Translations under genes and position numbers: made by a program
The notes under the pieces: model-generated
Told to the model about the DNA's origin: nothing
Seen by the model: only the letters and a program-made list of their open reading frames with translations
Database searches by the model: none
NCBI GenBank assembly: GCA_964642015.1
Contig: CAZXLF010000001.1
Span: 432,168 to 496,167, forward strand
Source: an uncultured Planctomycetia bacterium
GTDB taxonomy: Bacteria; Omnitrophota; Gorgyraeia; 2-02-FULL-51-18
Reading direction: 5' to 3'
DNA length: 64,000 nucleotides
Part shown: positions 1-64,000 of the stretch, piece by piece
How the letters are laid out: each line of letters begins with the position of its first letter
Position numbering within the stretch: the first letter of the stretch is position 1

Positions 1-848
1 CCTTAAAAAACGCTTTGGAAAAAGAGCGGCTTCCGCATGGGCTTTTGTTCCAAGGCCCGGTCAATTCCGGCCAGCATGAGATGGCCATGGAGCTTGCGAA
101 AGCGGTGTTTTGTGAAAATAAAAAAGGTTTTGAGTCTTGCGATAGCTGTTACCACTGCCGGCAAATCGACCAAAACACGCATCCTGATTTTTTCACATTT
201 GGACTAGAAGAAGACGCTCGCGATATTAAGGTTGAAGCCATACGCGATCTGATCGCGCGAGCCAATCTAAAACCTTTCAGCGCAAGCGCGAAAGTTTTTG
301 TTATCGATCCCGCTGAGCGCATGAATGACGTTGCGCAGAATGCTTTTTTGAAGATCCTTGAAGAACCGATGGGGCGGACCATATTCGTTCTGATCAGTTC
401 GAGTCCTCAGCAGCTTCTGCCGACGATCCGTTCGCGTGTGCAGACACTTCATTTTACTCCGGTCACGCAGATGGAGGAAAAGGATCCGGAAAAGGAAAAG
501 CTTCAAAAGGGAGTGGTTGAATATGTTTTCTACCATGCAGACCAACCCCTGAAGTCGCCGGATATTTCAAAACTTAAACGGGAGGATCTTTCAAAAATAT
601 TTGACCGCTTGGTGAATTTTCACAGAGACCTACTGCTTTTAAAGGTCGATGCTGAGGAGATCATTGGCAATGAAGAAGGTCTGTTAGAAAAAAAGAAGCT
701 CGCCAAAGATTTTAGCGAGGAAGAGATCATGCAAAGAATAGAGTTATTCGGAGACGCGAAAGAAAAAGTAAGCGAAAATCTGAATGTGAAACTCGTCTTA
801 TCTTCTCTCTGGGAATCTCTCGCATCCGGCGTTTCTGCCAGGAAATAG
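1..848 (+). CDS. holB: DNA polymerase III delta-prime subunit (clamp-loader HolB), 5'-truncated at the window edge
   Basis: The reading frame is open from base 1. It contains the AAA+ clamp-loader delta-prime zinc-module motif C-x2-C-x2-CYHC. It lies directly upstream of metG as in Firmicutes-type synteny. Confidence 0.75.
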   Translation, partial: LKNALEKERLPHGLLFQGPVNSGQHEMAMELAKAVFCENKKGFESCDSCYHCRQIDQNTHPDFFTFGLEEDARDIKVEAIRDLIARANLKPFSASAKVFVIDPAERMNDVAQNAFLKILEEPMGRTIFVLISSSPQQLLPTIRSRVQTLHFTPVTQMEEKDPEKEKLQKGVVEYVFYHADQPLKSPDISKLKREDLSKIFDRLVNFHRDLLLLKVDAEEIIGNEEGLLEKKKLAKDFSEEEIMQRIELFGDAKEKVSENLNVKLVLSSLWESLASGVSARK

Positions 849-851
849 ACC

Positions 852-2411
852 ATGGATCAAAAATATTATCTAACGACGCCACTTTACTATGTGAACTCTA
901 AGCCGCATATCGGGCATTCATACACGGAGATCGCTGCCGATACTTTGGCTCGATGGCACAGGCTCACGGGAAAAGAAGTGTTTTTTCTTACCGGTACGGA
1001 CGAACACGGCCAGAAAGTAGCCAAAGCTGCCGAGGTAGCAGGGATGACGCCCAAAGAATTCACGGATAAGATCTCTCTCACATTCCGCGAACTTTGGAAA
1101 ACGCTCAACATTTCCGAGCATGATTTTATCCGCACGACCGAAGAACGCCACAAAAAGTGCGTAGAATTCGTATGGAACAAGATCAAAGGCACAAAGATCA
1201 ACAGCGAAGACGTGCTTTATCGCCACACGTATGATGGTTTTTACTGTGTCTCTTGCGAAACTTTCATTACCGAGGGACTTTTGGATCCCAATAATCCTGC
1301 GATTTGCCCTGATTGCAAAAAACCGCTGGAACGCATGAAGGAAGACACTTACTTCTTCCGCATGTCCGCTTATCAGGGCCGCCTGATAAGGGAGATTAAG
1401 GAAGGTACGTTCAAGATCCTGCCTGAGTCGCGCCGTAATGAAGTTTTAGGGTTCCTTGAGCACAACAAGCTTTCGGATCTCAGCGTATCGCGTCCAAAAA
1501 GCCGTTTATCGTGGGGCATTCCGATCCCGTTCGATCCGGAGCATGTGACTTATGTCTGGTTTGACGCATTGATCAACTATGTCTCGGCAGTAGGTTATGG
1601 AAATAATGAAAATTTGTTTAAAAAATGGTGGCCCGCCGATGTCCATATCATCGGCAAGGACATTATCCGGCATCATGCGGTCATTTGGCCGACACTTCTT
1701 TATGCGCTTGAAGTGCCGTTGCCTAAGCTGATCTTTGCGCATGGCTGGTGGACTGTTGACGGCGAAAAGATGTCGAAATCACTCGGTAATGCCGTTGATC
1801 CGACGGATATTGTGAAACAATATGGTGTTGACTCTTACCGTTATTTTTTATTGAGAGAGACGCCTTTCGGCGAGGATGGCACTTTTAGTGAAGAGGCGCT
1901 GATCAAGCGATTTAACATGGATTTGGCGAATGATCTGGGAAATTTATTGAGTCGCTCTCTTACTATGTGCGAAAAATATTACGATGGAAACATTCCGGAA
2001 GGTGGCACTGATTCTTATGCCCCATTGAAGGTAGATATTAATGAGTTAGCTCCGAAACTTAAAATGCTTATGGACCATTTAGCATTTTCGGAGGCGTTGG
2101 GAGAAATTTGGAGTCTTGTTAATCAAGCTAACAAATACATTGAAGAATCTGCGCCATGGAAACTATCAAAAGAGGGCAAATTGGACGATCTTAGAATTGT
2201 TATGATAGTTCTTCATGAGACATTGAAAGCGGTGGCACAAGCTGTGTGGCCATTTATGCCTGTCACAGGCGAAGCAATTTGGACTCAGCTTGGTTTGCAA
2301 GGTAAACCTTGCGATCAACCGTTTAGAGAAAATATGTGGGGATTTTTTAAAAATGGCGGAAAGATCGCCAAAGGATCGCCGCTTTTTCCCAGGATTGAGG
2401 TAAAAAAATAA
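852..2411 (+). CDS. metG: methionyl-tRNA synthetase, short form without the C-terminal tRNA-binding domain
   Basis: Class I aaRS HIGH motif (PHIGHSYT), KMSKS motif and a Cys-rich connective-peptide knuckle. 519 aa. Confidence 0.95.
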   Translation: MDQKYYLTTPLYYVNSKPHIGHSYTEIAADTLARWHRLTGKEVFFLTGTDEHGQKVAKAAEVAGMTPKEFTDKISLTFRELWKTLNISEHDFIRTTEERHKKCVEFVWNKIKGTKINSEDVLYRHTYDGFYCVSCETFITEGLLDPNNPAICPDCKKPLERMKEDTYFFRMSAYQGRLIREIKEGTFKILPESRRNEVLGFLEHNKLSDLSVSRPKSRLSWGIPIPFDPEHVTYVWFDALINYVSAVGYGNNENLFKKWWPADVHIIGKDIIRHHAVIWPTLLYALEVPLPKLIFAHGWWTVDGEKMSKSLGNAVDPTDIVKQYGVDSYRYFLLRETPFGEDGTFSEEALIKRFNMDLANDLGNLLSRSLTMCEKYYDGNIPEGGTDSYAPLKVDINELAPKLKMLMDHLAFSEALGEIWSLVNQANKYIEESAPWKLSKEGKLDDLRIVMIVLHETLKAVAQAVWPFMPVTGEAIWTQLGLQGKPCDQPFRENMWGFFKNGGKIAKGSPLFPRIEVKK

Positions 2412-3559
2412 TGGAAGCCTATCTCGATTATAATGCGACAACACCGGTTGATCCGCGCGTGTTCGAAGAGATGAGGCCGTATTTATCGGTGGAATATGGA
2501 AATGCCTCTAGTTTTCATAAAAAAGGGCAGTCCGGCCGCAATGCTATCGAATTAGCCCGCGAAAGGATCGCCAATCATCTTGAAGTCGAGCCGGGAGATA
2601 TTATTTTCACTTCGGGCGGCACCGAAGCCGATAATCTGGCCGTCAAAGGTGTTATGGAATTATTCAGAGGAAAAAAAGATCATCTTGTCGTCTCAACGAT
2701 CGAACATCAAGCGGTTTTATATCCGGCGCAGTATTTGGAAAAGCAGGGCGTGAAAGTGACTTTTATTCCGGTCGATAAAAGCGGCATCGTGGATCTGGAT
2801 GCCTTGAAGAAAAGCGTGACCGAAAACACAGCACTTGTCAGCATCATGCATGTGAATAATGAAGTCGGCACGATACAACCAATTAAAGAGATCTCAGAAA
2901 TAGCGCACGCGAAAGGCGCTTTATTTCATACGGATGCGGTTCAGTCTTTCGGTAAGATTTCCATTGATATCGAAGATGTAAAGCCGGACATGGTTTCTAT
3001 ATCGAGCCATAAAATTTGCGGTCCAAAAGGTGCCGGCGCGCTTTATCTGAAAAAAGGTGTCAAGATTAAACCAATGCTTCACGGAGGCCATCAGGAAAAA
3101 AATATACGTCCCGGTACTGAAAATGTGGCGGCGATCGTCGGTTTTGGAAAGGCGACGGAGCTTTTGTCCGAAAGCAGGGAATCTGAACATGTGCTTAAAT
3201 TGAAAAACAAACTTGAGGCGGGTCTAAGGAAGAAAGTGCCGAACATTCATCTTAATGGCCATGAGATCCAGAGGATTTATAACACGCTGAACCTTTCATT
3301 TGAAGGTCTGGACGGGGAGACGCTTTTGATGAATCTGGACCTCAAAAATATTTATGCCTCAACCGGTTCTGCCTGCACCGCCGGGTCAGTGGAATCATCT
3401 CACGTCTTGCTTGCGATGGGCATTGGCGAAAAACTTGCACAGTCGGCGATCCGTTTTTCTTTGGGGCGGTTCACGACGGAGCAGGAAATCGATTACGCGC
3501 TCGTCGAAATCCCGCCTATTATTGAACGCTTAAGGAAGGGTTCAACCAGTGCTCGTTGA
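2411..3559 (+). CDS. cysteine desulfurase, class-V aminotransferase (NifS/IscS family)
   Basis: SSHKICGPKGAGAL PLP-lysine region and active-site Cys in 'STGSACT'. 382 aa, typical NifS length. Confidence 0.85.
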   Translation: MEAYLDYNATTPVDPRVFEEMRPYLSVEYGNASSFHKKGQSGRNAIELARERIANHLEVEPGDIIFTSGGTEADNLAVKGVMELFRGKKDHLVVSTIEHQAVLYPAQYLEKQGVKVTFIPVDKSGIVDLDALKKSVTENTALVSIMHVNNEVGTIQPIKEISEIAHAKGALFHTDAVQSFGKISIDIEDVKPDMVSISSHKICGPKGAGALYLKKGVKIKPMLHGGHQEKNIRPGTENVAAIVGFGKATELLSESRESEHVLKLKNKLEAGLRKKVPNIHLNGHEIQRIYNTLNLSFEGLDGETLLMNLDLKNIYASTGSACTAGSVESSHVLLAMGIGEKLAQSAIRFSLGRFTTEQEIDYALVEIPPIIERLRKGSTSAR

Positions 3560-4325
3560 TACACATTGCCATTTGCATTTTGATGCATTCGATGCCGATC
3601 GCGAGAAGGTGATCGAGCGTGCGCGTGAGTTTGGCTTAAAGTATTTGGTCAATGTTGGTACCGATCCCGAAACAAATCAGGCGGCATTCGAACTAGCCAG
3701 CAAACACGACGATATGTTTCATACGGCGGGCCTTCATCCGCATCATTCACATCAGATCACTGAAGAAGGGATAAAAGAGTTGAAGGAATTTGTCTTGAAG
3801 AATAAACCTTATGCGATCGGTGAAATCGGGCTTGATTATTTCAAGAGCGAAGCGGATCCCGAAACTCAGAAAACAGTTTTTGCCAAAATGTTACGTTTAG
3901 CTATGGAAGTAAATTTGCCGGTGATCGTGCACTCGCGCAACGCTTTTGAAGACACGATGAAAATTATCAAAGAAGAGACGGGTGGGAAGATCAAAGGCGT
4001 CATGCATTGTTTTTCTTATGATGAGGCGGCTTTGGAGGAATTGTTGAAAATAGGATTTCTTGCTTCGTTTACGTGCAATCTTACTTTTAAAAACACTGGT
4101 CCGCTCTTGGAAGTCGCTAAGAAAGCACCGCTTGACCGAATAATGCTCGAGACAGATTCTCCGTATCTTGCGCCTCAAATATATCGCGGAAAACGCAATG
4201 AGCCGTCCTGTTTGGTTAATTTGTCGCAATTTTTGTCCGAACAGAGAGGGATCGATCAGGAGAAGCTTGAATCAGTTACCACGGAAACCGCCATCCGTTT
4301 CTTCGATCTGAAAAATAAAAAATGA
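3549..4325 (+). CDS. tatD: TatD-family metal-dependent hydrolase/DNase
   Basis: N-terminal 'VDTHCHLHF' motif. 258 aa. GTG start overlapping the upstream gene. Confidence 0.9.
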   Translation: MLVDTHCHLHFDAFDADREKVIERAREFGLKYLVNVGTDPETNQAAFELASKHDDMFHTAGLHPHHSHQITEEGIKELKEFVLKNKPYAIGEIGLDYFKSEADPETQKTVFAKMLRLAMEVNLPVIVHSRNAFEDTMKIIKEETGGKIKGVMHCFSYDEAALEELLKIGFLASFTCNLTFKNTGPLLEVAKKAPLDRIMLETDSPYLAPQIYRGKRNEPSCLVNLSQFLSEQRGIDQEKLESVTTETAIRFFDLKNKK

Positions 4326-5371
4326 ACCGAATTGTGAGCGTTATCAAGGAGAACCGTCCGGCGTTTTTGATGGTTCTTTTTGTCGCGGTGTTCTATTTAT
4401 TTGTTTTTTACGCGGATCGCGCCGAAAAAAAAGATCTTAAAAACAGTCATGCTGAGAATTCCTATTCGATCGTTAGCGATAAAGAGATCAAAGCTAAAGA
4501 GGATCTTTTTGAAAAGAATATCCGCACTCACCATGTGTTCATCGCATTAGCTGCATTAATATTTCTTTTGGTGGTCATAAGCGGTTTTGCGCTTGATGGA
4601 TATTTGATTGGAAAGAAAATCAAAGGCCAGCCCCTGATCCAACCAACTTTATCTCACGACACTGTTTTATGGGGACTGAAGGATGTTGCTGAAGTGTTCG
4701 CTTTTTTATTTTTTATCGAATCGGTCATTTTGATCGTTGAACTTTTGGTGTCATATTTTTTAGATTTCAAAGGCCTGGAAAAACATTCGATCCTGATGCT
4801 GAATAGTTTGATCCGTGACGTTTCTGCAGCTACGTTTGTGATCTATCTTGTGGCCAAGCGTTTTAAGCACGAACTTTGGACGGTAGGGTTGACGACAAAA
4901 AATTTCTTTAAAAACGTAAAAATAGGCGTTATCGGGTATTTATCAATAATTCCGGCGATCCTGGCGGTGCTTTTTATTTTATCGGTGATAGCCAAAAAAT
5001 TTTCCTACGAACCTCCGGTACAACCGGTGGTACAGATCTATCTTAAGGAATCGGAGAAGAACTATCTTTTATTTTTTACCTTATTTGTGGCGATTGTCGG
5101 CCCGATCATAGAAGAGGTATTCTTCAGAGGTTTTACCTATAAGGCGTTTCGCCAGAAATGGGGTGTCTGGCGGGCGCTTACACTCTCCTCCGGCATTTTT
5201 GCGGCGCTGCATATGAGTCTGATCGGTTTTTTGCCTATTTTTATGCTCGGGTTTTTTCTGGCTTATCTATACGAAGCCACCGGGTCGCTTGTACCGTCGA
5301 TGATGGTGCATATGATCCATAATTTGATCATGGTATCGATGACCTTGATCTTTAAGAATTATTCGGGTTAG
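4322..5371 (+). CDS. CPBP-family intramembrane glutamic endopeptidase (CAAX protease-like) membrane protein
   Basis: Multiple hydrophobic helices. 'EEVFFRG' motif 1 and 'FxxxH' / 'HxxxN' motifs (FAALH, HMIHNL) of the Abi/CPBP family. Confidence 0.7.
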   Translation: MNRIVSVIKENRPAFLMVLFVAVFYLFVFYADRAEKKDLKNSHAENSYSIVSDKEIKAKEDLFEKNIRTHHVFIALAALIFLLVVISGFALDGYLIGKKIKGQPLIQPTLSHDTVLWGLKDVAEVFAFLFFIESVILIVELLVSYFLDFKGLEKHSILMLNSLIRDVSAATFVIYLVAKRFKHELWTVGLTTKNFFKNVKIGVIGYLSIIPAILAVLFILSVIAKKFSYEPPVQPVVQIYLKESEKNYLLFFTLFVAIVGPIIEEVFFRGFTYKAFRQKWGVWRALTLSSGIFAALHMSLIGFLPIFMLGFFLAYLYEATGSLVPSMMVHMIHNLIMVSMTLIFKNYSG

Positions 5372-5378
5372 GAATTGT

Positions 5379-6311
5379 ATGGTATCTAAAAATTTGAGAT
5401 CCTTCGGTGAATTCGGCTTGATCGATAAGATCGCCAAGATGACGCGCACGGATCGCTCGGTTCTTCTAGGAATAGGCGATGATACGGCTGTTCTTAAGAT
5501 AGGCGGCGCAAATATTCTTTTTACAACGGACATGCTGATCGAAGACAAGCATTTCAGATTGTCGGAGGCGACCGGCTTTGAGATCGGATGGAAAGCGCTG
5601 GCTGTAAATATAAGCGATATTGCGGCGATGGGCGGGTTACCGCTTCATGCGGTGGTGGCGGTAGGCCTGCCTCAGAGTTTGAATGTTCAATTTGTGATGA
5701 AAATATATGAAGGATTGCGCGCGGCGGCTAGACAATTTCACGTGAATATCGTCGGCGGCGATACGAACGCCTCAGAAAAATTAGTGATCTCTGTTGCGCT
5801 GATTGGAAGCTGCGGCAAGCGCCGACCGGTCATGCGGTCCGGCGCCAGGTCAGGGGACGTCGTCTTTGTGAGCGGTGCTCTGGGCGGTTCGTATGGATCA
5901 GGAAAACATTTGAATTTTATGCCGAGGATCGCTGAATCCCAGTATTTGATCAAAAATTTCAAGATTAATTCCATGATAGATATTTCTGATGGTTTGTCGT
6001 CGGACATCCATCGGTTGGCCAATGCAAGCCGTGTCGGTGCAGCGCTCACGCAGAGAGTGATCCCGGTTGCGCGGTCAACGGGAAAGATCGAAGAGGCTTT
6101 TACGGATGGCGAAGATTTTGAGCTTCTTTTCACCATGTCTTCAAAAGAAGCGGCGCGTTTGATGCTTGCCAAAAAACCGAAAACGCTGGCCGATTTCCAC
6201 GCGATAGGAAAAATAGTGCCCAGAAAATTTGGCATCAAACTTTTAAAAAATAACGGCAAGGAAGAGCCGCTTTTGGAAAAAGGATTTGATCATTTTCGTG
6301 ATAAAAGTTGA
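5379..6311 (+). CDS. thiL: thiamine-monophosphate kinase
   Basis: PurM-like fold with a 'GEFGLIDKI...LGIGDDTAVL' N-terminus typical of ThiL. 310 aa. Confidence 0.85.
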   Translation: MVSKNLRSFGEFGLIDKIAKMTRTDRSVLLGIGDDTAVLKIGGANILFTTDMLIEDKHFRLSEATGFEIGWKALAVNISDIAAMGGLPLHAVVAVGLPQSLNVQFVMKIYEGLRAAARQFHVNIVGGDTNASEKLVISVALIGSCGKRRPVMRSGARSGDVVFVSGALGGSYGSGKHLNFMPRIAESQYLIKNFKINSMIDISDGLSSDIHRLANASRVGAALTQRVIPVARSTGKIEEAFTDGEDFELLFTMSSKEAARLMLAKKPKTLADFHAIGKIVPRKFGIKLLKNNGKEEPLLEKGFDHFRDKS

Positions 6312-6741
6312 GACCAATTCCGCGAAAGAAACCCAAAAGATCGGTAAAAAGATCGGTGCTTCGCTAAAGGCGGGCGATGTGGTAGCGCTCGAAGGGCCGC
6401 TCGGCGCTGGTAAGACGACTTTGGTCAAAGGGATCGCCGAAGGTCTTGGCGTGAAGGACAAAAAAGAGGTTGTGAGCCCTACATTTGTTCTCGTCCACGA
6501 ATATGAGGCTCGCGAGAAGATCTATCATATCGACTGGTATCGCCTGAAGAACGTTGAAGGGCAGGACAGAATGTTGGCGGAAGAATGTTTTGACTCGAAA
6601 GCCGTCACGCTGGTCGAATGGGCGGAGCGCGGCAAAGAGATTTTTCCTAAAAAACATATCAGGATATCATTGAAATATAAAGGACCCGAGAAGCGCTTGA
6701 TCCAAGTGAGCGGATTGAAGAATGAAAATATTGGCGTATGA
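6286..6741 (+). CDS. tsaE: tRNA t6A biosynthesis ATPase TsaE (YjeE)
   Basis: Walker A 'GPLGAGKTT' and small size (about 150 aa). Paired with tsaB downstream. The true start is probably a few codons inside the 26-bp overlap with thiL. Confidence 0.85.
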   Translation: MIIFVIKVETNSAKETQKIGKKIGASLKAGDVVALEGPLGAGKTTLVKGIAEGLGVKDKKEVVSPTFVLVHEYEAREKIYHIDWYRLKNVEGQDRMLAEECFDSKAVTLVEWAERGKEIFPKKHIRISLKYKGPEKRLIQVSGLKNENIGV

Positions 6742-7399
6742 TACTTCCAGCGAGGTTTTGACCGCCGCCATTTTTGACGGTCAAAAAAAAGTAGCGGAGC
6801 TTGAATCCGGTTCATTTGCAAGGCACTCCAGTGTTTTGGTGCCGGTGCTGGACAAATTATTGAGATCAAGCCGGATCGATCTGTCTCAGATAGAGGTTAT
6901 TGCGGTGGGTTTGGGTCCGGGTTCTTTCACCGGACTGCGAGTGGGCGTCACGACTGCAAAGATACTTGCATATACCCGGCAGATAAAGCTTATTGGCGTT
7001 TCAAGTCTTGAATCGATCGCGCTTCAAGGTAAAGGCTTTGAGGGAGATATTGCGGTGATCCTGGACGCGAAAAAGGAAATGCTTTATGCGGGTTTATATG
7101 AAATCAGTGAAGGCCGATTTAAGATCATTCAAGATCCCAAGCTTGTCACAATAAATTCTTTGGTAAAAAATCTTAAAAAACCTCGGCTTTTTCTGGGGGA
7201 CGGCGTCAAGATCCATCATGATAAAATATCGGCCTCAGACCGATGCCGGATCATCGAGAAGGCTGATTCGGTTTATCCACGCGCGTCTTGCATTGTTCAG
7301 CGCGCAACGGATCTGGTCCAAAAAAAGCGCTGGGCAGATCCTTTTAAATTGGAACCTCTGTACCTTCATCCGCGTGATTGCAATGTAAATAAAAAATGA
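6722..7399 (+). CDS. tsaB: tRNA t6A biosynthesis protein TsaB (YeaZ), inactive Kae1/TsaD paralogue
   Basis: N-terminal 'MKILAYDTSSEVLTAAI' ASKHA-fold signature. 225 aa. Confidence 0.85.
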   Translation: MKILAYDTSSEVLTAAIFDGQKKVAELESGSFARHSSVLVPVLDKLLRSSRIDLSQIEVIAVGLGPGSFTGLRVGVTTAKILAYTRQIKLIGVSSLESIALQGKGFEGDIAVILDAKKEMLYAGLYEISEGRFKIIQDPKLVTINSLVKNLKKPRLFLGDGVKIHHDKISASDRCRIIEKADSVYPRASCIVQRATDLVQKKRWADPFKLEPLYLHPRDCNVNKK

Positions 7400-8544
7400 A
7401 CAATGGCTCATTAAAATTCAGATCTGTTTCTTTTCCGCTTGTTTGGGCTGAAGTGGATCTCTCGGCGCTGAAGAATAATCTAAAGGTTATACGTGCCCGG
7501 CTTTCGGGCAGGAATACGAAAATTCTTTGCATCGTAAAGGCGGACGCTTATGGGCATGGCATGAAGGAAGTGGCCAAAGCACTAAGCAAGGAAGGAGTCG
7601 ATTTTTTTGGTGTGGCCACGATCGATGAAGCAGTTGATCTGAGGAGCGTGTGCCCAAAAGAAAAGATCTTGGTCTTAGGAAGTTTTCATCCAAGTCAGGT
7701 TCCGATTTATCAGCGGTACCGCATCATTCCGACTGTATCTTCTATAGAAGATCTTGATATGATCGAAAAAAGGCTGTTGGGCAGTAAAAAGATCAGCGTG
7801 CATGTAAAGATCGATACCGGAATGGGGCGTCTAGGAGTCTGGCATAAAGATGTGGAAAAATTTTTTACTGAATTAAAAAAAAGAAAGAGGATCGATCTGG
7901 ACGGAGTGTACACTCATTTTGCGAACGCCGATCAAAAAAACAAGGCTTTAACGCATCAGCAGATGGCGTTTTTTGAAGAAGCGCTGAAGAAGATCGCGAA
8001 GATCGGGTTTTATCCCCGATTTATTCACGCCGCGAACAGCATGGGACTCATGCGGTTCAGGCGTGCTCATTTGAATTTGGTGCGGCCGGGAATCGTTCTA
8101 TACGGCATGAATCCGCTGAAGGACAAAAAGTTTCCAAAACTAAAAGCGGTGTTGTCGCTTAAAACGCGGATCTCATTCTTAAAAGAGGTTGAGCGCGGGA
8201 GGGCGATCAGTTATGGTTCTACTCACAAAACATCGAAGAGCACTTTGATCGCGACATTACCGATCGGATACAGTCACGGCTACAGGGTCGGTTTTTCAAA
8301 TAAAGCTCACGTTCTCATCAGAGGCCACAAATGTCCCGTGGTAGGCCGGGTCACAATGGACCAGACACTTGTTGATGTGGGGCATGTTCCCGGTGTTAAG
8401 CGATGGGATGAAGTTACCTTAATAGGCAAAGACAAAGGCACAGAAGTGCAGGCCAGCGATTTAGCGGAATTGATAGAAAGCATCCCTTATGAAATTTCAT
8501 GCGCGATTCAGCGCTCTATCCCAAGGATTTACAAGGGCTTCTAG
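7396..8544 (+). CDS. alr: alanine racemase
   Basis: PLP-lysine motif 'VKADAYGHG'. 382 aa. Confidence 0.9.
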   Translation: MNNGSLKFRSVSFPLVWAEVDLSALKNNLKVIRARLSGRNTKILCIVKADAYGHGMKEVAKALSKEGVDFFGVATIDEAVDLRSVCPKEKILVLGSFHPSQVPIYQRYRIIPTVSSIEDLDMIEKRLLGSKKISVHVKIDTGMGRLGVWHKDVEKFFTELKKRKRIDLDGVYTHFANADQKNKALTHQQMAFFEEALKKIAKIGFYPRFIHAANSMGLMRFRRAHLNLVRPGIVLYGMNPLKDKKFPKLKAVLSLKTRISFLKEVERGRAISYGSTHKTSKSTLIATLPIGYSHGYRVGFSNKAHVLIRGHKCPVVGRVTMDQTLVDVGHVPGVKRWDEVTLIGKDKGTEVQASDLAELIESIPYEISCAIQRSIPRIYKGF

Positions 8545-8562
8545 CTTACACGCCAGTTTTCT

Positions 8563-8591
8563 TTGGACACTCTTTTAATTCGTGCTATAAT
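8563..8591 (+). promoter_or_regulatory. sigma-70-type promoter (TTGGAC, 17 bp spacer, TATAAT) driving the ilvBNC-leuA operon
   Basis: Read directly: -35 element at 8563-8568 and consensus -10 TATAAT at 8586-8591 with a 17-bp spacer. RBS GAGAGGA lies 8 nt before the ATG at 8651. Confidence 0.5.
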
Positions 8592-8650
8592 ACAAAATTT
8601 ACTAAAATGGCTTAATATTGACTCCAAGAAAGGTTTGAGAGGATATTTTA

Positions 8651-10327
8651 ATGTCTAAGATGACAGGCGCGCAAGCGGTTGTTGAAGCGTTCATGAAAGA
8701 GAATGTCGAATATGTGTTCGGTTTACCGGGCGGAGCCTGTTTACCGCTTTATGACGCTTTGTATGACGCCAAATTTAAAGTGATTTTAGTCCGCCACGAA
8801 CAGGGTGCGGTCCACATGGCCGAAGGTTATGCGCGTTCCACCGGCCGGCCGGGCGTTGTTGTAGTCACTTCAGGTCCAGGCGCTACCAATACAGTGACAG
8901 GCATTGCGGACGCTTATATGGATTCTATTCCGCTGGTGGTCATTACAGGCCAAGTGAAATCTTTTTTGATCGGTAACGATGCATTCCAAGAAGCTGATGT
9001 TACCGGCATCACGCGTCCGATCACTAAACACAATTATCTCGTTAAAAAAGTGGAAGATCTGCCGCGCGTTTTGAAAGAAGCTTTTTATATCGCCACTCAC
9101 GGACGTCCGGGACCGGTGCTTGTTGATTTTCCATCTGATGTGAGCTTGATGAGCTTTGATTTTGATTACCCTGAATCTGTTAACATTCGTGGCTTTAAAC
9201 CGACCGTGCAAGGGCATGTGGGCCAGATTAAGAAAGCCGCCAAAATGATCGAGGAATCCAAGCGTCCAGTGGTTTATACCGGAGGCGGCGTGATTATTTC
9301 TGGTGCTTCAAAAGAATTGATCGAATTTGTCGAAAAAACGAAAACGCCGTGCACCAATACGCTGATGGGTTTGGGTGGCGTGCCCGGAACGCATCCTCAG
9401 TTCATGGGAATGCTCGGTATGCACGGGACTGTATACGCCAATCATGCGGTGAATGAGTGTGATCTTTTGATCGCGATCGGTGCGCGTTTTGATGACCGTG
9501 TGACGGGAGATCTTAAAAAATTCGCTCCGCATGCGAAGATCATCCACATCGACGTGGATCCCTCAGCGATCTCGAAGAACGTGAAAGTGGATATCCCGAT
9601 CGTCGGGGATGTCAGGCATGTGCTTCAGGAACTGAATAAGATCGTTGAGCCTGCCGACACAAAAGAGTGGCTTCAGTTGATCGAGCAGTGGAAAAAGGAA
9701 AGCCCTTTGCGTTACCGCGATGAAGGAGATGAGCTTCGTCCTCAATATGCGATTCAGAAGCTTTGCGATATTTTGGGAAGTGACGCGATCGTGACAACAG
9801 ATGTCGGACAGCATCAAATGTGGGCGGCGCAGTATTACAAGGTGAACGGTCCCAATCAATTTTTGACAAGCGGCGGCCTGGGCACGATGGGCTATGGTTT
9901 TCCGGCGGCGATCGGCGCGCAGTTTGCGTTTCCCAAGAAGACGGTTGTTTGCATATCGGGCGACGGATCGATCCAGATGAATATTCAGGAGATGGCCACG
10001 GCTGTCGTGAATAAATTGCCGGTAAAGATCGCGATCATCAACAATAACTATTTGGGCATGGTGCGCCAATGGCAGGAAGCGTTTTACAATCATCGCTATT
10101 CCAGCTCGACAATGAGCGGGAATCCGGATTTTGTCAAACTTTCCGAGGCTTATGGCGGGGCGGGGATTCGAGTGGATAAAAAACAAGACGTGGAAAAAGC
10201 GATCCGCTGGTCTCAATCGATCACGGACAGGCCTTGTATTCTCGACTTTGTCGTGAAAGAAGAGGAAAATGTTTATCCGATGATTCCCGCGGGTAGATCT
10301 TTCGAAGAAATCATGGATATGGCGTAA
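8651..10327 (+). CDS. ilvB: acetolactate synthase (acetohydroxyacid synthase) large catalytic subunit
   Basis: ThDP-enzyme N-terminus 'AQAVVEAFMKENVEYVFGLPGG' and ThDP-binding 'GDGSIQMNIQE...NNNYLGMV' motif. 558 aa. Confidence 0.95.
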   Translation: MSKMTGAQAVVEAFMKENVEYVFGLPGGACLPLYDALYDAKFKVILVRHEQGAVHMAEGYARSTGRPGVVVVTSGPGATNTVTGIADAYMDSIPLVVITGQVKSFLIGNDAFQEADVTGITRPITKHNYLVKKVEDLPRVLKEAFYIATHGRPGPVLVDFPSDVSLMSFDFDYPESVNIRGFKPTVQGHVGQIKKAAKMIEESKRPVVYTGGGVIISGASKELIEFVEKTKTPCTNTLMGLGGVPGTHPQFMGMLGMHGTVYANHAVNECDLLIAIGARFDDRVTGDLKKFAPHAKIIHIDVDPSAISKNVKVDIPIVGDVRHVLQELNKIVEPADTKEWLQLIEQWKKESPLRYRDEGDELRPQYAIQKLCDILGSDAIVTTDVGQHQMWAAQYYKVNGPNQFLTSGGLGTMGYGFPAAIGAQFAFPKKTVVCISGDGSIQMNIQEMATAVVNKLPVKIAIINNNYLGMVRQWQEAFYNHRYSSSTMSGNPDFVKLSEAYGGAGIRVDKKQDVEKAIRWSQSITDRPCILDFVVKEEENVYPMIPAGRSFEEIMDMA

Positions 10328-10330
10328 AAA

Positions 10331-10834
10331 ATGGCCATTCACGAACCTACGCCCGTCAAGCTTTGCATTTTATCCGTGCTCGTTGAGAACCGATCGGGTG
10401 TGTTGTCGCACGTTGTCGGACTTTTTTCGGCGCGTGGATTCAATATTGATTCGCTGGCAGTGGGCGAAACGGAAGACGCGACGGCTTCGCGGATCACGCT
10501 TGTTGCGCGTGGCGATCAAAAAACTCTCGAGCAGATCAAAAAGCAGCTTAATAAGCTCATTGATGTGATCAAAGTGCTGGATCTGACGGATCAGGAGTTT
10601 GTCGACCGTGAATTGATGCTGGTAAAACTTCATACCTCACAGAAGGTTAAAGAAGGGTTGAAGACGCTGTTGCCAAAATATCGCATGGCAGTGATCGAAG
10701 AGAATCCGCAGCTCACGATCGTGGAATGCACCGAGACGAGAGAGAATACCAAAAAACTTTTTGAAGTTTTGAAAGAAATGGGTATCGCCGAAATAGCGCA
10801 AACGGGCGCTGTGGCTTTATCGAAAAAAGTTTAA
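10331..10834 (+). CDS. ilvN: acetolactate synthase small regulatory subunit (ACT domain)
   Basis: 167 aa ACT-domain protein immediately after ilvB. '[32 protein letters not shown]' is the canonical small-subunit N-terminus. Confidence 0.9.
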
Positions 10835-10848
10835 ACAAGGAGAACGAA

Positions 10849-11835
10849 ATGGCAAAAATTTATTATGATAATGACGCAGATCTGTCTTACATCAAAAATA
10901 AAACTGTCGGTGTGATCGGTTACGGTATCCAAGGACGCGGTCAAGCGCTCAATTTAAGGGATAGCGGCGTCAAAGTGCTTGTCTCGCAGAGGCCCGGCGG
11001 ACCCAATTACGATATGGCCAAAAAAGACGGTTTTGATCCCATTGATGCAGGGGAGCTGGCAAGGCGTTCGGATATTATCATTATTTTGGCTCAGGATCCG
11101 CTACAGTCGCAGATCTACAAGCAGTCGGTGGAGCCATATTTAACGAAAGGTAAAGCACTCGCGTTCTCTCATGGCTTCAACATCCATTTTAAGCAGATCG
11201 TTCCGCCGAAATTTGTGGATGTTTTTATGATCGCGCCCAAAGGTCCGGGAAGTCTGGTGCGCCGTCTTTACGAAGAAAACAAAGGCGTGCCGTGTCTCAT
11301 GGCGATCTATCAGGATGCATCCAAGAATTGCAAGAAGATCGCATTGGCCTATGCCAAGGGTTTGGGCGGTACAAGGGCTGGAGTCATTGAGACCACATTC
11401 AAAGAAGAAACTGAGACAGATCTTTTCGGCGAACAAACCGTACTTTGCGGTGGTGTCAGTGCGCTGATCAAAGCCGGTTTCGAGACACTCGTGAAAGCGG
11501 GCTATCAGCCGGAGATCGCTTATTTTGAATGCTTGCATGAGCTCAAGCTCATTACGGACATGATCTATGCTACTGGCATTCAGGGTATGAGAAAAAGAGT
11601 GTCCGATACGGCTGAGTACGGCGATGTTACGCGCGGTCCGCGTGTCGTGAATGAAAAGACGCGTAATGAAATGAAAAAGATCCTGAAAGAGATCCAGTCC
11701 GGAAAATTTGCGAAAGAATTTGTCTCGGACTACCACAAGGGGAAAAAGAATTTTGAAAAATGGCGTCATGCGGATGACAAGCATCCAATCGAGCAGGTCG
11801 GTACCAAATTGCGCAGCATGATGAAATGGATGTAA
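10849..11835 (+). CDS. ilvC: ketol-acid reductoisomerase (class I, short form)
   Basis: '[40 protein letters not shown]' NADPH-binding N-terminus. 328 aa. Confidence 0.95.
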
Positions 11836-13392
11836 ATGAGCGATCTGAATAGAATATACATATTTGACACGACACTTCGCGACGGCGAACAATCTCCGGG
11901 AGCGAGCCTCGATGAGAATGGTAAGCTCGAGATCGCCAGGCAATTGGCTGCGCTTCGCGTGGATATCATCGAAGCCGGATTTCCGATAACATCACCGGGC
12001 GATGCGGCGGCCGTCAAACGGATCGCAAAAGAAGTGAAGGGTCCGACGATCTGTGCTTTGGCGCGCGCGGTTCAAAAAGATATCGACGTGGCCTTGGATA
12101 GCTTAAAGCCCGCTAAGAATAGTCGTCTGCATATTTTCATCGCGACTTCGGAGATCCATCGTAAGTTCAAGCTGAATAAAGCCAAAGACGAGATCATTCG
12201 TATTGCGACTTCCTCAATCAAACACGCCAAACAAAGGATCGGTGAGGTAGAATTCTCGCCCGAAGACGCTTCTCGCACAGAACCGCCTTTCTTGTATGAG
12301 GTGCTCGAAGCCGTGATTGATGCGGGCGCCACAATTTTGAATATTCCTGATACGGTCGGTTACACGACGCCTTTTGAGTTTGGAAATCTGATCAAAGGCA
12401 TTTTTGAAAATGTCCCGAATATCAACAAAGCGATTATCAGCGTACATTGCCACAACGATCTGGGGCTTGCTGTAGCCAATTCTTTATCCGCGATCAAATT
12501 CGGAGCGCGTCAGGTGGAATGTACTGTCAACGGGATCGGTGAAAGAGCAGGCAATGCCGCGATGGAAGAGATTGTCATGGCGCTGGATACGCGCAAAGAT
12601 ATTTTTCAGGGGAAATTCACGAATATCAATCGTCCCGAGATCGTGAAAACGAGCCGTCTGGTAAGTTCATTGACCGGTATTTTGGTTCAGCCGAATAAAG
12701 CGGTTGTCGGCAAAAATGCCTTTACGCATGAATCAGGCATCCATCAGGATGGTCTTTTAAAATTGAGAAAGACCTATGAGATCATGCGGCCGGAGGATGT
12801 CGGCTTTGGTGAGACGCAGCTGGTGCTCGGCAAGCATTCCGGAAGACATGCTCTCGAGAGCCGTCTTTCCAAGCTGGGGTATAAATTGAACGCCAAGGAA
12901 CTGGATGACGCGTTCAAGAATTTCAAACTTTTAGCTGATAAAAAGAAAGAAGTATTCGATGATGATCTCGCGGCGCTCATGGATACCGAGATCGCCACTG
13001 TGCCCAAGACGTACGAGCTTTTGTTTTTGAGCGTATTGACGCAGAGCAGCGAAGATCCCAAAGTCACTTTGAAGATAAAATCCAAAGGCAAGGTATTGAC
13101 CGCCTCTGGGACAGGCAGCGGTCCGGTGGATGCTGCCTACAAACTGATCGATAAAATGATCAATCGCAAGACCCGTTTATTGGATTATCAGATCCATTCT
13201 GTCACTGTCGGAAAAGATGCGCAAGGCGAGGTCACCGTGAAAGTGGAAGGCGAAGATAAAGAGGTGATCCTTGGCCAGGGACTCAGCACCGATGTCATTG
13301 AGGCCAGCGTCAAAGCTTACCTCAATGCGATCAATAAAATTGTTTATCGGCCTCACGGTTCCAAAAAAGGGCGACTATCGTACGGAGTTTAA
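11836..13392 (+). CDS. leuA: 2-isopropylmalate synthase
   Basis: 'IFDTTLRDGEQSPG' DRE-TIM motif and 'HCHNDLGLAVANSL' motif. 518 aa with a C-terminal LeuA dimerisation/regulatory domain. Confidence 0.95.
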   Translation: MSDLNRIYIFDTTLRDGEQSPGASLDENGKLEIARQLAALRVDIIEAGFPITSPGDAAAVKRIAKEVKGPTICALARAVQKDIDVALDSLKPAKNSRLHIFIATSEIHRKFKLNKAKDEIIRIATSSIKHAKQRIGEVEFSPEDASRTEPPFLYEVLEAVIDAGATILNIPDTVGYTTPFEFGNLIKGIFENVPNINKAIISVHCHNDLGLAVANSLSAIKFGARQVECTVNGIGERAGNAAMEEIVMALDTRKDIFQGKFTNINRPEIVKTSRLVSSLTGILVQPNKAVVGKNAFTHESGIHQDGLLKLRKTYEIMRPEDVGFGETQLVLGKHSGRHALESRLSKLGYKLNAKELDDAFKNFKLLADKKKEVFDDDLAALMDTEIATVPKTYELLFLSVLTQSSEDPKVTLKIKSKGKVLTASGTGSGPVDAAYKLIDKMINRKTRLLDYQIHSVTVGKDAQGEVTVKVEGEDKEVILGQGLSTDVIEASVKAYLNAINKIVYRPHGSKKGRLSYGV

Positions 13393-13433
13393 GCGGGACG
13401 ATCAGAAAAGATTTGTCATGGAGTATAGTGCAA

Positions 13434-13471
13434 GTTTTGCTGCCAGCATGCCGGCGGCAGCTTTGCATTTT
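13434..13471 (+). terminator. hairpin (GCTGCC / GGCAGC stem) followed by a T-rich run downstream of leuA; candidate intrinsic terminator of the ilv-leu operon
   Basis: A 6-bp perfect stem read from the sequence, with a GC-rich loop containing the palindrome GCCGGC, then TTTGCATTTT. Confidence 0.3.
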
Positions 13472-13527
13472 AGAAAAATGACTTTGATCGATGCTTAGAA
13501 TTTCGTACGTTTTATTTTTTAAGGGAG

Positions 13528-14403
13528 ATGTCATTGAATAATCTTCAATACACAGTCAACGCCGAAACCAGACTTTACGGCATTCTTGGAAATCCGGTCC
13601 ATCATTCTTTGTCGCCGCTGATACACAACACCCTTTTTCGGCAGTTCCAGATCAACGCAGTCTATCTGGCGTTTGAAATAGAAAAAAGTTCTCTCGGATT
13701 GGCATTCGAAGCGATCAGATCCTTTGGAATGAATGGCGCGAACATCACGATCCCTTTCAAGGAAGAAGCGATTGATTTCATTGACGAGATCCCTGAGGAT
13801 GTAGACCGCTGCATGGGTGCCATCAACACGATTGTGAACCACAAAGGTCAGCTTTACGGTTATAACACGGACGGCGTCGGGTTTCTCGTGGCATTGAAGG
13901 AAGACCTTGGCTTCAATCCCGAGGGTAAAAAAGTAGCGGTCCTGGGCGCCGGCGGCGCTGCGCGAGGCGTCATATTTGCGCTGGCGCGCGCGCATGCGGA
14001 TAGCATCATGATCCATAACCGGACTTTGGAAAGAGCCGAAGGTTTGACTGAGCTTGTTTCTAGACATTTTCCCGAATCCGATATTGAGACCATCGATGAT
14101 CCGCAAACGATCAGCGCCAGTAAACCGGATCTTGTGATCAATGCTACATCCGTCGGAATGAATTCTAAACAGTCACCGCTGGATTTAAAAACACTTTCTC
14201 ATAAAGCAAGTGTTTATGATCTTGTGTATTCACCCGCGGAAACGCCATTCTTAAAGCAGGCCAAACAGCTTCAACTGCCTCATGCTAACGGTTTGGGAAT
14301 GCTTGCGGCGCAGGCGGCATTAAGTTTTGAATTGTGGACCGGTGAAAAGGCGGGAGTGCGTGAAGCGATGCTTGAGGTGCTGAAAAAATGTATTACATCA
14401 TAG
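13528..14403 (+). CDS. aroE: shikimate 5-dehydrogenase
   Basis: 'YGILGNPVHHSLSPLIHN' substrate-binding motif and 'GAGGAARG' Rossmann motif. 291 aa. Confidence 0.9.
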   Translation: MSLNNLQYTVNAETRLYGILGNPVHHSLSPLIHNTLFRQFQINAVYLAFEIEKSSLGLAFEAIRSFGMNGANITIPFKEEAIDFIDEIPEDVDRCMGAINTIVNHKGQLYGYNTDGVGFLVALKEDLGFNPEGKKVAVLGAGGAARGVIFALARAHADSIMIHNRTLERAEGLTELVSRHFPESDIETIDDPQTISASKPDLVINATSVGMNSKQSPLDLKTLSHKASVYDLVYSPAETPFLKQAKQLQLPHANGLGMLAAQAALSFELWTGEKAGVREAMLEVLKKCITS

Positions 14404-15173
14404 CCACTGCTCTCGGTCTGATCGTGGGGAGTTTTTTGAATGTCTGCATTTTTAGGATCCCTAAAGAAGAGTCGATTGTTTTTCCCGCATCTCATTGCCA
14501 ATCGTGCAACAAACCGATCGCGCCGACGGACAATATTCCTGTGATCAGTTTCTTGCTATTGAAAGGCCAGTGCCGGCATTGCCATGCAAAGATCGATTGG
14601 CAATATCCGATGGTTGAAATTTTGTCGGCTTGTTTTTTTGTTCTTTTTTATCATTCCTTCGGATTGACGGTTAAAGGAGTCTTATATCTCATATTTGCTC
14701 TGGCTCTTTTGGTCCAAACCTTTATTGATCTGAGACATCAGATCATTCCTGACAGCATCACATTGCCGGGGATGCTCATAGGTTTGGTTGCTTCGAGTGT
14801 GTGGCCGGATCTTCATGGAGCAAATGTTTGGTGGTTGGGTGTTTTTAGATCATCGATCGGTTTGCTTGTGGGCGGAGGATTTTTTTATGTGACCGGCACG
14901 ATCGCAGAATGGGTCTTGAAAAAAGAAGCGATCGGCGGAGGCGATGTCAAACTTTTAGCGATGATCGGTGCGTTGCTAGGTTGGCGCGGAGTTGCCTGCA
15001 CGATATTCCTTTCATCTTTATCGGGTGCCATCATCGGGCTTTATTTGAAATTCGCTCACGGAGAAGAAAGGATCCCGTTCGGGCCTTACATTGCGCTCGG
15101 CGCGGTTTTGTACATTTTTTTCGGGCAGAAAATGATCTGGTGGTATGCCCATGCGGTAGGGATTTACAGATAA
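14388..15173 (+). CDS. pilD: type IV prepilin leader peptidase (A24 family) with an N-terminal Cys4 zinc domain
   Basis: 'FLNVCIFRIP' N-terminus and C-x2-C...C-x2-C tetracysteine (CQSCNKP...CRHCHAKI). Multi-pass membrane protein carrying the conserved Asp pair of A24 peptidases. 261 aa. Confidence 0.85.
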   Translation: MYYIIATALGLIVGSFLNVCIFRIPKEESIVFPASHCQSCNKPIAPTDNIPVISFLLLKGQCRHCHAKIDWQYPMVEILSACFFVLFYHSFGLTVKGVLYLIFALALLVQTFIDLRHQIIPDSITLPGMLIGLVASSVWPDLHGANVWWLGVFRSSIGLLVGGGFFYVTGTIAEWVLKKEAIGGGDVKLLAMIGALLGWRGVACTIFLSSLSGAIIGLYLKFAHGEERIPFGPYIALGAVLYIFFGQKMIWWYAHAVGIYR

Positions 15174-15189
15174 TTAACGGAGAACACTC

Positions 15190-16314
15190 ATGTTGAGATT
15201 TTTAACTAGCGGCGAATCACATGGAAAATCATTGATAGCGATATTGGAAGGAATGGTGGCGGGGCTTGCGATCGACACCGATGAAATAAACCGCGATCTG
15301 ATGCGTCGTCAGCAAGGTTACGGCCGTGGCGGGCGCATGGCGATCGAGAAAGATCAAGTTGAGATCCTTTCGGGTGTCCGACAGAAACGGAGCATTGGCG
15401 GACCGATCGCGCTTTTGATCCCGAATAAAGATTTTAAGATCAATGAATTGCCTGTTGTCAAACGCCCGCGTCCCGGCCACGCTGATCTTGTGGGTGTCAT
15501 GAAATATGGGCAAGAAGATGTGCGCGACGTGCTGGAACGTGCCAGTGCGCGCGAAACGACAGCGCGTGTTGCAGTCGGAGCGGTATGCAAGATCTTTCTG
15601 AAGGAATTCGGTGTCGAGATATTGAGTCATGTTGTTTCCATTGGGGGTGTTACTTTTGATGCCAAAGGTATGACGTTCGATCAGATCAAAAAAGAAGCAG
15701 AAGGATCTCCAATGAGATGCGCCAGCCAGGCCGTTACCAAAAAAATGATGGCGCGCGTCGATGAAGCGAGAAATTCGAAAGATACCATCGGCGGAATATT
15801 TGAGGTGATAGTCAAAGGAGTACCGCCGGGATTAGGAAGTTTTGTGCATTATGACAGACGCTTGAGTGCCAAGCTTTGCGCAAGCCTTATGTCAATTCAG
15901 GCCGTGAAAGGTGTTGAGGTCGGCATGGGCTTCGGAGTTTCCGAAACGCTTGGTAAACACGTGCATGACGAGATCTTTCACGATAAAAAGCGCGGCTTTT
16001 ACCGCAAGACCAACAATGCGGGCGGGTTTGAGGGCGGAGTCACCAACGGCGAGAACTTGGTCCTAAGGGCCGCGACGAAGCCTTATTCTACGCTGATGAA
16101 TCCGATGCAGTCGGTGAATATTGAAACAAAAGAAAAAGAGGTTGCTACAATAGAGCGTTCTGATGTCACCGCTGTGCCAGCTTGCGGCGTGGTCGGCGAA
16201 GCGATGGCGGCGTTCGAAGTCGCGAACAGTTATTTTGAAAAATTCGGGGGAGACAGCCTTAAAGAAATATTGAGAAATTACAAAGGTTATCTTAAACAGC
16301 TCGAGGAATTTTAA
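15190..16314 (+). CDS. aroC: chorismate synthase
   Basis: 'RFLTSGESHGKSL' N-terminus and 'GRSSARETTARVAVGAV'-type motif. 374 aa. Confidence 0.95.
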   Translation: MLRFLTSGESHGKSLIAILEGMVAGLAIDTDEINRDLMRRQQGYGRGGRMAIEKDQVEILSGVRQKRSIGGPIALLIPNKDFKINELPVVKRPRPGHADLVGVMKYGQEDVRDVLERASARETTARVAVGAVCKIFLKEFGVEILSHVVSIGGVTFDAKGMTFDQIKKEAEGSPMRCASQAVTKKMMARVDEARNSKDTIGGIFEVIVKGVPPGLGSFVHYDRRLSAKLCASLMSIQAVKGVEVGMGFGVSETLGKHVHDEIFHDKKRGFYRKTNNAGGFEGGVTNGENLVLRAATKPYSTLMNPMQSVNIETKEKEVATIERSDVTAVPACGVVGEAMAAFEVANSYFEKFGGDSLKEILRNYKGYLKQLEEF

Positions 16315-16317
16315 ATT

Positions 16318-16833
16318 TTGCTTTCGAAGAATATCGCGCTGATAGGGTTTATGGGTACCGGCAAGACTAGTGTCGGAAAGATTTTGGCGAAACGGCTCAA
16401 TCGGCCAGTCGTAGATGTTGACCAATATATCGAAGAACGGGAAAAAAGAAAGATCAGTGAGATCTTTGAGAAGCAGGGCGAGGCGCATTTCAGGGCTCTT
16501 GAAAAGGACGCGATCTTGAAAATATGTTCGCAGCAAGGCATTGTTATCACAACCGGCGGGGGAGCGGTGCTTGATCCGGAGAATTTTCAGGCGCTAAGAT
16601 CATCCGGCTGGGTGATAGGGCTTTTAGCGAAACCTGAAACGGTCTTTAAGAGAGTAAAAGATTCCCGTCATCGTCCTCTTCTGGAAGGCAAAGACAAGCT
16701 ACAGGAGATAGAAAAGCTTTTAGAGGTAAGAACGCCAATTTATGAGAGAGCGGACTTTCACTTTTATACTGATGGACAAACCGCCGCTCAGGTGGCGGAG
16801 GCTATATTGAAAACATTGGATCAAAAAGCATGA
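16318..16833 (+). CDS. aroK: shikimate kinase
   Basis: P-loop 'GFMGTGKTSVGK' in a 171-aa protein. TTG start immediately after the aroC stop. Confidence 0.9.
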   Translation: MLSKNIALIGFMGTGKTSVGKILAKRLNRPVVDVDQYIEEREKRKISEIFEKQGEAHFRALEKDAILKICSQQGIVITTGGGAVLDPENFQALRSSGWVIGLLAKPETVFKRVKDSRHRPLLEGKDKLQEIEKLLEVRTPIYERADFHFYTDGQTAAQVAEAILKTLDQKA

Positions 16834-17936
16834 AACAAGACAGCGATCAGCTGAAATATATGGTCGGTCTTAGTCTGGCGATGAATGTCGGCGCAGTGAC
16901 CTTTAGGAAATTGATAGAGGAATTTGGTAGCGTCGAGTCGATCTTTCAGGCCTCGCCAAAAGATCTATCGTTTATCAAAAGATTGCCTAAAACTTTATGC
17001 GACGAATTAAAGAGCGGCATTCTTATTGAAAAAGCACAAAAGGAGATCGGGGAGGCTGAGAAAAATAAAATTGATATCATCAGCATTTTAGATGCTCGAT
17101 ACCCAGATGCGCTAAAATCAATATATGATGCACCGATGGTCCTTTATGTACGAGGCTCATTTCCTGATGAGAAGATGCCAATAGTGGCTGTTGTCGGCTC
17201 AAGAAATGCGTCGTATTATGGAATTCGTATGGCCAAAAAGATCGCTGCCGATCTTTCGAAGTCCGGTGTTATTGTGGTAAGCGGTATGGCAATCGGTGTC
17301 GACAGCGCTGCGCATGAGGGGGCATTATCCGAAGATGGCATTACACTTGCCGTTCTCGGTGGAGGTCTGGCAAGGATCTACCCGTCAGAAAATAAAAAGA
17401 TCGCGGATCAAATCATCAAAAGAGGCGCGCTGATCTCAGAATATCCTTTGAACATGCCCCCTCAGCCTCAATTTTTTCCTATGAGAAACCGGATTATCAG
17501 CGGTTTATCTCAGGCAGTTTTGGTCGTGGAAGCTGGTGAAAAAAGCGGCGCGCTGATTACAGTTGATACAGCATTAGAACAAGGACGCGAAGTTTTTGCG
17601 GTACCCGGCAATGCTGACTCCAAGCATTCAAGCGGAACCAATGCATTGATCAAGCAAGGAGCCAAGTTGATCACTTGCGCCGAGGATATTTTGGAAGAAC
17701 TGGAATTAAAAAATCCGACGAACACGTGCAAAAATGATTCGTCCGATGTAAAAGTCTCCATGAATGAGGAAGAAAACCGGCTTTTTTCTTTATTGAATAA
17801 TGAACCGCTCAACATTGATACGCTGATCGAGCAAAGCGGGACCGCGCCCGGCAAAACGATTTCGAACTTGTCTGGTTTGCAATTAAAGGGCATCGTAAAA
17901 GAATTGCCAGGAAAAAATTTTACAAGAAACATCTAA
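16830..17936 (+). CDS. dprA: DNA-processing protein A (Smf), RecA loader for incoming ssDNA
   Basis: DprA Rossmann-like core ('VVGSRNASYYGIRMAKKIA...GMAIGVDSAAHEGAL', 'SGALITVDTALEQGREVFAVPG') plus a C-terminal winged-helix domain. Conserved smf-topA neighbourhood. Confidence 0.9.
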   Translation: MKQDSDQLKYMVGLSLAMNVGAVTFRKLIEEFGSVESIFQASPKDLSFIKRLPKTLCDELKSGILIEKAQKEIGEAEKNKIDIISILDARYPDALKSIYDAPMVLYVRGSFPDEKMPIVAVVGSRNASYYGIRMAKKIAADLSKSGVIVVSGMAIGVDSAAHEGALSEDGITLAVLGGGLARIYPSENKKIADQIIKRGALISEYPLNMPPQPQFFPMRNRIISGLSQAVLVVEAGEKSGALITVDTALEQGREVFAVPGNADSKHSSGTNALIKQGAKLITCAEDILEELELKNPTNTCKNDSSDVKVSMNEEENRLFSLLNNEPLNIDTLIEQSGTAPGKTISNLSGLQLKGIVKELPGKNFTRNI

Positions 17937-17947
17937 AGGAAAACAAA

Positions 17948-20191
17948 ATGTCTGAAACGGCACAATACATTTCAATACAGCTCAACGGTGAAAAGCGGCA
18001 GCTGCAGGAAAATAAAACTTTACTGACTCTTTTGGCCGACCTTTCTATTCCCAAGGAAAAGGTGGTCATCGAGGTGAATCTTGAGATCATTTCCAGAGAT
18101 CAATGGGCGGACCATATTTTAAAGGAAGGCGATCAGGTTGAGATCGTACATTTTGTGGGCGGCGGCGCAGAAACCGCGAAGGCCCTTGTGATCGTAGAGT
18201 CGCCGGCAAAGTGCAAGACCATCCATAAATATTTAGGGAACAATTTTGAGGTTGCGGCGTCAATGGGGCATCTTATTGATTTGCCGAGAAGCAAAATGGG
18301 CATCGATATTGAAAACAATTTTGAACCCCAGTATATCGTTGTTAAAGACAGAAAAAAAACGCTTTCTGAACTTAAGAAAAAAGCCAAAAACAAAAAAGAG
18401 ATCTTCCTAGCCTGCGATCCCGACCGTGAAGGAGAGGCGATCAGCTGGCATTTAAAAAACGAACTCGGTAAAGGGAAAAAGGTCTCTCGAGTCGTGTTCA
18501 ATGAAATCACAAAGGATGCCGTGCTTGAAGCTTTCAAACACCCGTCGCATATCGACATGTGTCTGGTGGGTGCTCAGCAGGCCAGGCGTGTGCTGGACAG
18601 GCTTGTGGGTTATTCGTTGAGCCCGCTTTTATGGCAAAAGGTGGGCCGCGGTTTGTCAGCGGGCCGTGTTCAATCCGTGGCGCTTCGTCTGATTGTTGAT
18701 CGCGAGAGAGAGATACGCGCTTTCGTGCCGGAAGAATATTGGAGCATCGAAGCCGAGCTTAAAAAAAAGAAAGGCCATTCCCATTCATTTATTGCGAAAC
18801 TTGAGAAAATTAATGACATCAAGGCGGAGATCAAGAATGAGTCTGAAGCCAAAAGACTTTATGAAAAAATAAAAACGAATGCTTTTGTCGTCAAAGAAGT
18901 CAAACAGCAGAAGAAAAAAAGGAATCCATATCCACCGTACACAACGAGCAAACTTCAGCAAGCTGCTTACAATGTTCTGCGTTTCCCTGCTTCTAAAACG
19001 ATGAAGATCGCTCAGATGCTTTATGAAGGCGTTGAGATTGGGGATGAAGGCAGCGTGGGACTCATCACCTATATGAGAACGGACTCGGTGAGGATATCCG
19101 AATCCGCGCTCAAGGAGACGCGTGAGCTGATATTAAAAAATTACGGAAAAGAATATCTGCCCGAAAAACCCAATTTTTATAAGGCCAAAAAAGAGGCGCA
19201 GCAGGCGCATGAAGCCATTCGTCCGACCTCTGTGAAACGCCGTCCGAAGGACATCGAAGAATATCTTACGCCGGACCAGTTTAAACTTTACTCTTTGATC
19301 TGGCAGCAGGCCGTATCAAGCCAGATGACGCCTGCGGTGATTGCGCAAGAAACTGCTGACATTGCCGCCGGAGAACACCTATTCCGTTCGACCGGAAGCC
19401 GTTTGGAGTTCAAAGGTTGTCTTGTGGTTCAGGAAAAATCCGAGGAGCAGGACAATCCGTTGCCCCCTCTTGCTGTTGGCGAAGTTCTTGATCTCTTAAA
19501 GCTGGAGAATCATCAGCATTTTACAAAACCGCCGGCGCGTTTCACCGATGCATCGCTTGTCAAAGCGCTTGAAGAAAGGGGGATCGGCAGGCCCTCGACT
19601 TATGCGCCCATCATCCAGACTCTGACCGGAAGAGATTATATCCGCAGAGAAGGCGGAAGCTTGGTGCCTACTGATCTGGGGATATTGGTGACGGATCTTC
19701 TGGTCCAGTATTTTTCGAAGATCCTTGATTTTGAATTTACTGCGAAGATGGAAGAAGAGCTCGATGAAGTGGAAGAGGGTAAAGCCGAATGGGTGGGCGT
19801 CGTGAAAGAGTTTTACGGTGTGTTTAGCGGTCAAATGGACCACGCAAAGACCACGATGCAGACTGTGAAGCGCCAAGAAGAGCCGACAGACGAAATCTGT
19901 GATCTTTGCGGAAAGCCGATGGTCATCAAATGGGGCCGGCGGGGAAAATTCATGAGTTGCTCAGGATGGCCCGGGTGCCGAAATGCGAAGTCTATTCCGA
20001 CAGCCGTGGTTTGTCCACAGTGTCAGATTGGCAAGCTTGTTGCGCGTCGCGCGAAATCCGGCCGAGGACGCACATTTTTTGGCTGCACCAAATACCCCGA
20101 TTGCACTTTTATGACCAACCGGTTGCCAAAAGCTGAGGGGGACGCAAAAGACGCAGGGGCAGACTCGCAAGAATCGCCGGCAGCGGAGTGA
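17948..20191 (+). CDS. topA: DNA topoisomerase I carrying an in-frame N-terminal ThiS/MoaD-like sulfur-carrier (beta-grasp) domain
   Basis: Residues 1-75 resemble E. coli ThiS as recalled from memory and end in '...GDQVEIVHFVGGG', a ThiS-type Gly-Gly terminus. With no stop codon it continues into the TopA TOPRIM N-terminus 'KALVIVESPAKCKTIHKYLG...MGHLIDLP'. The TopA body has the active-site Tyr region and two C-terminal Cys4 zinc ribbons. 747 aa. Confidence 0.9.
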   Translation: MSETAQYISIQLNGEKRQLQENKTLLTLLADLSIPKEKVVIEVNLEIISRDQWADHILKEGDQVEIVHFVGGGAETAKALVIVESPAKCKTIHKYLGNNFEVAASMGHLIDLPRSKMGIDIENNFEPQYIVVKDRKKTLSELKKKAKNKKEIFLACDPDREGEAISWHLKNELGKGKKVSRVVFNEITKDAVLEAFKHPSHIDMCLVGAQQARRVLDRLVGYSLSPLLWQKVGRGLSAGRVQSVALRLIVDREREIRAFVPEEYWSIEAELKKKKGHSHSFIAKLEKINDIKAEIKNESEAKRLYEKIKTNAFVVKEVKQQKKKRNPYPPYTTSKLQQAAYNVLRFPASKTMKIAQMLYEGVEIGDEGSVGLITYMRTDSVRISESALKETRELILKNYGKEYLPEKPNFYKAKKEAQQAHEAIRPTSVKRRPKDIEEYLTPDQFKLYSLIWQQAVSSQMTPAVIAQETADIAAGEHLFRSTGSRLEFKGCLVVQEKSEEQDNPLPPLAVGEVLDLLKLENHQHFTKPPARFTDASLVKALEERGIGRPSTYAPIIQTLTGRDYIRREGGSLVPTDLGILVTDLLVQYFSKILDFEFTAKMEEELDEVEEGKAEWVGVVKEFYGVFSGQMDHAKTTMQTVKRQEEPTDEICDLCGKPMVIKWGRRGKFMSCSGWPGCRNAKSIPTAVVCPQCQIGKLVARRAKSGRGRTFFGCTKYPDCTFMTNRLPKAEGDAKDAGADSQESPAAE

Positions 20192-21111
20192 CCATGGACA
20201 GTTATGCCGATAAGTTTCTTACTTATCTGAAGGTGGAAAAAAATTATTCTAGGCACACGCTGATTAATTATTCCCACGATCTTAAGGAATTTTATGGATT
20301 TCTTGGTGAAAATTCTTTACCCGGTGTTGATATTGCTTTTTTTAGACGATATCTCGCGAGTCTTAAGGAAAAAAATCTTTCGAAGCGTAGTATCGCCAGA
20401 AAAATGGCGACGCTTAGAACGTTCTCGAAGTTTTTGACGCGAGAAGGTTATTTGAGGAAAAATCCGATGAGTGCCTTGAGGACGCCGAAACTGGAAAAGA
20501 AGCTCCCCATGGTCTTGGATGAAAGTGAAATAAGCCGGCTCATGGATTCCACCGGAAACGACCTGATCGGTCGCCGCGATCGGGCGATCTTAGAAACGCT
20601 TTATTCGACAGGAATGCGTGTGTCAGAGATCGTCCAATTGAATTTAGAACGCGTCGATTTTATCGGCGGTGTGTGCCGTGTCATAGGAAAAGGCTCTAAA
20701 GAACGTTTATGCCCGATCGGTGACCGCGCTCTCAGAAGCATCCGACATTATCTTGAGCTTCGGGAAGCTGAAGGGTCTAAAGGTTCTAAATCGAAACGGA
20801 ATAAGAAAATAGCAAACGGCCAGGATGCTCTTTTTCTGAATCATTCTCCGAATCAGATGGGATCGCGGATCACCGATCGAAGTGTGCGCCGAGTGATGGA
20901 CCGCTATATCGAAAAGACTTGCCGACGAGAAAATATTTCGCCGCATACGCTGAGACATTCATTTGCGACGCATCTTTTGAATCGAGGAGCTGATCTAAGA
21001 TCGGTGCAGGAGCTTTTGGGTCATGAAAATCTGTCGACGACACAAATCTACACGCACGTTTCCACGCAGAGGCTCAAAGAGGCCTATGACAAAGCTCATC
21101 CAAGGGCATAA
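20188..21111 (+). CDS. xerC: tyrosine site-specific recombinase XerC/XerD family (chromosome dimer resolution)
   Basis: N-terminal core-binding domain 'FLTYLKVEKNYSRHTLINYSHDLKEF'. Catalytic R...HxxR...Y motifs ('HTLRHSFATHLL', 'LLGHENLSTTQIYTHV'). Conserved position after topA. GTG at 20188, or ATG at 20194. Confidence 0.85.
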   Translation: MTMDSYADKFLTYLKVEKNYSRHTLINYSHDLKEFYGFLGENSLPGVDIAFFRRYLASLKEKNLSKRSIARKMATLRTFSKFLTREGYLRKNPMSALRTPKLEKKLPMVLDESEISRLMDSTGNDLIGRRDRAILETLYSTGMRVSEIVQLNLERVDFIGGVCRVIGKGSKERLCPIGDRALRSIRHYLELREAEGSKGSKSKRNKKIANGQDALFLNHSPNQMGSRITDRSVRRVMDRYIEKTCRRENISPHTLRHSFATHLLNRGADLRSVQELLGHENLSTTQIYTHVSTQRLKEAYDKAHPRA

Positions 21112-21118
21112 GCTGTAA

Positions 21119-22402
21119 ATGCGTTTAGTTTATGACATTGTTTTTTTTATTTTTTGCATATTTTATTTACCTATATTTTTTATTAAAGGTAAGCATCGAG
21201 ACGGTTTTTTATCACGCTTCGGCGTAGTACCAAAAGATGTTCGGGAAAAGTTATTTGGGAAAAAAGTGATCTGGATCCATGCGGTGTCGGTCGGAGAGAT
21301 GGCGCAGGCTGTTAAGCTCACCGGCGCTTTAAGGAACAAGTATCAGGATCTTTGCTTTGTTTTGACCGCGACAACGGCTGCAGGTAAAGCGTTCGCGGAA
21401 AAGCACAAGGATCCGCGGGATTTCGCGATTTATTTTCCGGTGGATTTTCGTTCATCCGTGAATGCTTTTCTCCTAGCAGTCGATCCGAAAGCAATGATCA
21501 TTCTTGAAACAGAGATATGGCCGAATCTGTTGTATGCGCTTTCGAAAAGAGGGGTGCCGGTATTCATCATGAATGCGAGGATCTCGGACCGCGCGATAGG
21601 GAGATACCGGCTGTTAAAACCGTTATTGGGATCGGTGATGGATCAAATCGCTTGGGTCGGCGCGCAGGATGACAAAATGCGCTCCAGATTCATGGAACTT
21701 GGCATGAAACCGGAGAAAGTGATGGTGACAGGGAATATGAAATTCGATTGGCAGCCTTCGACGACGAAGAAGAACGAAGTTGAGATGATCCAGCAATACC
21801 TTAAGATGCCAGGAATGTTTTTATTGATTGCCGGAAGCACTCATCAGGGCGAAGAGAAGATAATGTTCGATCTTTTTAAAAAAATGAGGGCCGAATTTCC
21901 ATTTTTTAAACTTTTGATTGCCCCTAGGCATTTAGACAGGATAGCGTCGATTGAAGAAGAAGCTCAGAAAAGCGGTGTGAAGCTTGAATCTTTTTCGTCT
22001 TTAGCTGGAAACGGAAACCGACCTGAAGCAAGAGAGGCAGTTTTTTTGCTGGATAAGATAGGCATCTTGGCGGATTTGTATCAAATCGCGGATGTTGTGT
22101 ATGTGGGAGGGAGTCTTGTGCCGAAAGGAGGACATAATCTCGTTGAGCCGGCCTATTATGAAAAGCCCGTTGTGTTCGGGCCGTATATGAATAATTTCGC
22201 AGAAATGGTCTCCGAGTTCAAAGAAACCGCAGCAGCCGTTCAAGTGAGAGATCTGCAATCTTTGGAGGCGGAGATCAGAAAATTGATTCAGGATAGTGCA
22301 TATAGGAATAAGATCGGGGCTGCGGCAAAAAAGGTTGTAGAAACTAATCGCGGAGCAACAGAGCAAAATATCAACGCATTTCTCAACGCAGTTCATATTT
22401 AA
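21119..22402 (+). CDS. waaA: 3-deoxy-D-manno-octulosonic acid (Kdo) transferase
   Basis: N-terminal membrane anchor plus the 'IWIHAVSVGE' motif characteristic of KdtA/WaaA (GT30). 427 aa. Confidence 0.9.
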   Translation: MRLVYDIVFFIFCIFYLPIFFIKGKHRDGFLSRFGVVPKDVREKLFGKKVIWIHAVSVGEMAQAVKLTGALRNKYQDLCFVLTATTAAGKAFAEKHKDPRDFAIYFPVDFRSSVNAFLLAVDPKAMIILETEIWPNLLYALSKRGVPVFIMNARISDRAIGRYRLLKPLLGSVMDQIAWVGAQDDKMRSRFMELGMKPEKVMVTGNMKFDWQPSTTKKNEVEMIQQYLKMPGMFLLIAGSTHQGEEKIMFDLFKKMRAEFPFFKLLIAPRHLDRIASIEEEAQKSGVKLESFSSLAGNGNRPEAREAVFLLDKIGILADLYQIADVVYVGGSLVPKGGHNLVEPAYYEKPVVFGPYMNNFAEMVSEFKETAAAVQVRDLQSLEAEIRKLIQDSAYRNKIGAAAKKVVETNRGATEQNINAFLNAVHI

Positions 22403-22416
22403 AGGAGTTGTAAGCT

Positions 22417-23397
22417 GTGAAAAAAGTCCTTGGTTCAGCATTATCATCGATCTATCGGGTCGCGCTTGTTACTAGTCAGGCAAGTTATCGCACGGTTCCT
22501 TTCAGCATCCATAAGGTGCCGGCGCGGGTGATCAGCATAGGAAATATCACATGGGGCGGCACTGGAAAAACACCTCTTGTGGCCATGCTTGCCCGTGAAA
22601 TCTCGGCCTCCGGAAAAAAAGTGGTCGTGTTGACGCGTGGCTACGGCAAAGACGAGGTAGCCGAGCTTAAGAAAAAATTACCAAATATACCTATTTTAGT
22701 TGGACGCGACAGAATTAAGACCGCCCAAGAGGCCGTTAAAAAACATCAAGCCGAAGTGATCATCTTGGATGATGGGTTTCAGCACATTCGGCTCCACAGG
22801 GATGTTGATGTTGTGACGATCAACGCTACGGAACCTTTTGGTCCCGGGGGGCTTATACCGATCGGCACTCTGAGAGAGCCGTTAGAGCATCTTTCGCGCG
22901 CACATATTTTCGTGCTTACCAAAACCAATATCGGTTCGAAAAACGTGCATTGGATTAAGCAGAAACTTGTATCGATCAAACCGGAAGCTGTTATTTATGA
23001 AGCTGTGCATCAGCCGATCCAATTAATGGATTTTCGGCGGAACCGTTATGTGCCGCTTCACGAGATTAAAAACAAAAAAATCGGAGTTATCTCCGCCATC
23101 GGCGATCCTTATTCTTTTGAAAAAAGCTTAGAAAATCTCGGCGCCGAGATCCTTTTTACCGCTCGTTATGACGACCATCATTTGGTAAGCGAAGCGGAGT
23201 TTTCAGATTTTCTCAAACGGTGCAAAGAAGTGGGAGTAAAAGACGTTGTAACAACGGAGAAGGATTTCTACAGAATGGAACCGTTTTTTAAGAAAAAGAG
23301 ACCCAAAGATATACATAACTTCAATTTTTTGGTCCTGCAGATAGAATTTCAGGTGGACGATGAAGAAGATTTTATTCGAAGATGCCTTAATCCTTAA
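22417..23397 (+). CDS. lpxK: tetraacyldisaccharide 4'-kinase
   Basis: 'ISIGNITWGGTGKTP' P-loop signature of LpxK. 326 aa. Confidence 0.9.
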   Translation: MKKVLGSALSSIYRVALVTSQASYRTVPFSIHKVPARVISIGNITWGGTGKTPLVAMLAREISASGKKVVVLTRGYGKDEVAELKKKLPNIPILVGRDRIKTAQEAVKKHQAEVIILDDGFQHIRLHRDVDVVTINATEPFGPGGLIPIGTLREPLEHLSRAHIFVLTKTNIGSKNVHWIKQKLVSIKPEAVIYEAVHQPIQLMDFRRNRYVPLHEIKNKKIGVISAIGDPYSFEKSLENLGAEILFTARYDDHHLVSEAEFSDFLKRCKEVGVKDVVTTEKDFYRMEPFFKKKRPKDIHNFNFLVLQIEFQVDDEEDFIRRCLNP

Positions 23398-25330
23398 TAC
23401 GGTCAAGTTTCTTCGCGCTCTTGTCCGTGTCCTTCCTTTAAGGGTCGCTTTCGCCGCCGCAAGTTTTATAGGGTCGGCCATCTATATTTTTAGCAAGCGC
23501 CGGAAAATTGCGTATAAAAACCTTCGTGCTGCATTCTCGAAAGAAATGGAACGTGCCGAGATGAAGAAGATTGCGCGTTCATCGATGAGGAATCTGGCGA
23601 TGTGCGGTGTTGAACTGCTGAAATTCCCGGAAATGAACCGGCGATACATCGAAGAAAACGTTCGGATCATCGGCACGGAAAAGATTAATGAAAAGCTAAA
23701 AGAAGGGAGAGGCGCGATATTTTTGACTGCGCATTTCGGTTGCTGGGAGCTTCTGAATTTGGCTTCAAATCTTGTCGGTTATCCGATGGTCGCTTTGGCC
23801 CGTACACAAAAGCATCCGAGGTCTGATGAATTTTTAAATTCCCTTCGCACATCCAAAGGAAACCAGGTCATCCGCAAAGGCATGCCGGTGCGCGAAATCC
23901 TTAAAGCATTGAAAAGCGGTAAGATCGTCGGCATGTTGAGCGACCAGGATGGGGGAAAGAACGGGACTTTTGTGAAGTTCTTTGGCAGGCAGTCCTCGAG
24001 CCCGAGCGGTGTGGCAACCTTCGCCTTGCGTACCCATGCCCCAATATTCCCTGTTTTTATATTCCGTGAAAAGCTAGGTAAACACCGCGTTGAAGTGGGT
24101 GATCCGCTCATCCGGCCCTCAGATGAGTTGCCTCCCGAGGAAGCGGAACGCAATATCCTTCAACAGTTTGCCAAGATTCTTGAGTCAAAAATAAGAAAAG
24201 CGCCTGACCAATGGCTCTGGGCGCATCGGCGATGGAAATCCACGCCAAATCGCTCAATAGTTATTTTGAGCGACGGAAAGCAAGGGCATCTTAACCAGTC
24301 GCTGGCGGTCTTGAATGGTGTCTGCAGAGAACGTGAGTCGCAGTCTGTTCCGCCAGAGTACACGAACTCGAAGATCATCAACGTGCATTTTAAAAATGAT
24401 TTTTCCAAGCATCTGCTGAACATCATGTCCATTTTATTTTTTGGGCATATACCATTCAAACCATGGGTAATGAAAAATTTTTTAAGTCAGGATTGTTACG
24501 CTGAAATTATGAAAAGCTATGCGGATATCGTTATTTCATGCGGTTCGTCTATTTGTGCTGTGAACCTGCTTGTCAAACATGAGAATCTTGCAAAATCGAT
24601 CGTGATCATGAAACCGGCCGTGCCTTCCTATCATTTTGATGCCGTAATCGTGCCTAGGCATGATAAAATAAAAGGAAAAAATAATATTTTTTTTACCCAG
24701 ACAACTTTATCGAATATCACTGAGGAAATTTTAAGCACTGAATCCGATAAGCTGCTTGACCGACTTTCAATATCGCGTGACCGCAAGCGTATCGGTTTTT
24801 TGGTCGGGGGAGACACGTTGAAGGTCAGATTCTCGCAGAGTTATTTCACAAAACTTCTGCAGGAATTGAAGCGTTTCAGCGTGGACACCGGCGCTTATCT
24901 TTTGGCTACATCATCGAGACGCACGCCTCGATGGGCGGACGAACTCTTAAAAAAGACGTTGAACGAAAAAAAACAATGTCCACTTTTGGTGATAGCAAAT
25001 GAGTCCAACCAAAAAGGCGTTGTGTCGGGGATATTGGGTCTTAGTGATCTACTGGTAGTATCCGGCGAATCCATGTCGATGGTTTCCGAAGCGATCGCTT
25101 CACACAAACCGGTTGTGGTATTTTTACCTTCGCAGAAAGGGCGTCTTAAGCCGAAACATGAGGATTTTTTGAATAGAATGTTCGATCAAAAACTCATCGC
25201 AAAAGCCACGCCTGAAAACCTTTATCAAATTATCAACGAACAAATGTTATCGAATAACGGACGGCATGCCGAATCGTTGATCTCGCAAGATCGTGAAGCA
25301 GTGTCGAATGCCGTAAGGCGGGCCATCTAA
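23360..25330 (+). CDS. lpxL: lipid A biosynthesis lauroyl/myristoyl acyltransferase (LpxL/HtrB family) fused to a C-terminal Elm1/DUF1022-like domain
   Basis: Residues about 1-300 carry an N-terminal TM helix, the 'HFGCWE' HX4E acyltransferase motif and the 'DQWLWAHRRWK' ending typical of LpxL. Residues about 300-656 carry 'IVILSDGKQGHLNQSLAV', 'ISCGSS', 'LVGGD', 'LATSSRRTP' and 'VSGESMSMVSEA' motifs reminiscent of the Elm1 / DUF1022 family. Confidence 0.8.
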   Translation: MKKILFEDALILNTVKFLRALVRVLPLRVAFAAASFIGSAIYIFSKRRKIAYKNLRAAFSKEMERAEMKKIARSSMRNLAMCGVELLKFPEMNRRYIEENVRIIGTEKINEKLKEGRGAIFLTAHFGCWELLNLASNLVGYPMVALARTQKHPRSDEFLNSLRTSKGNQVIRKGMPVREILKALKSGKIVGMLSDQDGGKNGTFVKFFGRQSSSPSGVATFALRTHAPIFPVFIFREKLGKHRVEVGDPLIRPSDELPPEEAERNILQQFAKILESKIRKAPDQWLWAHRRWKSTPNRSIVILSDGKQGHLNQSLAVLNGVCRERESQSVPPEYTNSKIINVHFKNDFSKHLLNIMSILFFGHIPFKPWVMKNFLSQDCYAEIMKSYADIVISCGSSICAVNLLVKHENLAKSIVIMKPAVPSYHFDAVIVPRHDKIKGKNNIFFTQTTLSNITEEILSTESDKLLDRLSISRDRKRIGFLVGGDTLKVRFSQSYFTKLLQELKRFSVDTGAYLLATSSRRTPRWADELLKKTLNEKKQCPLLVIANESNQKGVVSGILGLSDLLVVSGESMSMVSEAIASHKPVVVFLPSQKGRLKPKHEDFLNRMFDQKLIAKATPENLYQIINEQMLSNNGRHAESLISQDREAVSNAVRRAI

Positions 25331-27468
25331 TGAATGTTCTTCAAATGTTACCTGAACTGAAATCAGGCGGTGTTGAACGAGGCACGATAGACCTCGCTAA
25401 ATATCTTCAAAAAAATGGGCATAAGGCCGTTGTTGTTTCGGCAGGAGGTCCGTTGACCGGAGATCTGACTTCGGCCGGAGTGACGCATTATGCATTGCCG
25501 GTGCACAAAAAATCCCCGTTTTCAGTGTTCCATTCGGTGCGTGCGATCTCAAAGATCGTCAAAATAGAGAATATAGACATTATCCATGCCCGCAGCCGTG
25601 TTCCGGGGTTGATAGCTTTTTTTGTCAGTCGCAAAACTCACGTGCCATTCGTGACCACTTGCCATGGATTTTATAGCAAGCATATTTTAAGCCGGATCAT
25701 GGGTTGGGGAAAACTGGTGATTGTCGCAAGCCACATTATCGGCAAGAGAATGAGGGACGATTTCGGCGTGCCCTATCATAAGATAAGGTTCATTCCCAGG
25801 GGAGTGAATCTGGAAGAATTTAAATGGCGTCCCATTGACCCGGAAAGTTTTAAAAAACAGATCGTGATAGGTCTTATCGGCAGGATCACTCCGATCAAAG
25901 GCCACCCGCTTTTTTTGAAAGCTATGGCAAGGGTGACGCGCGTATACCCGAATATCAAGATCCAGATAGTCGGAGATTCTCCTAAGCCTCAGTATCGAGA
26001 AGAGCTTTTGATGTTAACTCGGCGTCTCGGGATTGCTCATGCTGTGGAGTTTTTGGGGACCAGATACGATATTCCGGAGCTCCTGAGCCGTATGAGCTTA
26101 TTGGTTGTGCCATCTGTTGGAGAAGAGGCATTCGGACGCGTGGCGATCGAGGCAGGCGCTTGCGGTGTCCCCGTTGTAGCGACGCGGATGGGCGGGTTGG
26201 TCGACATCATTGAGAATGAAAAGGATGGTTTATTGGTCCAGCCTGATGATCCGTCCGCACTGGCGGAAGCGGTCATAAAACTGTTGAGAGATCCGGAGCT
26301 TGCATCAAAACTTGCTTTGTCGCTTCGTCAAAAGGTTGAGCGGGAATTCAACCTTGAAAACATGTTTGAAAAAACGATAGCGGTTTACCAGGAAGCGATT
26401 TCAACAAAAAGAATATTGGTGATTAAATTAAGTGCGGTCGGCGATGTGATTTTGAGCATTCCATCGATTCGCGCATTAAGAGCGAAATTTCCCGGCGCCT
26501 GGATTTCAGTGCTTGTCGGAAGAAAATCCAGGAAGATCATCCGCAACTGCCCCTATGTGAACGATACGATCGTCTACGAGGATTCGCCAGGTCAGAAGAA
26601 TTATACCGGAACATTCAGGATGGCGCGCCTTCTAGCGAAGGAGGATTTTGATATTGTTGTGGATCTTCAGAATAATAAGGTCAGCCATTTGCTTTCTTAT
26701 CTTTGCGGGGCCAGGGTCCGCGTCGGACATGATAACCGCAAATGGTCTTTTCTTTTGAATAAGAAAGCAAAGAATTCTAATAACGGTTCTTTGCCGCCTC
26801 TTGAGCATCAGTTCAAGGTGCTGAAGCTTTTAGGGCTTGAAACTTTTGACAAGCGTCTTGAGCTTTGGACCGAAAAAGAAGAGGACCGTGCTGTCGCTGA
26901 ATTTTTACAGTCCCAATGGGTTTCTCCCAGCCAGACGCTTGTAGGGATCAATCCGGGATCATCATTACGCTGGCCGACAAAACAATGGCCGATCGAGAAC
27001 TTTGCCAAACTTTGCGATGAATTGGCCAAAAGAAATATTCGTGTGGTGATTACGGGTTCCGCGGAAGATTCAAAAATTGCTGCAGAATTGTTCCGTTTGA
27101 CAAGAAATAAGCCCATCAATGCCATTGGTAAAACTTCAATCACAGAGCTTGTGTCTTTGATCCGGCGCTGCCAGGTTTTCATTAGTTCTGATTCGGCGCC
27201 AATGCATATTGCATCCAGTGTTGATGCCCCTCTCATCGCAATATTCGGTCCTACGGACCCTAAACGGCATTTGGTTCCTCCGTCGCGTTATCAAGTATTC
27301 TGGAAAGAAGTGCAATGCAGTCCATGTTACTTGCGTAGCTGCCCCATAGGTCTCTTGTGTATGAAGCGCATCGGTGTTCAAGAAATACTCGACTCCGTGC
27401 TTTATTTCATAAAAGAGAAGCGGCCAACAAAGCTTGGCGAAGAAAATCTAGCCGCGCAGCTTTTCTAG
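25330..27468 (+). CDS. bifunctional glycosyltransferase: N-terminal GT4 (GT-B, EX7E) domain fused to a C-terminal GT9 ADP-heptose:LPS heptosyltransferase domain
   Basis: N-terminal half has 'GGVERGTIDLAKYLQKNGH' and 'EEAFGRVAIEAGACGVPVVATRMGGLVDIIENEKDGLL' (GT4 EX7E). C-terminal half starts 'ILVIKLSAVGDVILSIPSIRALRAKFPGAWISVLV' (GT9 signature). The end of the C-terminal half carries 'PMHIASSVDAPLIAIFGPTDP' and the Cys4 tail CSPC...C...C. Confidence 0.8.
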   Translation: MNVLQMLPELKSGGVERGTIDLAKYLQKNGHKAVVVSAGGPLTGDLTSAGVTHYALPVHKKSPFSVFHSVRAISKIVKIENIDIIHARSRVPGLIAFFVSRKTHVPFVTTCHGFYSKHILSRIMGWGKLVIVASHIIGKRMRDDFGVPYHKIRFIPRGVNLEEFKWRPIDPESFKKQIVIGLIGRITPIKGHPLFLKAMARVTRVYPNIKIQIVGDSPKPQYREELLMLTRRLGIAHAVEFLGTRYDIPELLSRMSLLVVPSVGEEAFGRVAIEAGACGVPVVATRMGGLVDIIENEKDGLLVQPDDPSALAEAVIKLLRDPELASKLALSLRQKVEREFNLENMFEKTIAVYQEAISTKRILVIKLSAVGDVILSIPSIRALRAKFPGAWISVLVGRKSRKIIRNCPYVNDTIVYEDSPGQKNYTGTFRMARLLAKEDFDIVVDLQNNKVSHLLSYLCGARVRVGHDNRKWSFLLNKKAKNSNNGSLPPLEHQFKVLKLLGLETFDKRLELWTEKEEDRAVAEFLQSQWVSPSQTLVGINPGSSLRWPTKQWPIENFAKLCDELAKRNIRVVITGSAEDSKIAAELFRLTRNKPINAIGKTSITELVSLIRRCQVFISSDSAPMHIASSVDAPLIAIFGPTDPKRHLVPPSRYQVFWKEVQCSPCYLRSCPIGLLCMKRIGVQEILDSVLYFIKEKRPTKLGEENLAAQLF

Positions 27469-27483
27469 GAAGAAGAAATTTTT

Positions 27484-28254
27484 ATGAAAAGAATTGTGTT
27501 CGTTTTCGCGGTTTTGTTCGCACTTTATGCGTTTGGCAGATCGATTTATCAAGTCCCGGTGCTGATGTATCATCATGTGGGGGACGTTGCTGAGAACTCG
27601 AAGCTTAACGTAAGCCCTGAGACTTTCGAGCGCCAGATGGAATTTTTGAAGCTCCACCATTATCGCGTCATGTCGTTCGAAGATTTGATCGGGCATATCC
27701 GGATAGGCCAAGGGGTCCCGCGAAACACGGTTGCGATCACGTTTGACGACGGCTACCTTGATAATTTTGTCAACGCATTCCCGATTTTAAAGAAAATGGA
27801 TTTTCCGGCGACGATTTTCATGATCACCGGGAACATCGGAAAAAAAGGATGGCTGAGTGAAGAGGATCTTAGGATATTGGACTCGTCGGGGATCTCGATC
27901 GGCAGTCACACTGTCAATCATGTTTTTTTACCTCATCTTAAAAGAGAAGACGCCATTTTTGAGATCAGCCAGTCACGCAACCAATTAGAAAAGATCCTGG
28001 GTCATCCGGTATTTTTATTCAGTTATCCTGCCGGAGGCGTGACGGAGGATATCAAAAAACTTGTCATGCAGGAAGGCTATCACGGCGCTGTTACGACGAA
28101 TTACGGTGATTCCAAAGATGATCTTTATGCATTTCGTCGTGTGAAGATCACGGAAAATGACGGAAATCTTTTTAGCCTTTGGGCTAAAGTGAGCGGCCTC
28201 TATTCTTTCGGTCGACGCCGTGTCAAAATGGAAACGGAAGGGATGGTCGTTTAG
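27484..28254 (+). CDS. secreted polysaccharide deacetylase (NodB-homology / CE4 domain)
   Basis: Signal-peptide-like N-terminus. 'AITFDDGYLDNF' motif 1 (TFDDG) and His motifs 'SHTVNH'. 256 aa. Confidence 0.8.
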   Translation: MKRIVFVFAVLFALYAFGRSIYQVPVLMYHHVGDVAENSKLNVSPETFERQMEFLKLHHYRVMSFEDLIGHIRIGQGVPRNTVAITFDDGYLDNFVNAFPILKKMDFPATIFMITGNIGKKGWLSEEDLRILDSSGISIGSHTVNHVFLPHLKREDAIFEISQSRNQLEKILGHPVFLFSYPAGGVTEDIKKLVMQEGYHGAVTTNYGDSKDDLYAFRRVKITENDGNLFSLWAKVSGLYSFGRRRVKMETEGMVV

Positions 28255-28256
28255 GT

Positions 28257-29282
28257 TTGGGACCCCGTATCTTGATCGTGAACGTGAATTGGATCGGCGA
28301 TGTTTTATTCTCTACACCGGCGATCCGCGCGATCAAAAAAAGATATCCTAAAAGTTTTTTAGCCTGTCTGGTCCCAAAACGTTGCGTGAATATTTTGAAC
28401 AATAATCCGTACCTTGACGAGATCATCGTAGGGGAGGATCGGGCGCCGTTTTACGCGCTGTTCAAGCATATGCGGATGATCTCCGCTCTCAGGCAAAGGC
28501 GATTTGACAGCGCTATATTTTTTCACCGCTCAAAAACAAGGGTCTTGTGGGCTTGGTTGGCCGGTGTACGCGAAAGAGTCGGTTACCAAGACCCGGGTAA
28601 AAAGCGGCTTTTGACCAAGTCGTGCCCCCGACCCGGAACAGAAATCCACAAAACAGATTATTTTTTGCGTCTTTTAGAATTTTTGGGCATACCTGCTGAT
28701 GGACGGGAACCCGATTTTTATCCACGTAAGGAAGCGCTGCCTGAACTTGCGGAGCTTCTGAGGGGTCACGGAATCCTGCCCGAGGATAAATATATCGTTG
28801 TTCATCCCGGAGGGAATTGGGATCTTAAACGCTGGCCATCGTCCTATTTTTCGGAGTGGATAAGACTTTTCATAAAAAGATCGAATTGGAAAGTCATTCT
28901 TTGCGGAACGATCAGTGAAGAATCGCTTTGTAAGAAGATCTTGTCGGAAGTTCAAAATCCGAAAGTCATTTCTTTTTGCGGAAAAACTTCAATTGATACT
29001 TTAGCGCTTTTGTTAAAAAACGCCGAGTTGCTTGTCTCCAATGATTCTGGTCCGATCCATTTGGCCGCCAGTCAGGGGACCGAGATCATCGGTCTTTTTG
29101 GGCCAACGACGCCGGCACTTACGGGCCCCATATCTCGAGGCCGGTCGTTGATATTAAGAAAAGATGTGGGCTGTGAAATCCCTTGTTATTTCCGTTCCTG
29201 CGACCATCGTGTCTGCATGGAATGGCTTAAGCCAGAAGAAGTCCATGAGAATACTTTGAAATTTTTGGATCAGAGATCATGA
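28257..29282 (+). CDS. LPS heptosyltransferase (GT9)
   Basis: 'RILIVNVNWIGDVLFSTPAIRAIKKRYP' N-terminus. 'VSNDSGPIHLAASQGTEIIGLFGPTTP'. C-terminal CEIPC...C...C motif. TTG start. Confidence 0.85.
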   Translation: MGPRILIVNVNWIGDVLFSTPAIRAIKKRYPKSFLACLVPKRCVNILNNNPYLDEIIVGEDRAPFYALFKHMRMISALRQRRFDSAIFFHRSKTRVLWAWLAGVRERVGYQDPGKKRLLTKSCPRPGTEIHKTDYFLRLLEFLGIPADGREPDFYPRKEALPELAELLRGHGILPEDKYIVVHPGGNWDLKRWPSSYFSEWIRLFIKRSNWKVILCGTISEESLCKKILSEVQNPKVISFCGKTSIDTLALLLKNAELLVSNDSGPIHLAASQGTEIIGLFGPTTPALTGPISRGRSLILRKDVGCEIPCYFRSCDHRVCMEWLKPEEVHENTLKFLDQRS

Positions 29283-31330
29283 CGCCGGACGCTAAAGAGA
29301 TCCGCAGGATCCTTGTTGTGACGCTTTCCAATCTTGGGGACGTGATCCTAACGTTGCCTGTGCTCCAAAGCCTCCATGCTAATTTTCCCAAAGCGGAATT
29401 GCATGTCGTGGTCAGCGCCTCAGCTGCGGAAGTTTTTCAAGGCGATGGACGGATCGCAAAAGTTATTCTGTACGATAAAAGATCCGACTGGCGCAAAAAG
29501 ATCGATTTCATCAAAGGAATCCGCCGAGAAAAGTATTCTTTGATCGTTGATCTCAGACGTTCATTGATAGGGTTATTGGGCGGATCAAGGTTCAGAAATT
29601 CTTATTTTAATTTTTCGCAGCGCACAATACACAGAACAAAGAAGCACTTAAGTGCACTTGACAATATTCTTGGAAGGAATACCGCTGATATCTCATTTCT
29701 TAAGGTCTCGTCACCGGAGACCCTCGCGAAGAACGCGTATATTAGAAACGATCAGAAACTTGTTGTAGCGTCCGTTGGCTCCAAAAGTGATGTCAAAAAA
29801 TGGCCCGCTGAATATTTTGCGGGACTGCTGGATCGATTAGCTGTGAATGATCATTGTCAGATCGTGTTGATCGGCGATAAGCACGACGTGCCGGATGCGC
29901 AAAAGGTGAGAAGTTTGATGCAAAGCTCGGTCATTGATCTTTGTGGGCGCACAAACTTTAAAGAATTATGCGGGGTTTTGAAGATGGCGTCGCTTGTGAT
30001 CACGAACGACAGTGCACCGCTTCATATTGCGGATTCCTTAAAAATACCTGTCTTAGCCATTTTTGGACCAACCGATCCCAGAAAGTATGGACCCCGTCAC
30101 GCTGGAAGCATGGCTGTCCGTAAAGATCTTTTTTGTTCGCCTTGCGAGAAGGCACAGTGCCGCTATGACCATGAATGCATGAAGGATTTGGGTATTGAGG
30201 AGGTTTACCAGAAGTGTTTGCAGATATTAAACGATGAATTTCAGCCGAAAAATCTAAAGATCCTGATGATCCGGTTGGACAGGATCGGTGACGTGGTCCT
30301 GTCGCTGCCGGCCGTTCAAGCGGTCCGCGACCGCTTTCCCAACGCGACTATTTCGATGATGGTGCGCCCCTATACGCGTGCGATCGTGGACGGTCATCCG
30401 GCGATTGACGAAGTGATCGAATACGATTATGAAAAAAATGGAAGACACGGAGGCTTGATCGGTAATATAAGGTTCTTGCGCGAGATCATCAAAAGGCATT
30501 TTGATATCGCGTTCATTTTGAATCCAAGCAACCGTTCTTACAATCTGCCCTTTTTAGCGGGCATCCCTTACAGAATAGGCTTTAGGTCAAGATTTCCTTT
30601 TCTTTTGACCCAGAGCATTTCTGACAGAAGGCATGAGGGGTCGAAGCAGGAATCCGAGTATACATTGGATATCGTAAAAGCTTTTGGTATCGATCAGCCG
30701 GCAACTCTTCCAAAATTAAATATAACTCCTTATGACAATCTTTTACTGTCTAAGCTCTTGGAAAGGCGCGGCTGCACATCGACAGCCGAGCTTATTGCTT
30801 TGCATCCAGGCGCCAGCTGTGCGTCAAAAAGATGGCCCGTGAAGTATTTTGCCGAACTGGGAAAAAAAATCCTTGATGAAACATCTTATCAAATCGTGGT
30901 GATCGGCGGACCTTATGAAAAATCGACAGGCGAAGTCTTAAAAAAAGAACTTGGCGAGCGATCGACTGATTTGACCGGAGCACTTGATCTAAAAATGCTC
31001 TCGACGCTTTTAAGTCGCTGCAGACTTTTAATTTCGAACGACTCGGGGCCCGTGCATATTGCCGCAGCCGTTGGCACCAAGACGCTGACGATTTTCGGAA
31101 GAAATCAAGCCGGCTTGAGCCCGGTCCGTTGGCGCGCGTTGGGTAAGGGGCATGCTGTGATCCAAAAAGATGTGGGTTGCGTCGTATGTCTTGCGCATCG
31201 TTGCGCGATAAACTTTGAATGTCTTCGGGCCATTGAACCTGAAGAAGTTTATAAGATTTTTAGTCAAATGATCTCGGGCAGTGACCGGAAGTTTTTGGAT
31301 TTGGAACAGACGGCCACGGCCGGGTTTTAG
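29279..31330 (+). CDS. tandem (duplicated) LPS heptosyltransferase: two complete GT9 modules in one 683-aa polypeptide
   Basis: Module 1 is 'ILVVTLSNLGDVILTLPVLQSLHANFP ... ITNDSAPLHIADSLKIPVLAIFGPTDP ... CSPCEKAQCRYDHEC'. Module 2 is 'ILMIRLDRIGDVVLSLPAVQAVRDRFPNA ... ISNDSGPVHIAAAVGTKTLTIFG ... CVVCLAHRCAINFEC'. Confidence 0.85.
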   Translation: MTPDAKEIRRILVVTLSNLGDVILTLPVLQSLHANFPKAELHVVVSASAAEVFQGDGRIAKVILYDKRSDWRKKIDFIKGIRREKYSLIVDLRRSLIGLLGGSRFRNSYFNFSQRTIHRTKKHLSALDNILGRNTADISFLKVSSPETLAKNAYIRNDQKLVVASVGSKSDVKKWPAEYFAGLLDRLAVNDHCQIVLIGDKHDVPDAQKVRSLMQSSVIDLCGRTNFKELCGVLKMASLVITNDSAPLHIADSLKIPVLAIFGPTDPRKYGPRHAGSMAVRKDLFCSPCEKAQCRYDHECMKDLGIEEVYQKCLQILNDEFQPKNLKILMIRLDRIGDVVLSLPAVQAVRDRFPNATISMMVRPYTRAIVDGHPAIDEVIEYDYEKNGRHGGLIGNIRFLREIIKRHFDIAFILNPSNRSYNLPFLAGIPYRIGFRSRFPFLLTQSISDRRHEGSKQESEYTLDIVKAFGIDQPATLPKLNITPYDNLLLSKLLERRGCTSTAELIALHPGASCASKRWPVKYFAELGKKILDETSYQIVVIGGPYEKSTGEVLKKELGERSTDLTGALDLKMLSTLLSRCRLLISNDSGPVHIAAAVGTKTLTIFGRNQAGLSPVRWRALGKGHAVIQKDVGCVVCLAHRCAINFECLRAIEPEEVYKIFSQMISGSDRKFLDLEQTATAGF

Positions 31331-31336
31331 ACAGAA

Positions 31337-32179
31337 ATGCCGAAGGACTCTCCGCTGTTTCGTCAAAGAATATTGCGGTTATTTTTGATCGTTTTTCTGT
31401 TGTCCACCGCAGGTTTTTTTCAAACCGCATCATCCTCGAAAAATTTTTCCTCCAAGAAAAAAGAGGCAGCCGAGCCGAGCAGCCTCGGAGCGCCTCTAAA
31501 AACTTTCGAAGTGGGCGAAGCGCTTGTATTCGACGTGTCTTGGATGGGCATACCGGTAGGTTCCGGCACTCTCCAAGTGAAAGAAAAGGTAAAAATTCAT
31601 GGACGCGAGGCTTTTCATGTCGTGGCGATCGCACAGACCAACGATTTTTTGACGAAGATCTACCCGATCTATGATGAGATCCACAGTTTTATAGACACGC
31701 AGGAGTTTTATTCGCTGGAATTCCGAAAAAATCTGAAAGAAGGGCGTTACCGGGCGGATGAAGTGGTTGTTTATGATCACGAGAATAAAATAGCTCATTA
31801 CGAATCTTTTCGCAGCCACGATAAGAAAGAGATCCAAATTCCCCCAAAAGTCCACGATCTGATCAGTGCCTTTTTTTGGTTTAGACTCCAACCCTGGGAA
31901 GTTGGTAAAAGTCTCCATACGGTCGTGAATAGCGAAGAGCAGAACTGGGATCTTGAAGTAGATGTTTTAAAGCAGGAGACAAAGAATCTCAGAGGCGGTC
32001 GGGTAATAGAAACCGTGCTGGTCGAGCCCAAAACGCGCTTAAAAGGCGTCTTTTACGATCGCGGGAGGGCATGGGTCAACTTCACAATCGATTCAAAGAG
32101 GGCCCCGATTTGGATCAAGCTTCAGACTCCATTCGGGCCGATGATCGGCGCGTTGCGTGCGAAAGGCTTAAGCGATTGA
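31337..32179 (+). CDS. hypothetical secreted/periplasmic protein, possibly DUF3108 family
   Basis: N-terminal hydrophobic signal segment 'LRLFLIVFLLSTAGFF'. Beta-rich composition. 280 aa. Assignment to DUF3108 is from memory of family motifs and is uncertain. Confidence 0.45.
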   Translation: MPKDSPLFRQRILRLFLIVFLLSTAGFFQTASSSKNFSSKKKEAAEPSSLGAPLKTFEVGEALVFDVSWMGIPVGSGTLQVKEKVKIHGREAFHVVAIAQTNDFLTKIYPIYDEIHSFIDTQEFYSLEFRKNLKEGRYRADEVVVYDHENKIAHYESFRSHDKKEIQIPPKVHDLISAFFWFRLQPWEVGKSLHTVVNSEEQNWDLEVDVLKQETKNLRGGRVIETVLVEPKTRLKGVFYDRGRAWVNFTIDSKRAPIWIKLQTPFGPMIGALRAKGLSD

Positions 32180-32195
32180 CACTCGTTGCGAAGGG

Positions 32196-33230
32196 GTGTT
32201 AAAATGCGAAGTCTTTCATAAAATTATGATCATGAAATCCTTAAAATTTTCTCGTCTGAAGAGCGTTATCTCCAGCTTTAATCAAGCCAAAGTCCTTGTT
32301 GTCGGGGATCTGATCCTTGATGAGTTTATTTGGGGTAAAGTGACCCGGATTTCCCCCGAAGCGCCGGTACCGGTAGTGTGGGTAGACTCAGAAAATTATA
32401 TGCCTGGAGGAGCCAGTAATGTCGCGAGCAACATTCGTTCTTTGGGCGGTGAGGTGTTTTTGGCGGGAGTAGTCGGTGAGGACGATCGGGCGGAGCTCTT
32501 AAGAGGGGCGCTAAGAAAAAAAGGCGTTAATTGTGAAGGCGTATTCACTGACAAACAGCGACCCACGACCCAGAAAACCAGGGTTATCGCCCATCATCAG
32601 CAGGTCGTGCGCATCGACCGCGAAGTGGTGCGCCCGATCTCAGATCAGGTCTTGAACGATATTATCGATTATATCGGCGAGCGCATCAAAACAGTGGATG
32701 CGCTTATCATTGAGGATTACGGTAAAGGGGTGATCGTGCCGAGATTGGTGAGAGAGGCCGTACGGATCGCGAAAAAATTTGGTAAAATAATCACCGTGGA
32801 TCCCAAGGAAACACACTTTTCCTATTATCGGGGCGTGACCACGATCACTCCGAATCATCATGAAGCGGGTTCGGCTGTGGGTTTTCAGATCAGGGATGAC
32901 GCTTCGCTTGAAAAAGCGGGCCGCAAGCTTCTTGAAAAGTTAAAGTGTGAGACAGTGTTGATTACGCTCGGCGAGAATGGAATGAGTTTGTTCCAAAAAG
33001 GCAAAGCCACGATAAAAATACCGACGGTCGCGCAGGATGTTTTTGATGTTTCCGGTGCGGGCGATACGGTGATCAGCACTTACACGACCGCGCGCGCGAG
33101 AAAAGCGACAGCAGTTGAAGCTGCGCATATTTCAAATTGCGCAGCAGGTATCGTTGTCGGAAAAGTAGGTGTTGCGGTGACGACGGCGGAAGAACTTCTG
33201 GGCCGGATCAAAAAAGAGATAGGAAAATAG
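32196..33230 (+). CDS. hldE: D-glycero-beta-D-manno-heptose-7-phosphate kinase (HldE/RfaE domain I only; PfkB-family sugar kinase)
   Basis: 'KVLVVGDLILDEFIWGKVTRISPEAPVPVV' N-terminus and 'DVSGAGDT' PfkB motif. There is no adenylyltransferase domain II. The real start is probably ATG at 32226 or 32232 rather than GTG at 32196. Confidence 0.85.
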   Translation: MLKCEVFHKIMIMKSLKFSRLKSVISSFNQAKVLVVGDLILDEFIWGKVTRISPEAPVPVVWVDSENYMPGGASNVASNIRSLGGEVFLAGVVGEDDRAELLRGALRKKGVNCEGVFTDKQRPTTQKTRVIAHHQQVVRIDREVVRPISDQVLNDIIDYIGERIKTVDALIIEDYGKGVIVPRLVREAVRIAKKFGKIITVDPKETHFSYYRGVTTITPNHHEAGSAVGFQIRDDASLEKAGRKLLEKLKCETVLITLGENGMSLFQKGKATIKIPTVAQDVFDVSGAGDTVISTYTTARARKATAVEAAHISNCAAGIVVGKVGVAVTTAEELLGRIKKEIGK

Positions 33231-33968
33231 ATGGACGCGATAGGGATCATCCCTGCCAGATACGGATCTACCCGTTTTGAAGGAAAGGTACTGAAAGACC
33301 TTTGTGGAAAACCGGTCATTCAGCATGTCTATGAGCGCGCCAAAAAAGCAAAGACACTGGATGATCTTATCATTGCGGCCGATGATGACAGGATCATTAA
33401 GGTCGTCGAGGGTTTTGGCGGGAAAGTGGTGTTTACCTCTAAATCTCATTCGACCGGCACGGACCGCTTGACCGAGGTCGTCAATGAGATCGATGTGCGC
33501 ATCGTTGTGAACATCCAGGGCGATGAACCTCTGATCAATCCTTTGGTGATCGATGATCTTGTGAGAACCATGCAAGATGATTCAGAGATCGTCATGGCGA
33601 CCGTCGTGAAGAAAAGTCATTCGGAGGAAGAATTTAGAAGCCCGGATGTTGTGAAGGCGATCGTCAGCGATCAGAATTACGCGCTTTATTTTTCTCGTTC
33701 GCCGATTCCCATTTTTTTGAAACCAGGGCCCGAAAATTATTTCTATAAACACATCGGGATTTATGCTTACAACAAGGATTTTTTATTCACGTTCAAAAAA
33801 TTGCCCGTTTCTTATCTTGAGGCAAATGAAAGATTGGAACAACTTCGTGCGCTAGAAAATGGTTACCGTATCAAGGCCATCGAAACAAAATTTGAGACGG
33901 TCGGCGTCGATACTCCACAGGACCTTGAGCTGGCAAAAGAAATTTTAGAGAAAGAGCAAAATGGCTAG
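33231..33968 (+). CDS. kdsB: 3-deoxy-manno-octulosonate cytidylyltransferase (CMP-Kdo synthetase)
   Basis: '[33 protein letters not shown]' N-terminus and 'NIQGDEPLI' motif. 245 aa. Confidence 0.9.
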
Positions 33969-35574
33969 ATATATTTTTATTACAGGAGGAGTGGTTTCAA
34001 GTTTAGGCAAAGGGATCGTATCGGCATCGATCGGGAAATTGCTTGAATCCAAAGGGCTCAAAGTGATCATGATGAAGTGCGATCCTTATCTGAATGTGGA
34101 TCCGGGGACGATGAGCCCATATCAGCACGGCGAGGTTTATGTGACCGAAGACGGAGCTGAGACAGATCTTGATCTGGGGCACTATGAGCGTTTCACAAAT
34201 GCAGAACCCAGTAAGCTCAACAATGTTACAACCGGAAAGATCTATTACTCCGTTATCACCAAAGAACGTCACGGCGATTATTTAGGTGCCACGGTCCAAG
34301 TTGTTCCGCACATAACAGATGAAATTAAAGCTGCCATTAAGAACGCTTCTCATAATAAAACAGCGGACGTTGTGATCTGCGAGATCGGCGGGACAGTGGG
34401 TGATATTGAAAGTCTGCCGTTCTTGGAAGCGATCAGACAATTCAGACAGGATATCGGCCGGGATCATGCGATCAATATCCATTTGACTCTGATTCCTTAT
34501 ATCCGCGTGGCGGATGAGATCAAAACCAAGCCTACGCAGCACAGCGTCGGCAAAATGCGTGAGATCGGTATCCAGCCGGATATTTTGATGTGCCGTACCG
34601 AAAAACGTCTTTCAAAAGATGTGCGCGAGAAGATCGCTCTTTTCTGCAATGTGGAACCTGATCAAGTGATCCAGGCGCTTGACGTGAGCGAAATATACGA
34701 AGTTCCTTTGGCTCTAAAAGAAGAAGGTCTTGATGCGATCATCATCCGGTTATTGAAGTTAAATTGTGATGACGGCGATGAAAAACTGAAGGCATGGAAG
34801 ACCAATGTTGTCGATAAAGTTTTAAGTCCGTCGAGGCACGTCGTCATCGGTTTTGTCGGAAAATATATCGAGCTTCAGGATGCTTATAAATCCGTTTATG
34901 AGGCGCTGAAACACGGCGGGATCGCCAATGATGCAAAGGTCGAGATACGGAAAGTCGATGCCGAAGATCTGATCGTACACGGGTCCGAGAAATATTTGAA
35001 AGAAGTCAACGGCATTTTGGTTCCCGGCGGATTCGGCGATCGCGGGATCGAAGGAAAGATCAAAGCTATCAAGTACGCAAGAGAAAACAAGATCCCATTT
35101 TTTGGTATTTGTCTTGGCATGCAATGCGCGGTGATCGAGTTCTCGAGAAATGTCTGCGGAATGGGCCGCGCGAATTCCACCGAGTTCAATAAGACCACGC
35201 CCTTTCCGGTGATCAGTCTTCTCGAGGAGCAAAAACGCGTGAATGACTTGGGCGGCACGATGCGTCTCGGCTCTTATCCCTGCACGATCAAGAAAGGCAC
35301 AAAGACGCATAAAGCTTATGGAAAAGATTCTATACATGAACGTCATCGTCATCGCTATGAGTTCAATAACAAATATAAAGTAAAGATGGAAACCAGCGGA
35401 TTAATTGTCTCCGGCACAAGCCCTAATGGAAGGCTAGTGGAGATTATTGAACTAGTAGATCATCCCTGGTTCATCGGCTGCCAATTTCATCCGGAATTCA
35501 AATCCAAACCCGATCAAGCTCACCCATTGTTCCGCGAATTCGTGAGGGCATCGCTCGCTCACAAGGTGGATTAG
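33961..35574 (+). CDS. pyrG: CTP synthase
   Basis: '[19 protein letters not shown]' N-terminus. Glutamine amidotransferase domain '[14 protein letters not shown]'. 537 aa. Confidence 0.95.
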
Positions 35575-35576
35575 TT

Positions 35577-36422
35577 GTGAAAACCGCCGAAATGAAATCT
35601 CGCAGCGTGCAAATAGGAAAAATAACAGTTGGTCTCGGTAAGCCGTTGGTCCTTATTGCCGGACCCTGTGTCATTGAGAATGAGAAAAGCGCGCTTCGCC
35701 ATGCTTTTGCGATCAAAAAGATCGCCGATCGTTTGAAAATCCCGTATATTTACAAATCGAGTTATGACAAAGCCAATCGGAGCTCATCTGATTCCTTCCG
35801 CGGTTTGGGAATGAGGGAAGGTTTACAAATTTTGAATAAGATAAAACAAGAAACAGGGCTCCCGATCCTGACCGATATTCACGGCGTTGAGGATGCCTAT
35901 AAAGCTTCTGCAGTAGCGGACATACTGCAGATCCCGGCTTTTCTTTGCCGTCAAACGGACCTCGTCGTTGCAGCCGCGAAGACCGGTAGAGTTGTGAATG
36001 TGAAAAAAGGACAATTTTTGGCTCCGTGGGACATGAAGAACATCGTTCATAAAATAGAGAAAGCAGGAAGTCACAAGATCCTTTTAACCGAGCGCGGGAC
36101 ATCGTTCGGATACAACACGCTTGTCAGTGATTTTCGCGCCATTCCCATCATGAAAGAACTGGGTTATCCGGTCATTTTTGACGCGACGCATTCGGTGCAG
36201 CAGCCCGGAGGGCGCGGAACAAGCTCCGGCGGAGAAAGGCGTTTTGTGCCGATTTTAGCCCAGGCGGCCGTTGCGGTGGGTGTGGATGGAGTATTCATGG
36301 AAGTGCATGAGGATCCCGATCACGCGCCAAGCGATGGCCCCAACATGGTCCCTTTAAAGGATCTCGAAGCGCTTTTAGAACGTCTTCTTAAATTGAATCG
36401 GGCGGTGAAAAATGCCGATTAA
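35577..36422 (+). CDS. kdsA: 2-dehydro-3-deoxyphosphooctonate aldolase (Kdo-8-phosphate synthase)
   Basis: '[10 protein letters not shown]' motif and KDOPS-type '[12 protein letters not shown]' motif. 281 aa. GTG at 35577, or ATG at 35592. Confidence 0.9.
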
Positions 36423-37371
36423 GATAGCAAGAAAGATCATCAAGGTAGAGCGTGACGCGTTATCGGAGTTGATCTTAAAGATCGACCGGAATTTCGAGAA
36501 GGCCTGCGAACTTATTTTAAAATCCAAAGGCCGCGTGGTTGTGACCGGAATGGGTAAGCCGGGATTTATCGCTCAGAAGATCTCGGCAACGTTATCTTCG
36601 ACCGGAACACCCTCTCTTTTTCTCCATCCGGCGGAGGCGCTTCATGGCGACCTTGGCCGCGTTGTAAAAGAGGATGTGGTCATCGCTTTTTCCAACAGCG
36701 GTCAAACTGAAGAGATATTGAAATTTTTGCCGGTCGTTAAGAAGATCGGCGCCAAACTGATCGCCGTGACAGGTAATACCAAGTCACTTTTGGCGCGGTT
36801 CAGCGATATTACGCTGGATGTGAGCGTTAAAAAAGAAGCGTGCCCGCTTAATTTAGCTCCAACGGCTTCGACGACCGCGATGCTGGCTCTGGGAGATGCG
36901 CTGGCTTTGACTTTATCGGAGAAAAAAGGCTTCAAACAGGAGGATTTTGCTTTTTATCACCCTGGCGGGAATATCGGAAAAAAACTTTTATTGAAAGTTT
37001 CCGATATTATGCGCACCGGCAAGGACCATCCGGTAGTAAAGGAAACTATGAAGGTGAAAGAAGTTCTTTACAGGATCACTAAAGCCAGAGCCGGATCCGC
37101 TTCGGTGATCGATAAAAAAGGACGCTTGGTCGGGATTTTTACTGACGGAGATCTGAGAAGAAATCTTAAATCCGGTGAGCGTATTCTTGAAAGTCCTTTA
37201 AAAAATGTGATGACAAAAAATCCTATCACAGTCTCGGCGGATAAACTCGCTGTTGAGGCTTCAAGCGTTCTGCGAGGAAAAAAGATCGATGAATTGCCGG
37301 TTGTTGACCGGCATTACCGGCCGGTGGGTCTTTTGGATGTTCAGGATCTGCTTAAAGCAGGTATCGTTTAG
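36412..37371 (+). CDS. kdsD: arabinose-5-phosphate isomerase (SIS domain plus tandem CBS domains)
   Basis: SIS domain '[29 protein letters not shown]' and two C-terminal CBS domains. 319 aa. Confidence 0.9.
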
Positions 37372-37379
37372 ATAAGGTT

Positions 37380-37913
37380 TTGATGATGTCGGATGATCTT
37401 AAAGAACGGATTTTGAAGGTCAAACTTCTGATGTTGGACGTTGACGGTGTCTTGACCGACGGGCGGATCATTTACGGTGATTATGGAGATGAACTCAAAT
37501 TTTTTAATGTTCAGGACGGCTTCGGTCTTGTGATGTTGCGCCGTGCGGGCATTCCGATCGTGGCGATCACTTCGAAAAAATCCCGCGTGAACCAACGCCG
37601 CGCCAAGGAACTTAAGATCTCCAAGCTCTATCAGAACGTGCGCGACAAACGGAAACTTTTTGAGAAGATCGTGAAAAAAATGAAATTGAAGCATGAGGAA
37701 GTTTGTTTTATAGGGGACGACCTGATGGATATTCCGGTTCTTTCCAGGGTCGGTTTTGCCGTGGCTGTGCATAATGCCGTGGAAGACGTGAAAGAATCGG
37801 TGCATTATATTACGCTGAAAAGCGGGGGACACGGTGCGGTGCGTGAAGTGACGGACCTTATCATGAAGACCCAGCATAAATGGCATGACGCAACAGAAAG
37901 GTATTTTCAATAA
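37380..37913 (+). CDS. kdsC: 3-deoxy-D-manno-octulosonate 8-phosphate phosphatase (HAD superfamily)
   Basis: 'LLMLDVDGVLTDGRIIY' HAD motif I and 'GDDLMDIPV' motif. 177 aa. Confidence 0.85.
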   Translation: MMMSDDLKERILKVKLLMLDVDGVLTDGRIIYGDYGDELKFFNVQDGFGLVMLRRAGIPIVAITSKKSRVNQRRAKELKISKLYQNVRDKRKLFEKIVKKMKLKHEEVCFIGDDLMDIPVLSRVGFAVAVHNAVEDVKESVHYITLKSGGHGAVREVTDLIMKTQHKWHDATERYFQ

Positions 37914-38711
37914 ATGGCCGGAGGATTTCAGCGTAACCGTTTCATTAATTTTTTTCTTGTCGGCTGTTTGGCCGCCGCGGCCTTATCGATCTTTCTTTTG
38001 ACACATGAAAGAAAGCTTAAGGAAGAAGCGGCCGAGGCACGTAAAAAAAGAGAGCCCACTGCGGCGAGCGTCGATCAAAGTTTGCAAAAATTCAGTCTTA
38101 CCGGTTTTGACGACAAGGGAAAGAAATTTTGGAATCTGGAAGGCGATAAGGCCCGCATTGATCCGGGACAGGTCGTATTTTTGGACCAAAATGTAACGCT
38201 CAAACTGCAGGACACGACTGTGATCAAGACGGATCACGTGCAGTGGTCACAGGACGGCGGTGTTTTAAGGACCCCCTCACAGGTTTTTGTGACCCATCAG
38301 AACGCCGATGTGAAAGGCCGTGGCGCTGTGGGCAGATTGAATGATAGCTTTATACAGCTGAACCGCGATATTCAAATGCTGATCAACAAATCAACGCTTT
38401 TGACCTGCACGGGCCCGCTTAAGATCTATTACAAGCAAAATAAGATGATATTTTATCGTAAGGTGAAAGTGGTCGATGACAGAGGAGTTTTGAAAGCCAA
38501 CCGCATGGACGTGATCTTCGATCCTGATCAGAAAAAAGTAACGCAGATCATTGCGATCGGGAATGTCACGATCGAACGAGGCACCGATACTACGCATTCT
38601 CAACGCGCGATCTATTCTTTGGCCACCGGTTCTGTGCGCTTGGAAGGCAATCCGGAGATCACGCTGCATAAAGAAAGCTCTAAACTGCTAGATGCCCCTC
38701 TTAGAAACTAA
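37914..38711 (+). CDS. lptC: LPS-transport periplasmic protein of the LptC/LptA (OstA-like beta-jellyroll) family, N-terminally membrane-anchored
   Basis: Single N-terminal TM helix '[20 protein letters not shown]' followed by about 240 aa of beta-rich sequence. It occupies the canonical lptC-lptA slot between kdsC and lptB. At 265 aa it is longer than a typical LptC, so it may cover both LptC and LptA roles. Confidence 0.6.
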
Positions 38712-39414
38712 ATTATTAAGGAAGTCTTACAATGGCCGCGCGGTCGTGAATGGCGTCGATATTTTCATCAATCCCGGCGAGATCGTAGGGCTTCTGGGGC
38801 CCAATGGCGCAGGAAAAACGACCACTTTTTATATGGTCACAGGCATTGTCAAAGCTGACAGCGGAAGCATTATGTTTGATCACCGCGATGTAAGCAAATA
38901 TCCGATCCATAAAAGGGCCCAGTTGGGAATAGGATACCTTTCTCAGGAACCGTCTATCTTCAGAAAATTGACCGTCGAGGAAAATATTTTAGCGATCCTT
39001 GAAACACTGGACCTTCCCAGGCGCGAGCGTGCTAAACGGCTCGAGCAACTTTTGAATGAATTAGGCATCGCGCATCTGAGAAAATCAAAAGCGCTTACGC
39101 TTTCAGGCGGAGAGCGCCGTCGCCTGGAGATCACGCGCGCTTTAGTGACTCATCCTTTGTGCATTTTGTTGGATGAGCCGTTTTCGGGGATCGATCCGAT
39201 CGCCGTCTCCGATTGCCAAAACCTTATCCGCGAACTGAAAAACAAAGGTCTTGGGATCCTTTTGACGGATCACAATGTCAGAGAAACTCTGGCAATTACG
39301 GACCGCGCCTATATTATGTCGGAAGGCAAGATATTGATCTCAGGCACGAAAGACGACCTTTTAACGAACAAGGAGGCAAGGCGTATTTACCTAGGCGAAA
39401 AGTTTACGATGTAG
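38692..39414 (+). CDS. lptB: LPS export ABC transporter ATP-binding protein
   Basis: '[40 protein letters not shown]' Walker A. '[15 protein letters not shown]' signature motif. '[12 protein letters not shown]' Walker B. 240 aa. Confidence 0.9.
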
Positions 39415-39443
39415 CTGAAATGTGGTAACATGACACGTTTATT

Positions 39444-39491
39444 GTAGGGGCGCTTGGCCGATCCGGCCTGTCGGAAGGCAGGCGCCCCTGC
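39444..39491 (+). other. GC-rich nested hairpin in the lptB-hpf spacer (outer stem AGGGGCGCTT/AGGCGCCCCT, inner GGCCG-ATC-CGGCC)
   Basis: Read directly: an 8-10 bp outer stem with a perfect 5-bp inner stem-loop. Local GC is far above the flanking AT-rich spacer. There is no downstream U-tract. Confidence 0.4.
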
Positions 39492-39521
39492 GTATGATTA
39501 ATTGAACGTATTTTTCAGGAG

Positions 39522-39863
39522 ATGGGGATGGAAATAGATATCAGCGGGCGTCATTTTCATGTAACAGAGGCGTTAAAAGATTATATTACGGCGAAGATCG
39601 GCAAACTTGATAAGTATTCGCTAAAGATCGAGACTGTCCATGTCGTGCTTGAGGTCCAAAAATTTCATCATATTGCTGAAATCACTATTGCCGGAAAGAA
39701 TCTAAGATTAACGGCCAAAGAGGAAAGTTCGGACATGTATGCTGCCTTTGACAATAGTCTGGGCAATATCCAGCTTCAGTTGGGCCGTCAGCACGACCGC
39801 GTGAAAGATCATAAAGGAAGACGCTACAAAAAAGTCGCCCGGGTCTCTGAAAGCGAAGAATAA
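39522..39863 (+). CDS. hpf: ribosome hibernation-promoting factor (short HPF/RaiA form)
   Basis: 'MEIDISGRHFHVTEALKDYITAKIGKLDKY' N-terminus. 113 aa. RBS AGGAG upstream. Confidence 0.9.
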   Translation: MGMEIDISGRHFHVTEALKDYITAKIGKLDKYSLKIETVHVVLEVQKFHHIAEITIAGKNLRLTAKEESSDMYAAFDNSLGNIQLQLGRQHDRVKDHKGRRYKKVARVSESEE

Positions 39864-39878
39864 AAGGTTTGATCGGAA

Positions 39879-41153
39879 ATGAAAGCTACTTTGAAAAAAA
39901 TAAAGGAATGCCGCGTTAAACTGTTGATCGAAGTGAATGCGGACCAGGTTGAAAACCGTTTTCAGGATGTTTTCAGGGATTTTCAGAAAGCGGCGACGCT
40001 TCCGGGTTTTCGTACCGGAAAAGCACCGCTTGAGTTGATCGAGAAAAAATTTTCTAAAGAAGCTCATGAAGAAGTCCTGAAGTCCTTGGTTCCGGAAGCG
40101 TATCATCAGTCCGTGATATCTCAGAAGGTATCACCGGTATCACTTCCTTCCATATCGGATATTCAGATGGAGCGCGGGAAGAAACTGACGTTCTCTGCCG
40201 AGTTCGACAGGTTCCCTGAATTCTCTCTGAAAAATTATAAAGGCATCAAGATCGTCAAGCCCTCGATGGAAGTTTCTGACGAAGACACAGAGAAAGGAAT
40301 GGCTTCTTTGATGGATTCGCGCGCTGAACTGACAGAACTTATTTCTCTGAGAGCGGTGGCAAAGGGTGATTATGTGATCGCCGATGTGGAAATTTGGAAA
40401 GACGGCAGTTTTATCCCGGGGCAGAAGGGGATTTTGCTTTTTGTTGAAGCGCACGAATCGGATGATTTTTACGATAAGATCGTGGGTGCGCAAGTCGGAG
40501 AAGCTCGGGAGATCTCTGTGGACCTTGATGAAGAAGAAAAAAAGCGCGGCTTGATCGGCAGAAAGCCCGCTTATAAGATCTGGGTACGCGGAATAAAAGA
40601 AAAAAAGCTCCCTGTTTTGGATGAAGATTTCGCTAAAAGTTTTGGCAAGGCCTCCGTGGATGAGTTAAAGGAAGCTGTACGCAAAGATATCGCCAGTTAC
40701 AAAAAATCGGAAGCTTTTGAGAAGATGAAGCATGAGCTTTTTGAGAGACTTTTAGCCATGGCCGATTTTGTGGTGCCCGAAGCGCTTGTCGAGAAACAGA
40801 AGGAAAAATTGATGGAGCAGGCCAAGCTTCAATACGAGCGCAGAGGGATGGTTAACGGTCAACTCGCAGACCAACTTAAGAAAACCGAAAGCGAGGCGGT
40901 TTCGAAAGCGGCTGAACAGGTCAAACTTTATTTTATTCTGCAAAAGGTAGCGGAGCTTGAGCAGATCGAACCTGATGAAATAGAGCTTGAGCGCAGGCTT
41001 CAGGTGCTGGCGGATGAGTCCAAACGCCCGCTTGACGAGGCCAGGCAAGTCTTTGGAGAGGATCTGCGTGAAAGCATGCGCGAGCGGCAGACAATCGACT
41101 TTTTACTGGCGAACGCGAATTTGAAAGAAGAGGAATTGAAAGCAACGGCATGA
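39879..41153 (+). CDS. tig: trigger factor (ribosome-associated PPIase chaperone)
   Basis: The N-terminal ribosome-binding domain contains the 'GFRTGKAP' signature motif. 424 aa. Canonical tig-clpP adjacency. Confidence 0.9.
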   Translation: MKATLKKIKECRVKLLIEVNADQVENRFQDVFRDFQKAATLPGFRTGKAPLELIEKKFSKEAHEEVLKSLVPEAYHQSVISQKVSPVSLPSISDIQMERGKKLTFSAEFDRFPEFSLKNYKGIKIVKPSMEVSDEDTEKGMASLMDSRAELTELISLRAVAKGDYVIADVEIWKDGSFIPGQKGILLFVEAHESDDFYDKIVGAQVGEAREISVDLDEEEKKRGLIGRKPAYKIWVRGIKEKKLPVLDEDFAKSFGKASVDELKEAVRKDIASYKKSEAFEKMKHELFERLLAMADFVVPEALVEKQKEKLMEQAKLQYERRGMVNGQLADQLKKTESEAVSKAAEQVKLYFILQKVAELEQIEPDEIELERRLQVLADESKRPLDEARQVFGEDLRESMRERQTIDFLLANANLKEEELKATA

Positions 41154-41194
41154 TCATTCACATCACCTTAAATAGTTAAAGCAAAGGACACACG

Positions 41195-41794
41195 ATGAGC
41201 ATACTTATCCCGATGGTTATTGAGCAGACCGGCAGATCCGAGCGCGCCTATGATATTTACTCCAGACTTCTCAAAGACCGTGTGATATTCATCGGAACTC
41301 CGATCGATGACAATGTGGCCAACCTCGTGGTGGCCCAGCTTTTATTCCTTCAGATGGAAGACCAGGATAAGGATATCAGCATCTACATTAATTCACCCGG
41401 TGGGTCTATTACAAGCGGCTTGGCTATTTACGATACGATCCAATTTTTGAAACCGGACGTTTGCACTTATTGCGTAGGACAGGCAGCAAGCATGGGCGCG
41501 GTGCTTTTGGCAGCCGGCACGAAGGGTAAGCGTTATTCATTGCCAAATGCGCGCGTGATGATCCATCAGCCTTGGGGCGGCGTGCAGGGCGTCGCGGCGG
41601 ATATCAATATCCAAGCCCGCGAGATACAGAATTTGAAAGATAAACTGAACGGGATCCTTTCGCGTCACACGGGCCAACCCGTTGAAAAGATAGAGAAGGA
41701 CACGGATCGCGATTATTTCATGGCGGCGAATGAAGCCAAGGATTATGGGTTGGTCGATGAAGTGGTCGTTAATATCCGTTCATTGAAAAAGTAA
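41195..41794 (+). CDS. clpP: ATP-dependent Clp protease proteolytic subunit
   Basis: '[24 protein letters not shown]', '[22 protein letters not shown]', and Ser-His-Asp triad context '[11 protein letters not shown]'. 199 aa. Confidence 0.95.
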
Positions 41795-41805
41795 AGGGCC
41801 GATCT

Positions 41806-42921
41806 GTGAAAGATACTTTGTTATTAACTCCCGGACCCACCGCGGTACCGAAGCGGATTCTGGACAAGACCGCTGTTCCGATGATCCATCACCGGACGAA
41901 GGCGTATCAGACGATCCTTGAGCGCGTTAACGCGGATCTGCAGAAGGTTTTTTTTACGAAACACCCGGTACTTACTTTTGCGTCGTCAGGCACCGGCGCC
42001 ATGGAAGGTTCGATCGTCAATTGTTTGTCTAAAGGTGATATAGTTTTATCGTTTTCTGCGGGAAAATGGGGTGAGCGTTATCGTGACATTGCCAGGACCT
42101 ACGGGTTGGATGTTAAAAGTTTTGAGAAACAATATGGTGAGGCGGTAAAACCGGAAGAAGTAGCTGACGCTATCAAAAAACATCCAGGAGTCAAAGCGGT
42201 GTTGATCACGCTTTGCGAGACTTCCACGGCGGTCCTTCATCCGGTCGAAGCGATCGCAAAATTGACGCGAGGCACCGATATTATTTTAATGGTCGACGCG
42301 ATCAGCGGATTGATGTGTGATCCTCTAAAAATGGATGAATGGGGAATCGATCTTGTAGTTTGCGGAAGCCAAAAGGGTTTTATGTTGCCGCCGGGGCTCA
42401 GTTTCGTCGCATTGAATGAAAAAGCGCAAAAAGCGCTCACAACATCCAATTTGCCGAAATATTATTTCAATTTTACCGACACGATCAAAGCGCTTAAAAA
42501 AAATGATACACCGTTTACGCCGGCTGTTAGTTTGGTGAGAGGGCTTGAGGAGTCGCTTTTAATGCTGCTCGAAGAAGGCGTGGAAAATGTATGGAAAAGG
42601 CATGCGGATGTTGCTCGTTTTGTCAGGCAGCAGATATCGGACCTTGGTCTTGAGCTTTTCGCGAAGTCGCCTTCCAATGCATTGACGGCGATCAAGATGC
42701 CTGACGGGATCTCCTCGGGTGATATGATCAAACATATGCGTGATGTTCATCAGGTTGTGATGGCTGACGGGCAAGGAGAGCTTCAGGGGAAAATGGTCCG
42801 CTTCGCTCATATGGGAGCCGCATGCACGATGAATGATGCCAAGCGTGGTTTGGAAGCTTTTGTCGATGCTTTGAAAACCGTGCGTAGCGCAAGTCAATCT
42901 GCCCAGAAAGCAAAGGTGTAG
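41806..42921 (+). CDS. class-V aminotransferase (AGXT/phosphoserine aminotransferase type), probable SerC function given serA downstream
   Basis: 'LLLTPGPTAVPKRILD' N-terminus and 'SQKGFMLPPGLS' PLP-lysine region typical of AGXT-family class V enzymes. 371 aa. GTG start. Confidence 0.75.
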   Translation: MKDTLLLTPGPTAVPKRILDKTAVPMIHHRTKAYQTILERVNADLQKVFFTKHPVLTFASSGTGAMEGSIVNCLSKGDIVLSFSAGKWGERYRDIARTYGLDVKSFEKQYGEAVKPEEVADAIKKHPGVKAVLITLCETSTAVLHPVEAIAKLTRGTDIILMVDAISGLMCDPLKMDEWGIDLVVCGSQKGFMLPPGLSFVALNEKAQKALTTSNLPKYYFNFTDTIKALKKNDTPFTPAVSLVRGLEESLLMLLEEGVENVWKRHADVARFVRQQISDLGLELFAKSPSNALTAIKMPDGISSGDMIKHMRDVHQVVMADGQGELQGKMVRFAHMGAACTMNDAKRGLEAFVDALKTVRSASQSAQKAKV

Positions 42922-42925
42922 ATCA

Positions 42926-44536
42926 ATGCCGACAGCGACCATAGCTAAAACCCAATTTAAGATCCTGATCTGCGATGACATTGCGGAAGAGGGTCTAAAT
43001 CTTTTCCATCACGAAAAGAATTTTACAACGGTCGTGAAGACCAAGCTCCCTTTGGATCAGTTAAAAAAAGAGATCGTTGACTGCGATGCTTGTGTCGTGC
43101 GTTCCGGCACGCAGATCACCAAGGAAGTTATTAATGCTTCTCAAAAATTGAAAGTCATAGGCCGCGCCGGTGTAGGGCTTGATAATGTAGATGTGGAAGC
43201 GGCTTCCAAAAAAGGTATCGTTGTGATCAATACTCCCGGAGGCAACACGATCTCGGCTGCGGAACACACATTTTGTCTTTTGATGGCTTTGGCCCGCAAC
43301 ATACCGCAGGCAAATGCTTCGATCAAGAAAGGTGAGTGGGAAAGGAAAAAATTTACGGGCGTTCAGCTTTTAGAAAAAACGCTCGGCGTGGTTGGTCTTG
43401 GAAGGATCGGCAGCGAAGTGGCTAAAAGGGCGCAGAGCTTTGGAATGAAGGTTATCGCCTATGATCCTTTCTTACGGGCAGAAAAAGCTCTGCAGATTGG
43501 CGTGGAGTTGATGTCGATGGATGAGCTCTTAACTCGTTCAGATTTTTTAACGCTTCATATGCCTTTAAGCTCCGACAGCAAATATATGATCGGCGAGAAA
43601 GAGCTGAGCAAGATGAAAAAAAGTGCCCGCATCATCAATTGCGCGCGCGGCGGCTTGATCGATGAGAAAGCGCTGGCCAAAGCGATCGAAAGCGGACACA
43701 TTGCCGGCGCCGCGCTTGATGTATTTGAATCGGAACCTCCTAAGGACAGTGCGCTTCTGGCTTTGCCGTCTGTTGTAGCTACACCGCATTTGGGAGCCTC
43801 AACTGAAGAGGCGCAGATAGCGGTATCGGTGGATGTCGCACAGAGCATTGCGGATTTTCTGCAGGGCCGCGGGATCAAGAACGCGGTCAATGTGCCGGTG
43901 ATGGATCCGGAGGTTTTTGAGCAGCTACGCCCTTACATTCAATTGGCTGAAAAATTAGGTGCGTTGGAGACGCAGTTGATCGACGGCCAGATCCAGCAAG
44001 TGGATATTCATTATAATGGCCAAGTAGCCGAGCTTGATACGACATCTATAACGTTGGCTGTGATCAAGGGGCTACTTACACCTATTCTTGCCGAAAGCGT
44101 CAATTACGTGAACGCGTCGGTATTGGCGAAAGAGCGAGGTATTAAGATCACCGAGTCCAAATCCTCATCCGATTCTCATTACACTAATTTGATTCATGTG
44201 GAAGTAAAGACCGATAAGAAAAAAAGCGCCGCTGCTGGGACTCTTTTTACGCGTGAAGATACGCGTATCGTGATGATCGATGAATTTGATGTCGAGGCAG
44301 TCCCTGAGGGTTATATTCTTTTGATCTCCAATAATGATGTGCCGGGGATCGTCGGTCAGATCGGCACATTTCTCGGGAACAATAAAATAAACATTGCGGG
44401 CATGACTCTGGGGCGTGACAAGCCGGGAGGTCGTGCCACGACACTTCTTAAAGTCGACAGCCCGATCTCCGATCAGGTGATGCAGGGGATACGCAAGGCC
44501 AAAAATATTCTGGATGCGAAACTGATCAAGTTGTAA
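42926..44536 (+). CDS. serA: D-3-phosphoglycerate dehydrogenase (long form with ASB and ACT regulatory domains)
   Basis: 2-hydroxyacid dehydrogenase NAD motif 'LGVVGLGRIGSEVAKRA'. Catalytic 'INCARGGLIDE'. C-terminal ACT domain. 536 aa. Confidence 0.9.
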   Translation: MPTATIAKTQFKILICDDIAEEGLNLFHHEKNFTTVVKTKLPLDQLKKEIVDCDACVVRSGTQITKEVINASQKLKVIGRAGVGLDNVDVEAASKKGIVVINTPGGNTISAAEHTFCLLMALARNIPQANASIKKGEWERKKFTGVQLLEKTLGVVGLGRIGSEVAKRAQSFGMKVIAYDPFLRAEKALQIGVELMSMDELLTRSDFLTLHMPLSSDSKYMIGEKELSKMKKSARIINCARGGLIDEKALAKAIESGHIAGAALDVFESEPPKDSALLALPSVVATPHLGASTEEAQIAVSVDVAQSIADFLQGRGIKNAVNVPVMDPEVFEQLRPYIQLAEKLGALETQLIDGQIQQVDIHYNGQVAELDTTSITLAVIKGLLTPILAESVNYVNASVLAKERGIKITESKSSSDSHYTNLIHVEVKTDKKKSAAAGTLFTREDTRIVMIDEFDVEAVPEGYILLISNNDVPGIVGQIGTFLGNNKINIAGMTLGRDKPGGRATTLLKVDSPISDQVMQGIRKAKNILDAKLIKL

Positions 44537-44553
44537 AGAAGGATGAGTTTTAG

Positions 44554-45936
<1,383 letters not shown>

Positions 45937-45954
45937 TTTTTGAGGCACGATGTT

Positions 45955-46677
45955 ATGAATCGTATTCCCCAGCATGTAGCGATTATTATGGACGGCAATG
46001 GCCGTTGGGCTCAGTCTCGCGGACTGCCTCGTGTTGCCGGACATCGTGCAGGCATGCAATCGGTGCGCGAGATCGTCAAAGCCGCTATCGAATTCGAAGT
46101 GCCTGTCTTGACCTTGTATGCGTTTAGCCAGGAGAATTGGAAAAGACCCAAAGAAGAAGTTTCGATGTTGATGGAGCTCTTGGACTATTTTTTAGATCTG
46201 GAGATCAAAAATCTAGTCAAAGAGGGGGTTCAGGTGAAAACGATCGGAAAGATTGAAGCGCTGCCCGAACAAACATTGGCCAAGGTCAGAGAAGCGATCC
46301 AATCTACGGCCCACAACCGGAAACTGATCCTTAACATCGCGTTGAATTACGGCGCAAGGACTGAGATTCTCGATGCCGTAGCCAAGATCGTCAAGAAAGC
46401 GCAGGCGGATCCCGAATTTTCAAAAAAAACTCAGTCATTGACCGAAGAGGAATTTTCCAGTTTTCTTTATACCTCAGGCCTGCCTGACCCTGATCTTCTG
46501 ATCCGCACAAGCGGAGAGATGAGGCTGAGCAATTTTTTATTGTGGCAGTTGTCCTACGCGGAGATCTATATCACGAAAAAATACTGGCCTGATTTCCGCC
46601 GAGATGATTTCTTGAGCGCGCTCAAGGAATACGAAAAACGTGAACGGCGTTTTGGCGATGTCCACGCTCAAGTCTAA
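45955..46677 (+). CDS. uppS: undecaprenyl-diphosphate synthase (cis-prenyltransferase)
   Basis: 'IPQHVAIIMDGNGRWA' and 'FSQENWKRP'-type motifs. The ATG at 45955 is preferred over the TTG at 45940. Confidence 0.9.
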   Translation: MNRIPQHVAIIMDGNGRWAQSRGLPRVAGHRAGMQSVREIVKAAIEFEVPVLTLYAFSQENWKRPKEEVSMLMELLDYFLDLEIKNLVKEGVQVKTIGKIEALPEQTLAKVREAIQSTAHNRKLILNIALNYGARTEILDAVAKIVKKAQADPEFSKKTQSLTEEEFSSFLYTSGLPDPDLLIRTSGEMRLSNFLLWQLSYAEIYITKKYWPDFRRDDFLSALKEYEKRERRFGDVHAQV

Positions 46678-47569
46678 CCCCAATAGGATACGTCGTGAAA
46701 TGTCTAATGGTGATTTGAACCCTGTTTTGGAAAGAGAAACTGGTGAGATTAAAAGCGCCGGTGTTAAACTGATCAAACGTATTTTCACAAGCGCTATTCT
46801 GATCGGGATCAGTGCTGCGATCCTTTTTTATGCGAAACCGCTTTATTTTTGCCTCGAAGTCATTTTTTTTATCGCGTTAGCTCTCGTTGAGTTTTTCGAC
46901 CTTCTCCGCAATAATCATATCATGGTTTACAGGCTTTTTGGCGTGGCGATGGGTATTGTGATCCCGTTGATCGTCTATATGGAATTGGGGCTGGCGCAGT
47001 CGGGGGAGATCCTTTTTCTTGTGCTGGGCTGTCTTTTTTTGTTCCTGCTGCAATTTTTTCATAAGGATAATTCACAGGCGCTTGTCGGAATTTCGTTGAC
47101 GCTGTTCGGCATTTTGTATATCAGCTGGTTTTTGAGCTTCCTGATCAAGATCAGATTCTTAGAGGGAGGCGTGCTTTGGGTCGCCTATCTTTTGACAGTT
47201 ACCAAGGCAGGTGACATAGGCGCATATCTGGTTGGCACGCTTTGCGGACGTCACAGTTTGATCCCTCACATCAGCCCTAAAAAATCGGTGGAAGGCATGT
47301 TTGGAGGATTGGCCGGAAGCGTTTTAGCTTCATATCTTTTGCGTCATTTTTTACCGCTGCATTTTGCGCCTTTTCATGTTTTGGTCTTAGGGCTTTTGAT
47401 CGGCGCGGTTGGCCAGATCGGCGATCTTTCAGAGTCGCTGATGAAACGTTTTTGTAACGCCAAAGATTCTGGCAGACTTCTGCCTGGCATGGGCGGTTTT
47501 CTGGATGCGGTGGACAGCATTCTTTTTACGGCGCCGATCTTTTATTTTCATCTGAGGATCTATTTATGA
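46640..47569 (+). CDS. cdsA: phosphatidate cytidylyltransferase (CDP-diacylglycerol synthase)
   Basis: Polytopic membrane protein. C-terminal 'SxxKRxxxxKDxGxxxPGHGGxxDR'-like signature ('SLMKRFCNAKDSGRLLPGMGGFLDAVDS'). Start ambiguous: GTG at 46640 or ATG at 46700. Confidence 0.85.
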   Translation: MNGVLAMSTLKSNPNRIRREMSNGDLNPVLERETGEIKSAGVKLIKRIFTSAILIGISAAILFYAKPLYFCLEVIFFIALALVEFFDLLRNNHIMVYRLFGVAMGIVIPLIVYMELGLAQSGEILFLVLGCLFLFLLQFFHKDNSQALVGISLTLFGILYISWFLSFLIKIRFLEGGVLWVAYLLTVTKAGDIGAYLVGTLCGRHSLIPHISPKKSVEGMFGGLAGSVLASYLLRHFLPLHFAPFHVLVLGLLIGAVGQIGDLSESLMKRFCNAKDSGRLLPGMGGFLDAVDSILFTAPIFYFHLRIYL

Positions 47570-48726
47570 AAAAAAGCGTCACGATCCTTGGTTCCACCGG
47601 GTCTGTTGGGTTGAATGCTCTGCGTGTTATCAAGGAGCATCCCCAGCATTTTGAGGTCGCAGGTCTTGCTGCCGGATCCAAGCTTGACATTTTGAAAGAA
47701 CAGATCGAAGAATTTTCGCCGAAAAGTGTTTATCTGAAAGATGTTGCTGCATGCGCAGAATTGGCTAAGGCCTATGGAAAGCAGCTGCGCGTTTTTTCTG
47801 AAAAAGAAGGTCTTAGAGAGTTTTCATCATCGCTGAATAGCGACATACTCTTGGCTGCGACAAGCGGCACCAGCGCTTTATTACCTGTTCTTGATGCGCT
47901 AGAACGCGGAAAGCGTGTTGCACTTGCCAATAAAGAGATCCTTGTGATGGCCGGGGCGCTTGTGGTCAGGAAATTGAAAGAAAATTCCAACGCTTCGCTA
48001 ATACCTGTGGACAGCGAACATAATGCGATATTCCAGTGCCTTGAAGGAAACGATAAAGAAAGTATTGAAAAAATTATTCTGACAGGTTCCGGAGGGCCGC
48101 TTAGGGAATTATCCGAAGAATCTTTTGCAAAACTTACTAAGGAAGTGGTCGTCAATCATCCGCGGTGGAAAATGGGTAAAAAAATATCCGTGGATTCGGC
48201 GACGCTGATGAACAAGGGGCTTGAGATCATCGAGGCGGCGTGGCTTTTTGACGTCCCGATAGACAAGATACAGGTATTGATACATCCGGAGGCGGTCATT
48301 CATTCCATGGTCGAATTTAAGGACGGTTCGATTTTAGCGCAGTTGGGCGTGACGGATATGCGTTTACCGATACAGCACGCGCTTAGCTTTCCAAAGAGGT
48401 TTTCGGCTCCGACGTCGATGAAACTGGATTTTTCTAATATTTCAAGCCTCACATTTTCCGCGCCCAACCGTAAAAAATTTCCTTGCCTTGAGATCGCTTA
48501 CCAGGCCGCCGTGCGCTCAGGAAGCGCGCCGTGTGTGCTCAGCGCGGCCGATGAAGTGGCTGTGGACGCTTATTTGGGAGACCGGATAGGGTTTCAGCAG
48601 ATCCCCAGGATCATAGAAAAAGTCCTATCGAATCATCATCATGTGGCGGATCCGGATCTCTCCGAGATCCAATCGATCCATCGCTGGGCTATTGAGGAGA
48701 CGAGAAAATTATGTCAAGCGGGCTGA
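47566..48726 (+). CDS. dxr: 1-deoxy-D-xylulose-5-phosphate reductoisomerase
   Basis: 'VTILGSTGSVGLNAL' NADPH motif and 'LANKEILVMAG' motif. 386 aa. Canonical uppS-cdsA-dxr-rseP order. Confidence 0.95.
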   Translation: MKKSVTILGSTGSVGLNALRVIKEHPQHFEVAGLAAGSKLDILKEQIEEFSPKSVYLKDVAACAELAKAYGKQLRVFSEKEGLREFSSSLNSDILLAATSGTSALLPVLDALERGKRVALANKEILVMAGALVVRKLKENSNASLIPVDSEHNAIFQCLEGNDKESIEKIILTGSGGPLRELSEESFAKLTKEVVVNHPRWKMGKKISVDSATLMNKGLEIIEAAWLFDVPIDKIQVLIHPEAVIHSMVEFKDGSILAQLGVTDMRLPIQHALSFPKRFSAPTSMKLDFSNISSLTFSAPNRKKFPCLEIAYQAAVRSGSAPCVLSAADEVAVDAYLGDRIGFQQIPRIIEKVLSNHHHVADPDLSEIQSIHRWAIEETRKLCQAG

Positions 48727-49793
48727 TCTTTCTTTTTGTATTGGGCGTACTGGTAGTGGTGCATGAATTCGGTCATTTCATTGCCGCGAAAGCGGTCGGC
48801 GTGCGTGTGGAAAAATTTTCGATAGGATTCGGTCCCGTGATCTTCGGTAAAAAATTCGGGGAAACGGACTTTTGCGTCTCACTTTTGCCTTTGGGCGGAT
48901 TCGTGAAACTCGCGGGCGAAAGCCCTGAAGAATCCAAGGGTCACGCGTGGGAATTCAATTCGAAGAATCTGTTGCAGAAGTTCGTGATCGTTTTTGCCGG
49001 CCCGTTCATGAACGCATTTTTATCGTTCGTTATTTTTTCATCGATTTATCTCGTCGGACAGCCGACTCTTTCGAATAAAATTGGAAAAATATTGGACGGG
49101 GCTCCGGCGCAATCGGCGGGTTTGATGGAAAACGACCGTGTGCTTTCAGTGAATGGGCAGACCGTGACCTATTGGGAGGATATCCTGAAAGAGATCCACA
49201 AGAACCCGGAAAAGGTTTTTTTCAGCGTGCAAAGAGCGGATAAAGTAGTCAATGTTTTAGTGACACCGAAGAAACAAGTCACAAAGAGCCTTTTTGGAAA
49301 AAAACTTGAAGTTTCATTTGTGGGCATTGCTCCATCGAGCGAAATGCTTTACATTAAGAGCAGTCCGCTTCAGGCGATTATTTTGGGCGCTGACCGTGTT
49401 TGGAAGCTCACGTCAATGATCTTTTATTCATTGGGTCTGATGATTACGGGTGCGATGGCGTTCAAAGACTCCATGACCGGGCCGATAGGAATATTTTTTA
49501 TGACCAAAGAGGCCGCTCAAATGGGCTTGATTTATCTTTTTTATTTCATGGGCTCATTGAGCGTCAGCCTTTTTGTCCTCAATCTTTTGCCGATCCCGGT
49601 GCTCGACGGGGGGCACGTGCTTTTTATTTTGATCGAAAAGATCAAAGGCTCGCCGCTTAAAGATTCCATAAAAGAAAAAATGACGCAGGGCGGGATGGCC
49701 CTCCTTCTCTTGCTTATGGTTTTTGTAATATTTCAAGACATGCACCGGTTTTCCATTATTGACAACGCGATGAAACTTTTTAAAGGAAACTAA
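48711..49793 (+). CDS. rseP: RIP site-2 zinc metalloprotease RseP/YaeL (with PDZ domain)
   Basis: 'HEFGHF' HExxH zinc motif in TM1. Internal PDZ domain. 'LNLLPIPVLDGGH' LDG motif. 360 aa. Confidence 0.9.
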   Translation: MSSGLIFLFVLGVLVVVHEFGHFIAAKAVGVRVEKFSIGFGPVIFGKKFGETDFCVSLLPLGGFVKLAGESPEESKGHAWEFNSKNLLQKFVIVFAGPFMNAFLSFVIFSSIYLVGQPTLSNKIGKILDGAPAQSAGLMENDRVLSVNGQTVTYWEDILKEIHKNPEKVFFSVQRADKVVNVLVTPKKQVTKSLFGKKLEVSFVGIAPSSEMLYIKSSPLQAIILGADRVWKLTSMIFYSLGLMITGAMAFKDSMTGPIGIFFMTKEAAQMGLIYLFYFMGSLSVSLFVLNLLPIPVLDGGHVLFILIEKIKGSPLKDSIKEKMTQGGMALLLLLMVFVIFQDMHRFSIIDNAMKLFKGN

Positions 49794-51506
49794 ATGCGCT
49801 GGACAAGAACTTTAATTCCCACGTTAAAGGAAAACCCGCAGGAAGCGCAGATCAAAAGTCACCGTTACATGCTGAGAGCGGGACTGATCCGAAAATTGGC
49901 CAGCGGGACCTACAGCTATCTTCCTTTAGGTCTTCGCGCACTGCAAAAAGCGACGGAGATCGTGCGTGAGGAAATGGACAGGACCGGAGCGCTCGAAGTG
50001 CTTTTGCCGGCGATACATCCGGCTGAGCTTTGGAAGGAATCAGGCCGTTTCGAGATCTTGGGGGAAGACATGGTTCATTTCAAGGACAGGCACGGAAAAG
50101 AGAATGTGCTGGGACCCACACACGAGGAAGTGATCACGGACCTTGCGCGACGGGAAATTCACTCCTACAAGCAGCTGCCGGTGACGCTTTATCAGATCCA
50201 GACAAAATTCCGCGATGAGATGCGTCCGAGGTCGGGGATCATCCGGAGCCGTGAATTTCTTATGAAAGATGCTTATAGTTTTCACACAAGCGATCAGAGT
50301 CTTGATGAAACTTACAATGCAATGAAAGAGGCCTATAAAAAGATCTTCACGCGTTGCGGTTTGGAGTTTTACATTGTTCAAGCGGATCCGGGTGCTATGG
50401 GCGGCTCGGGCTCTCAGGAATTTGTTTTATTTTCCGATGCAGGGGAAGATTGGATGGTGCAGTATGGAAATTCTGAGACAGTCGTCAGCGTCGAAATGGC
50501 GGAAAGAAAAACAAAGAATGGCGCCTTTCCTAAAAATGCGCTCTCGGGAAAATTTTCTAAAGAACACACACCTGGTCACAGCAGCGTAGAAGGAGTTGCC
50601 CAGTTTCTGAAGAAAATGCCGAAAGATTTGGTCAAAACGATGATCTATCAGCGCCCCGACGGGTCGTTCTTCGAAGTGTTGGTGAGGGGTGACCATGAAG
50701 TCAGTGAATTTAAATTAAAGAAAATCGAGCCCGGCTCTTTCATGGCTTCGCGTGACGCTATTGAAAAGCTCGGTTTTGCATTTGGTTTTAGCGGGCCATT
50801 TGGCACAAAACTCAAATCTTATATAGACGAAGACATTTTGGACATGCAGAATTTTGTAGTTGGAGCTAATATCCGTGATCATCATTTGGTAAATTTTAAT
50901 TTAGGGGATATTCGTAGTGACGATATTCAAATAGGCGATTTCAGGCAAGTTGTGGAAGGTGATTTTTCTAAAGACGGCAAAAAGTTAAATTTTAAGACCG
51001 CCATTGAGCTTGGCCACATTTTTAAATTGAATCTTCGTTACTCAGTCCCACTCAAAGCCCATTATCTGGATGCCGAAGGAAAAGATAATCCAATGATCAT
51101 GGGTTGCTACGGGATCGGCGTGAATCGTATCCTAGCCGCTGCTATTGAACAACATTCTGATGACAAAGGCATTGTTTGGCCGAAAAATATCAGTCCGTTT
51201 CAGGTTTTAGTGGTCATGATCGATCCAAAAGACGAAACTTCCATTAAGATCGTTGAGGAGCTTGAGGCTTCCAACGAATTCAAGGCAAAAGGCGTGGATA
51301 TTTTGATCGACGACCGCACAGAGACGGCGGGGGTCAAATTTAACGATGCCGACTTGATCGGGATCCCTTTACGCGTCATCTTGGGCCCCAAGAACTTAAA
51401 GCAGGGGAAAGTCGAGCTAAAAGTCAGAAAAACCGGCGAGATAACCCTGGTTTCCATATCTGAGCTTTTTTCGAGCATTCTTAAGATTCTTGACAAACTA
51501 GCGTAG
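49794..51506 (+). CDS. proS: prolyl-tRNA synthetase (bacterial type with an editing insertion)
   Basis: Class II aaRS motifs ('FRDEMRPRSGIIRSREFLMKDAYSF' motif 2 region), a central editing (INS) domain and a C-terminal anticodon-binding domain. 570 aa. Confidence 0.95.
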   Translation: MRWTRTLIPTLKENPQEAQIKSHRYMLRAGLIRKLASGTYSYLPLGLRALQKATEIVREEMDRTGALEVLLPAIHPAELWKESGRFEILGEDMVHFKDRHGKENVLGPTHEEVITDLARREIHSYKQLPVTLYQIQTKFRDEMRPRSGIIRSREFLMKDAYSFHTSDQSLDETYNAMKEAYKKIFTRCGLEFYIVQADPGAMGGSGSQEFVLFSDAGEDWMVQYGNSETVVSVEMAERKTKNGAFPKNALSGKFSKEHTPGHSSVEGVAQFLKKMPKDLVKTMIYQRPDGSFFEVLVRGDHEVSEFKLKKIEPGSFMASRDAIEKLGFAFGFSGPFGTKLKSYIDEDILDMQNFVVGANIRDHHLVNFNLGDIRSDDIQIGDFRQVVEGDFSKDGKKLNFKTAIELGHIFKLNLRYSVPLKAHYLDAEGKDNPMIMGCYGIGVNRILAAAIEQHSDDKGIVWPKNISPFQVLVVMIDPKDETSIKIVEELEASNEFKAKGVDILIDDRTETAGVKFNDADLIGIPLRVILGPKNLKQGKVELKVRKTGEITLVSISELFSSILKILDKLA

Positions 51507-51547
51507 CTTTGCTAAATTAAACCATCAATTAGAGTTACCTTTTTTGA

Positions 51548-51572
51548 AAGTGGGTGAATACCCACTTTTTTT
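51548..51572 (+). terminator. rho-independent terminator downstream of proS
   Basis: Read directly: 7-bp stem AAGTGGG/CCCACTT with a 6-nt loop, followed by TTTTTTT. Confidence 0.6.
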
Positions 51573-51620
51573 ATTATATGGGATTTTGACCTTATTTGGG
51601 CTTTTAAAGTTAGGTTTGAA

Positions 51621-52103
51621 ATGTCATTGCCCTTTGAAATAGAGAAACTTCGCGAAGAAATCAGAAGCCAGATCGAAAAACTAGGCGCAGAGCTGATAGA
51701 TATCCATTTCCGCAAAAGCAGCGGCAGGAGCGCCTTGGTTTTGATGGTGGATAAACCAAGCGGCATCACGCTTGACGATTGCGCTGACATCAACCGGCGT
51801 CTCGGCGAGTATTTGGACGGATTATCGGAAGAAAGCAGTTTTCTTAATACGCCTTACTATTTGGAAGTTAACAGTCCGGGTTTGGATCGCCCGTTAAAGA
51901 CAAAGGCGGATTTTGAACGAGCGGCGGGACAAAAAGTGCGTGTGGCATACAAGAGTGAACAAGGTGCCGGACTTGTTTGTGTGGGTAAAGTTTTGGGATT
52001 TGAGGGTGAACTGCTGAATCTTCAGTCCGGCGGAGATAAGAAAGTTTCTATCCCGTTGAATGCAATCACGAAGGCGTCACGGGAAATACAGATAGGAAAA
52101 TAA
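51621..52103 (+). CDS. rimP: ribosome maturation factor RimP
   Basis: 160 aa with 'YYLEVNSPGLDRPLK' signature. First gene of the canonical rimP-nusA-infB operon. Confidence 0.9.
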   Translation: MSLPFEIEKLREEIRSQIEKLGAELIDIHFRKSSGRSALVLMVDKPSGITLDDCADINRRLGEYLDGLSEESSFLNTPYYLEVNSPGLDRPLKTKADFERAAGQKVRVAYKSEQGAGLVCVGKVLGFEGELLNLQSGGDKKVSIPLNAITKASREIQIGK

Positions 52104-52109
52104 GAAAAA

Positions 52110-53390
52110 ATGAGCACAGAGCTTTTGACAGTATTAGAAAATATCGAGCGTGAAAAGGGGATAAGCCGACAAGTTTTGATCGAGTCGGTCGAAGCGGCAT
52201 TGGTCTCTGCTGCAAAAAAAGTGATCCATGATAAGGATAAGGAGGTCGAGGTCAAGATCGACCTTGAGACCGGAAAGATCAAAGTTTTTTCTGAGGGCAA
52301 GGAGATCGTTTCCAATGAATTTGGCCGTATTGCCGCTCAGACCGCCAAACAGGTTATTTTTCAAAAGATCCGCGAAGCCGAACGCGATGTTATTTTTAAT
52401 GAGTTCAATCAAAAGGCGGATTCGATCACGACGGGTACGGTTTATCGTTTTGAAAAGGGCGCTTTGCTTGTGGATCTTGGAAAGACCGAGGGAGTTCTGC
52501 CGAAACGCGAAATGTCGCCAAGGGACAGTTACCGCCAGGGCGATACGATCCGGGCTTATATCCTGGAGGTCAGCAAGACATCAAAAGGTCCCCAGATCAT
52601 CCTTTCGAGAAGCCATCCCGGATTTGTGAAATGTTTGTTTGAACTCGAGGTTCCCGAAGTCGCCGAAGGTATGGTCGAGATCATGTCGGTGTCACGCGAA
52701 GCGGGGGACCGCACTAAGATCGCTGTTTGGTCAAAAAATGAAAAAGTTGACTGCGTCGGCGCATGCGTCGGGATCCGCGGGTCAAGGGTCAAGGGCGTTG
52801 TGAAAGAATTGCAAGGCGAGAAGATCGATATCGTTCGCTGGAGCGAAAATATTGACGAATATGTGCAAGCGGCGCTTAGCCCGGCCGAAATATCTTCGGT
52901 GAAAGTGATCAACCATGAAGACAAAAAAGTCGAAGTTATAGTCAGCGACGATCAACTGTCGTTAGCGATCGGAAAGAATGGTCAGAATGTGCGTCTTGCT
53001 TCTAAATTGACCGGATGGTCCATTGATATCCGTTCTAAGAAAGAGATCGTGAAAGAAAAGCTTGAAGCTAGCATGACACCCGAAACTGCAGAGACTCAAG
53101 CTGTTCAACCTCAAATGATCGAGTCGATCGAAGGGATTGGTCCCAAAACCGCCGAGACTCTGGCAGGCGCGGGATACAAAACCCTGGATGACCTAAAGAA
53201 CGCAAGCGATGAAGCGCTTCTTTCGATCAAAGGCGTCGGGAAAAAAGCCCTCGAAAAGATCCGAAAAGCGACTCACGGGATCGTTGAAGGAGAAAGCGCG
53301 GCCCAATCCCAAGAGGCTGAAGGTGTAGAAGAAAATCCCAAACAAAGCGTCGAGGAAGAGTCGAACAAAGAGGGCGAAAAAGAATCTTAA
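52110..53390 (+). CDS. nusA: transcription termination/antitermination factor NusA
   Basis: N-terminal domain, S1 domain, KH1/KH2 domains ('IAVWSKNEKVDCVGACVGIRGSRVKGVVKEL', 'SLAIGKNGQNVRLASKLTGW') and a C-terminal HhH region with an acidic tail. 426 aa. Confidence 0.95.
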   Translation: MSTELLTVLENIEREKGISRQVLIESVEAALVSAAKKVIHDKDKEVEVKIDLETGKIKVFSEGKEIVSNEFGRIAAQTAKQVIFQKIREAERDVIFNEFNQKADSITTGTVYRFEKGALLVDLGKTEGVLPKREMSPRDSYRQGDTIRAYILEVSKTSKGPQIILSRSHPGFVKCLFELEVPEVAEGMVEIMSVSREAGDRTKIAVWSKNEKVDCVGACVGIRGSRVKGVVKELQGEKIDIVRWSENIDEYVQAALSPAEISSVKVINHEDKKVEVIVSDDQLSLAIGKNGQNVRLASKLTGWSIDIRSKKEIVKEKLEASMTPETAETQAVQPQMIESIEGIGPKTAETLAGAGYKTLDDLKNASDEALLSIKGVGKKALEKIRKATHGIVEGESAAQSQEAEGVEENPKQSVEEESNKEGEKES

Positions 53391-53391
53391 A

Positions 53392-55662
53392 ATGTCCATC
53401 CGCGTGCATGAATTAGCGAAAGAATTAAAGCTTACGTCCAAAGAGCTTATCGATAAATTCAAAGCTCTCAAGATCGATGCCAAGAGCCACATGAGCGTCC
53501 TAACAGATGCGGATGTCAAGGCTGTAAAGAATTCCTTGTCAAAATCTGCGTTGCCCGCGAAACAAGCTTCAGCTTCCCAGGCGGCTGTCAAATCAGCTCC
53601 GGTTGCGTCAAAGGTAGAGCCTAAAACGTCGCAAACGGCGTCGATAGAAAATGTAAAAAAAGAATTCCTGCTTCAGCGAAGCGGAATGAAAAGCGCTGCA
53701 CCGGTTCAAGAGGTTAAAAAACCCCGTGTTACGCCGGCGCCGGTTTCGCATGTGATGGCTCCGCGTCCAGCGGCTTCTCCCAAGCCAAAGCCAGCCGCGC
53801 CGGATATTAAAAAGCCGATCAAACACATTGCCCATGAAGTCCCTCAGCACAAAGAAATTCCATCGGTGAGCACTGTCACCGTTCCGGTCGAACCCGAAGT
53901 CAAGCGTATCCGCAAGATAGAAGTTGAAACCCCGATTAGCGTGAAAGATCTTGCCGCGAAATTTTTCGTTAAGCCCAGCGATCTTATCCAAAAACTTATC
54001 AAACTGAATATTTTTGCGACGATCAATCAATCGCTTAATTTTGAAGTTGCTGCCAAAGTCGCTCAAGAATTCAGTTTTGAGATCGAAAAACCGACCAAGA
54101 CAGAAGAATCCAAGGTTGAAATAAAGCAAGCATCGGTTGACGCCTCTCTTTTGAAGCCAAGGGCTCCGATCGTGACTTTTATGGGTCATGTTGACCACGG
54201 AAAAACATCGCTTCTTGACGCAATAAGAAACACCAAGGTCGCCGCAAAAGAAGCGGGCGGTATTACGCAGCATATCGGTGCTTATGAAGTTTTCCTTCCG
54301 AAAGGCGCTGTAACATTTTTAGATACGCCTGGCCATGAGGCTTTCACTGCGATGAGGGCTCGCGGTGCCCGCGCTACGGATGTTGTGGTCCTTGTCGTTG
54401 CCGCTGATGATGGCGTCATGCCTCAAACGATTGAGGCTATTGATCACGCAAAGGCAGCCAACGTACCAATTATCGTGGCTATCAATAAGACCGATCTGCC
54501 GGCCGCCAATCCAGATCGCGTCAAAAAAGCTTTGATGGAGCATGGACTTATGTCCGAAGATTGGGGCGGCAAGACGATTATGATCCCGGTTTCGGCTAAG
54601 ACCGGCAAGGGGATCGACGATCTTCTTGAGATGCTAGCTTTAGAATCTGACCTTCTGGAACTTAGAGCGAATCCATCGGGTTCGGCGACAGGTGTTGTTG
54701 TAGAAGCCGAGCTTTCGAAAGAAAGCGGCGTTTTGGCAACGGTTTTGGTGCAGGACGGAACATTGAATGTCGGTGATGTGGCGATCGTGGGAAATTTTTA
54801 CTGCAAAGTGCGCGCGATGATCAATGACCGAGGTCAGAGGATCAAAGAAGCGCTGCCTTCGATGCCGGTAGAAATTCTCGGGTTACCGGGTGTGCCAAAG
54901 GCCGGAGATCGTTTTTATGTAGTGAAGGACGAACGGGTGGCCAAAGAAATCATGGAACAGAAACAAAGCACCGCCACAGATAAGAGTGCTTCGGGCGGCC
55001 ACATTACTTTGGAACAGCTTTTTGAAGGCATCAAATCCGGCAAAGTTGAGCAATTGAAGTTGATCATTAAATCGGACGTTCAGGGCTCTGTTGAAGCATT
55101 GCGATCTACGCTCGATAAAATCCAGTCAAAGAACGTGAAGCTTAATATCATTCACTCAGGAATCGGGGATATTACCGAATCCGATGTGATGCTGGCTGCT
55201 GCGTCGGACGCCGTCGTGATTGGTTTTCATGTCGGCATCGTCGGTACGGCGAAAGAGATCGCCGAAACAGAGCAAGTCGACGTACGTTTTTACGAGATCA
55301 TTTATGAAGTAAAGTCGGCCATTGAGAAAGCCATGGAAGGCCTTTTGATGCCTGAATTAAAAGAGATCTTCGTGGGTGTTGCCGAAGTGCGTCAGGTGTT
55401 CAAGGTTTCTAAAGTGGGTTCGATCGCCGGTTGTACCGTGCAAAAGGGGAAGATCGTCAGGAATTTTCCATGCCGCGTCATGCGCAATGGAGCGAAGATT
55501 CATGAAGGCAAAGTCGAGTCTTTGAAGCGTTTCAAAGACGATGCCCGCGAAGTGCTCGAAGGTTTTGAGTGCGGTATCGGGGTTTCCAATTTCGATGAGA
55601 TCGTCTCAGGCGACCGCATCGAGGTTTATGAGATCCAGAAGAAAGCAAGGAAGCTGGAGTAA
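53392..55662 (+). CDS. infB: translation initiation factor IF-2
   Basis: G-domain '[19 protein letters not shown]', '[16 protein letters not shown]', 'NKTD'. Low-complexity Ala/Pro/Lys-rich N-terminal region. 756 aa. Confidence 0.95.
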
Positions 55663-55671
55663 TATCAATCT

Positions 55672-56679
55672 ATGAGCCGGATCCTTTCCGGAATGAGACC
55701 GACCGGTCCTTTGCATTTGGGCCATTTGCTCGGGGCGCTTGAAAGCTGGATCAAGCTTCAAGAAAGCCACGAGTGTTTTTTTATGGTCGCCGATCTTCAT
55801 GCGCTGATGGGCGAATATGAAAATCCGGCTGATATCCGGAAAAATTCGATCGAAATGGTGATCGACTGGCTGGCGTGTGGCATTGATCCAAAGAAAAGCA
55901 CGATCTTTATTCAATCGCAAGTACCCGAACATTCTGAATTAGCTTTGATGCTGGGAATGCTGACACCGCTCGGGTGGCTCGAAAGAAACCCGACTTACAA
56001 GGAACAATTGAGAGAAATTCAAGGCCGCGATCTGACAACTTTCGGATTTTTAGGTTATCCGGTTCTGCAAACGGCGGATATATTGCTTTATAAAGCGGAC
56101 CGCGTCCCCGTAGGCGAAGACCAGCTGGCGCATTTAGAGTTGGCTCGAGAAATTGTCAGGCGTTTTAAACATTTTTATAAGAAAGAGACGTTCCCTGAGC
56201 CGCAAGCGATGCTGACGAACGAGCCTCGTATATTGGGAACGGACCGACGGAAGATGTCGAAAAGTTATGGGAACGCGATCAATTTTTCAGACTCTGATGA
56301 AACTGTGAGAAAAAAAGTGCAGTCCATGATCACAGATCCTGATCGTGTCAAGTCGTCCGATCCCGGTCATCCGGATATTTGCAATGTTTATTCTTATTAC
56401 AAGATCTTTTCCGATGCGGCCGTTGTCAAGGATGTTCATGAATGGTGTACAAAGGCCAAAAAAGGCTGCACGGATTGCAAAAAGGAATTCGGTGCTATTT
56501 TGGCCAAAAAGATGGACCCTATTCGGCAGCGGCGCGAAGAGATCGCCAAAGACCAGCACCGTCTGATCCAGATAATTTCGGAAGGATGTGAGAAGGCGCG
56601 CAAAGTTGCTCAGAACACGATGAACGATGTCCGTGAGGTCTTTCATTTGATGAATTTTGAGGCAAGCGGTGTCAAATAA
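55672..56679 (+). CDS. trpS: tryptophanyl-tRNA synthetase
   Basis: Class I motifs 'SGMRPTGPLHLGHL' (HIGH-type) and 'KMSKS'. 335 aa. Confidence 0.95.
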   Translation: MSRILSGMRPTGPLHLGHLLGALESWIKLQESHECFFMVADLHALMGEYENPADIRKNSIEMVIDWLACGIDPKKSTIFIQSQVPEHSELALMLGMLTPLGWLERNPTYKEQLREIQGRDLTTFGFLGYPVLQTADILLYKADRVPVGEDQLAHLELAREIVRRFKHFYKKETFPEPQAMLTNEPRILGTDRRKMSKSYGNAINFSDSDETVRKKVQSMITDPDRVKSSDPGHPDICNVYSYYKIFSDAAVVKDVHEWCTKAKKGCTDCKKEFGAILAKKMDPIRQRREEIAKDQHRLIQIISEGCEKARKVAQNTMNDVREVFHLMNFEASGVK

Positions 56680-57394
56680 CTATAAAGTACGTTTGGATAT
56701 TTTCGAGGGGCCGCTCGATCTGCTTTTGTATCTGATCAAAAAGGACGAGTTGAATATTTATGATATTCCGATCACACAGATCACTGAGCAATATTTGGAA
56801 TACTTGAATTTGATGGATCTCTTGGACCTGGATATTGCCGGAGAATTTTTGGTGATGGCAGCAACTTTGATGCAGATCAAGTCAAAGATGCTTTTGCCTC
56901 CCGATCCGACGGAAACAGCGCTTGAAGAACTGGATCCTCGCGCAGAACTGGTGAGAAGACTGCTCGAATACAAGGCGTTCAAAGAAGCCGCAGAAAGACT
57001 GAGGGATTTCGAGGATAAGCGCACAGAGATCTTTACACGTTATGGCGCAGAGCCTGAATTGGACGGAGGAGACAGTCCGTTTCTTGAGGTTTCGCTTTTT
57101 GACCTGATCTCGGCATTTTCTGTGGTATTAAAAAATCTGCCGAAAAGCGATACGCATGAAGTAGTCAAAGATGAATTTACAGTTGCTGAAAAAGTTCATG
57201 AGATATTCCATCGACTCGTAAAAGAGCCGGTGATCTATTTCAGCGACCTCTTTAAGACCTCTAAGAACAAGTTCGAGGTCATCACCATATTTTTAGCGGT
57301 GCTTGAGCTGATCCGACTTAAGGAAGTGACGATCAGGCAGGACCGTCATTTTTCGGAGATCGAAATAGCGAGAAACGTGCGTGTACCGGAGTGA
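56657..57394 (+). CDS. scpA: segregation and condensation protein A (kleisin)
   Basis: 'YKVRLDIFEGPLDLLLYLIKK' canonical ScpA N-terminus. 245 aa. TTG or GTG start overlapping the trpS end. Confidence 0.85.
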   Translation: MRQAVSNNYKVRLDIFEGPLDLLLYLIKKDELNIYDIPITQITEQYLEYLNLMDLLDLDIAGEFLVMAATLMQIKSKMLLPPDPTETALEELDPRAELVRRLLEYKAFKEAAERLRDFEDKRTEIFTRYGAEPELDGGDSPFLEVSLFDLISAFSVVLKNLPKSDTHEVVKDEFTVAEKVHEIFHRLVKEPVIYFSDLFKTSKNKFEVITIFLAVLELIRLKEVTIRQDRHFSEIEIARNVRVPE

Positions 57395-57397
57395 ATC

Positions 57398-58027
57398 ATG
57401 GAAAAAAATAATGAACTAAAATACATCGTTGAAGCGCTGCTTTTTGCCAGCGACAGGCCGTTATCCGCCGAAGAAATGAAGGAGGCGTTCGAGGAAAAGA
57501 TCACCTCGGCAGATATTGCCTCGAGTTTAGACGCTTTGAAAGCCGACTATGAGGAACAAGGGCGCGGCTTCCGGCTTTTTGAGATAGCCGGCGGTTTTCA
57601 GCTTGTAACAGACTCGCGTTTAGCGCCTTATCTCAAAAGATTTTATGAGGAACGCGAGAAAAAGCGCCTTTCTCAAGCGAGTCTCGAAACGCTTTCGGTG
57701 ATCGCGTACCGGCAGCCGGTCACACGCGCGGACATTGAGTTCATCCGGGGTGTTAATGTCGACGGAGCGATCAAAACTCTTTTGGAAAAAGGGCTCGTGA
57801 AGATCGTTGGCCGCAAAGAAGTGCCGGGGCGTCCGATGCTTTACGGTACGACAAAGATTTTTCTCGATCATTTCGGCTTGAAATCTACCAAGGAACTTCC
57901 GGCGTTATCGGAGTATTCCTTGAAAGATATTGAACCGCATCTTTTACCACCGGAACTCAAAGGATCCGCAGAAGGCGAGACCGAAATGGCCGAACAAACT
58001 GACCAGAAAACAGGCGGTGAAGAATGA
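57398..58027 (+). CDS. scpB: segregation and condensation protein B
   Basis: 'IVEALLFASDRPLS' N-terminus and tandem winged-helix architecture. 209 aa. Follows scpA. Confidence 0.85.
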   Translation: MEKNNELKYIVEALLFASDRPLSAEEMKEAFEEKITSADIASSLDALKADYEEQGRGFRLFEIAGGFQLVTDSRLAPYLKRFYEEREKKRLSQASLETLSVIAYRQPVTRADIEFIRGVNVDGAIKTLLEKGLVKIVGRKEVPGRPMLYGTTKIFLDHFGLKSTKELPALSEYSLKDIEPHLLPPELKGSAEGETEMAEQTDQKTGGEE

Positions 58028-59103
58028 GCGTTGATGGAGCCCGCAAACTGATCGATTCGATCGATGAGAAAATACTCAAGCTATTGAATGAGCGGGCCGA
58101 AGCGTCCAAGAGGATCGGCAAGATCAAACTGAAAGAAGGCCAGGGCATTTATGCTCCTCATCGCGAGAAAGAAGTGCTCGATCGTTTGAAGGTTATCAAT
58201 AAAGGCCCTTTGACGCCTGCTGCGATCGAGGCGATCTATCGCGAGATCATGTCAAGTTCCATCAGTCTCGAGAAAGAAGTGCGGATCGCTTATTTAGGTC
58301 CCGAATCAACATTCACCCATCAGGCTGCGCAGAAAAAATTCGGTGCGTCGGTCCAATATTTTCCGTGCACCAATATTTCGGATGTGTTCGCTGAAGTTGA
58401 GCGGGGACGGAGCGACTATGGTGTAGTGCCCGTCGAGAATTCAACAGAGGGTGCCGTCAATTATACGCTCGATATGTTCATTGAATCGGGTCTCAAAATA
58501 TGCGCCGAGCTTTATCTGCCGATCAATCATAATTTATTGTCCAACGCCGCTTCACTCAAGAAGATCAATCAGATCTACTCGATCCCGCAGGCGCTGGCGC
58601 AGTGCCGCCTTTGGCTCGAATCCAATATCCCCGGCGCGCGTTTGATGCCGGCAGCGAGCACCGCGGATGCGGCGCGTTACGTAGCCGAACATCCTCAGTT
58701 CAAAAATGAGATCGCCTGCATCGCAAGCGTTCTGGCGGCGAAAGAGTACCATCTGCGCGTCTTAGCGCCTTCGATCGAGGATAGCGCGAATAACACCACG
58801 CGTTTTATCGTTATTGCGCGCAATGATGCCAAGCCGACAGGCAAGGACAGAACATCGATCGTTTTTTCGGTGAAAGACCGTGTAGGCGCATTGCATGATA
58901 TTTTACTTCATTTCCAGAAGGCGAACATCAATCTGACAAAGATCGAATCTCGTCCGTCCAAAAAGAAGATCTGGAGTTATTTCTTTTTCGTCGATTTTGA
59001 GGGTCATGTGCAGGACCCGAAGATCACGCAAGCGCTGGCCAATCTCGAAAAAAACTGCACGTTGTTCAAGATCCTCGGTTCTTATCCGAAAGCGGATTTT
59101 TAA
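58024..59103 (+). CDS. pheA: bifunctional chorismate mutase / prephenate dehydratase (P-protein) with a C-terminal ACT domain
   Basis: N-terminal AroQ chorismate mutase helix bundle ('IDSIDEKILKLLNERAEASKRIGKIK'). PDT domain 'AYLGPESTFTHQAA', 'TRF' motif. C-terminal ACT 'TSIVFSVKDRVGALHDIL'. 359 aa. Confidence 0.9.
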   Translation: MSVDGARKLIDSIDEKILKLLNERAEASKRIGKIKLKEGQGIYAPHREKEVLDRLKVINKGPLTPAAIEAIYREIMSSSISLEKEVRIAYLGPESTFTHQAAQKKFGASVQYFPCTNISDVFAEVERGRSDYGVVPVENSTEGAVNYTLDMFIESGLKICAELYLPINHNLLSNAASLKKINQIYSIPQALAQCRLWLESNIPGARLMPAASTADAARYVAEHPQFKNEIACIASVLAAKEYHLRVLAPSIEDSANNTTRFIVIARNDAKPTGKDRTSIVFSVKDRVGALHDILLHFQKANINLTKIESRPSKKKIWSYFFFVDFEGHVQDPKITQALANLEKNCTLFKILGSYPKADF

Positions 59104-60257
59104 TGGACCCTGCTCTTGATAGACCCGTGCAAAAGTCTCACGTCAAAAGCACAACGGACTTTTTTTCTTCGGCTAAAAAAAATCTCGCAAAGGTCAAGGT
59201 CTATCAGCCCGGCAAACCGATCGAAGAGGTGGAGCGTGAATACGGCTTAAAGAATGCCGTGAAGATGGCTTCCAATGAGAATGCCCTCGGCCCGTCTCCT
59301 AAAGCGCTGGCCGCGCTCAAAAGAAATCTTCCCAGGATCCATCGTTATCCGGACGGCAACTGTTTTTACCTGAGGAATAAGCTTGCGAAAACGCTCGGTG
59401 TTTCTCCCGAAGCTCTGGTATTCGGAAACGGCTCTGACGAGATCCTTGTTTTTGCGGTCAGGACATTCGTGAGCCATGGAGACGAGGTGATCATCGCTGA
59501 TCCCACGTTCATGATCTATGAGATCGCGACACAAGTAGAGAGCGGCGCGATCGTAAAGGTGCCTATGAAGGATTTTCACTACGATCTGGATGTGATGAGA
59601 TCACGCATCAGTGAAAGGACAAAGCTTATTTTTATCGCGAATCCCGATAATCCGGTTGGAACGTATATTTCCGAAAAAGATATTTTAAAATTCCTTAAAG
59701 CGGTACCTCCGCACATTGTCGTCGTTTTGGACGAGGCTTATTACGAATTCGCCAAAGAGAAGAAAGATTATCCGGACTCCATCGGTTTTTTATTGGGATC
59801 ATTCAGCAATCTCATCGTGGTGAGGACTTTTTCCAAGGCTTACGGTTTGAGCGGTCTGCGGATAGGGTACGGCGTCACAAGCCCCAATATCGCATACGCT
59901 TTGAATAAAGTGAGGGAGCCGTTCAATGTGAACCTTCTCGCGCAAAGCGCGGCTATCGCGGCGCTGGATGACAAAGTGCATTTAAAAAAATCTCTCGCGA
60001 TGGTTTCCGAAGGCCGAAAATTCTTATCGCGCGGTTTAAGAAGTCTCGGGGCGAACGTCGTGGATACAGCGACGAATTTTATTTTGGCTGATCTGGGCAG
60101 AGATTCAGGTGTTGTGCACGAAAAACTTTTGAGAAAAGGCATCATCATCCGGCCGATGGGCAGCTGGGGTCTGAAGACATTTATCCGTGTGACGATCGGC
60201 AAACCCGCCGAAAACAAACGATTCATGCGGACATTGGGCCAGGTGCTTAAAAATTAA
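59103..60257 (+). CDS. hisC: histidinol-phosphate / aromatic aminotransferase (class II, HisC family)
   Basis: 'KMASNENALGPSP' N-terminus and PLP-lysine region 'RTFSKAYGLSGLRIGY'. 384 aa. Context (pheA-hisC-aroF-tyrA) suggests an aromatic aminotransferase role. Confidence 0.85.
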   Translation: MDPALDRPVQKSHVKSTTDFFSSAKKNLAKVKVYQPGKPIEEVEREYGLKNAVKMASNENALGPSPKALAALKRNLPRIHRYPDGNCFYLRNKLAKTLGVSPEALVFGNGSDEILVFAVRTFVSHGDEVIIADPTFMIYEIATQVESGAIVKVPMKDFHYDLDVMRSRISERTKLIFIANPDNPVGTYISEKDILKFLKAVPPHIVVVLDEAYYEFAKEKKDYPDSIGFLLGSFSNLIVVRTFSKAYGLSGLRIGYGVTSPNIAYALNKVREPFNVNLLAQSAAIAALDDKVHLKKSLAMVSEGRKFLSRGLRSLGANVVDTATNFILADLGRDSGVVHEKLLRKGIIIRPMGSWGLKTFIRVTIGKPAENKRFMRTLGQVLKN

Positions 60258-60293
60258 AGCTAGAAAGAACATTCAAAATAACAGGAGTTCAAG

Positions 60294-61310
60294 ATGATTA
60301 TTGTTTTAAAACCTGACGTAACAAAAAAAGAGATCAAGCACATCGAAGATAAGATCCGGGAACTGGGTTTAAAGCCCATGTTGTCCGAAGGAAAAGAGAG
60401 GACGATCATCGGCGTGATCGGCGAGGAAGATCGCGCGCGCATCCAGCCGTTCGAGGCGTTCCCCGGTGTGGAAAGTGTGATGCCGATCCAGAAGCCGTAC
60501 AAATTCGTTTCACGCGAATTCAAGAAAGAAAACAGCATCGTCAAGATCGCTCCGGGGCTTGAGATCGGCGGAGAAAGGATCGTGATCATGGCCGGTCCCT
60601 GCACCGTGGAAAACCGCGAACGGCTGATCCATATCGCTGAAACGGTCAAAAAAAGCGGAGCGAAAGTGCTTCGCGGAGGCGCTTTTAAACCGCGCACATC
60701 GCCTTATTCGTTCCAAGGTTTGAAAGATAAAGGAATGAAATTCCTTTATGAAGCGAAGAAAAAAGCAGGGCTTCCGATCGTCACCGAGCTCATGGATCCG
60801 CGCGATCTGCCGCTTTTCCTGAAATACGCCGACATCATCCAGATCGGGGCCCGAAATATGCAGAACTTTGAGCTTTTAAAGGAAGTGGGGAAGACAAAGA
60901 AGCCGGTGCTTTTAAAAAGGGGCATGGCCAATACGATCAAAGATTTTTTGCTTTCCGCTGAGTACATCATATCCGAAGGAAATCACAATTGTATCCTTTG
61001 CGAGCGCGGCATTCGGACATTTGAAGACGCGACACGTTTCACGCTTGATATCAGCGCGGTGCCGGTGATCAAAAAATTAAGTCATTTGCCGGTTGTGATC
61101 GATCCTTCGCATTGCTCAGGGATCTGGGATTATGTGGCGCCTTTATCGAAGGCGGCGATCGCTGTCGGCGCGGATGGGCTTCTGATCGAAGTGCATGATG
61201 ATCCCGAGCAAGCGCTTTGCGACGGGCCTCAGGCCTTGAAACCGCACAAATTCGATGTGCTGATGAATGAGATGCGCCAGATCGCCAAAGCTATCGGGAG
61301 AACTATTTGA
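60294..61310 (+). CDS. aroF: 3-deoxy-7-phosphoheptulonate (DAHP) synthase, type I-beta (KDOPS-like) with an N-terminal ferredoxin-like regulatory domain
   Basis: N-terminal about 70-aa FL/ACT-like domain 'MIIVLKPDVTKKEIKHIEDKIRELGLKP...TIIGVIG', followed by a KDOPS/DAHPS core 'IVIMAGPCTVEN', 'GARNMQNF', 'DPSHCSG'. 338 aa. Confidence 0.85.
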   Translation: MIIVLKPDVTKKEIKHIEDKIRELGLKPMLSEGKERTIIGVIGEEDRARIQPFEAFPGVESVMPIQKPYKFVSREFKKENSIVKIAPGLEIGGERIVIMAGPCTVENRERLIHIAETVKKSGAKVLRGGAFKPRTSPYSFQGLKDKGMKFLYEAKKKAGLPIVTELMDPRDLPLFLKYADIIQIGARNMQNFELLKEVGKTKKPVLLKRGMANTIKDFLLSAEYIISEGNHNCILCERGIRTFEDATRFTLDISAVPVIKKLSHLPVVIDPSHCSGIWDYVAPLSKAAIAVGADGLLIEVHDDPEQALCDGPQALKPHKFDVLMNEMRQIAKAIGRTI

Positions 61311-62119
61311 AAAAACCTTTGTTTAACAAGGTTTGTATCGTTGGCGTCGGATTGATCGGCGGATCTTTAGGCCTTGCCATCAAGAAAAAAAAGATCGCGA
61401 ATTTTATTGTCGGTGTTGCTCGGCGCAAAACTTCCGCGATCGGGGCTGTTCAGGCCAAAGCTGTGGATATGGCGACGCTTGATCTAAAAGAAGGTATAAG
61501 CGGAGCCGATCTCGTCATATTGGCCGGCCCTATCCCTGCGATTATTTCGCAAATTCAAAGATTATCCAAATATCTCAATAAAAATACCATTATTATCGAT
61601 GTAGGCAGTTCTAAGAACAGTGTGGGCCTCGCCGCTAAAAAATATTTGCCTAAAAATCTGTTTGTCGGATGTCACCCGATGGCCGGCTCGGAAAAGACCG
61701 GTGTGAAATATGCGCACAGCGGTCTTTTTGAGGGAAGTGCGTGTTTTGTCACGAAAAACAATTCAAAAGTAAATCAACTTTGGGAGCGATTAGGTTCAAA
61801 GCCTATTTTGATCGAAGCAATCCAACATGATAAATGGGTCGCTCATGCAAGCCATTTACCGCATATTCTTTCATTTTGTCTTTTTCAGGATATCGAACGT
61901 AAATATCCGCTGAATCCGAGTATCAAGGAGTTTGAGCGTTTAGCGACGTCAAGCCCGGACCTGTGGGCCGATATTTTTTTGTCCAACGCCAAGGAGATTT
62001 TGAAAACTTCCGCGGATTTCAGAAAAAATCTCATGCAGTTCGAAAAAAACTTAAGCTTGAAAAATAAATCCAAGCTTGTCCAGCTTATTCAAAATGCCAA
62101 TAAAAAAGCGTCGGCATAG
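61307..62119 (+). CDS. tyrA: prephenate (or arogenate) dehydrogenase
   Basis: Rossmann 'VCIVGVGLIGGSLGLAIKK' and 'HPMAGSEKTG' catalytic-His motif. 270 aa. TTG start overlapping the aroF stop. Confidence 0.8.
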   Translation: MKKPLFNKVCIVGVGLIGGSLGLAIKKKKIANFIVGVARRKTSAIGAVQAKAVDMATLDLKEGISGADLVILAGPIPAIISQIQRLSKYLNKNTIIIDVGSSKNSVGLAAKKYLPKNLFVGCHPMAGSEKTGVKYAHSGLFEGSACFVTKNNSKVNQLWERLGSKPILIEAIQHDKWVAHASHLPHILSFCLFQDIERKYPLNPSIKEFERLATSSPDLWADIFLSNAKEILKTSADFRKNLMQFEKNLSLKNKSKLVQLIQNANKKASA

Positions 62120-62795
62120 ACTTATTGTTGCGATCGATGGCCCCGCCGGCAGCGGGAAATCATCCACGGCCAAGGCGCTGGCAAAACGCATCAAAACACC
62201 TTACATCGACACCGGCGCGATGTACCGCGCGCTGACGCTCAAAGCCATGAAAGAAAAAGTTCCGTTCGAGAATAAAAAAACGCTTGTTGGTCTATTGAAA
62301 AAAGCACGCATCGAGCTTCTTGGAAAAGACCCTTTCAAACAAAAAGTGAGATTGGACGGCAAGGATGTCACGAAAGCGATCCGCTTACCCGAGCTTACCA
62401 AAAATGTTTTTCATGTTGCGCAGGAACCTTTGATACGCCGCGCAATGGTTAAAAAACAGCGCGAAATGGGGATAAAGAACGGTGCCGTGATGGAGGGTCG
62501 GGACATTGGAACAAAAGTTTTTCCGGACGCTGATTTTAAATTTTATTTTGAAGCCAGTGACGAGATCCGCGCCAGGCGCCGTTACCGCGAACTTATCGCA
62601 AACGGACAGAAGGTGACTTTAGAGCAAGTGTTAAGAGACCAAAAGAAGAGAGATGCCACCGATTATAATCGTAAAGAAGGTCCTCTCAAGGCGGCAAAAG
62701 ACGCAATAGTCATAGATACAAGTTCGTTGACAATCGATGAGACTATTGATAAAATCCTTCCGATCATTGGATCCCGTTCAAATAAGCGGGGTTAG
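62076..62795 (+). CDS. cmk: cytidylate kinase
   Basis: 'LIVAIDGPAGSGKSSTAKALAKRI' P-loop typical of Cmk. 'EGRDIGTKVFPDADFKFYF' motif. The start probably lies downstream of 62076, e.g. at ATG 62094. Confidence 0.9.
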   Translation: MSSLFKMPIKKRRHRLIVAIDGPAGSGKSSTAKALAKRIKTPYIDTGAMYRALTLKAMKEKVPFENKKTLVGLLKKARIELLGKDPFKQKVRLDGKDVTKAIRLPELTKNVFHVAQEPLIRRAMVKKQREMGIKNGAVMEGRDIGTKVFPDADFKFYFEASDEIRARRRYRELIANGQKVTLEQVLRDQKKRDATDYNRKEGPLKAAKDAIVIDTSSLTIDETIDKILPIIGSRSNKRG

Positions 62796-63469
62796 TGTAT
62801 CCTGTGCCAGATAAAAAGGTTATAAAACCAAGCCCTTTATTTTACAAGCTGACGCAGATCGTTCTTTATAGATTCTATCGTATTTGCTTCGACTTTAAGC
62901 ATTACGGGACAAAAAGGGTCCCGAATGATTCGCGCGGAGTGATATTTGCGCCGAATCATGCAAGTTATCTCGACCCGCCGATCCTCGGAATTTCGCTTGA
63001 GAAGCCGATCCATTATCTCGCCAAAGATTACCTTTTCAAAGTTTTTGCATTAAGAAGGATGCTTTATTGGCTGGGATCTTTGCCGATCAAAAGCGCAAAT
63101 GACTTTCACAGCATGCGAGAGCTTTTGCGCGCTTTGAAAGAGGGCAAGCGTCTCGTGATATTTCCGGAAGGCACAAGGACGCTTGACGGTAAATTTCAGG
63201 ATGTCGAAGGCGGCGCCGGATTTTTGGCCGTGAAAAGCAAAACGTACGTAGTGCCTGTTTATATTAGCGGGACTTTTGAGGCTTTCCCGAAAGGGGTGAA
63301 GCGGTTCCGTTGCAGGCCGGTGCGGGTTTATTTCGGCACGGCGTTCATTCCTTGCGAAGACAAAGAGTTGATGGCCAAAGAGGATCCGTATCTGGCTGTC
63401 AGCCAAAAGATCATGAGCGAGATAAAAAAGATCAAAGACGAAGTTGACCAAGGTATCTATAAAGGTTAA
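62795..63469 (+). CDS. plsC: 1-acyl-sn-glycerol-3-phosphate acyltransferase
   Basis: 'IFAPNHASYLDPPIL' HX4D motif and 'VIFPEGTRT' motif. 224 aa. Canonical cmk-plsC-rpsA neighbourhood. Confidence 0.85.
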   Translation: MYPVPDKKVIKPSPLFYKLTQIVLYRFYRICFDFKHYGTKRVPNDSRGVIFAPNHASYLDPPILGISLEKPIHYLAKDYLFKVFALRRMLYWLGSLPIKSANDFHSMRELLRALKEGKRLVIFPEGTRTLDGKFQDVEGGAGFLAVKSKTYVVPVYISGTFEAFPKGVKRFRCRPVRVYFGTAFIPCEDKELMAKEDPYLAVSQKIMSEIKKIKDEVDQGIYKG

Positions 63470-63582
63470 AGTTCAAAAATTTTTTCGGGAAGAAATAGGA
63501 TAGTCCGCTCAAAACAAGTTCGTTTGTGGTCATCTTATCCCGATAGAGCCTGTCAGAACGACAGCTCAGGAAGGAAGTAAGC

Positions 63583-64000
63583 ATGTTGCAGGGTATCGAA
63601 AAATTCTCATCGCTCGATGAGGAAAATAACTCTAAAGGCGATGGTTTTGAAATAGATTATAACCAAACGTTCCGGCGTTTTGGTCAGGGGCATGTTGTTA
63701 AAGGCCGTATCATCTCGGTCGGGACGAAGGACGTGATCGTCGACATCGGATATAAATCCGAAGGCGTGATCCCGGCGCACGAATTTGATTCTCCCGAATC
63801 TTTGAAAATCGGCGATGAGATCGAGGTCCTGCTCGAGGAAACGGAAAATGACAAAGGGCGTATCGTTCTTTCACGCCGCCGCGCTGAGAAGAGCCAGGGC
63901 TGGGACCGTATCGTCGAGCAATACGGCGAAGGCGATAACGTTGAGGGTAAGGTCGTCCGCAAGGTGAAAGGCGGTCTCATGATGGATATCGGCGTCGAGG
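63583..64000 (+). CDS. rpsA: 30S ribosomal protein S1, 3'-truncated at the window edge
   Basis: RBS AGGAAGGAAG before the ATG at 63583. First S1 domain 'GHVVKGRIISVGTKDVIVDIGYKSEGVIPAHEF' then a second 'GDNVEGKVVRKVKGGLMMDIG'. The reading frame is open to the window end. Confidence 0.85.
   Translation, partial: MLQGIEKFSSLDEENNSKGDGFEIDYNQTFRRFGQGHVVKGRIISVGTKDVIVDIGYKSEGVIPAHEFDSPESLKIGDEIEVLLEETENDKGRIVLSRRRAEKSQGWDRIVEQYGEGDNVEGKVVRKVKGGLMMDIGVE

Follow-up and report, generated by a model that had tools for sequence, protein, structure and literature searches.

A ThiS sulfur carrier fused in frame to DNA topoisomerase I in Omnitrophota, a possible precursor polyprotein

The locus described here lies in a 64-kb stretch of DNA (64,000 nucleotides, referred to below as the window), in which a single open reading frame (ORF) encodes a ThiS sulfur carrier followed by DNA topoisomerase I (TopA). 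The gene belongs to a conserved cluster, aroK-dprA-(thiS)topA-xerC-waaA-lpxK, whose synteny is the same in fused, split and ThiS-less Omnitrophota. The relevant features of the window are the following:

2411-3559: gene of a NifS/IscS-family cysteine desulfurase
5379-6311: thiL (TIGR01379, 266 bits)
16830-17936, plus strand: dprA (PF02481, 273 bits), the upstream gene of the conserved cluster
17936-17940, plus strand: Shine-Dalgarno sequence AAGGA of the fused ORF, read from the sequence, 7 nt before the ATG and overlapping the dprA stop codon
17948-20191, plus strand: fused thiS-topA ORF, 747 aa, with its ATG start at 17948 (sequence and ORF list)
17948-18166, plus strand: ThiS sulfur-carrier domain, aa 1-73, a beta-grasp ending in V70-G71-G72-G73 (PF02597, TIGR01683, alignment and AF2 model)
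18161-18166, plus strand: codons of Gly72-Gly73, at the position of the ThiS C-terminal carboxylate; the putative cleavage site follows G73
18167-18184, plus strand: spacer A74-E-T-A-K-A79, compared with the spacers of homologues
18185-20191, plus strand: complete type IA DNA topoisomerase I, aa 80-747 plus stop (TIGR01051, PF01751, PF01131, PF01396 and AF2 model)
20188-21111, plus strand: tyrosine recombinase of the xerC/xerD type (PF00589 and PF02899), whose GTG start overlaps the topA stop

When the junction was read codon by codon, neither a stop codon nor a frameshift was found between ThiS (aa 10-73) and TopA (aa 80-747). The codons of V70 (18155-18157), G71 (18158-18160), G72 (18161-18163) and G73 (18164-18166) are followed by the spacer and, from 18185, by L80, the first residue of LVIVESPAK. 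G73 continues in frame into 674 more residues, and the primary translation product thus does not expose the free C-terminal carboxylate of a ThiS protein, which only proteolysis would provide. In the uncleaved protein, the tryptic peptide across the junction is EGDQVEIVHFVGGGAETAK.

The ThiS part matched Pfam PF02597 with 61-66 bits (cutoff 22.5; aa 10-73) and the NCBIfam thiS equivalog TIGR01683 with 75-82 bits (cutoff 37.45), in the latter case over the full model (1-64 of 64). It also aligned end to end with the ThiS proteins 1TYG_B and 1F0Z, with G72-G73 placed on their terminal Gly-Gly. In the AF2 model, a beta-grasp fold (strand-strand-helix-strand-strand-strand) was predicted for aa 7-68 with a pLDDT of 80-90. 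Given the equivalog-level score and the coincidence of G73 with the C-terminal Gly of ThiS, the N-terminal domain is by sequence comparison a canonical ThiS and not a diverged beta-grasp, as an earlier note on this DNA had proposed.

The same note described the frame as running without a stop into a complete TopA, and this was borne out: the TopA part matched TIGR01051 (topA_bact) with 798 bits (cutoff 456; aa 80-683) and exceeded the cutoffs of PF01751, PF01131 and PF01396. It comprises a TOPRIM domain (aa 80-187), the core (aa 202-619) and two C4 zinc ribbons (around aa 649-720), and its catalytic residues E84 (LVIVESP), D157-P-D159-R-E161 and Y375 (LITYMRTD) are invariant in 59 aligned homologues. 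The mean pLDDT of the AF2 model including TopA was 86, whereas aa 70-75, between the two confident domains, fell below 50, so that the junction is predicted to be disordered.

An internal translation start for TopA was also considered. The GTG at 18155, which had been taken for the only alternative start, exists, but 18188 holds a second in-frame GTG (V81), preceded by a weak AAGG. Relatives keep neither of the two; at 13 of 23 fused loci the junction contains no start codon in frame, and a consistent Shine-Dalgarno sequence was detected there in none of the 23. As the candidate starts are not conserved among fused loci, an internal start was rejected. Therefore, TopA is made only as a fusion.

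The same architecture was found in 98 distinct full-length protein clusters drawn from NCBI, JGI, ENA and Logan, to which truncated fragments must be added; these proteins are 55-85% identical and belong to Omnitrophota wherever a name was available. Besides the present one, genomes with the fused gene include GCA_022072175.1 and GCA_028716565.1. In a scan of JGI metagenomes, all 11 ThiS loci linked to topA were fused, and a Logan assembly made independently from run SRR12313480 (L142) agreed at every base over 6041 bp, junction included. The earlier note had allowed for an assembly error, an idea that does not hold: with an identical independent assembly and an architecture common to 98 diverged clusters, the ThiS-TopA fusion is confirmed as real. 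A ThiS-domain search of 1.84 billion representatives at 50% identity returned, among the matches listed, short proteins only; full-length fusions did not appear there, presumably as clustering had placed them under representatives of the TopA type. Many ThiS proteins with C-terminal tails were seen in this search, as well as ThiS-ThiG fusions. In agreement with the earlier note, no description of a ThiS-TopA fusion was found in the literature, where the name ThiS collides with the word "this". Thus, the fusion of a ThiS sulfur carrier to DNA topoisomerase I is an undescribed arrangement, present in a large branch of Omnitrophota.

Conservation within the fused proteins differs sharply along their N-terminal part. 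PF02597 was matched by all 98, despite divergence of the TopA parts to 55% identity, and the terminal Gly-Gly was invariant (98/98). In the fused homologues N13, G14, E42, N44, D62, E65, G72 and G73 are invariant, and 12 ThiS positions, Gly-Gly included, are at least 95% conserved. The spacer, in contrast, is hypervariable in length (4-35 aa) and sequence, and rich in A, K, G, S and P; the residue right after Gly-Gly is A in 75 of the 98 proteins, S in 16 and G, K or T in 7. With dN/dS values of 0.09-0.21, against 0.06-0.10 for TopA, the ThiS part shows purifying selection, and it co-diverges with TopA (r = 0.75). The fusion is spread over at least two large clades in neighbour-joining (NJ) trees; these carry no support values and do not fix the counts of independent fusions and losses.

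Both adjacency and fusion of thiS and topA were found among relatives. In a high-GC clade of Omnitrophota the locus is unfused (dprA-thiS-topA), the thiS stop abutting or overlapping the topA ATG (L109, L140 and L141); in L139, of the same clade, an ORF is inserted between the two genes, and L012 is probably split as well. GCA_016192545.1 and GCA_016196405.1 are genomes with the split state. In a rough TopA tree this clade is basal among sampled Omnitrophota, apart from the ThiS-less bin66. Its stand-alone protein is named ThiS by NCBI, and Gly-Gly is kept in all 38 stand-alone relatives, which are conserved up to VGGG, with GGG itself invariant in the split clade, and then end in unrelated tails of 0, 1-2 or 6-47 residues. 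The stop position is thus free to drift, as would be expected if a peptidase exposed Gly-Gly. The closest ThiS relatives without linkage to topA lie in thiE-thiS-thiG or thiS-thiG operons. One further locus, L001 (protein P0005), proved unreliable as proof of an unfused state: its topA begins no more than 19 nt from the end of a contig of 1.2 kb, its dprA contains an in-frame TAA, and its nearest relative, L088 (96% identical), is fused.

As the unfused state occurs at this same locus in a basal clade, the fusion appears to go back to a stop codon that thiS lost long ago; of the recent stop loss suggested earlier, the mechanism stands and the recency does not. Unfused junctions read GCA TAA c ATG GCC AAA AAA CTC in L109 and GCG TGATGG in L140, and in fused genes the former topA ATG has been replaced by other codons. 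By this comparison, the spacer A74-A79 probably derives, in order, from a one-residue tail of the unfused ThiS, the stop codon of thiS, the start codon of topA and residues 2-4 of TopA. The ThiS module has also been lost in several clades, TopA being otherwise unchanged; ThiS-less examples are CP070684.1 and the genomes of L002-L004. In P0208 a 93-aa N-terminal extension of TopA takes its place.

With respect to possible partners, the claim that thiL and a NifS-type desulfurase lie upstream was confirmed, as was the lack of thiF, thiG, thiH and moeB among the 60 ORFs of the window (all read, 10 checked against Pfam). A ThiS profile scan detected no second ThiS in any ORF of the window; a second ThiS was likewise absent from the approximately 10-kb flanks of fused loci, and ThiF, ThiG and Thi4 were absent from both the window and these flanks. 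The JAMM motif H[ST]H-x7-S-xx-D was absent from all ORFs of the window and of loci L001-L138. A gene for a retropepsin-like protein with a DSG motif, a sub-threshold Pfam match (25 vs. 28 bits), occurred solely in the split clade, as part of the operon, and was not found in the window or in the flanks of fused loci; its product is one candidate for a Gly-Gly peptidase, to be taken as a lead only.

The best explanation of the fused gene is a precursor polyprotein that would be cleaved after G73, to which we would give an even chance. Synthesis of DNA topoisomerase I would begin with the 73 residues of the sulfur carrier, and a putative endopeptidase would cut after Gly73 to yield free ThiS-Gly-Gly and a TopA starting around Ala74; the released carrier would then be open to adenylation and thiocarboxylation, for thiazole/thiamine or related sulfur transfer. 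Regarding its origin, thiS would have been inserted between dprA and topA, giving a translationally coupled pair in Omnitrophota, and the later loss of the thiS stop codon would have been tolerated because, as we propose, the lineage already trims whatever follows the Gly-Gly of ThiS. In favour of a precursor are the invariant Gly-Gly next to a hypervariable, disordered spacer, the free-standing and randomly tailed orthologues, the thi-operon context of the closest unlinked ThiS and the ThiL and cysteine desulfurase encoded in the window. If cleavage occurs, the semi-tryptic peptide EGDQVEIVHFVGGG and N-terminal AETAK and ALVIVESPAK peptides are predicted in place of EGDQVEIVHFVGGGAETAK.

Further support comes from precedents among carriers of the ThiS/MoaD family. 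MoaX (MoaD-MoaE) of Mycobacterium tuberculosis has to be cut between Gly82 and Ser83 to be active, and both glycines are important (PMC4326299); a JAMM/MPN+ protein of Deinococcus radiodurans cuts the MoaD-MoaE fusion DR2607 (PMC8832034). As in both, the carrier with its Gly-Gly forms the N-terminal part of a larger bacterial protein and, as in MoaX, a small residue follows the Gly-Gly (Ala or Ser in 91 of 98); in contrast, the partner is there the carrier's own enzyme, MoaE, and here an unrelated essential topoisomerase, for which cleavage is putative. Stand-alone ThiS proteins (TIGR01683; 1TYG_B of Bacillus subtilis, 1F0Z and 1ZUD of Escherichia coli) share with this one the whole domain, the family-conserved residues and the VGGG end, whereas here the carboxylate is not free in the primary product and the gene does not lie beside thiF, thiG or thiH. 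C-terminally extended carriers are also known: QbsE of Pseudomonas is trimmed by the JAMM enzyme QbsD, and ThiS-ThiG fusions, composed of ThiS, spacer and ThiG, are often seen in metagenomes, where the sequence at the junction placed 7 of 51 loci in this class and Pfam confirmed one of them, L106. These likewise bear residues after Gly-Gly that need to be removed, but such residues are short peptides or a cognate enzyme and not an unrelated essential protein.

Eukaryotic ubiquitin is made as Ub-eL40 (UBA52), Ub-eS31 (RPS27A) and polyubiquitin precursors, the parts of which are freed by a Gly-Gly-directed peptidase. Common to both is a beta-grasp protein whose C-terminal Gly-Gly does not vary and which is produced solely as the leading part of a fusion, ahead of a housekeeping protein unrelated to it; the differences are that ThiS is a sulfur carrier and not a demonstrated modifier, that the partner is a topoisomerase, that the system is bacterial and that its processing is putative.

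Several observations weigh against a precursor. The invariance of Gly-Gly could derive in part from the need for a flexible hinge, and the persistence of the fusion across a deep radiation could equally mean that the attached state itself is useful. In addition, JAMM/MPN+ proteins, a second ThiS, ThiF, ThiG and Thi4 are all missing from the regions searched, as detailed above. Some Omnitrophota use Thi4 in place of ThiG (PMC13325395), which puts the role of a canonical ThiS there in some doubt.

A less probable explanation, though one to be taken seriously, is that ThiS is a permanent, uncleaved ubiquitin-like domain of TopA, held on a flexible spacer and co-opted for docking or regulation, for example as a site for a ThiF-like E1, for a desulfurase or for some other partner, or as a modulator of TopA stability or activity; in such a case it would couple the topoisomerase to sulfur-relay or E1 machinery. 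The exclusive production of TopA as a fusion, its stability across at least two large clades and the lack of a processing peptidase and of a thi partner in the neighbourhood would fit with this, as would the 93-aa extension of P0208, which indicates that the first TOPRIM strand tolerates additions at its N-terminal end, and the linkage of thiS and topA even when split, which could mean a functional link. Complete, catalytically intact TopA proteins with an extra domain are known as lineage-specific fusions (e.g. NF004966, the TopA/SWI-domain protein of Chlamydia). The additions known in them are modules for binding DNA or protein and lie at the C-terminus, and none of the curated NCBIfam TopA models that matched has an N-terminal sulfur-carrier domain. 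Integral ubiquitin-like domains of eukaryotes normally lose their Gly-Gly, whereas here it is invariant even with spacers of 20-35 residues, where a hinge is unneeded. The retention of ThiS-family residues and of an equivalog-level score, the absence of an ordered junction in the AF2 model, the orthologues that function unattached, ending in random tails, and the loss of the module from an otherwise unchanged TopA likewise argue against a permanent domain.

A functionless relic of accidental stop-codon loss, harmless to TopA, would require just one stop loss plus a 1-nt frame change, and the repeated losses of the module would suit it; even so, it is very improbable, as a 73-aa segment without function would decay or be deleted, and the dN/dS values, the 12 conserved positions and the PF02597 match kept in every fused protein largely refute it. 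Lastly, a missed stop or an indel between ordinary thiS and topA genes deserves practically no credence, for although split pairs are real (L109, L140, L012) and a single-base indel would interconvert both states, the identical second assembly, the clusters and fragments from four sources, the uniformly fused JGI loci and the replaced ATG codons all contradict it.

The fusion bears on the origin of ubiquitin-type biology from sulfur carriers. On balanced chances, Omnitrophota would make their essential TopA obligatorily as a ubiquitin-precursor-style polyprotein, both parts of which would be released by a Gly-Gly-directed peptidase indifferent to the downstream sequence. If so, a bacterial Gly-Gly beta-grasp protein would be produced in precursor form alone, joined to an essential protein to which it is unrelated. 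Precursor-only expression is the peculiarity by which eukaryotic ubiquitin genes stand out, and the ubiquitin-ribosomal-protein fusions would have a counterpart in bacteria. It would also point to a peptidase with relaxed downstream specificity, that is, to a general activity in the phylum of trimming after Gly-Gly. If uncleaved, the protein would be a topoisomerase I with a ubiquitin-like domain permanently built in, the first of its kind. The occurrence of all three states (split, fused and lost) at a single conserved locus offers a ready comparative series, and current automatic annotation as a plain "type I DNA topoisomerase" masks a ThiS that may be the sole one encoded by the genome.

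The two parts of the protein lie in one reading frame of the window, separated by a short spacer:

17948-20191, + strand: thiS-topA fused ORF, 747 aa
18167-18184, + strand: six-codon spacer A-E-T-A-K-A, running directly into LVIVESPAK

The ATG of this ORF is preceded at 7 nt by an AAGGA Shine-Dalgarno that overlaps the dprA stop. Residues 10-73 matched the whole ThiS profile of PF02597 (61-66 bits) and the whole TIGR01683 thiS equivalog (75-82 bits vs. a cutoff of 37.45), and the bacterial TopA model TIGR01051 scored 798 bits over residues 80-683, confirming that a ThiS-type domain ending in Gly-Gly runs without a stop into TopA, as the earlier note had claimed. In the alignment with solved ThiS proteins (1TYG_B from B. 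subtilis, 1F0Z/1ZUD from E. coli), G73 falls on their final glycine. LVIVESPAK is the first TOPRIM strand of TopA, which retains its catalytic E84, D157/D159/E161 and Y375. AlphaFold2 (59-sequence alignment) modelled both the beta-grasp of the ThiS part (aa 7-68, pLDDT 80-90) and TopA (from aa 79) with confidence; only aa 70-75 (VGGGAE) had a pLDDT below 50.

An independent Logan assembly of run SRR12313480 was identical over 6041 bp, junction included. Searching with the entire protein recovered an exact match and about 100 more clusters (from NCBI, JGI, ENA and Logan), which share its four Pfam domains and are 55-85% identical to it; all the named ones were Candidatus Omnitrophica/Omnitrophota. 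Among GTDB species-representative genomes, ten gave matches beginning in the ThiS part: nine have the fusion in a single ORF, and in one (locus L012) ThiS and TopA are split; some of the ten are labelled 'uncultured Planctomycetia', with TopA 70-78% identical to that of the window. The fusion was also present on eleven JGI/ENA metagenome contigs, and in the same scan TopA alignments from other phyla started at about query residue 67-80, without ThiS. Thus, the fusion is neither an artefact nor recent: the assembly error suggested previously is contradicted by the identical assembly and the diverged fused clusters, and a recent event by the same architecture throughout that range of identities.

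Among 98 full-length fused proteins, the motif before the spacer was VGGG in 90, IGGG in 5 and MGGG, VCGG or VSGG in 1 each; all variants keep the last two glycines and, therefore, the terminal Gly-Gly is invariant. The residue directly after it was A in 75, S in 16, G in 3, K in 3 and T in 1, and the stretch from GGG to LVIVESP (4-35 residues, median 6) was rich in A/K/G/S/P and otherwise not conserved. Positions N13, G14, L28, L29, E42, N44, D62, E65, V67 and G71-G73 of the ThiS part were at least 95% conserved. Pairwise identity averaged 50% for ThiS and 70% for TopA, and their pairwise distances correlated (r = 0.75); therefore, the module was inherited together with TopA. Pairs with unsaturated dS gave dN/dS values of 0.09-0.21 for ThiS and 0.06-0.10 for TopA. 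Selection maintains ThiS-specific features of the fused module, the Gly-Gly among them, and the module is a genuine ThiS. At the junction, 13 of the 23 fused loci with DNA had no in-frame ATG, GTG or TTG, and no consistent Shine-Dalgarno accompanied the start codons present in this set; therefore, TopA is produced solely as the fusion.

The order aroK-dprA-[thiS]topA-xerC-waaA-lpxK is common to fused (window, L085, L086, L087), split and ThiS-less (L002-L004) Omnitrophota loci, and synteny across Omnitrophota extends over the block aroE-pilD-aroC-aroK-dprA-topA-xerC-waaA-lpxK-LPS genes. Of the 60 candidate ORFs in the window (70 aa or longer), 58 lie on the + strand, and in many the stop of one overlaps the start of the next; dprA and aroK overlap at 16830-16833, and xerC begins with a GTG at 20188 that runs into the topA stop. 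ThiL (TIGR01379, 266 bits) and a NifS/IscS-family cysteine desulfurase are encoded in the window, and ThiF, ThiG and Thi4 are absent from the Pfam lists of neighbouring genes, in line with what had been noted for thiL, the desulfurase, thiF and thiG. The remaining window genes are housekeeping, most window genes being identified from N-terminal sequences and ten compared with Pfam. Neither a second ThiS (ThiS profile) nor a JAMM motif (motif scan) was detected in any ORF of the window or of loci L001-L138. Between tatD and thiL, positions 4322-5371 encode an Rce1-like CAAX-type (CPBP family) intramembrane protease (PF02517, 77 bits), for which we know of no link to ThiS.

Related genomes, which the earlier note had proposed to compare for adjacency versus fusion, contain both states. 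A Pfam check of the neighbours of stand-alone ThiS relatives revealed at L109 a separate 67-aa thiS ending VHFVGGGA-stop, with topA starting one nucleotide past this stop (ATG-GCC-AAA-AAA-CTC, MAKKLIIVESPAK), aroK-dprA...xerC synteny kept and a GC of 67%. The order dprA-thiS-topA was also found in L140 (GCA_016192545.1; ThiS at 79 bits with TIGR01683) and L141 (Logan contig), with the junction GCG-TGATGG, so that the thiS stop overlaps the topA start. In L139 (GCA_016196405.1), a 266-aa ORF (L139:6392-7192) without a Pfam match lies between both genes; its N-terminus, MAKNLII, repeats residues 1-7 of the neighbouring TopA, which looks as though the topA start had been duplicated by the insertion. 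A search with the L109 ThiS produced 38 clusters, 37 of them at 61-100% identity and two named 'sulfur carrier protein ThiS [Candidatus Omnitrophica bacterium]' at NCBI; the most distant member (P0424, 55% identity) is in a thiE-thiS-thiG operon, and thiG is downstream of other stand-alone relatives. Sequence in this family is conserved as far as VGGG, after which the proteins end immediately (7 clusters), after 1-2 residues (11) or after 6-47 unrelated residues (20).

In a TopA NJ tree, rooted with an outgroup and without support values, ThiS-less bin66 (L065) was the most basal in Omnitrophota and the split clade came next; fused TopA occurred in two or more clades, with ThiS-less clades scattered in between. 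Within the main fused clade, one TopA (P0208) carries a 93-residue low-complexity N-terminal extension replacing ThiS. Compared with L109, the window spacer can plausibly, though at this divergence not provably, be derived codon by codon: GCA as the one-residue tail, GAA as the former TAA, ACC as the former c-ATG less one base, and GCG-AAG-GCC as TopA residues 2-4. At L012 (L012:9995-10290; CAZUZR010000003.1), in a GTDB representative MAG nested among deep fused lineages, thiS ends in a stop after a 24-residue tail, and topA has a GTG start 5 nt further on with AAAGGA upstream, both frames being open across the spacer; this is either a secondary split or a frameshift/one-base error. On a 1.2-kb ENA contig (L001:700-1232), thiS ends GGGS-stop, overlapping a topA start (ATG-GCG-AAA-AAC-CTT-GTG) in the last 19 nt that resembles the ThiS-less clade, yet its ThiS shares 96% identity with a fused relative and its dprA has an in-frame TAA where the close relative L088 has GAA; the contig end is probably chimeric or error-prone.

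Many stand-alone metagenome ThiS (P0243-P0388, P0389-P0425) end 1-47 residues after VGGG, and the similar tails of P0391, P0418 and P0421 (..DKRQET.D.R.....S.VS.L.S.V) suggest that the sequence following thiS is conserved or repeated in some genomes. In P0242 (259 aa), ThiS is followed by GGGSPARALVII and apparent heptosyltransferase-type sequence, and this may be a chimeric contig. Seven of the 51 loci retrieved with the ThiS query carry ThiS-ThiG fusions, one confirmed against Pfam (L106) and six by junction sequence; they are full-length (about 322-339 aa), with spacers of 6-40 residues after VGGG, and we know of no characterisation of them. The split clade also has a conserved 145-149-aa retropepsin-like protein, whose gene is flanked by aroK and dprA and is the second one upstream of thiS:

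L106, L110, L111, L115, L121, L124, L125 (metagenome): ThiS-ThiG fusion loci
L140:4552-4998, L139:4102-4536, L141:4356-4802, L109:~1019-1429: retropepsin-like gene

This protein has a YVDSGAS motif and matches three Pfam aspartyl-protease families at 18-26 bits, just under their cutoffs; neither the window nor the flanks of fused loci contain its gene, and the protein is a possible candidate for a ThiS-tail peptidase.

To our knowledge, the Gly-Gly of ThiS functions only as a free C-terminus. The sister-clade orthologues are free and their stop wanders downstream of the Gly-Gly, most simply explained by an activity trimming whatever follows. With such an activity present, loss of the thiS stop and fusion to the next gene would be harmless, and the fusion would be a precursor cut after G73. 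We favour this reading, giving it about an even chance, based on the selection on ThiS features including the Gly-Gly, the free orthologues and the wandering stop. Bacterial precedents for such cleavage of a carrier fusion are MoaX, for which a cut after Gly82 (before Ser83) is required and both glycines are needed (PMC4326299), and the Deinococcus MoaD-MoaE fusion, cut by a JAMM enzyme (PMC8832034). Some Omnitrophica use Thi4, clustered with thiS and thiF, and lack ThiG (PMC13325395; PMC8454699). The main rival, a permanent ubiquitin-like domain on TopA, is consistent with the failure to find a peptidase or partner enzymes near the locus (window, loci L001-L138, neighbour Pfam lists); we consider it less likely than cleavage, the free orthologues and wandering stop pointing to a cleaved precursor. 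A functionless ThiS relic conflicts with the selection data and is very improbable, and replication leaves practically no room for an artefact.

Fused proteins are named 'type I DNA topoisomerase' or 'hypothetical protein' in databases, and targeted full-text literature searches turned up no account of a fusion between ThiS and TopA, in agreement with the earlier view that a ubiquitin-like Gly-Gly domain fused to a topoisomerase was undescribed. Gly-Gly carriers produced as fusion precursors are already known as a class of mechanism; what is new is an unrelated essential topoisomerase as the partner, a fusion across a phylum-wide radiation, and the split, fused and lost states side by side. 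The same question of Gly-Gly processing is posed by the ThiS-ThiG fusions.

Follow-up and report, generated by a model that had tools for sequence, protein, structure and literature searches.

What does an ELM1-like domain do when it is made as one polypeptide with a lipid A late acyltransferase? The window (the whole stretch of 64,000 nucleotides analysed here) raises this question through a single open reading frame whose position and length are exactly as given in the earlier note and which begins with ATG, and every motif quoted there was found at its expected place: HFGCWE (aa 125-130), WLWAHRRWK (285-293), ILSDGKQGHLNQSL (about aa 302-315), LVGGD (481-485), LATSSRRTP (515-523) and VSGESMSMVSEA (aa 567-578). 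The 5′ end of the gene shares 38 nt with the 3′ end of lpxK, and its TAA stop shares 1 nt with the ATG of the next gene (TAATG). Its parts are:

23360..25330, plus strand: fusion gene lpxL::kdoT-like, 656 aa, ATG start
23360..24238, plus strand: LpxL-type lipid A late acyltransferase domain, aa 1-293, PF03279
23732..23749, plus strand: HX4E catalytic dyad HFGCWE (H125, E130), invariant in 71 aligned members
24239..24256, plus strand: linker STPNRS, 6 residues, between the WLWAHRRWK end of LpxL and the first GT-B beta-strand
24257..25327, plus strand: predicted KdoT-family (ELM1/GtrOC1, PF06258) GT-B glycosyltransferase domain, aa 300-656
24269..24289, plus strand: SDGKQGH motif; D305 and H310 align with KdoT D8 and H13
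24659..24664, plus strand: H434-D435, aligned with KdoT H109-D110; invariant
24914..24925, plus strand: SRRT motif, S519-R520-R521-T522; R521 aligns with KdoT R180; invariant in 71/71
25064..25081, plus strand: GESMSM motif of the C-terminal Rossmann half, aligned with KdoT TEDSVSM

Residues 18-293 match the Pfam profile PF03279 (Lip_A_acyltrans) with E=2.7e-54 and 184.8 bits, far above the cutoff of 22.3, and span positions 22-294 of its 295, which bears out the proposal that the first half is a complete LpxL-type acyltransferase. Its fold matches the LpxM structures 5KNK/5KN7 (Foldseek, E about 1e-13, TM(target) 0.67), and its sequence matches 5kn7 (phmmer, E=2.8e-13). When the family members were aligned, H125, G127, W129 and E130 were unchanged in 71/71. 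The AF2 model has N-terminal helices at aa 2-24 and 27-44, and hydropathy there is borderline (best Kyte-Doolittle 19-mer mean 1.65, from aa 20). None of the 17 NCBIfam models reached its equivalog cutoff (best NF006270, 167.9 versus 248 bits), and the half is therefore not assigned specifically to LpxL, LpxM or LpxP. With E. coli LpxL and A. baumannii LpxM (PDB 5KN7) it has in common PF03279, HX4E, a putative N-terminal hydrophobic anchor, the WxWxHRRWK C-terminus, a waaA/lpxK operon position and the 5KN7 fold; identity to LpxM is about 22%, and only the fusion protein bears a 357-aa C-terminal glycosyltransferase. Judged by its sequence, the N-terminal half is an LpxL-type late acyltransferase with an intact catalytic motif.

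The second half was likewise correctly named as ELM1/DUF1022: residues 370-640 match PF06258 (Mito_fiss_Elm1) with E=3.6e-48 and 164.7 bits, far above the cutoff of 27, and Acinetobacter KdoT orthologues reach 195-202 bits on the same profile. Some of the fusion proteins carry the NCBI name 'ELM1/GtrOC1 family putative glycosyltransferase'. The accompanying statement, that no bacterial function of this family has been defined biochemically, is no longer up to date, since A. baumannii A1S_2903 (KdoT) has been purified and moved Kdo from CMP-Kdo to Kdo2-lipid IVA (PMC10936431; PMC12856342), and addition of a third Kdo to Kdo2-lipid A was established as the role of the KdoT family in 2025 (PMC12856342). 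A delta-kdoT mutant was complemented by Acinetobacter and Rickettsia homologues, by the Rickettsia one only partly (PMC10936431; PMC12856342). KdoT was inactive on lipid IVA and preferred a tetra-acylated over a hexa-acylated acceptor (PMC12856342). No PF06258 protein has been placed in any CAZy GT family (PMC12856342).

The C-terminal half aligns with A. nosocomialis KdoT end to end (BLASTP, KdoT residues 3-275, 23% identity, E=2e-14), and profile comparison by hhalign gave 99.6% and E=5.7e-25 over 264 columns. In the AF2 model it consists of two Rossmann-like halves with pLDDT >90, and Foldseek matched it at probability 1.00 to GT-B enzymes including WaaF 1PSW, MshA and TreT, in agreement with the GT-B-like fold anticipated for this domain. 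The alignment equates KdoT D8, H13, H109, D110, R179 and R180 with D305, H310, H434, D435, R520 and R521, all unchanged in 71/71 fusion proteins of 40-70% identity. Furthermore, none of the SRRT, HD, SDGxxGH and GESxSM motifs varies among these 71 proteins, although their C-halves are just 30-60% identical. KdoT activity depends on R180 of SRRT, a motif proposed to touch the Kdo carboxylate of the donor, whereas D8A, H13A, H109A and D110A did not abolish it (PMC12856342); because all four of these alanine mutants are still active, conservation of the four positions is weak evidence for catalysis. Among the conserved set, the SRRT arginine is the only functionally validated KdoT residue. The C-half thus resembles KdoT in Pfam family, predicted fold, SRRT and all mutagenised positions, and in being tied to Kdo-lipid A genes. 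It differs in its sequence (23-26% identity only), in its acceptor-side (N-terminal) Rossmann half, which has about 25 residues inserted, and in context: KdoT is peripherally membrane-associated and is 294-296 aa long in the Acinetobacter orthologues recovered, whereas the C-half is part of a 656-aa protein presumably anchored through LpxL. Identities of 23-26% lie in the range where GT-B donor and acceptor specificity can shift. By sequence and structural model, the C-terminal half is a distant, full-length KdoT homologue with a GT-B fold.

The fusion gene belongs to one co-directional cluster with kdsB, pyrG, kdsA, kdsD, kdsC and lptCAB:

21119..22402, plus strand: waaA (Kdo transferase, GT30), PF04413 E=1.5e-55, NF004388 E=3.6e-102
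22417..23397, plus strand: lpxK (tetraacyldisaccharide 4'-kinase), PF02606 E=1.8e-68, TIGR00682 above cutoff
25330..27468, plus strand: second fusion gene, 712 aa, GnaT/LpsB-like GT4 plus GT9 heptosyltransferase-II-like
25330-26409, plus strand: GT4 half of the second fusion, aa 1-356
27484-28254, plus strand: polysaccharide deacetylase, core-oligosaccharide gene set
28257-29282, plus strand: GT9, core-oligosaccharide gene set
29279-31330, plus strand: tandem GT9::GT9, core-oligosaccharide gene set
33231-33968, plus strand: kdsB, CMP-Kdo supply group
33961-35574, plus strand: pyrG, CMP-Kdo supply group
35577-36422, plus strand: kdsA, CMP-Kdo supply group
36412-37371, plus strand: kdsD, CMP-Kdo supply group
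37380-37913, plus strand: kdsC, CMP-Kdo supply group
37914..39414, plus strand: LptC/LptA-like ORF and lptB (LPS export)

As the earlier note had it, waaA and lpxK lie directly upstream of the fusion gene; the window WaaA scored below all NCBIfam equivalog cutoffs. The cluster also codes for four GT9 (heptosyltransferase-family) domains and a PfkB kinase. In the A. baumannii pathway the enzyme after KdoT is GnaT, a GnaT/LpsB-type GT4 (PMC12856342), and for the fusion such a GT4 adjoins in the genome. This GT4 half is 33% identical to Acinetobacter GnaT over its full length (E=6e-64), and the two have the same outstanding top PDB match, 7mi0_A. The GT9 half (aa 361-689) reached 163 bits on TIGR02195, against a cutoff of 134.6. 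The same pairing of KdoT-like and GnaT-like proteins by gene adjacency is present in a differently organised locus, L020, where a standalone ELM1 gene and a standalone GnaT-like GT4 gene form an operon beside kdsB-waaA-lpxL and msbA. Standalone copies had been said to sit next to lpxK/waaA; this held for both non-fused loci that we inspected (L019 and L020) but not for the Acinetobacter gene, which follows ilvE at an outer-core locus, whereas the fusion gene follows waaA-lpxK.

Kdo2-lipid IVA is the textbook substrate of LpxL. We consider it fairly probable that the fusion protein is a membrane-anchored bifunctional enzyme that receives Kdo2-lipid IVA from the neighbouring WaaA and both acylates and glycosylates it. 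The WaaA product would be the substrate of both activities: the LpxL-type domain (HX4E) would place a secondary acyl chain onto Kdo-glycosylated lipid IVA, and the KdoT-family GT-B domain, tethered by an invariant 6-residue linker, would extend the Kdo2 unit of the same lipid by one more sugar, which is most probably a third Kdo donated by CMP-Kdo. Next in line for the product would be the GnaT-like GT4 domain, encoded by the downstream gene that is translationally coupled to the fusion, and after it the GT9 enzymes. We infer the CMP-Kdo donor, and likewise the acceptor position, the linkage, the order of the reactions and any kinetic gain from the fusion.

It is possible, if rather unlikely, that the layout is the same and that the KdoT-like domain transfers a different sugar than KdoT (another ulosonic or uronic acid, or a hexose, for example) or uses a different position. 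The low identity to KdoT and the acceptor-side insertion both suit such a shift, as does the faster divergence of the C-half (mean identity 43% versus 58% for the N-half in the 71 aligned members). A. baumannii has no heptose, and its KdoIII occupies the O5 of KdoI that HepI usually takes. In contrast, the core of the fusion host apparently also uses heptosyltransferase-family enzymes, which normally act on that O5; given the four GT9 domains here, the acceptor position may differ from that of KdoT. However, the arginine-bearing SRRT motif with its proposed donor contact is invariant, a full CMP-Kdo pathway lies in the same cluster and the GnaT-like partner has been kept; moreover, the Rickettsia homologue still complements delta-kdoT although it comes from another proteobacterial class. 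A third Kdo thus remains the sugar that we favour for the bifunctional enzyme.

The classical routes to a third Kdo are multifunctional WaaA (GT30) and E. coli WaaZ. These have the product class (Kdo3-lipid A), CMP-Kdo donor and site at the cytoplasmic face of the inner membrane that we propose for the C-half, but their families are unrelated to it or related by fold only, and the window has a separate waaA. Whether a WaaA is mono-, bi- or trifunctional is not readable from sequence, and, with the window WaaA below the equivalog cutoffs, one could picture a monofunctional WaaA and a KdoT-like domain that adds the second Kdo, in which case Kdo2-lipid A would be finished by the fusion protein. 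Such a division of labour would suit the tight waaA-lpxK-fusion operon; nevertheless, we find it improbable, as lipid IVA (inactive) and Kdo2-lipid IVA (active) were the only KdoT acceptors tried, the present data hold no pointer to a mono-Kdo acceptor, and the GnaT-like pairing mirrors the KdoIII-GlcNAcA steps.

The earlier note had offered two roles on Kdo-lipid A, a further transfer and a coupling or scaffolding function. The former is the activity of KdoT, so far the one bacterial member of the family to be characterised. That the ELM1-like domain is catalytically dead, and serves LpxL as a scaffold or substrate-binding module, we hold to be very improbable. Plant ELM1, an Arabidopsis mitochondrial fission factor, shares PF06258 with the C-half and gave the family its Pfam name; a paper citing Arimura 2008 presents it as an adaptor (of DRP3A) rather than an enzyme, with no known glycosyltransferase activity, and the name is misleading for bacterial proteins. 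KdoT, too, is without an identified catalytic base (PMC12856342). The invariance of the KdoT functional residues, within motifs retained by otherwise divergent C-halves, disfavours a scaffold, and standalone relatives occur beside GnaT-like genes, free of any LpxL.

There is virtually no chance that the long ORF is a product of frameshift or mis-assembly around 24.2 kb, an outcome that the earlier note had allowed for and that a relative with lpxL and ELM1 apart might suggest, since an identical ORF with the same neighbours is present in an independent Logan assembly of run SRR12313480, both domains occur together in 114 of the 150 nearest representatives of 50%-identity clusters, the K293-D305 segment has the same length, 13 residues, in 71/71 aligned members, and we found no break in base composition across the LpxL/KdoT-like junction. 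That relative, L019, has the two genes at the position of the fusion with a 4-nt overlap; its contig is labelled 3x, so the split is, if anything, the suspect version. Both domains are present in almost all of the best 120 homologues (40-100% identity; the exception is one truncated entry), full-length homologues are about 650 aa, more than 100 proteins at 40-70% identity have the same two-domain architecture, and gene order is retained in relatives as distant as 43% identity. The fusion is genuine and lineage-wide in Omnitrophota.

Because the function of the KdoT family is already published, much of the novelty claimed for the fusion is gone: the ELM1-like half can now be given a probable role, which likely makes the fusion a tidy variant, not a mystery. 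The definition of KdoT dates only from late 2025, and homologues of KdoT have so far been tested in Acinetobacter and Rickettsia only; the locus described here shows the KdoT family and its GnaT-type partner to be conserved in the LPS core cluster of a distant, mostly uncultivated phylum, Omnitrophota. The weld to LpxL supplies, quite apart from the Acinetobacter biochemistry, Rosetta-stone evidence for KdoT-type enzymes sharing the step and the lipid of late acylation, and it gives annotators reason to drop the labels 'mitochondrial fission ELM1' and plain 'lauroyltransferase'. It also offers a natural bifunctional enzyme in which a coupling between secondary acylation and the addition of KdoIII could be looked for.

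The AF2 model of the whole protein (pLDDT 91.7, pTM 0.87) has, by its pTM, the two domains confidently placed relative to each other. Based on this predicted fixed arrangement and the invariant, almost linker-less junction, we speculate, while regarding it as unlikely, that the fusion works as an obligate assembly line with two sites, where a single bound Kdo2-lipid IVA is acylated and Kdo-glycosylated without release, and that the split-Kdo pathway is ancient. If so, lipid A maturation would be coupled to the start of the core, unlike with free LpxL and KdoT. The donor sugar of the split-Kdo pathway might then be different in the Omnitrophota clade, and with this locus there would, for the first time, be evidence of an ancient origin for the non-WaaA 'split Kdo' pathway (KdoT, then GnaT) and of its reach well outside Proteobacteria.

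The 656-aa open reading frame contains every motif quoted in the earlier note, and profile searches divided it into the two domains proposed there. The N-terminal half matches nearly the entire Lip_A_acyltrans profile (PF03279; aa 18-293, E=2.7e-54) and the C-terminal half matches Mito_fiss_Elm1 (PF06258; aa 370-640, E=3.6e-48); the ELM1 domain's N-terminal strand (SDGKxGH) begins at aa 300. Family profiles also identified waaA and lpxK immediately upstream; the end of lpxK overlaps the start of the fusion by 38 nt, and the ATG of the next gene overlaps its TAA stop by 1 nt. The genes discussed here are:

17948-20191, + strand, topoisomerase I (747 aa)
21119-22402, + strand, waaA, upstream of the fusion
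22417-23397, + strand, lpxK, upstream of the fusion
23360-25330, + strand, fusion gene lpxL::kdoT-like (656 aa)
25330-27468, + strand, GT4::GT9, a GnaT-like GT4 joined to a heptosyltransferase-II-like GT9 (712 aa), next gene after the fusion
29279-31330, + strand, GT9::GT9 (683 aa)
31337-32179, + strand, DUF3108 protein, between the glycosyltransferase block and pfkB/kdsB
37914-38711, + strand, LptC/LptA-like ORF (265 aa), directly upstream of lptB

A frameshift or mis-assembly joining two genes had been considered, but this was not borne out, as an independent assembly, relatives, junction length and composition all support a real fusion. An identical ORF with the same neighbours is present in an independent assembly of the raw run (Logan SRR12313480). 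Searching 5.8 billion proteins gave 377 matches. In the best 120 of these (40-100% identity), the two Pfam domains are annotated together almost throughout, one truncated entry having PF03279 only; complete members have a length of about 650 aa. With the C-terminal half alone as the query, HMMER scanned 1.84 billion cluster representatives exhaustively and recovered 2,689 family members (E<=1e-3); the 150 nearest include 88 complete fusions, 26 fusions truncated at contig ends and only about a dozen true standalone proteins. All 71 aligned fusion proteins have exactly 13 residues between and including K293 and D305, and no break in GC content or skew was seen at the junction. No paralogue of either half was found elsewhere within the window. 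Named carriers are Candidatus Omnitrophota/Omnitrophica MAGs, bar one labelled Candidatus Eisenbacteria with identical synteny. This locus (L018; GCA_035496715.1, DATJEK010000063.1) has the fusion at 51% identity in a complete Omnitrophota-type arrangement, which may reflect mis-binning, a wrong label or lateral transfer of the whole cluster.

The premise that ELM1/DUF1022 proteins have no defined function in bacteria is outdated, since the ELM1-like A1S_2903 of A. baumannii has been purified, identified as a transferase of Kdo from CMP-Kdo to Kdo2-lipid IVA, and renamed KdoT (JBC, Dec 2025, PMC12856342). Its deletion truncates the core to Kdo2-lipid A (VanOtterloo et al., mBio 2024, PMC10936431). 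The enzyme prefers a tetra-acylated substrate (about 40% conversion versus about 20% for hexa-acylated), and the GT4 enzyme GnaT (LpsB) then adds GlcNAcA to KdoIII; homologues from Acinetobacter, A. nosocomialis and A. calcoaceticus among them, and from Rickettsia complement the mutant (PMC12856342). We rebuilt KdoT peptides from the primers in PMC12856342, and the cloning primer led us to Acinetobacter orthologues in reference genomes; these score 195-202 bits on PF06258. The C-terminal half aligns with them end to end by BLASTP (23% identity, E=2e-14), and a family-to-family profile comparison gave 99.6% probability (E=5.7e-25, 264 columns). In the alignment, KdoT residues D8, H13, H109, D110, R179 and R180 correspond to D305, H310, H434, D435, R520 and R521, all invariant in 71 of 71 fusion proteins, whose C-terminal halves are 30-60% identical to that of the window. 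Activity of KdoT requires R180 of the invariant SRRT motif, but D8A, H13A, H109A and D110A mutants remained active (PMC12856342); functional validation in KdoT extends to the SRRT arginine only. A confident AlphaFold2 model built on the 71-protein alignment (pLDDT 91.7, pTM 0.87) agrees with the GT-B-like fold predicted earlier, showing two Rossmann-like halves and a C-terminal helix; Foldseek matches are GT-B enzymes, including WaaF, MshA, TreT and UDP-sugar 2-epimerases, and no solved structure matching this half by sequence was detected. At 23% identity, donor and acceptor specificity may differ from those of KdoT.

In the N-terminal half, the HX4E dyad (H125, E130) is invariant among the 71 aligned proteins. 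Foldseek matches are LpxM (5KN7/5KNK) and PatA, and 5KN7 is also the best PDB match by sequence (2.8e-13). All NCBIfam late-acyltransferase equivalogs match below cutoff (best 167.9 versus 248), and this half is therefore placed only as an LpxL-type enzyme, without a specific chain or position class.

The GT4 half of the next gene (25330-26409, +) aligns over its full length, at 33% identity (E=6e-64), with an Acinetobacter GnaT that we recovered from metagenome contigs with a primer from PMC12856342. For both proteins 7mi0_A is the outstanding PDB match (2.3e-52, next-best 5e-25, for the GT4 half; 2.9e-43, next-best 2e-16, for GnaT), which places them in one GT4 subfamily. The entry, presumably a Rickettsia structural-genomics target, was deposited merely as 'Glycosyltransferase'; judged by sequence, a GnaT-subfamily structure apparently already exists. 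Whereas the Acinetobacter 'split Kdo' enzymes KdoT and GnaT are unlinked, their counterparts here are adjacent and translationally coupled. Farther downstream lie, in order, polysaccharide deacetylase, GT9, GT9::GT9, DUF3108, PfkB kinase, kdsB, pyrG, kdsA, kdsD, kdsC, the LptC/LptA-like ORF and lptB. The order dprA-topA-xerC-waaA-lpxK-fusion-GT4::GT9-deacetylase-GT9-GT9::GT9-DUF3108-pfkB-kdsB is conserved around relatives at 43-51% identity, which also keep the GT4::GT9 and GT9::GT9 fusions. Three genes of this LPS-core cluster thus encode two-domain enzymes (lpxL::kdoT-like, GT4::GT9, GT9::GT9). The DUF3108 gene is kept in each of the four loci compared that share this synteny (the window, L018 and two further relatives, L016 and L017), and the LptC/LptA-like ORF, a single gene, has an LptC match at aa 62-153 and an LptA/LptD_N fold match at aa 172-253.

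Two loci carry a non-fused ELM1. In L019 (6129-8068), synteny is the same, but lpxL and ELM1 are apparently separate genes: a 291-aa LpxL ends in WKTRP before a TGA stop, and a 355-aa ELM1 has a TTG start that overlaps this stop by 4 nt. The separation may be authentic, as a true split form or through fission of the fusion, or it may stem from an indel error, the contig name containing '3x' (low coverage). In L020, a standalone ELM1 gene comes before one for a standalone GnaT-like GT4 (32% identity, E=8e-40); both are transcribed divergently from kdsB-waaA-lpxL-DUF374 and adjoin an msbA-like ABC transporter. At 2774-4332 (-) of this locus, lpxL precedes a DUF374 (PF04028) gene; DUF374 is the LpxJ family of late acyltransferases, and this lineage may pair LpxL with LpxJ.

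The topoisomerase I of the window is extended at its N-terminus by about 75 aa that resemble a ThiS/MoaD ubiquitin-like domain and end in GGG. For its L016 orthologue (758 aa) the database entry lists PF02597 (ThiS) and Toprim/Topoisom_bac, and topA of L017 and L019 (664-676 aa) is without the extension; such a fusion is unusual. The remainder of the window holds housekeeping genes. All family-assigned ORFs (1-64000) are on the + strand, with many start/stop overlaps, and the window is therefore one very long co-directional gene array; the minus-strand ORFs overlap + strand ORFs and look spurious.

The fusion polypeptide carries two intact catalytic domains with a rigidly conserved junction, and its linkage to waaA, a GnaT-type GT4 and CMP-Kdo synthesis is conserved. 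Kdo2-lipid IVA is the substrate of LpxL. As KdoT also prefers this lipid (PMC12856342), the fusion joins enzymes competing for, or acting sequentially on, one lipid. It is very probably a bifunctional acyltransferase and glycosyltransferase acting on Kdo-lipid A, and we lean slightly towards addition of a third Kdo from CMP-Kdo by the KdoT-like domain. We propose that WaaA would make Kdo2-lipid IVA on the cytoplasmic side of the inner membrane, where the N-terminal LpxL helices would anchor the fusion protein; the LpxL-type domain would attach a secondary acyl chain, the KdoT-like domain would contribute a further Kdo, and the GnaT-like domain would then extend from that sugar. The core of this host may contain heptose, as suggested by four GT9 domains together with a kinase of the heptose type. 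In A. baumannii, KdoIII occupies the usual heptose position, so the acceptor position here may differ.

Our literature search found no description of an LpxL-ELM1 fusion, and database names vary ('ELM1/GtrOC1 family putative glycosyltransferase', 'KDO2-lipid IV(A) lauroyltransferase', 'mitochondrial fission ELM1 family protein'). Each domain comes from a family that is already known and characterised, and the fusion is not a categorically new system. It lends the recently proposed KdoT/GnaT pathway independent support from comparative data, is evidence that this pathway reaches a distant phylum, and would be useful as a natural bifunctional enzyme.

Follow-up and report, generated by a model that had tools for sequence, protein, structure and literature searches.

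We analysed a window of 64,000 nucleotides from a contig of Candidatus Omnitrophota. It contains a block of four intact open reading frames (712, 256, 341 and 683 aa, coordinates and lengths being exact in the ORF check) with one GT4 domain, four GT9 domains, here called M1 to M4, and a NodB domain (Table). This content, proposed by the sequence-only reading, was borne out by the ORF check and the Pfam searches, and the second halves of both double-domain proteins are GT9. The three glycosyltransferase ORFs had been described as consecutive and overlapping. However, the NodB ORF separates the first two, and only the M2 gene and the GT9-GT9 gene overlap (4 nt, ATGA).

Table. Features of the glycosyltransferase block and its flanks, in positions of the window
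Feature	Position	Strand	Support
WaaA	21119-22402	+	Pfam
LpxK	22417-23397	+	Pfam
LpxL-type acyltransferase fused to ELM1/PF06258 domain	23360-25330	+	Pfam
GT4+GT9 ORF, 712 aa	25330-27468	+	PF13439 and PF00534 (GT4), PF01075 (GT9)
GT4 domain (retaining GT-B), residues 1-354	25330-26391	+	PF13439 100 bits, PF00534 136 bits
GT9 module M1, residues 355-712	26392-27468	+	PF01075 144.5 bits
M1 Cys4 finger CSPCYLRSCPIGLLC (C663, C666, C671, C677)	27316-27360	+	4/4 Cys 100% invariant in 115 GT4-GT9 homologues
CE4/NodB-type polysaccharide deacetylase, 256 aa; N-terminal hydrophobic segment (exported or membrane-anchored)	27484-28254	+	PF01522 94.9 bits
GT9 module M2, stand-alone, 341 aa; TTG start 2 nt past NodB stop	28257-29282	+	PF01075 109 bits
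M2 Cys4 finger CEIPCYFRSCDHRVC (C306, C310, C315, C320; C-x3-C spacing)	29172-29216	+	Cys4 in 69/79 complete M2-like loci
GT9+GT9 ORF, 683 aa	29279-31330	+	PF01075 in two stretches
GT9 module M3, residues 1-322; divergent, shortened N-terminal (acceptor) domain	29279-30244	+	PF01075
M3 Cys4 finger CSPCEKAQCRYDHEC (C286, C289, C294, C300)	30134-30178	+	four Cys 99-100% invariant, 112 homologues
GT9 module M4, residues 323-683	30245-31330	+	TIGR02195 158.6 vs cut-off 134.6
M4 Cys4 finger CVVCLAHRCAINFEC (C634, C637, C642, C648)	31178-31222	+	4/4 Cys 100% invariant, 112 homologues
DUF3108	31337-32179	+	Pfam/NCBIfam
HldA, heptose-7-phosphate kinase, 344 aa	32196-33230	+	rfaE_dom_I 397.5 bits vs cut-off 345
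KdsB	33231-33968	+	Pfam/NCBIfam
PyrG, between KdsB and KdsA		+	Pfam/NCBIfam
KdsA	35577-36422	+	Pfam/NCBIfam
KdsD	36412-37371	+	Pfam/NCBIfam
KdsC-like HAD	37380-37913	+	Pfam/NCBIfam
LptC/LptA-like	37914-38711	+	Pfam/NCBIfam
LptB	38692-39414	+	Pfam/NCBIfam

The GT9 modules are 25-30% identical pairwise over their full length. Equivalents of the WaaC residues D13, K192 and D261, whose role is described in PMC5713226, align in all four modules and are invariant across 61-115 homologues (D338, K517 and D588 in M4). The NDSGP motif had been ascribed to every module, but M1 and M3 carry (S/N)DSAP. The modules had also been called complete. This holds for the catalytic Asp/Lys/Asp but not for the N-terminal domain of M3, which is the least conserved and some 13-17 residues shorter than in the other modules. 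Against the NCBIfam heptosyltransferase II equivalog TIGR02195 (cut-off 134.6), M1 scores 165.9 bits and M2 142.9, and M4 also passes. M3 remains below it (117.6), with a match restricted to the C-terminal domain. The HepI and HepIII equivalog cut-offs are reached by none of the four modules. M3 fails the HepII model as well, and assigning steps to individual modules would therefore be guesswork.

The GT4 domain has the EX7E motif noted in the sequence-only reading (E266-x7-E274, invariant in 61 homologues). Among solved structures it is nearest to 7MI0, a glycosyltransferase of Rickettsia africae that is itself uncharacterised (E 3.6e-51, TMt 0.85). The linker to M1 is about 2-5 residues long, and in the AF2 model of the 712-aa protein (pLDDT 90.7, pTM 0.85) helix 342-358 leads directly into strand 361-365. 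The model of the whole 683-aa chain is equally confident (pLDDT 90.4, pTM 0.88), with a GT9-like fold matching 3TOV (TMt 0.88), WaaF (1PSW, 0.83) and WaaC (0.80).

The flanking genes place the block within LPS biosynthesis, as proposed earlier. WaaA, LpxK and the LpxL·ELM1 fusion lie upstream, and this order is repeated in four other loci (L092, L094, L098, L099); the LpxL·ELM1 fusion is present at every locus examined. HldA, KdsB, KdsA, KdsD, KdsC and Lpt genes follow downstream. The upstream and downstream context as a whole spans 21119-25330 and 31337-39414, respectively, on the plus strand. Contigs encoding GT9-GT9 proteins with 57% and 41% identity to that of the window show no difference in cluster order. 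Judging by this gene order, the block belongs to a conserved Omnitrophota LPS supercluster comprising WaaA, LpxK, LpxL·ELM1, core glycosyltransferases, HldA, KdsB/A/D/C and Lpt. Of the ADP-heptose pathway, the window has the kinase HldA as its sole gene, and no GmhA, GmhB, HldC or HldD was found there.

Named homologues come from Omnitrophota/Omnitrophica MAGs. Of 548 confirmed M2 matches in species-representative genomes, the best 80 without exception bear titles of Omnitrophota/Omnitrophica or of uncultured Planctomycetia, Planctomycetales or bacterium MAGs. The fusion state was compared over 80 species-representative Omnitrophota loci. The order M2-M3-M4 is kept in about 70 of them, M3 and M4 being fused in 15 and separate in about 50. 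Fusion prevails near the window (11 of the 12 nearest loci), but M3 and M4 are separate in the close relative L004. All three modules are encoded by separate genes in L098, and L099 has an M2·M3 fusion in place of M3·M4. Stand-alone M3-like and M4-like representatives exist, and stand-alone orthologues are common. Given the split versions and the alternative fusion, fusion is not obligatory. The modules would form an ordered orthologous gene set across the phylum, GT4·M1, [GT4 and/or NodB], M2, M3, M4, and in the lineage of the window the M3 and M4 genes, which were tightly packed and overlapped, have probably merged to encode one 683-aa polypeptide. Such fusion would supply the enzymes of consecutive steps in equal amounts and at the same place. 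Nor are glycosyltransferase fusions as unusual as had been supposed, as tandem and mixed GT9 fusions recur outside Omnitrophota, in other uncultured lineages and on one alphaproteobacterial plasmid.

All four GT9 modules end in a tetracysteine tail, C-x2/3-C-x4-C-x4/5-C, and the four sequences reported earlier were confirmed. Conservation of the tail is far beyond chance: across 112-115 homologues, the twelve tail cysteines of M1, M3 and M4 show 99-100% invariance, whereas other cysteines vary. Among the M2-like loci with the tail, 53 have the exact spacing C-x3-C-x4-C-x4-C and the remainder close variants. The tail is not lineage-specific: it is carried by 80 of 97 stand-alone representatives and occurs in GT9 genes of Neisseria gonorrhoeae, Aeromonas caviae, Paraburkholderia, Cupriavidus, Fusobacterium, Gemmobacter, Agrobacterium and Acidibrevibacterium, thus including Burkholderiaceae and alphaproteobacteria. 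On the other hand, ten GT9 paralogues from Omnitrophota and four tandem proteins do without it, so that the fold does not depend on it. The tail is also absent from E. coli WaaC and WaaF. In TibC, Fe3+ is coordinated by Cys339, 342, 358 and 370 (PMC4358343); Cys339/342 and Cys370 align with tail cysteines 1, 2 and 4, which makes the tail a positional homologue of this iron finger. A metal site or shared docking element had been suggested. A structural metal site is plausible, but the tail is no special feature of these modules, being widespread in GT9. The compact knuckle precedes the last helix and most likely binds Zn or Fe, steadying the C-lobe and possibly mediating protein-protein contacts. 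It would be an old GT9 feature lost by enterobacterial WaaC and WaaF.

The NodB protein contains, by inspection, the motifs FDDG and HTVNH, and residues 4-18 have a Kyte-Doolittle hydrophobicity of 2.64. Its nearest PDB entries are 4V33/4HD5, 6DQ3, IcaB (4WCJ) and PgaB, and its nearest relatives by name are IcaB, PgaB and Bacillus/Streptococcus polysaccharide deacetylases, all of them extracytoplasmic enzymes. The slot varies in content, being occupied by a GT4 gene in L094 and L098. Because of the hydrophobic segment and the variable slot, NodB is probably a periplasmic accessory. The interleaved position described by the sequence-only reading stands; given the hydrophobic segment and the extracytoplasmic relatives, membership in a cytoplasmic assembly line is unlikely. 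After export, the enzyme probably removes the N-acetyl group from a hexosamine of some envelope glycan, which could be LPS or another polymer.

We consider the region, with a probability of about 0.8, to be the core-oligosaccharide glycosyltransferase block of an Omnitrophota LPS supercluster, with ordered modules, non-obligatory fusion, Cys4 knuckles and an exported NodB accessory. It would encode five GT-B enzymes, one retaining (GT4) and four inverting (M1-M4), most likely working at the cytoplasmic face of the inner membrane and extending the Kdo-lipid A supplied by WaaA, LpxK and LpxL. ADP-heptose is the probable donor in at least some of the GT9 steps, the pathway kinase HldA being encoded just downstream. 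The tri- or tetra-heptose product suggested earlier is no more than an inference; donor specificity is not readable from sequence.

The fused frames could in principle reflect a missed stop codon, a frameshift or a chimeric contig. No support for this was found, and it is extremely improbable: the frames are uninterrupted across both junctions, each fusion recurs in more than 100 independent full-length homologue clusters from different samples, and identical proteins are on record from a 510-kb contig. The separation of M3 and M4 in L004 may be genuine or may reflect a sequencing error in that locus. A stronger claim is that the fusions constitute an obligatory channelled megasynthase passing the glycolipid between active sites, the physically channelled assembly line of the sequence-only reading. 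The very short linkers (about 2-8 residues) and the pTM values suggest a fixed geometry between modules, the M3 finger lies about 25 residues ahead of the M3/M4 junction, and GT4·M1 is fused wherever the junction is visible among the loci examined. However, high pTM is no proof of substrate hand-over, and the activity of GT-B enzymes depends on their domains opening and closing (PMC5713226). With M3 and M4 separate in most species loci, and with the alternative M2·M3 fusion and common stand-alone orthologues, covalent linkage is therefore not required, and we regard obligatory channelling as improbable. A functional need for the GT4·M1 fusion in particular may exist.

One possibility is that at least one GT9 module transfers another sugar, or acts on a non-LPS acceptor such as a protein, as in BAHT/TibC. 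LPS GlcNAc transferase activity is also listed under CAZy family GT9. M3, with its divergent acceptor domain, scores below every heptosyltransferase cut-off, no module is HepI-like by score, the metal finger is common to the protein-modifying relative TibC, and four GT9 modules stand beside a single ADP-heptose pathway gene in the window. On the other hand, three modules pass TIGR02195, the TibC/Aah model TIGR04414 gives 25 bits against a cut-off of 200, the N-terminal beta-barrel and a nearby autotransporter gene are absent, and every genome examined has the block set among genes for lipid A, Kdo and Lpt. This leaves such a module unlikely but conceivable. M3 is also the best candidate for a catalytically dead pseudo-glycosyltransferase, acting as a scaffold or acceptor-binding partner of its fused neighbour, in view of its short, poorly conserved N-domain. 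This is very unlikely, as over 100 homologues retain the catalytic Asp21, Lys173, Asp244 and His249 without variation, and the persistence of stand-alone M3 orthologues is less likely for a mere scaffold of M4.

The modules share the GT-B/GT9 fold (TMt 0.80-0.88) with E. coli WaaF (HepII, 1PSW), WaaC (HepI, 2GT1/2H1H/6DFE) and WaaQ and the GT9 protein of Veillonella parvula (3TOV). The catalytic residues and the LPS gene context are shared with them as well, M1, M2 and M4 passing the HepII model. However, the E. coli enzymes are single-module, whereas two of the three GT9-bearing proteins here are two-enzyme fusions. At the position of the finger there is an equally long loop without cysteines in WaaF and a deletion in WaaC, and alignments of the modules to every solved LPS-type GT9 end just ahead of the tail.

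The catalytic domain of TibC/AAH (BAHT; 4RAP/4RB4; PMC4358343) resembles GT9 (Foldseek E about 1e-8, TMt 0.53), and a four-Cys metal finger occupies the same C-lobe insertion point, C339/C342 corresponding to the first CxxC and C370 to the fourth cysteine. Its finger loops are x15 and x11, compared to x4 and x4-5 here. TibC also has an N-terminal beta-barrel and a beta-hairpin thumb, forms dodecamers and glycosylates protein (PMC4358343). The modules here differ from it in the low TIGR04414 score and in the lack of a nearby autotransporter gene.

Several modules for successive steps are likewise combined in one chain in E. coli O9a WbdA, a two-GT4 mannosyltransferase, and in the Actinobacillus pleuropneumoniae capsule multienzyme 8QOY (a weak fold match). 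Those are O-antigen and capsule polymerases, whereas the fusions here would act at the non-repetitive inner-core stage and vary between close relatives. A similar variation is known for the textbook pair of ADP-heptose enzymes, fused as HldE in some lineages and separate as HldA and HldC in others. The kinase in the window is of the separate HldA type (domain I only), and it is the transferases that are fused; the situation in E. coli is the reverse. In Klebsiella, GlcN enters the LPS core through the joint action of WabH (a GT4 GlcNAc transferase) and WabN (a deacetylase). This core cluster likewise encodes a GT4 together with a deacetylase, which would yield a de-N-acetylated hexosamine. However, the NodB protein has an N-terminal hydrophobic segment and is nearest in sequence to Bacillus/Streptococcus deacetylases, IcaB and PgaB, and its slot is taken by a GT4 gene in other genomes.

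All 66 family-matching ORFs of at least 150 aa in the window lie on the forward strand, and the GC skew is positive in 32/32 windows of 2 kb over positions 1-64000. The described gene order starts with TopA, a XerC-like recombinase, WaaA, LpxK and a fusion of an LpxL-type acyltransferase with an ELM1/PF06258 domain. These are followed by the glycosyltransferase block itself (GT4·M1, NodB, M2, M3·M4), then by DUF3108, heptose-7-phosphate kinase, KdsB, PyrG, KdsA and KdsD, and finally by a KdsC-like HAD protein, an LptC/LptA-like protein and LptB. As lipid A, Kdo, heptose-kinase and Lpt genes surround the glycosyltransferases, the region is an LPS supercluster. The remainder of the window consists of housekeeping genes, and no Rfam RNA families were found in it. 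The kinase scores 397.5 bits with the rfaE domain I model (cut-off 345); it is a stand-alone enzyme of the HldA type, whereas E. coli has the bifunctional HldE. No genes for GmhA, GmhB, HldC or HldD were found within the window.

Coordinates and domains of the proteins of the window considered in the text
Protein	Position	Strand	Description
Topoisomerase I	17948-20191	+	N-terminal ThiS/ubiquitin-like domain (PF02597, residues 10-73)
LpxL·ELM1 protein	23360-25330	+	656 aa; LpxL-type acyltransferase (PF03279, residues 18-293), ELM1/'mitochondrial fission' domain (PF06258, 370-640)
GT4+GT9 fusion protein	25330-27468	+	712 aa; PF13439, PF00534, PF01075 (Pfam)
CE4/NodB protein	27484-28254	+	256 aa; PF01522 (Pfam)
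M2	28257-29282	+	341 aa, TTG start; PF01075 (Pfam)
GT9-GT9 fusion protein	29279-31330	+	683 aa; PF01075 in two stretches (Pfam)
DUF3108 protein	31337-32179	+	signal-peptide-like N-terminus
Heptose-7-phosphate kinase	32196-33230	+	344 aa; domain I alone (HldA type)
LptC/LptA-like protein	37914-38711	+	265 aa; LptC (PF06835, residues 62-153), LptA/LptD_N fold (PF03968, 172-253)

The four ORFs of the glycosyltransferase block were re-found exactly where the sequence-only reading had placed them, and Pfam confirmed its domains: both GT4 half-domains, PF01522, and PF01075 in all GT9 modules. The scores with PF01075 (cut-off 22) are 144.5 bits for M1 (residues 355-712 of the GT4-GT9 protein), 109.3 for M2 (the whole protein) and 223.2, in two stretches, for M3 and M4 together (residues 1-322 and 323-683 of the GT9-GT9 protein). 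The modules can be aligned end to end with pairwise identity of 25-30%. Two details of that reading had to be corrected. The glycosyltransferase ORFs had been described as consecutive and overlapping; M2 indeed overlaps the GT9-GT9 gene (ATGA), but the NodB gene separates the first two. The central NDSGP motif ascribed to every module is replaced by (S/N)DSAP in M1 and M3. The start of the GT4-GT9 gene shares one base with the stop codon of the upstream ORF. More generally, genes of the window are densely packed, with many overlaps of 1-4 nt, and such packing is a likely substrate for repeated gene fusions.

Residues D13, K192 and D261 of WaaC are important by mutagenesis (PMC5713226). Alignment with WaaC and WaaF of E. 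coli demonstrates their equivalents in M1-M4, and they are invariant in the homologue sets. With the HepII model TIGR02195 (cut-off 134.6 bits), M1, M2 and M4 score 165.9, 142.9 and 158.6, respectively. M3, whose N-terminal domain is approximately 13-17 residues shorter, scores 117.6, and its match is limited to the C-terminal domain. None of the modules, scanned singly against NCBIfam, reaches the cut-offs for HepI (185.3) or HepIII (170.2). AlphaFold2 models of the fusion proteins are confident (pLDDT 90.4 and pTM 0.88 for the 683-aa protein, 90.7 and 0.85 for the 712-aa protein). In Foldseek, the modules of both proteins superpose on 3TOV, WaaF and WaaC with TMt 0.80-0.88; the fold is the GT-B one with two Rossmann domains, and TMt to 3TOV and 1PSW is 0.83-0.88. 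On these data, all four GT9 modules are probably active. The neighbouring HldA gene and the flanking WaaA, LpxK and Kds genes provide the context for predicted transfer of heptose from ADP-heptose to Kdo-lipid A. Which module would take the HepI, HepII or HepIII step, whether each of them uses heptose, and the previously suggested 'tetra-heptose' product are matters of inference.

The GT9 profile also matches PnsB1 ('subcomplex B1'), a subunit of the chloroplast NDH (9GRX_1, 7EU3_6, 7WFF_a; E from 3e-7 to 1e-5), which has TMt 0.63-0.71 to the GT9 fold. It seems that a photosynthetic complex has acquired a heptosyltransferase-like protein as a subunit.

The GT4 domain matches both PF13439 and PF00534 above threshold, and its EX7E motif (E266...E274) is invariant in homologues. 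The only GT4 equivalog model nominally reached is PelF, with 102.8 bits for the isolated domain against the cut-off of 100; this match covers only the C-terminal half of the model, and the whole protein scores 99.6. The closest structure is 7MI0, an uncharacterised glycosyltransferase of Rickettsia; a literature search on 7MI0 and on WabN yielded nothing usable.

NodB scores 94.9 bits with PF01522 (cut-off 23.1), and its translation contains the Asp-Asp (TFDDG) and His-x3-His (HTVNH) motifs. It falls below the cut-offs of the equivalog models for PgaB (62 vs 322) and IcaB (55 vs 248). The nearest solved relatives are Bacillus deacetylase-like proteins 4V33/4HD5, streptococcal 6DQ3, IcaB (4WCJ) and PgaB, all of them extracytoplasmic enzymes. 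NodB has a strongly hydrophobic N-terminus (Kyte-Doolittle value 2.64). Of two homologues examined, that of the Omnitrophota MAG L099 shares this feature; the value for the gene as called in the related contig L092 is only 1.2. The position of NodB is variable: the gene precedes M2 in the window and follows the GT9 genes in L099, and its place is occupied by a GT4 gene in two other related contigs, L094 and L098. We regard NodB as probably a periplasmic accessory, predicted to de-N-acetylate an exported glycan and lying outside the cytoplasmic glycosyltransferase line. The DUF3108 slot varies too: the gene lies 3' of the GT9-GT9 gene in the window and in L092, a different 312-aa protein takes its place in L094, and it is absent in L098.

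Missed stop codons could have produced the GT4-GT9 and GT9-GT9 fusions artificially. The reading frames, however, are open across both junctions and each fusion recurs in more than 100 independent clusters of homologues, and therefore this explanation is rejected. For the GT9-GT9 protein, full-length clusters with 41-69% identity number more than 100; for the GT4-GT9 protein there are at least 120 clusters with 52-86%. Sequences identical to both proteins are on record on a 510-kb contig; the named relatives of both come from Candidatus Omnitrophota/Omnitrophica MAGs and are annotated merely as 'lipopolysaccharide heptosyltransferase II'. Two long contigs, with GT9-GT9 proteins sharing 57% and 41% identity with that of the window, retain the gene order; in the more distant one a second GT4 gene takes the place of NodB.

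The proposal that these fusions form a covalent channelled assembly line is unlikely to hold, as M3 and M4 are separate, or M3 is fused to M2, in related genomes. A HMMER scan of 1.84 billion representatives produced about 25 collinear tandem clusters and many stand-alone proteins of 325-350 aa related only to M3 (39-43% identity) or only to M4 (41-47%). With the same synteny, L098 encodes M2, M3 and M4 in three separate overlapping genes, while in L099 a fused M2·M3 is followed by a separate M4, a fifth GT9 gene and NodB; the orthology of modules in both was checked by BLASTP. We then tiled with tblastn the best 80 of 548 loci matching M2 in species-representative genomes, whose titles all name either Omnitrophota or uncultured Planctomycetia, Planctomycetales or bacterium MAGs. 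The order M2-M3-M4 is nearly invariant in them. M3·M4 is a single frame without a stop in 15/80 loci, among them 11 of the 12 closest to the window, and the two modules are separate in about 50. GT4·M1 is fused in all eight tiled loci with a visible junction and in all long contigs. The stand-alone orthologues, L098, L099 and the tiling rule out an obligatory M3·M4 fusion across the phylum.

Nor are such fusions as unusual as had been supposed. Other multi-module architectures include GT4+GT9+GT9 (1081 aa), GT9+HAD+GT9, O-antigen-ligase+GT9, a double GT9 protein in Candidatus Wallbacteria (UniRef A0A2N1PV16), a candidate 730-aa protein in a record titled Capsulimonadaceae MAG, and a GT2-like+GT9 protein adjoining rfaE1 on a Gemmobacter plasmid. 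The last of these, a 737-aa 'GT9 family protein' of Gemmobacter fulvus plasmid p5 (L095 4330-6543, NZ_CP076366.1 112329-114542), has an N-terminal half that is GT2-like by eye and a C-terminal GT9 module with a long-loop four-cysteine motif, CAPCYIAMAEQCHRAMAC; a gene for a HAD hydrolase is also nearby. We conclude that adjacent, translationally coupled genes have merged repeatedly, and that this is not one special machine.

Similar fusions, one of them tentative, occur elsewhere in the window. The ThiS domain of topoisomerase I is also present in L092, whereas L099 has a separate 67-aa ThiS gene in the neighbourhood; the fusion state of this protein likewise varies within the phylum. The LpxL·ELM1 fusion is found 5' of the GT4-GT9 gene in all four long contigs (L092, L094, L098, L099), and its ELM1 half has no sequence match in NCBIfam or PDB. 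The double match to LptC and LptA/LptD_N recurs in L092, L094 and L098, and a fusion of LptC with LptA is a possible origin of the 265-aa protein.

Taken one by one, the modules are ordinary representatives of a known family, and the proteins already have generically named entries in public databases. What is new is that, within one phylum, an ordered set of modules is fused in alternative ways. In related genomes the four orthologous heptosyltransferase-type modules are unfused, or joined as M3·M4 or as M2·M3; this is a clean experiment of nature, and it points to the enzymes that handle successive intermediates in this uncultured phylum. No chemical analysis of Omnitrophota LPS was found in the literature.

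All four GT9 modules end with a four-cysteine tail, hereinafter Cys4 (CSPCYLRSCPIGLLC, CEIPCYFRSCDHRVC, CSPCEKAQCRYDHEC and CVVCLAHRCAINFEC in M1, M2, M3 and M4, respectively). Its cysteines are 99-100% invariant within the homologue sets, whereas other cysteines are variable. Among the complete M2-like loci of Omnitrophota, 69/79 contain Cys4, and 53 of those have the M2-specific spacing C-x3-C-x4-C-x4-C. In the ten weaker paralogues Cys4 is replaced by a cysteine-free loop. A common loop Y(V/I)P(x)GY(S)VP(F/W)(F/Y)G...GW occupies this place in seven paralogues (L061, L070, L073, L074, L076, L078, L081), and its conservation suggests a defined non-metal substitute for the finger.

The tail is not lineage-specific. 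Cys4 occurs in 80/97 stand-alone representatives related to M3 or M4, and reading of loci found by tblastn in the plasmid/chromid collection revealed it in Neisseria gonorrhoeae (CSPCFKRECPLGHTDC), Aeromonas caviae (CRPCFKRTCKFGHLKC), waaF of Paraburkholderia (CRWCYRSVCPHGHHAC) and Cupriavidus (CRYCYKSTCPQGHHRC). Variants with longer loops were observed in GT9 proteins of Fusobacterium, Gemmobacter, Agrobacterium and Acidibrevibacterium; the GT9 locus of Ilyobacter in this collection has no Cys4. The comparison with WaaC and WaaF proposed by the sequence-only reading shows that these model enzymes lack the tail: at its site, E. coli WaaF has a loop of equal length without cysteines and WaaC has a deletion. 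HMMER alignments to all solved LPS-type GT9 structures end just short of the tail, and the lack of a finger in 3TOV is inferred solely from such alignments, which end at residue 305.

The one solved GT9 relative with four such cysteines is TibC, an autotransporter heptosyltransferase of the BAHT family. Its 'unique iron-finger' binds Fe3+ via Cys339, 342, 358 and 370, and contributes to the assembly of dimers and dodecamers (PMC4358343). In the alignment of the C-terminal domain of TibC from E. coli H10407 with the GT9 tails, C339 and C342 correspond to the first CxxC of Cys4, and C370 to the fourth cysteine, just before the last helix; C358 lies within a longer loop specific to TibC. Thus, judging by the alignment, the tail is a compact version of the same insertion. 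The earlier suggestion of a structural zinc site gains from this homology to an iron site, but the feature is not special to Omnitrophota; most likely, Cys4 is a structural metal site binding Zn or Fe. As far as sequences can tell, many LPS-type GT9 enzymes have a metal finger of the TibC type, which the enterobacterial model proteins lack; this widespread occurrence is a new observation. A literature search (zinc/CXXC, heptosyltransferase review) found nothing on a cysteine or metal motif in LPS heptosyltransferases, and the heptosyltransferase review mentions neither cysteine, nor zinc, nor fusion proteins. The structures of E. coli WaaC and WaaF are then atypical in one respect, the missing finger. 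The probable metal finger in many GT9 enzymes may matter for inhibitor design and enzyme expression; the basic picture of LPS core synthesis is unchanged.

The following scheme builds on what was observed: which genes are present and in what order, the intact catalytic motifs, the GT-B folds, the variable fusion state, and the conserved Cys4 at a position homologous to the iron site. The GT4 domain and the four GT9 modules would extend Kdo-lipid A at the inner membrane face, with ADP-heptose as the likely donor in at least some steps. Fusion would keep the enzymes of successive steps equal in amount and close together, but would not be essential. The finger would bind a metal and stabilise the C-lobe, and perhaps take part in contacts between modules.

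A bolder possibility is that Cys4 is an ancestral Fe/Zn oligomerisation element of the whole GT9 family, and that the fingers of Omnitrophota hold the modules together as a multi-enzyme 'core synthase'. We consider it unlikely. It is just as doubtful that the M3·M4 and M2·M3 fusions are covalent snapshots of the back-to-back contacts through which the finger builds the TibC dimer. If this were true, the finger would be no peculiarity of TibC, and metal-dependent heptosyltransferase complexes would assemble the LPS inner core in most non-enteric bacteria, a feature hidden by the E. coli paradigm.

The preferred reading, a finger of the TibC type with a structural role in ordinary LPS enzymes, does not make these modules BAHT proteins. 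The 683-aa protein scores 25 bits with the BAHT model TIGR04414, against the cut-off of 200, and the PDB profile match to 4RB4 has E = 1. Unlike BAHT enzymes, the GT9 modules begin directly with the first Rossmann strand and are encoded among LPS genes. As in the BAHT family, a four-cysteine finger, predicted to bind a metal, sits as an insertion in the C-lobe, ahead of the last helix.
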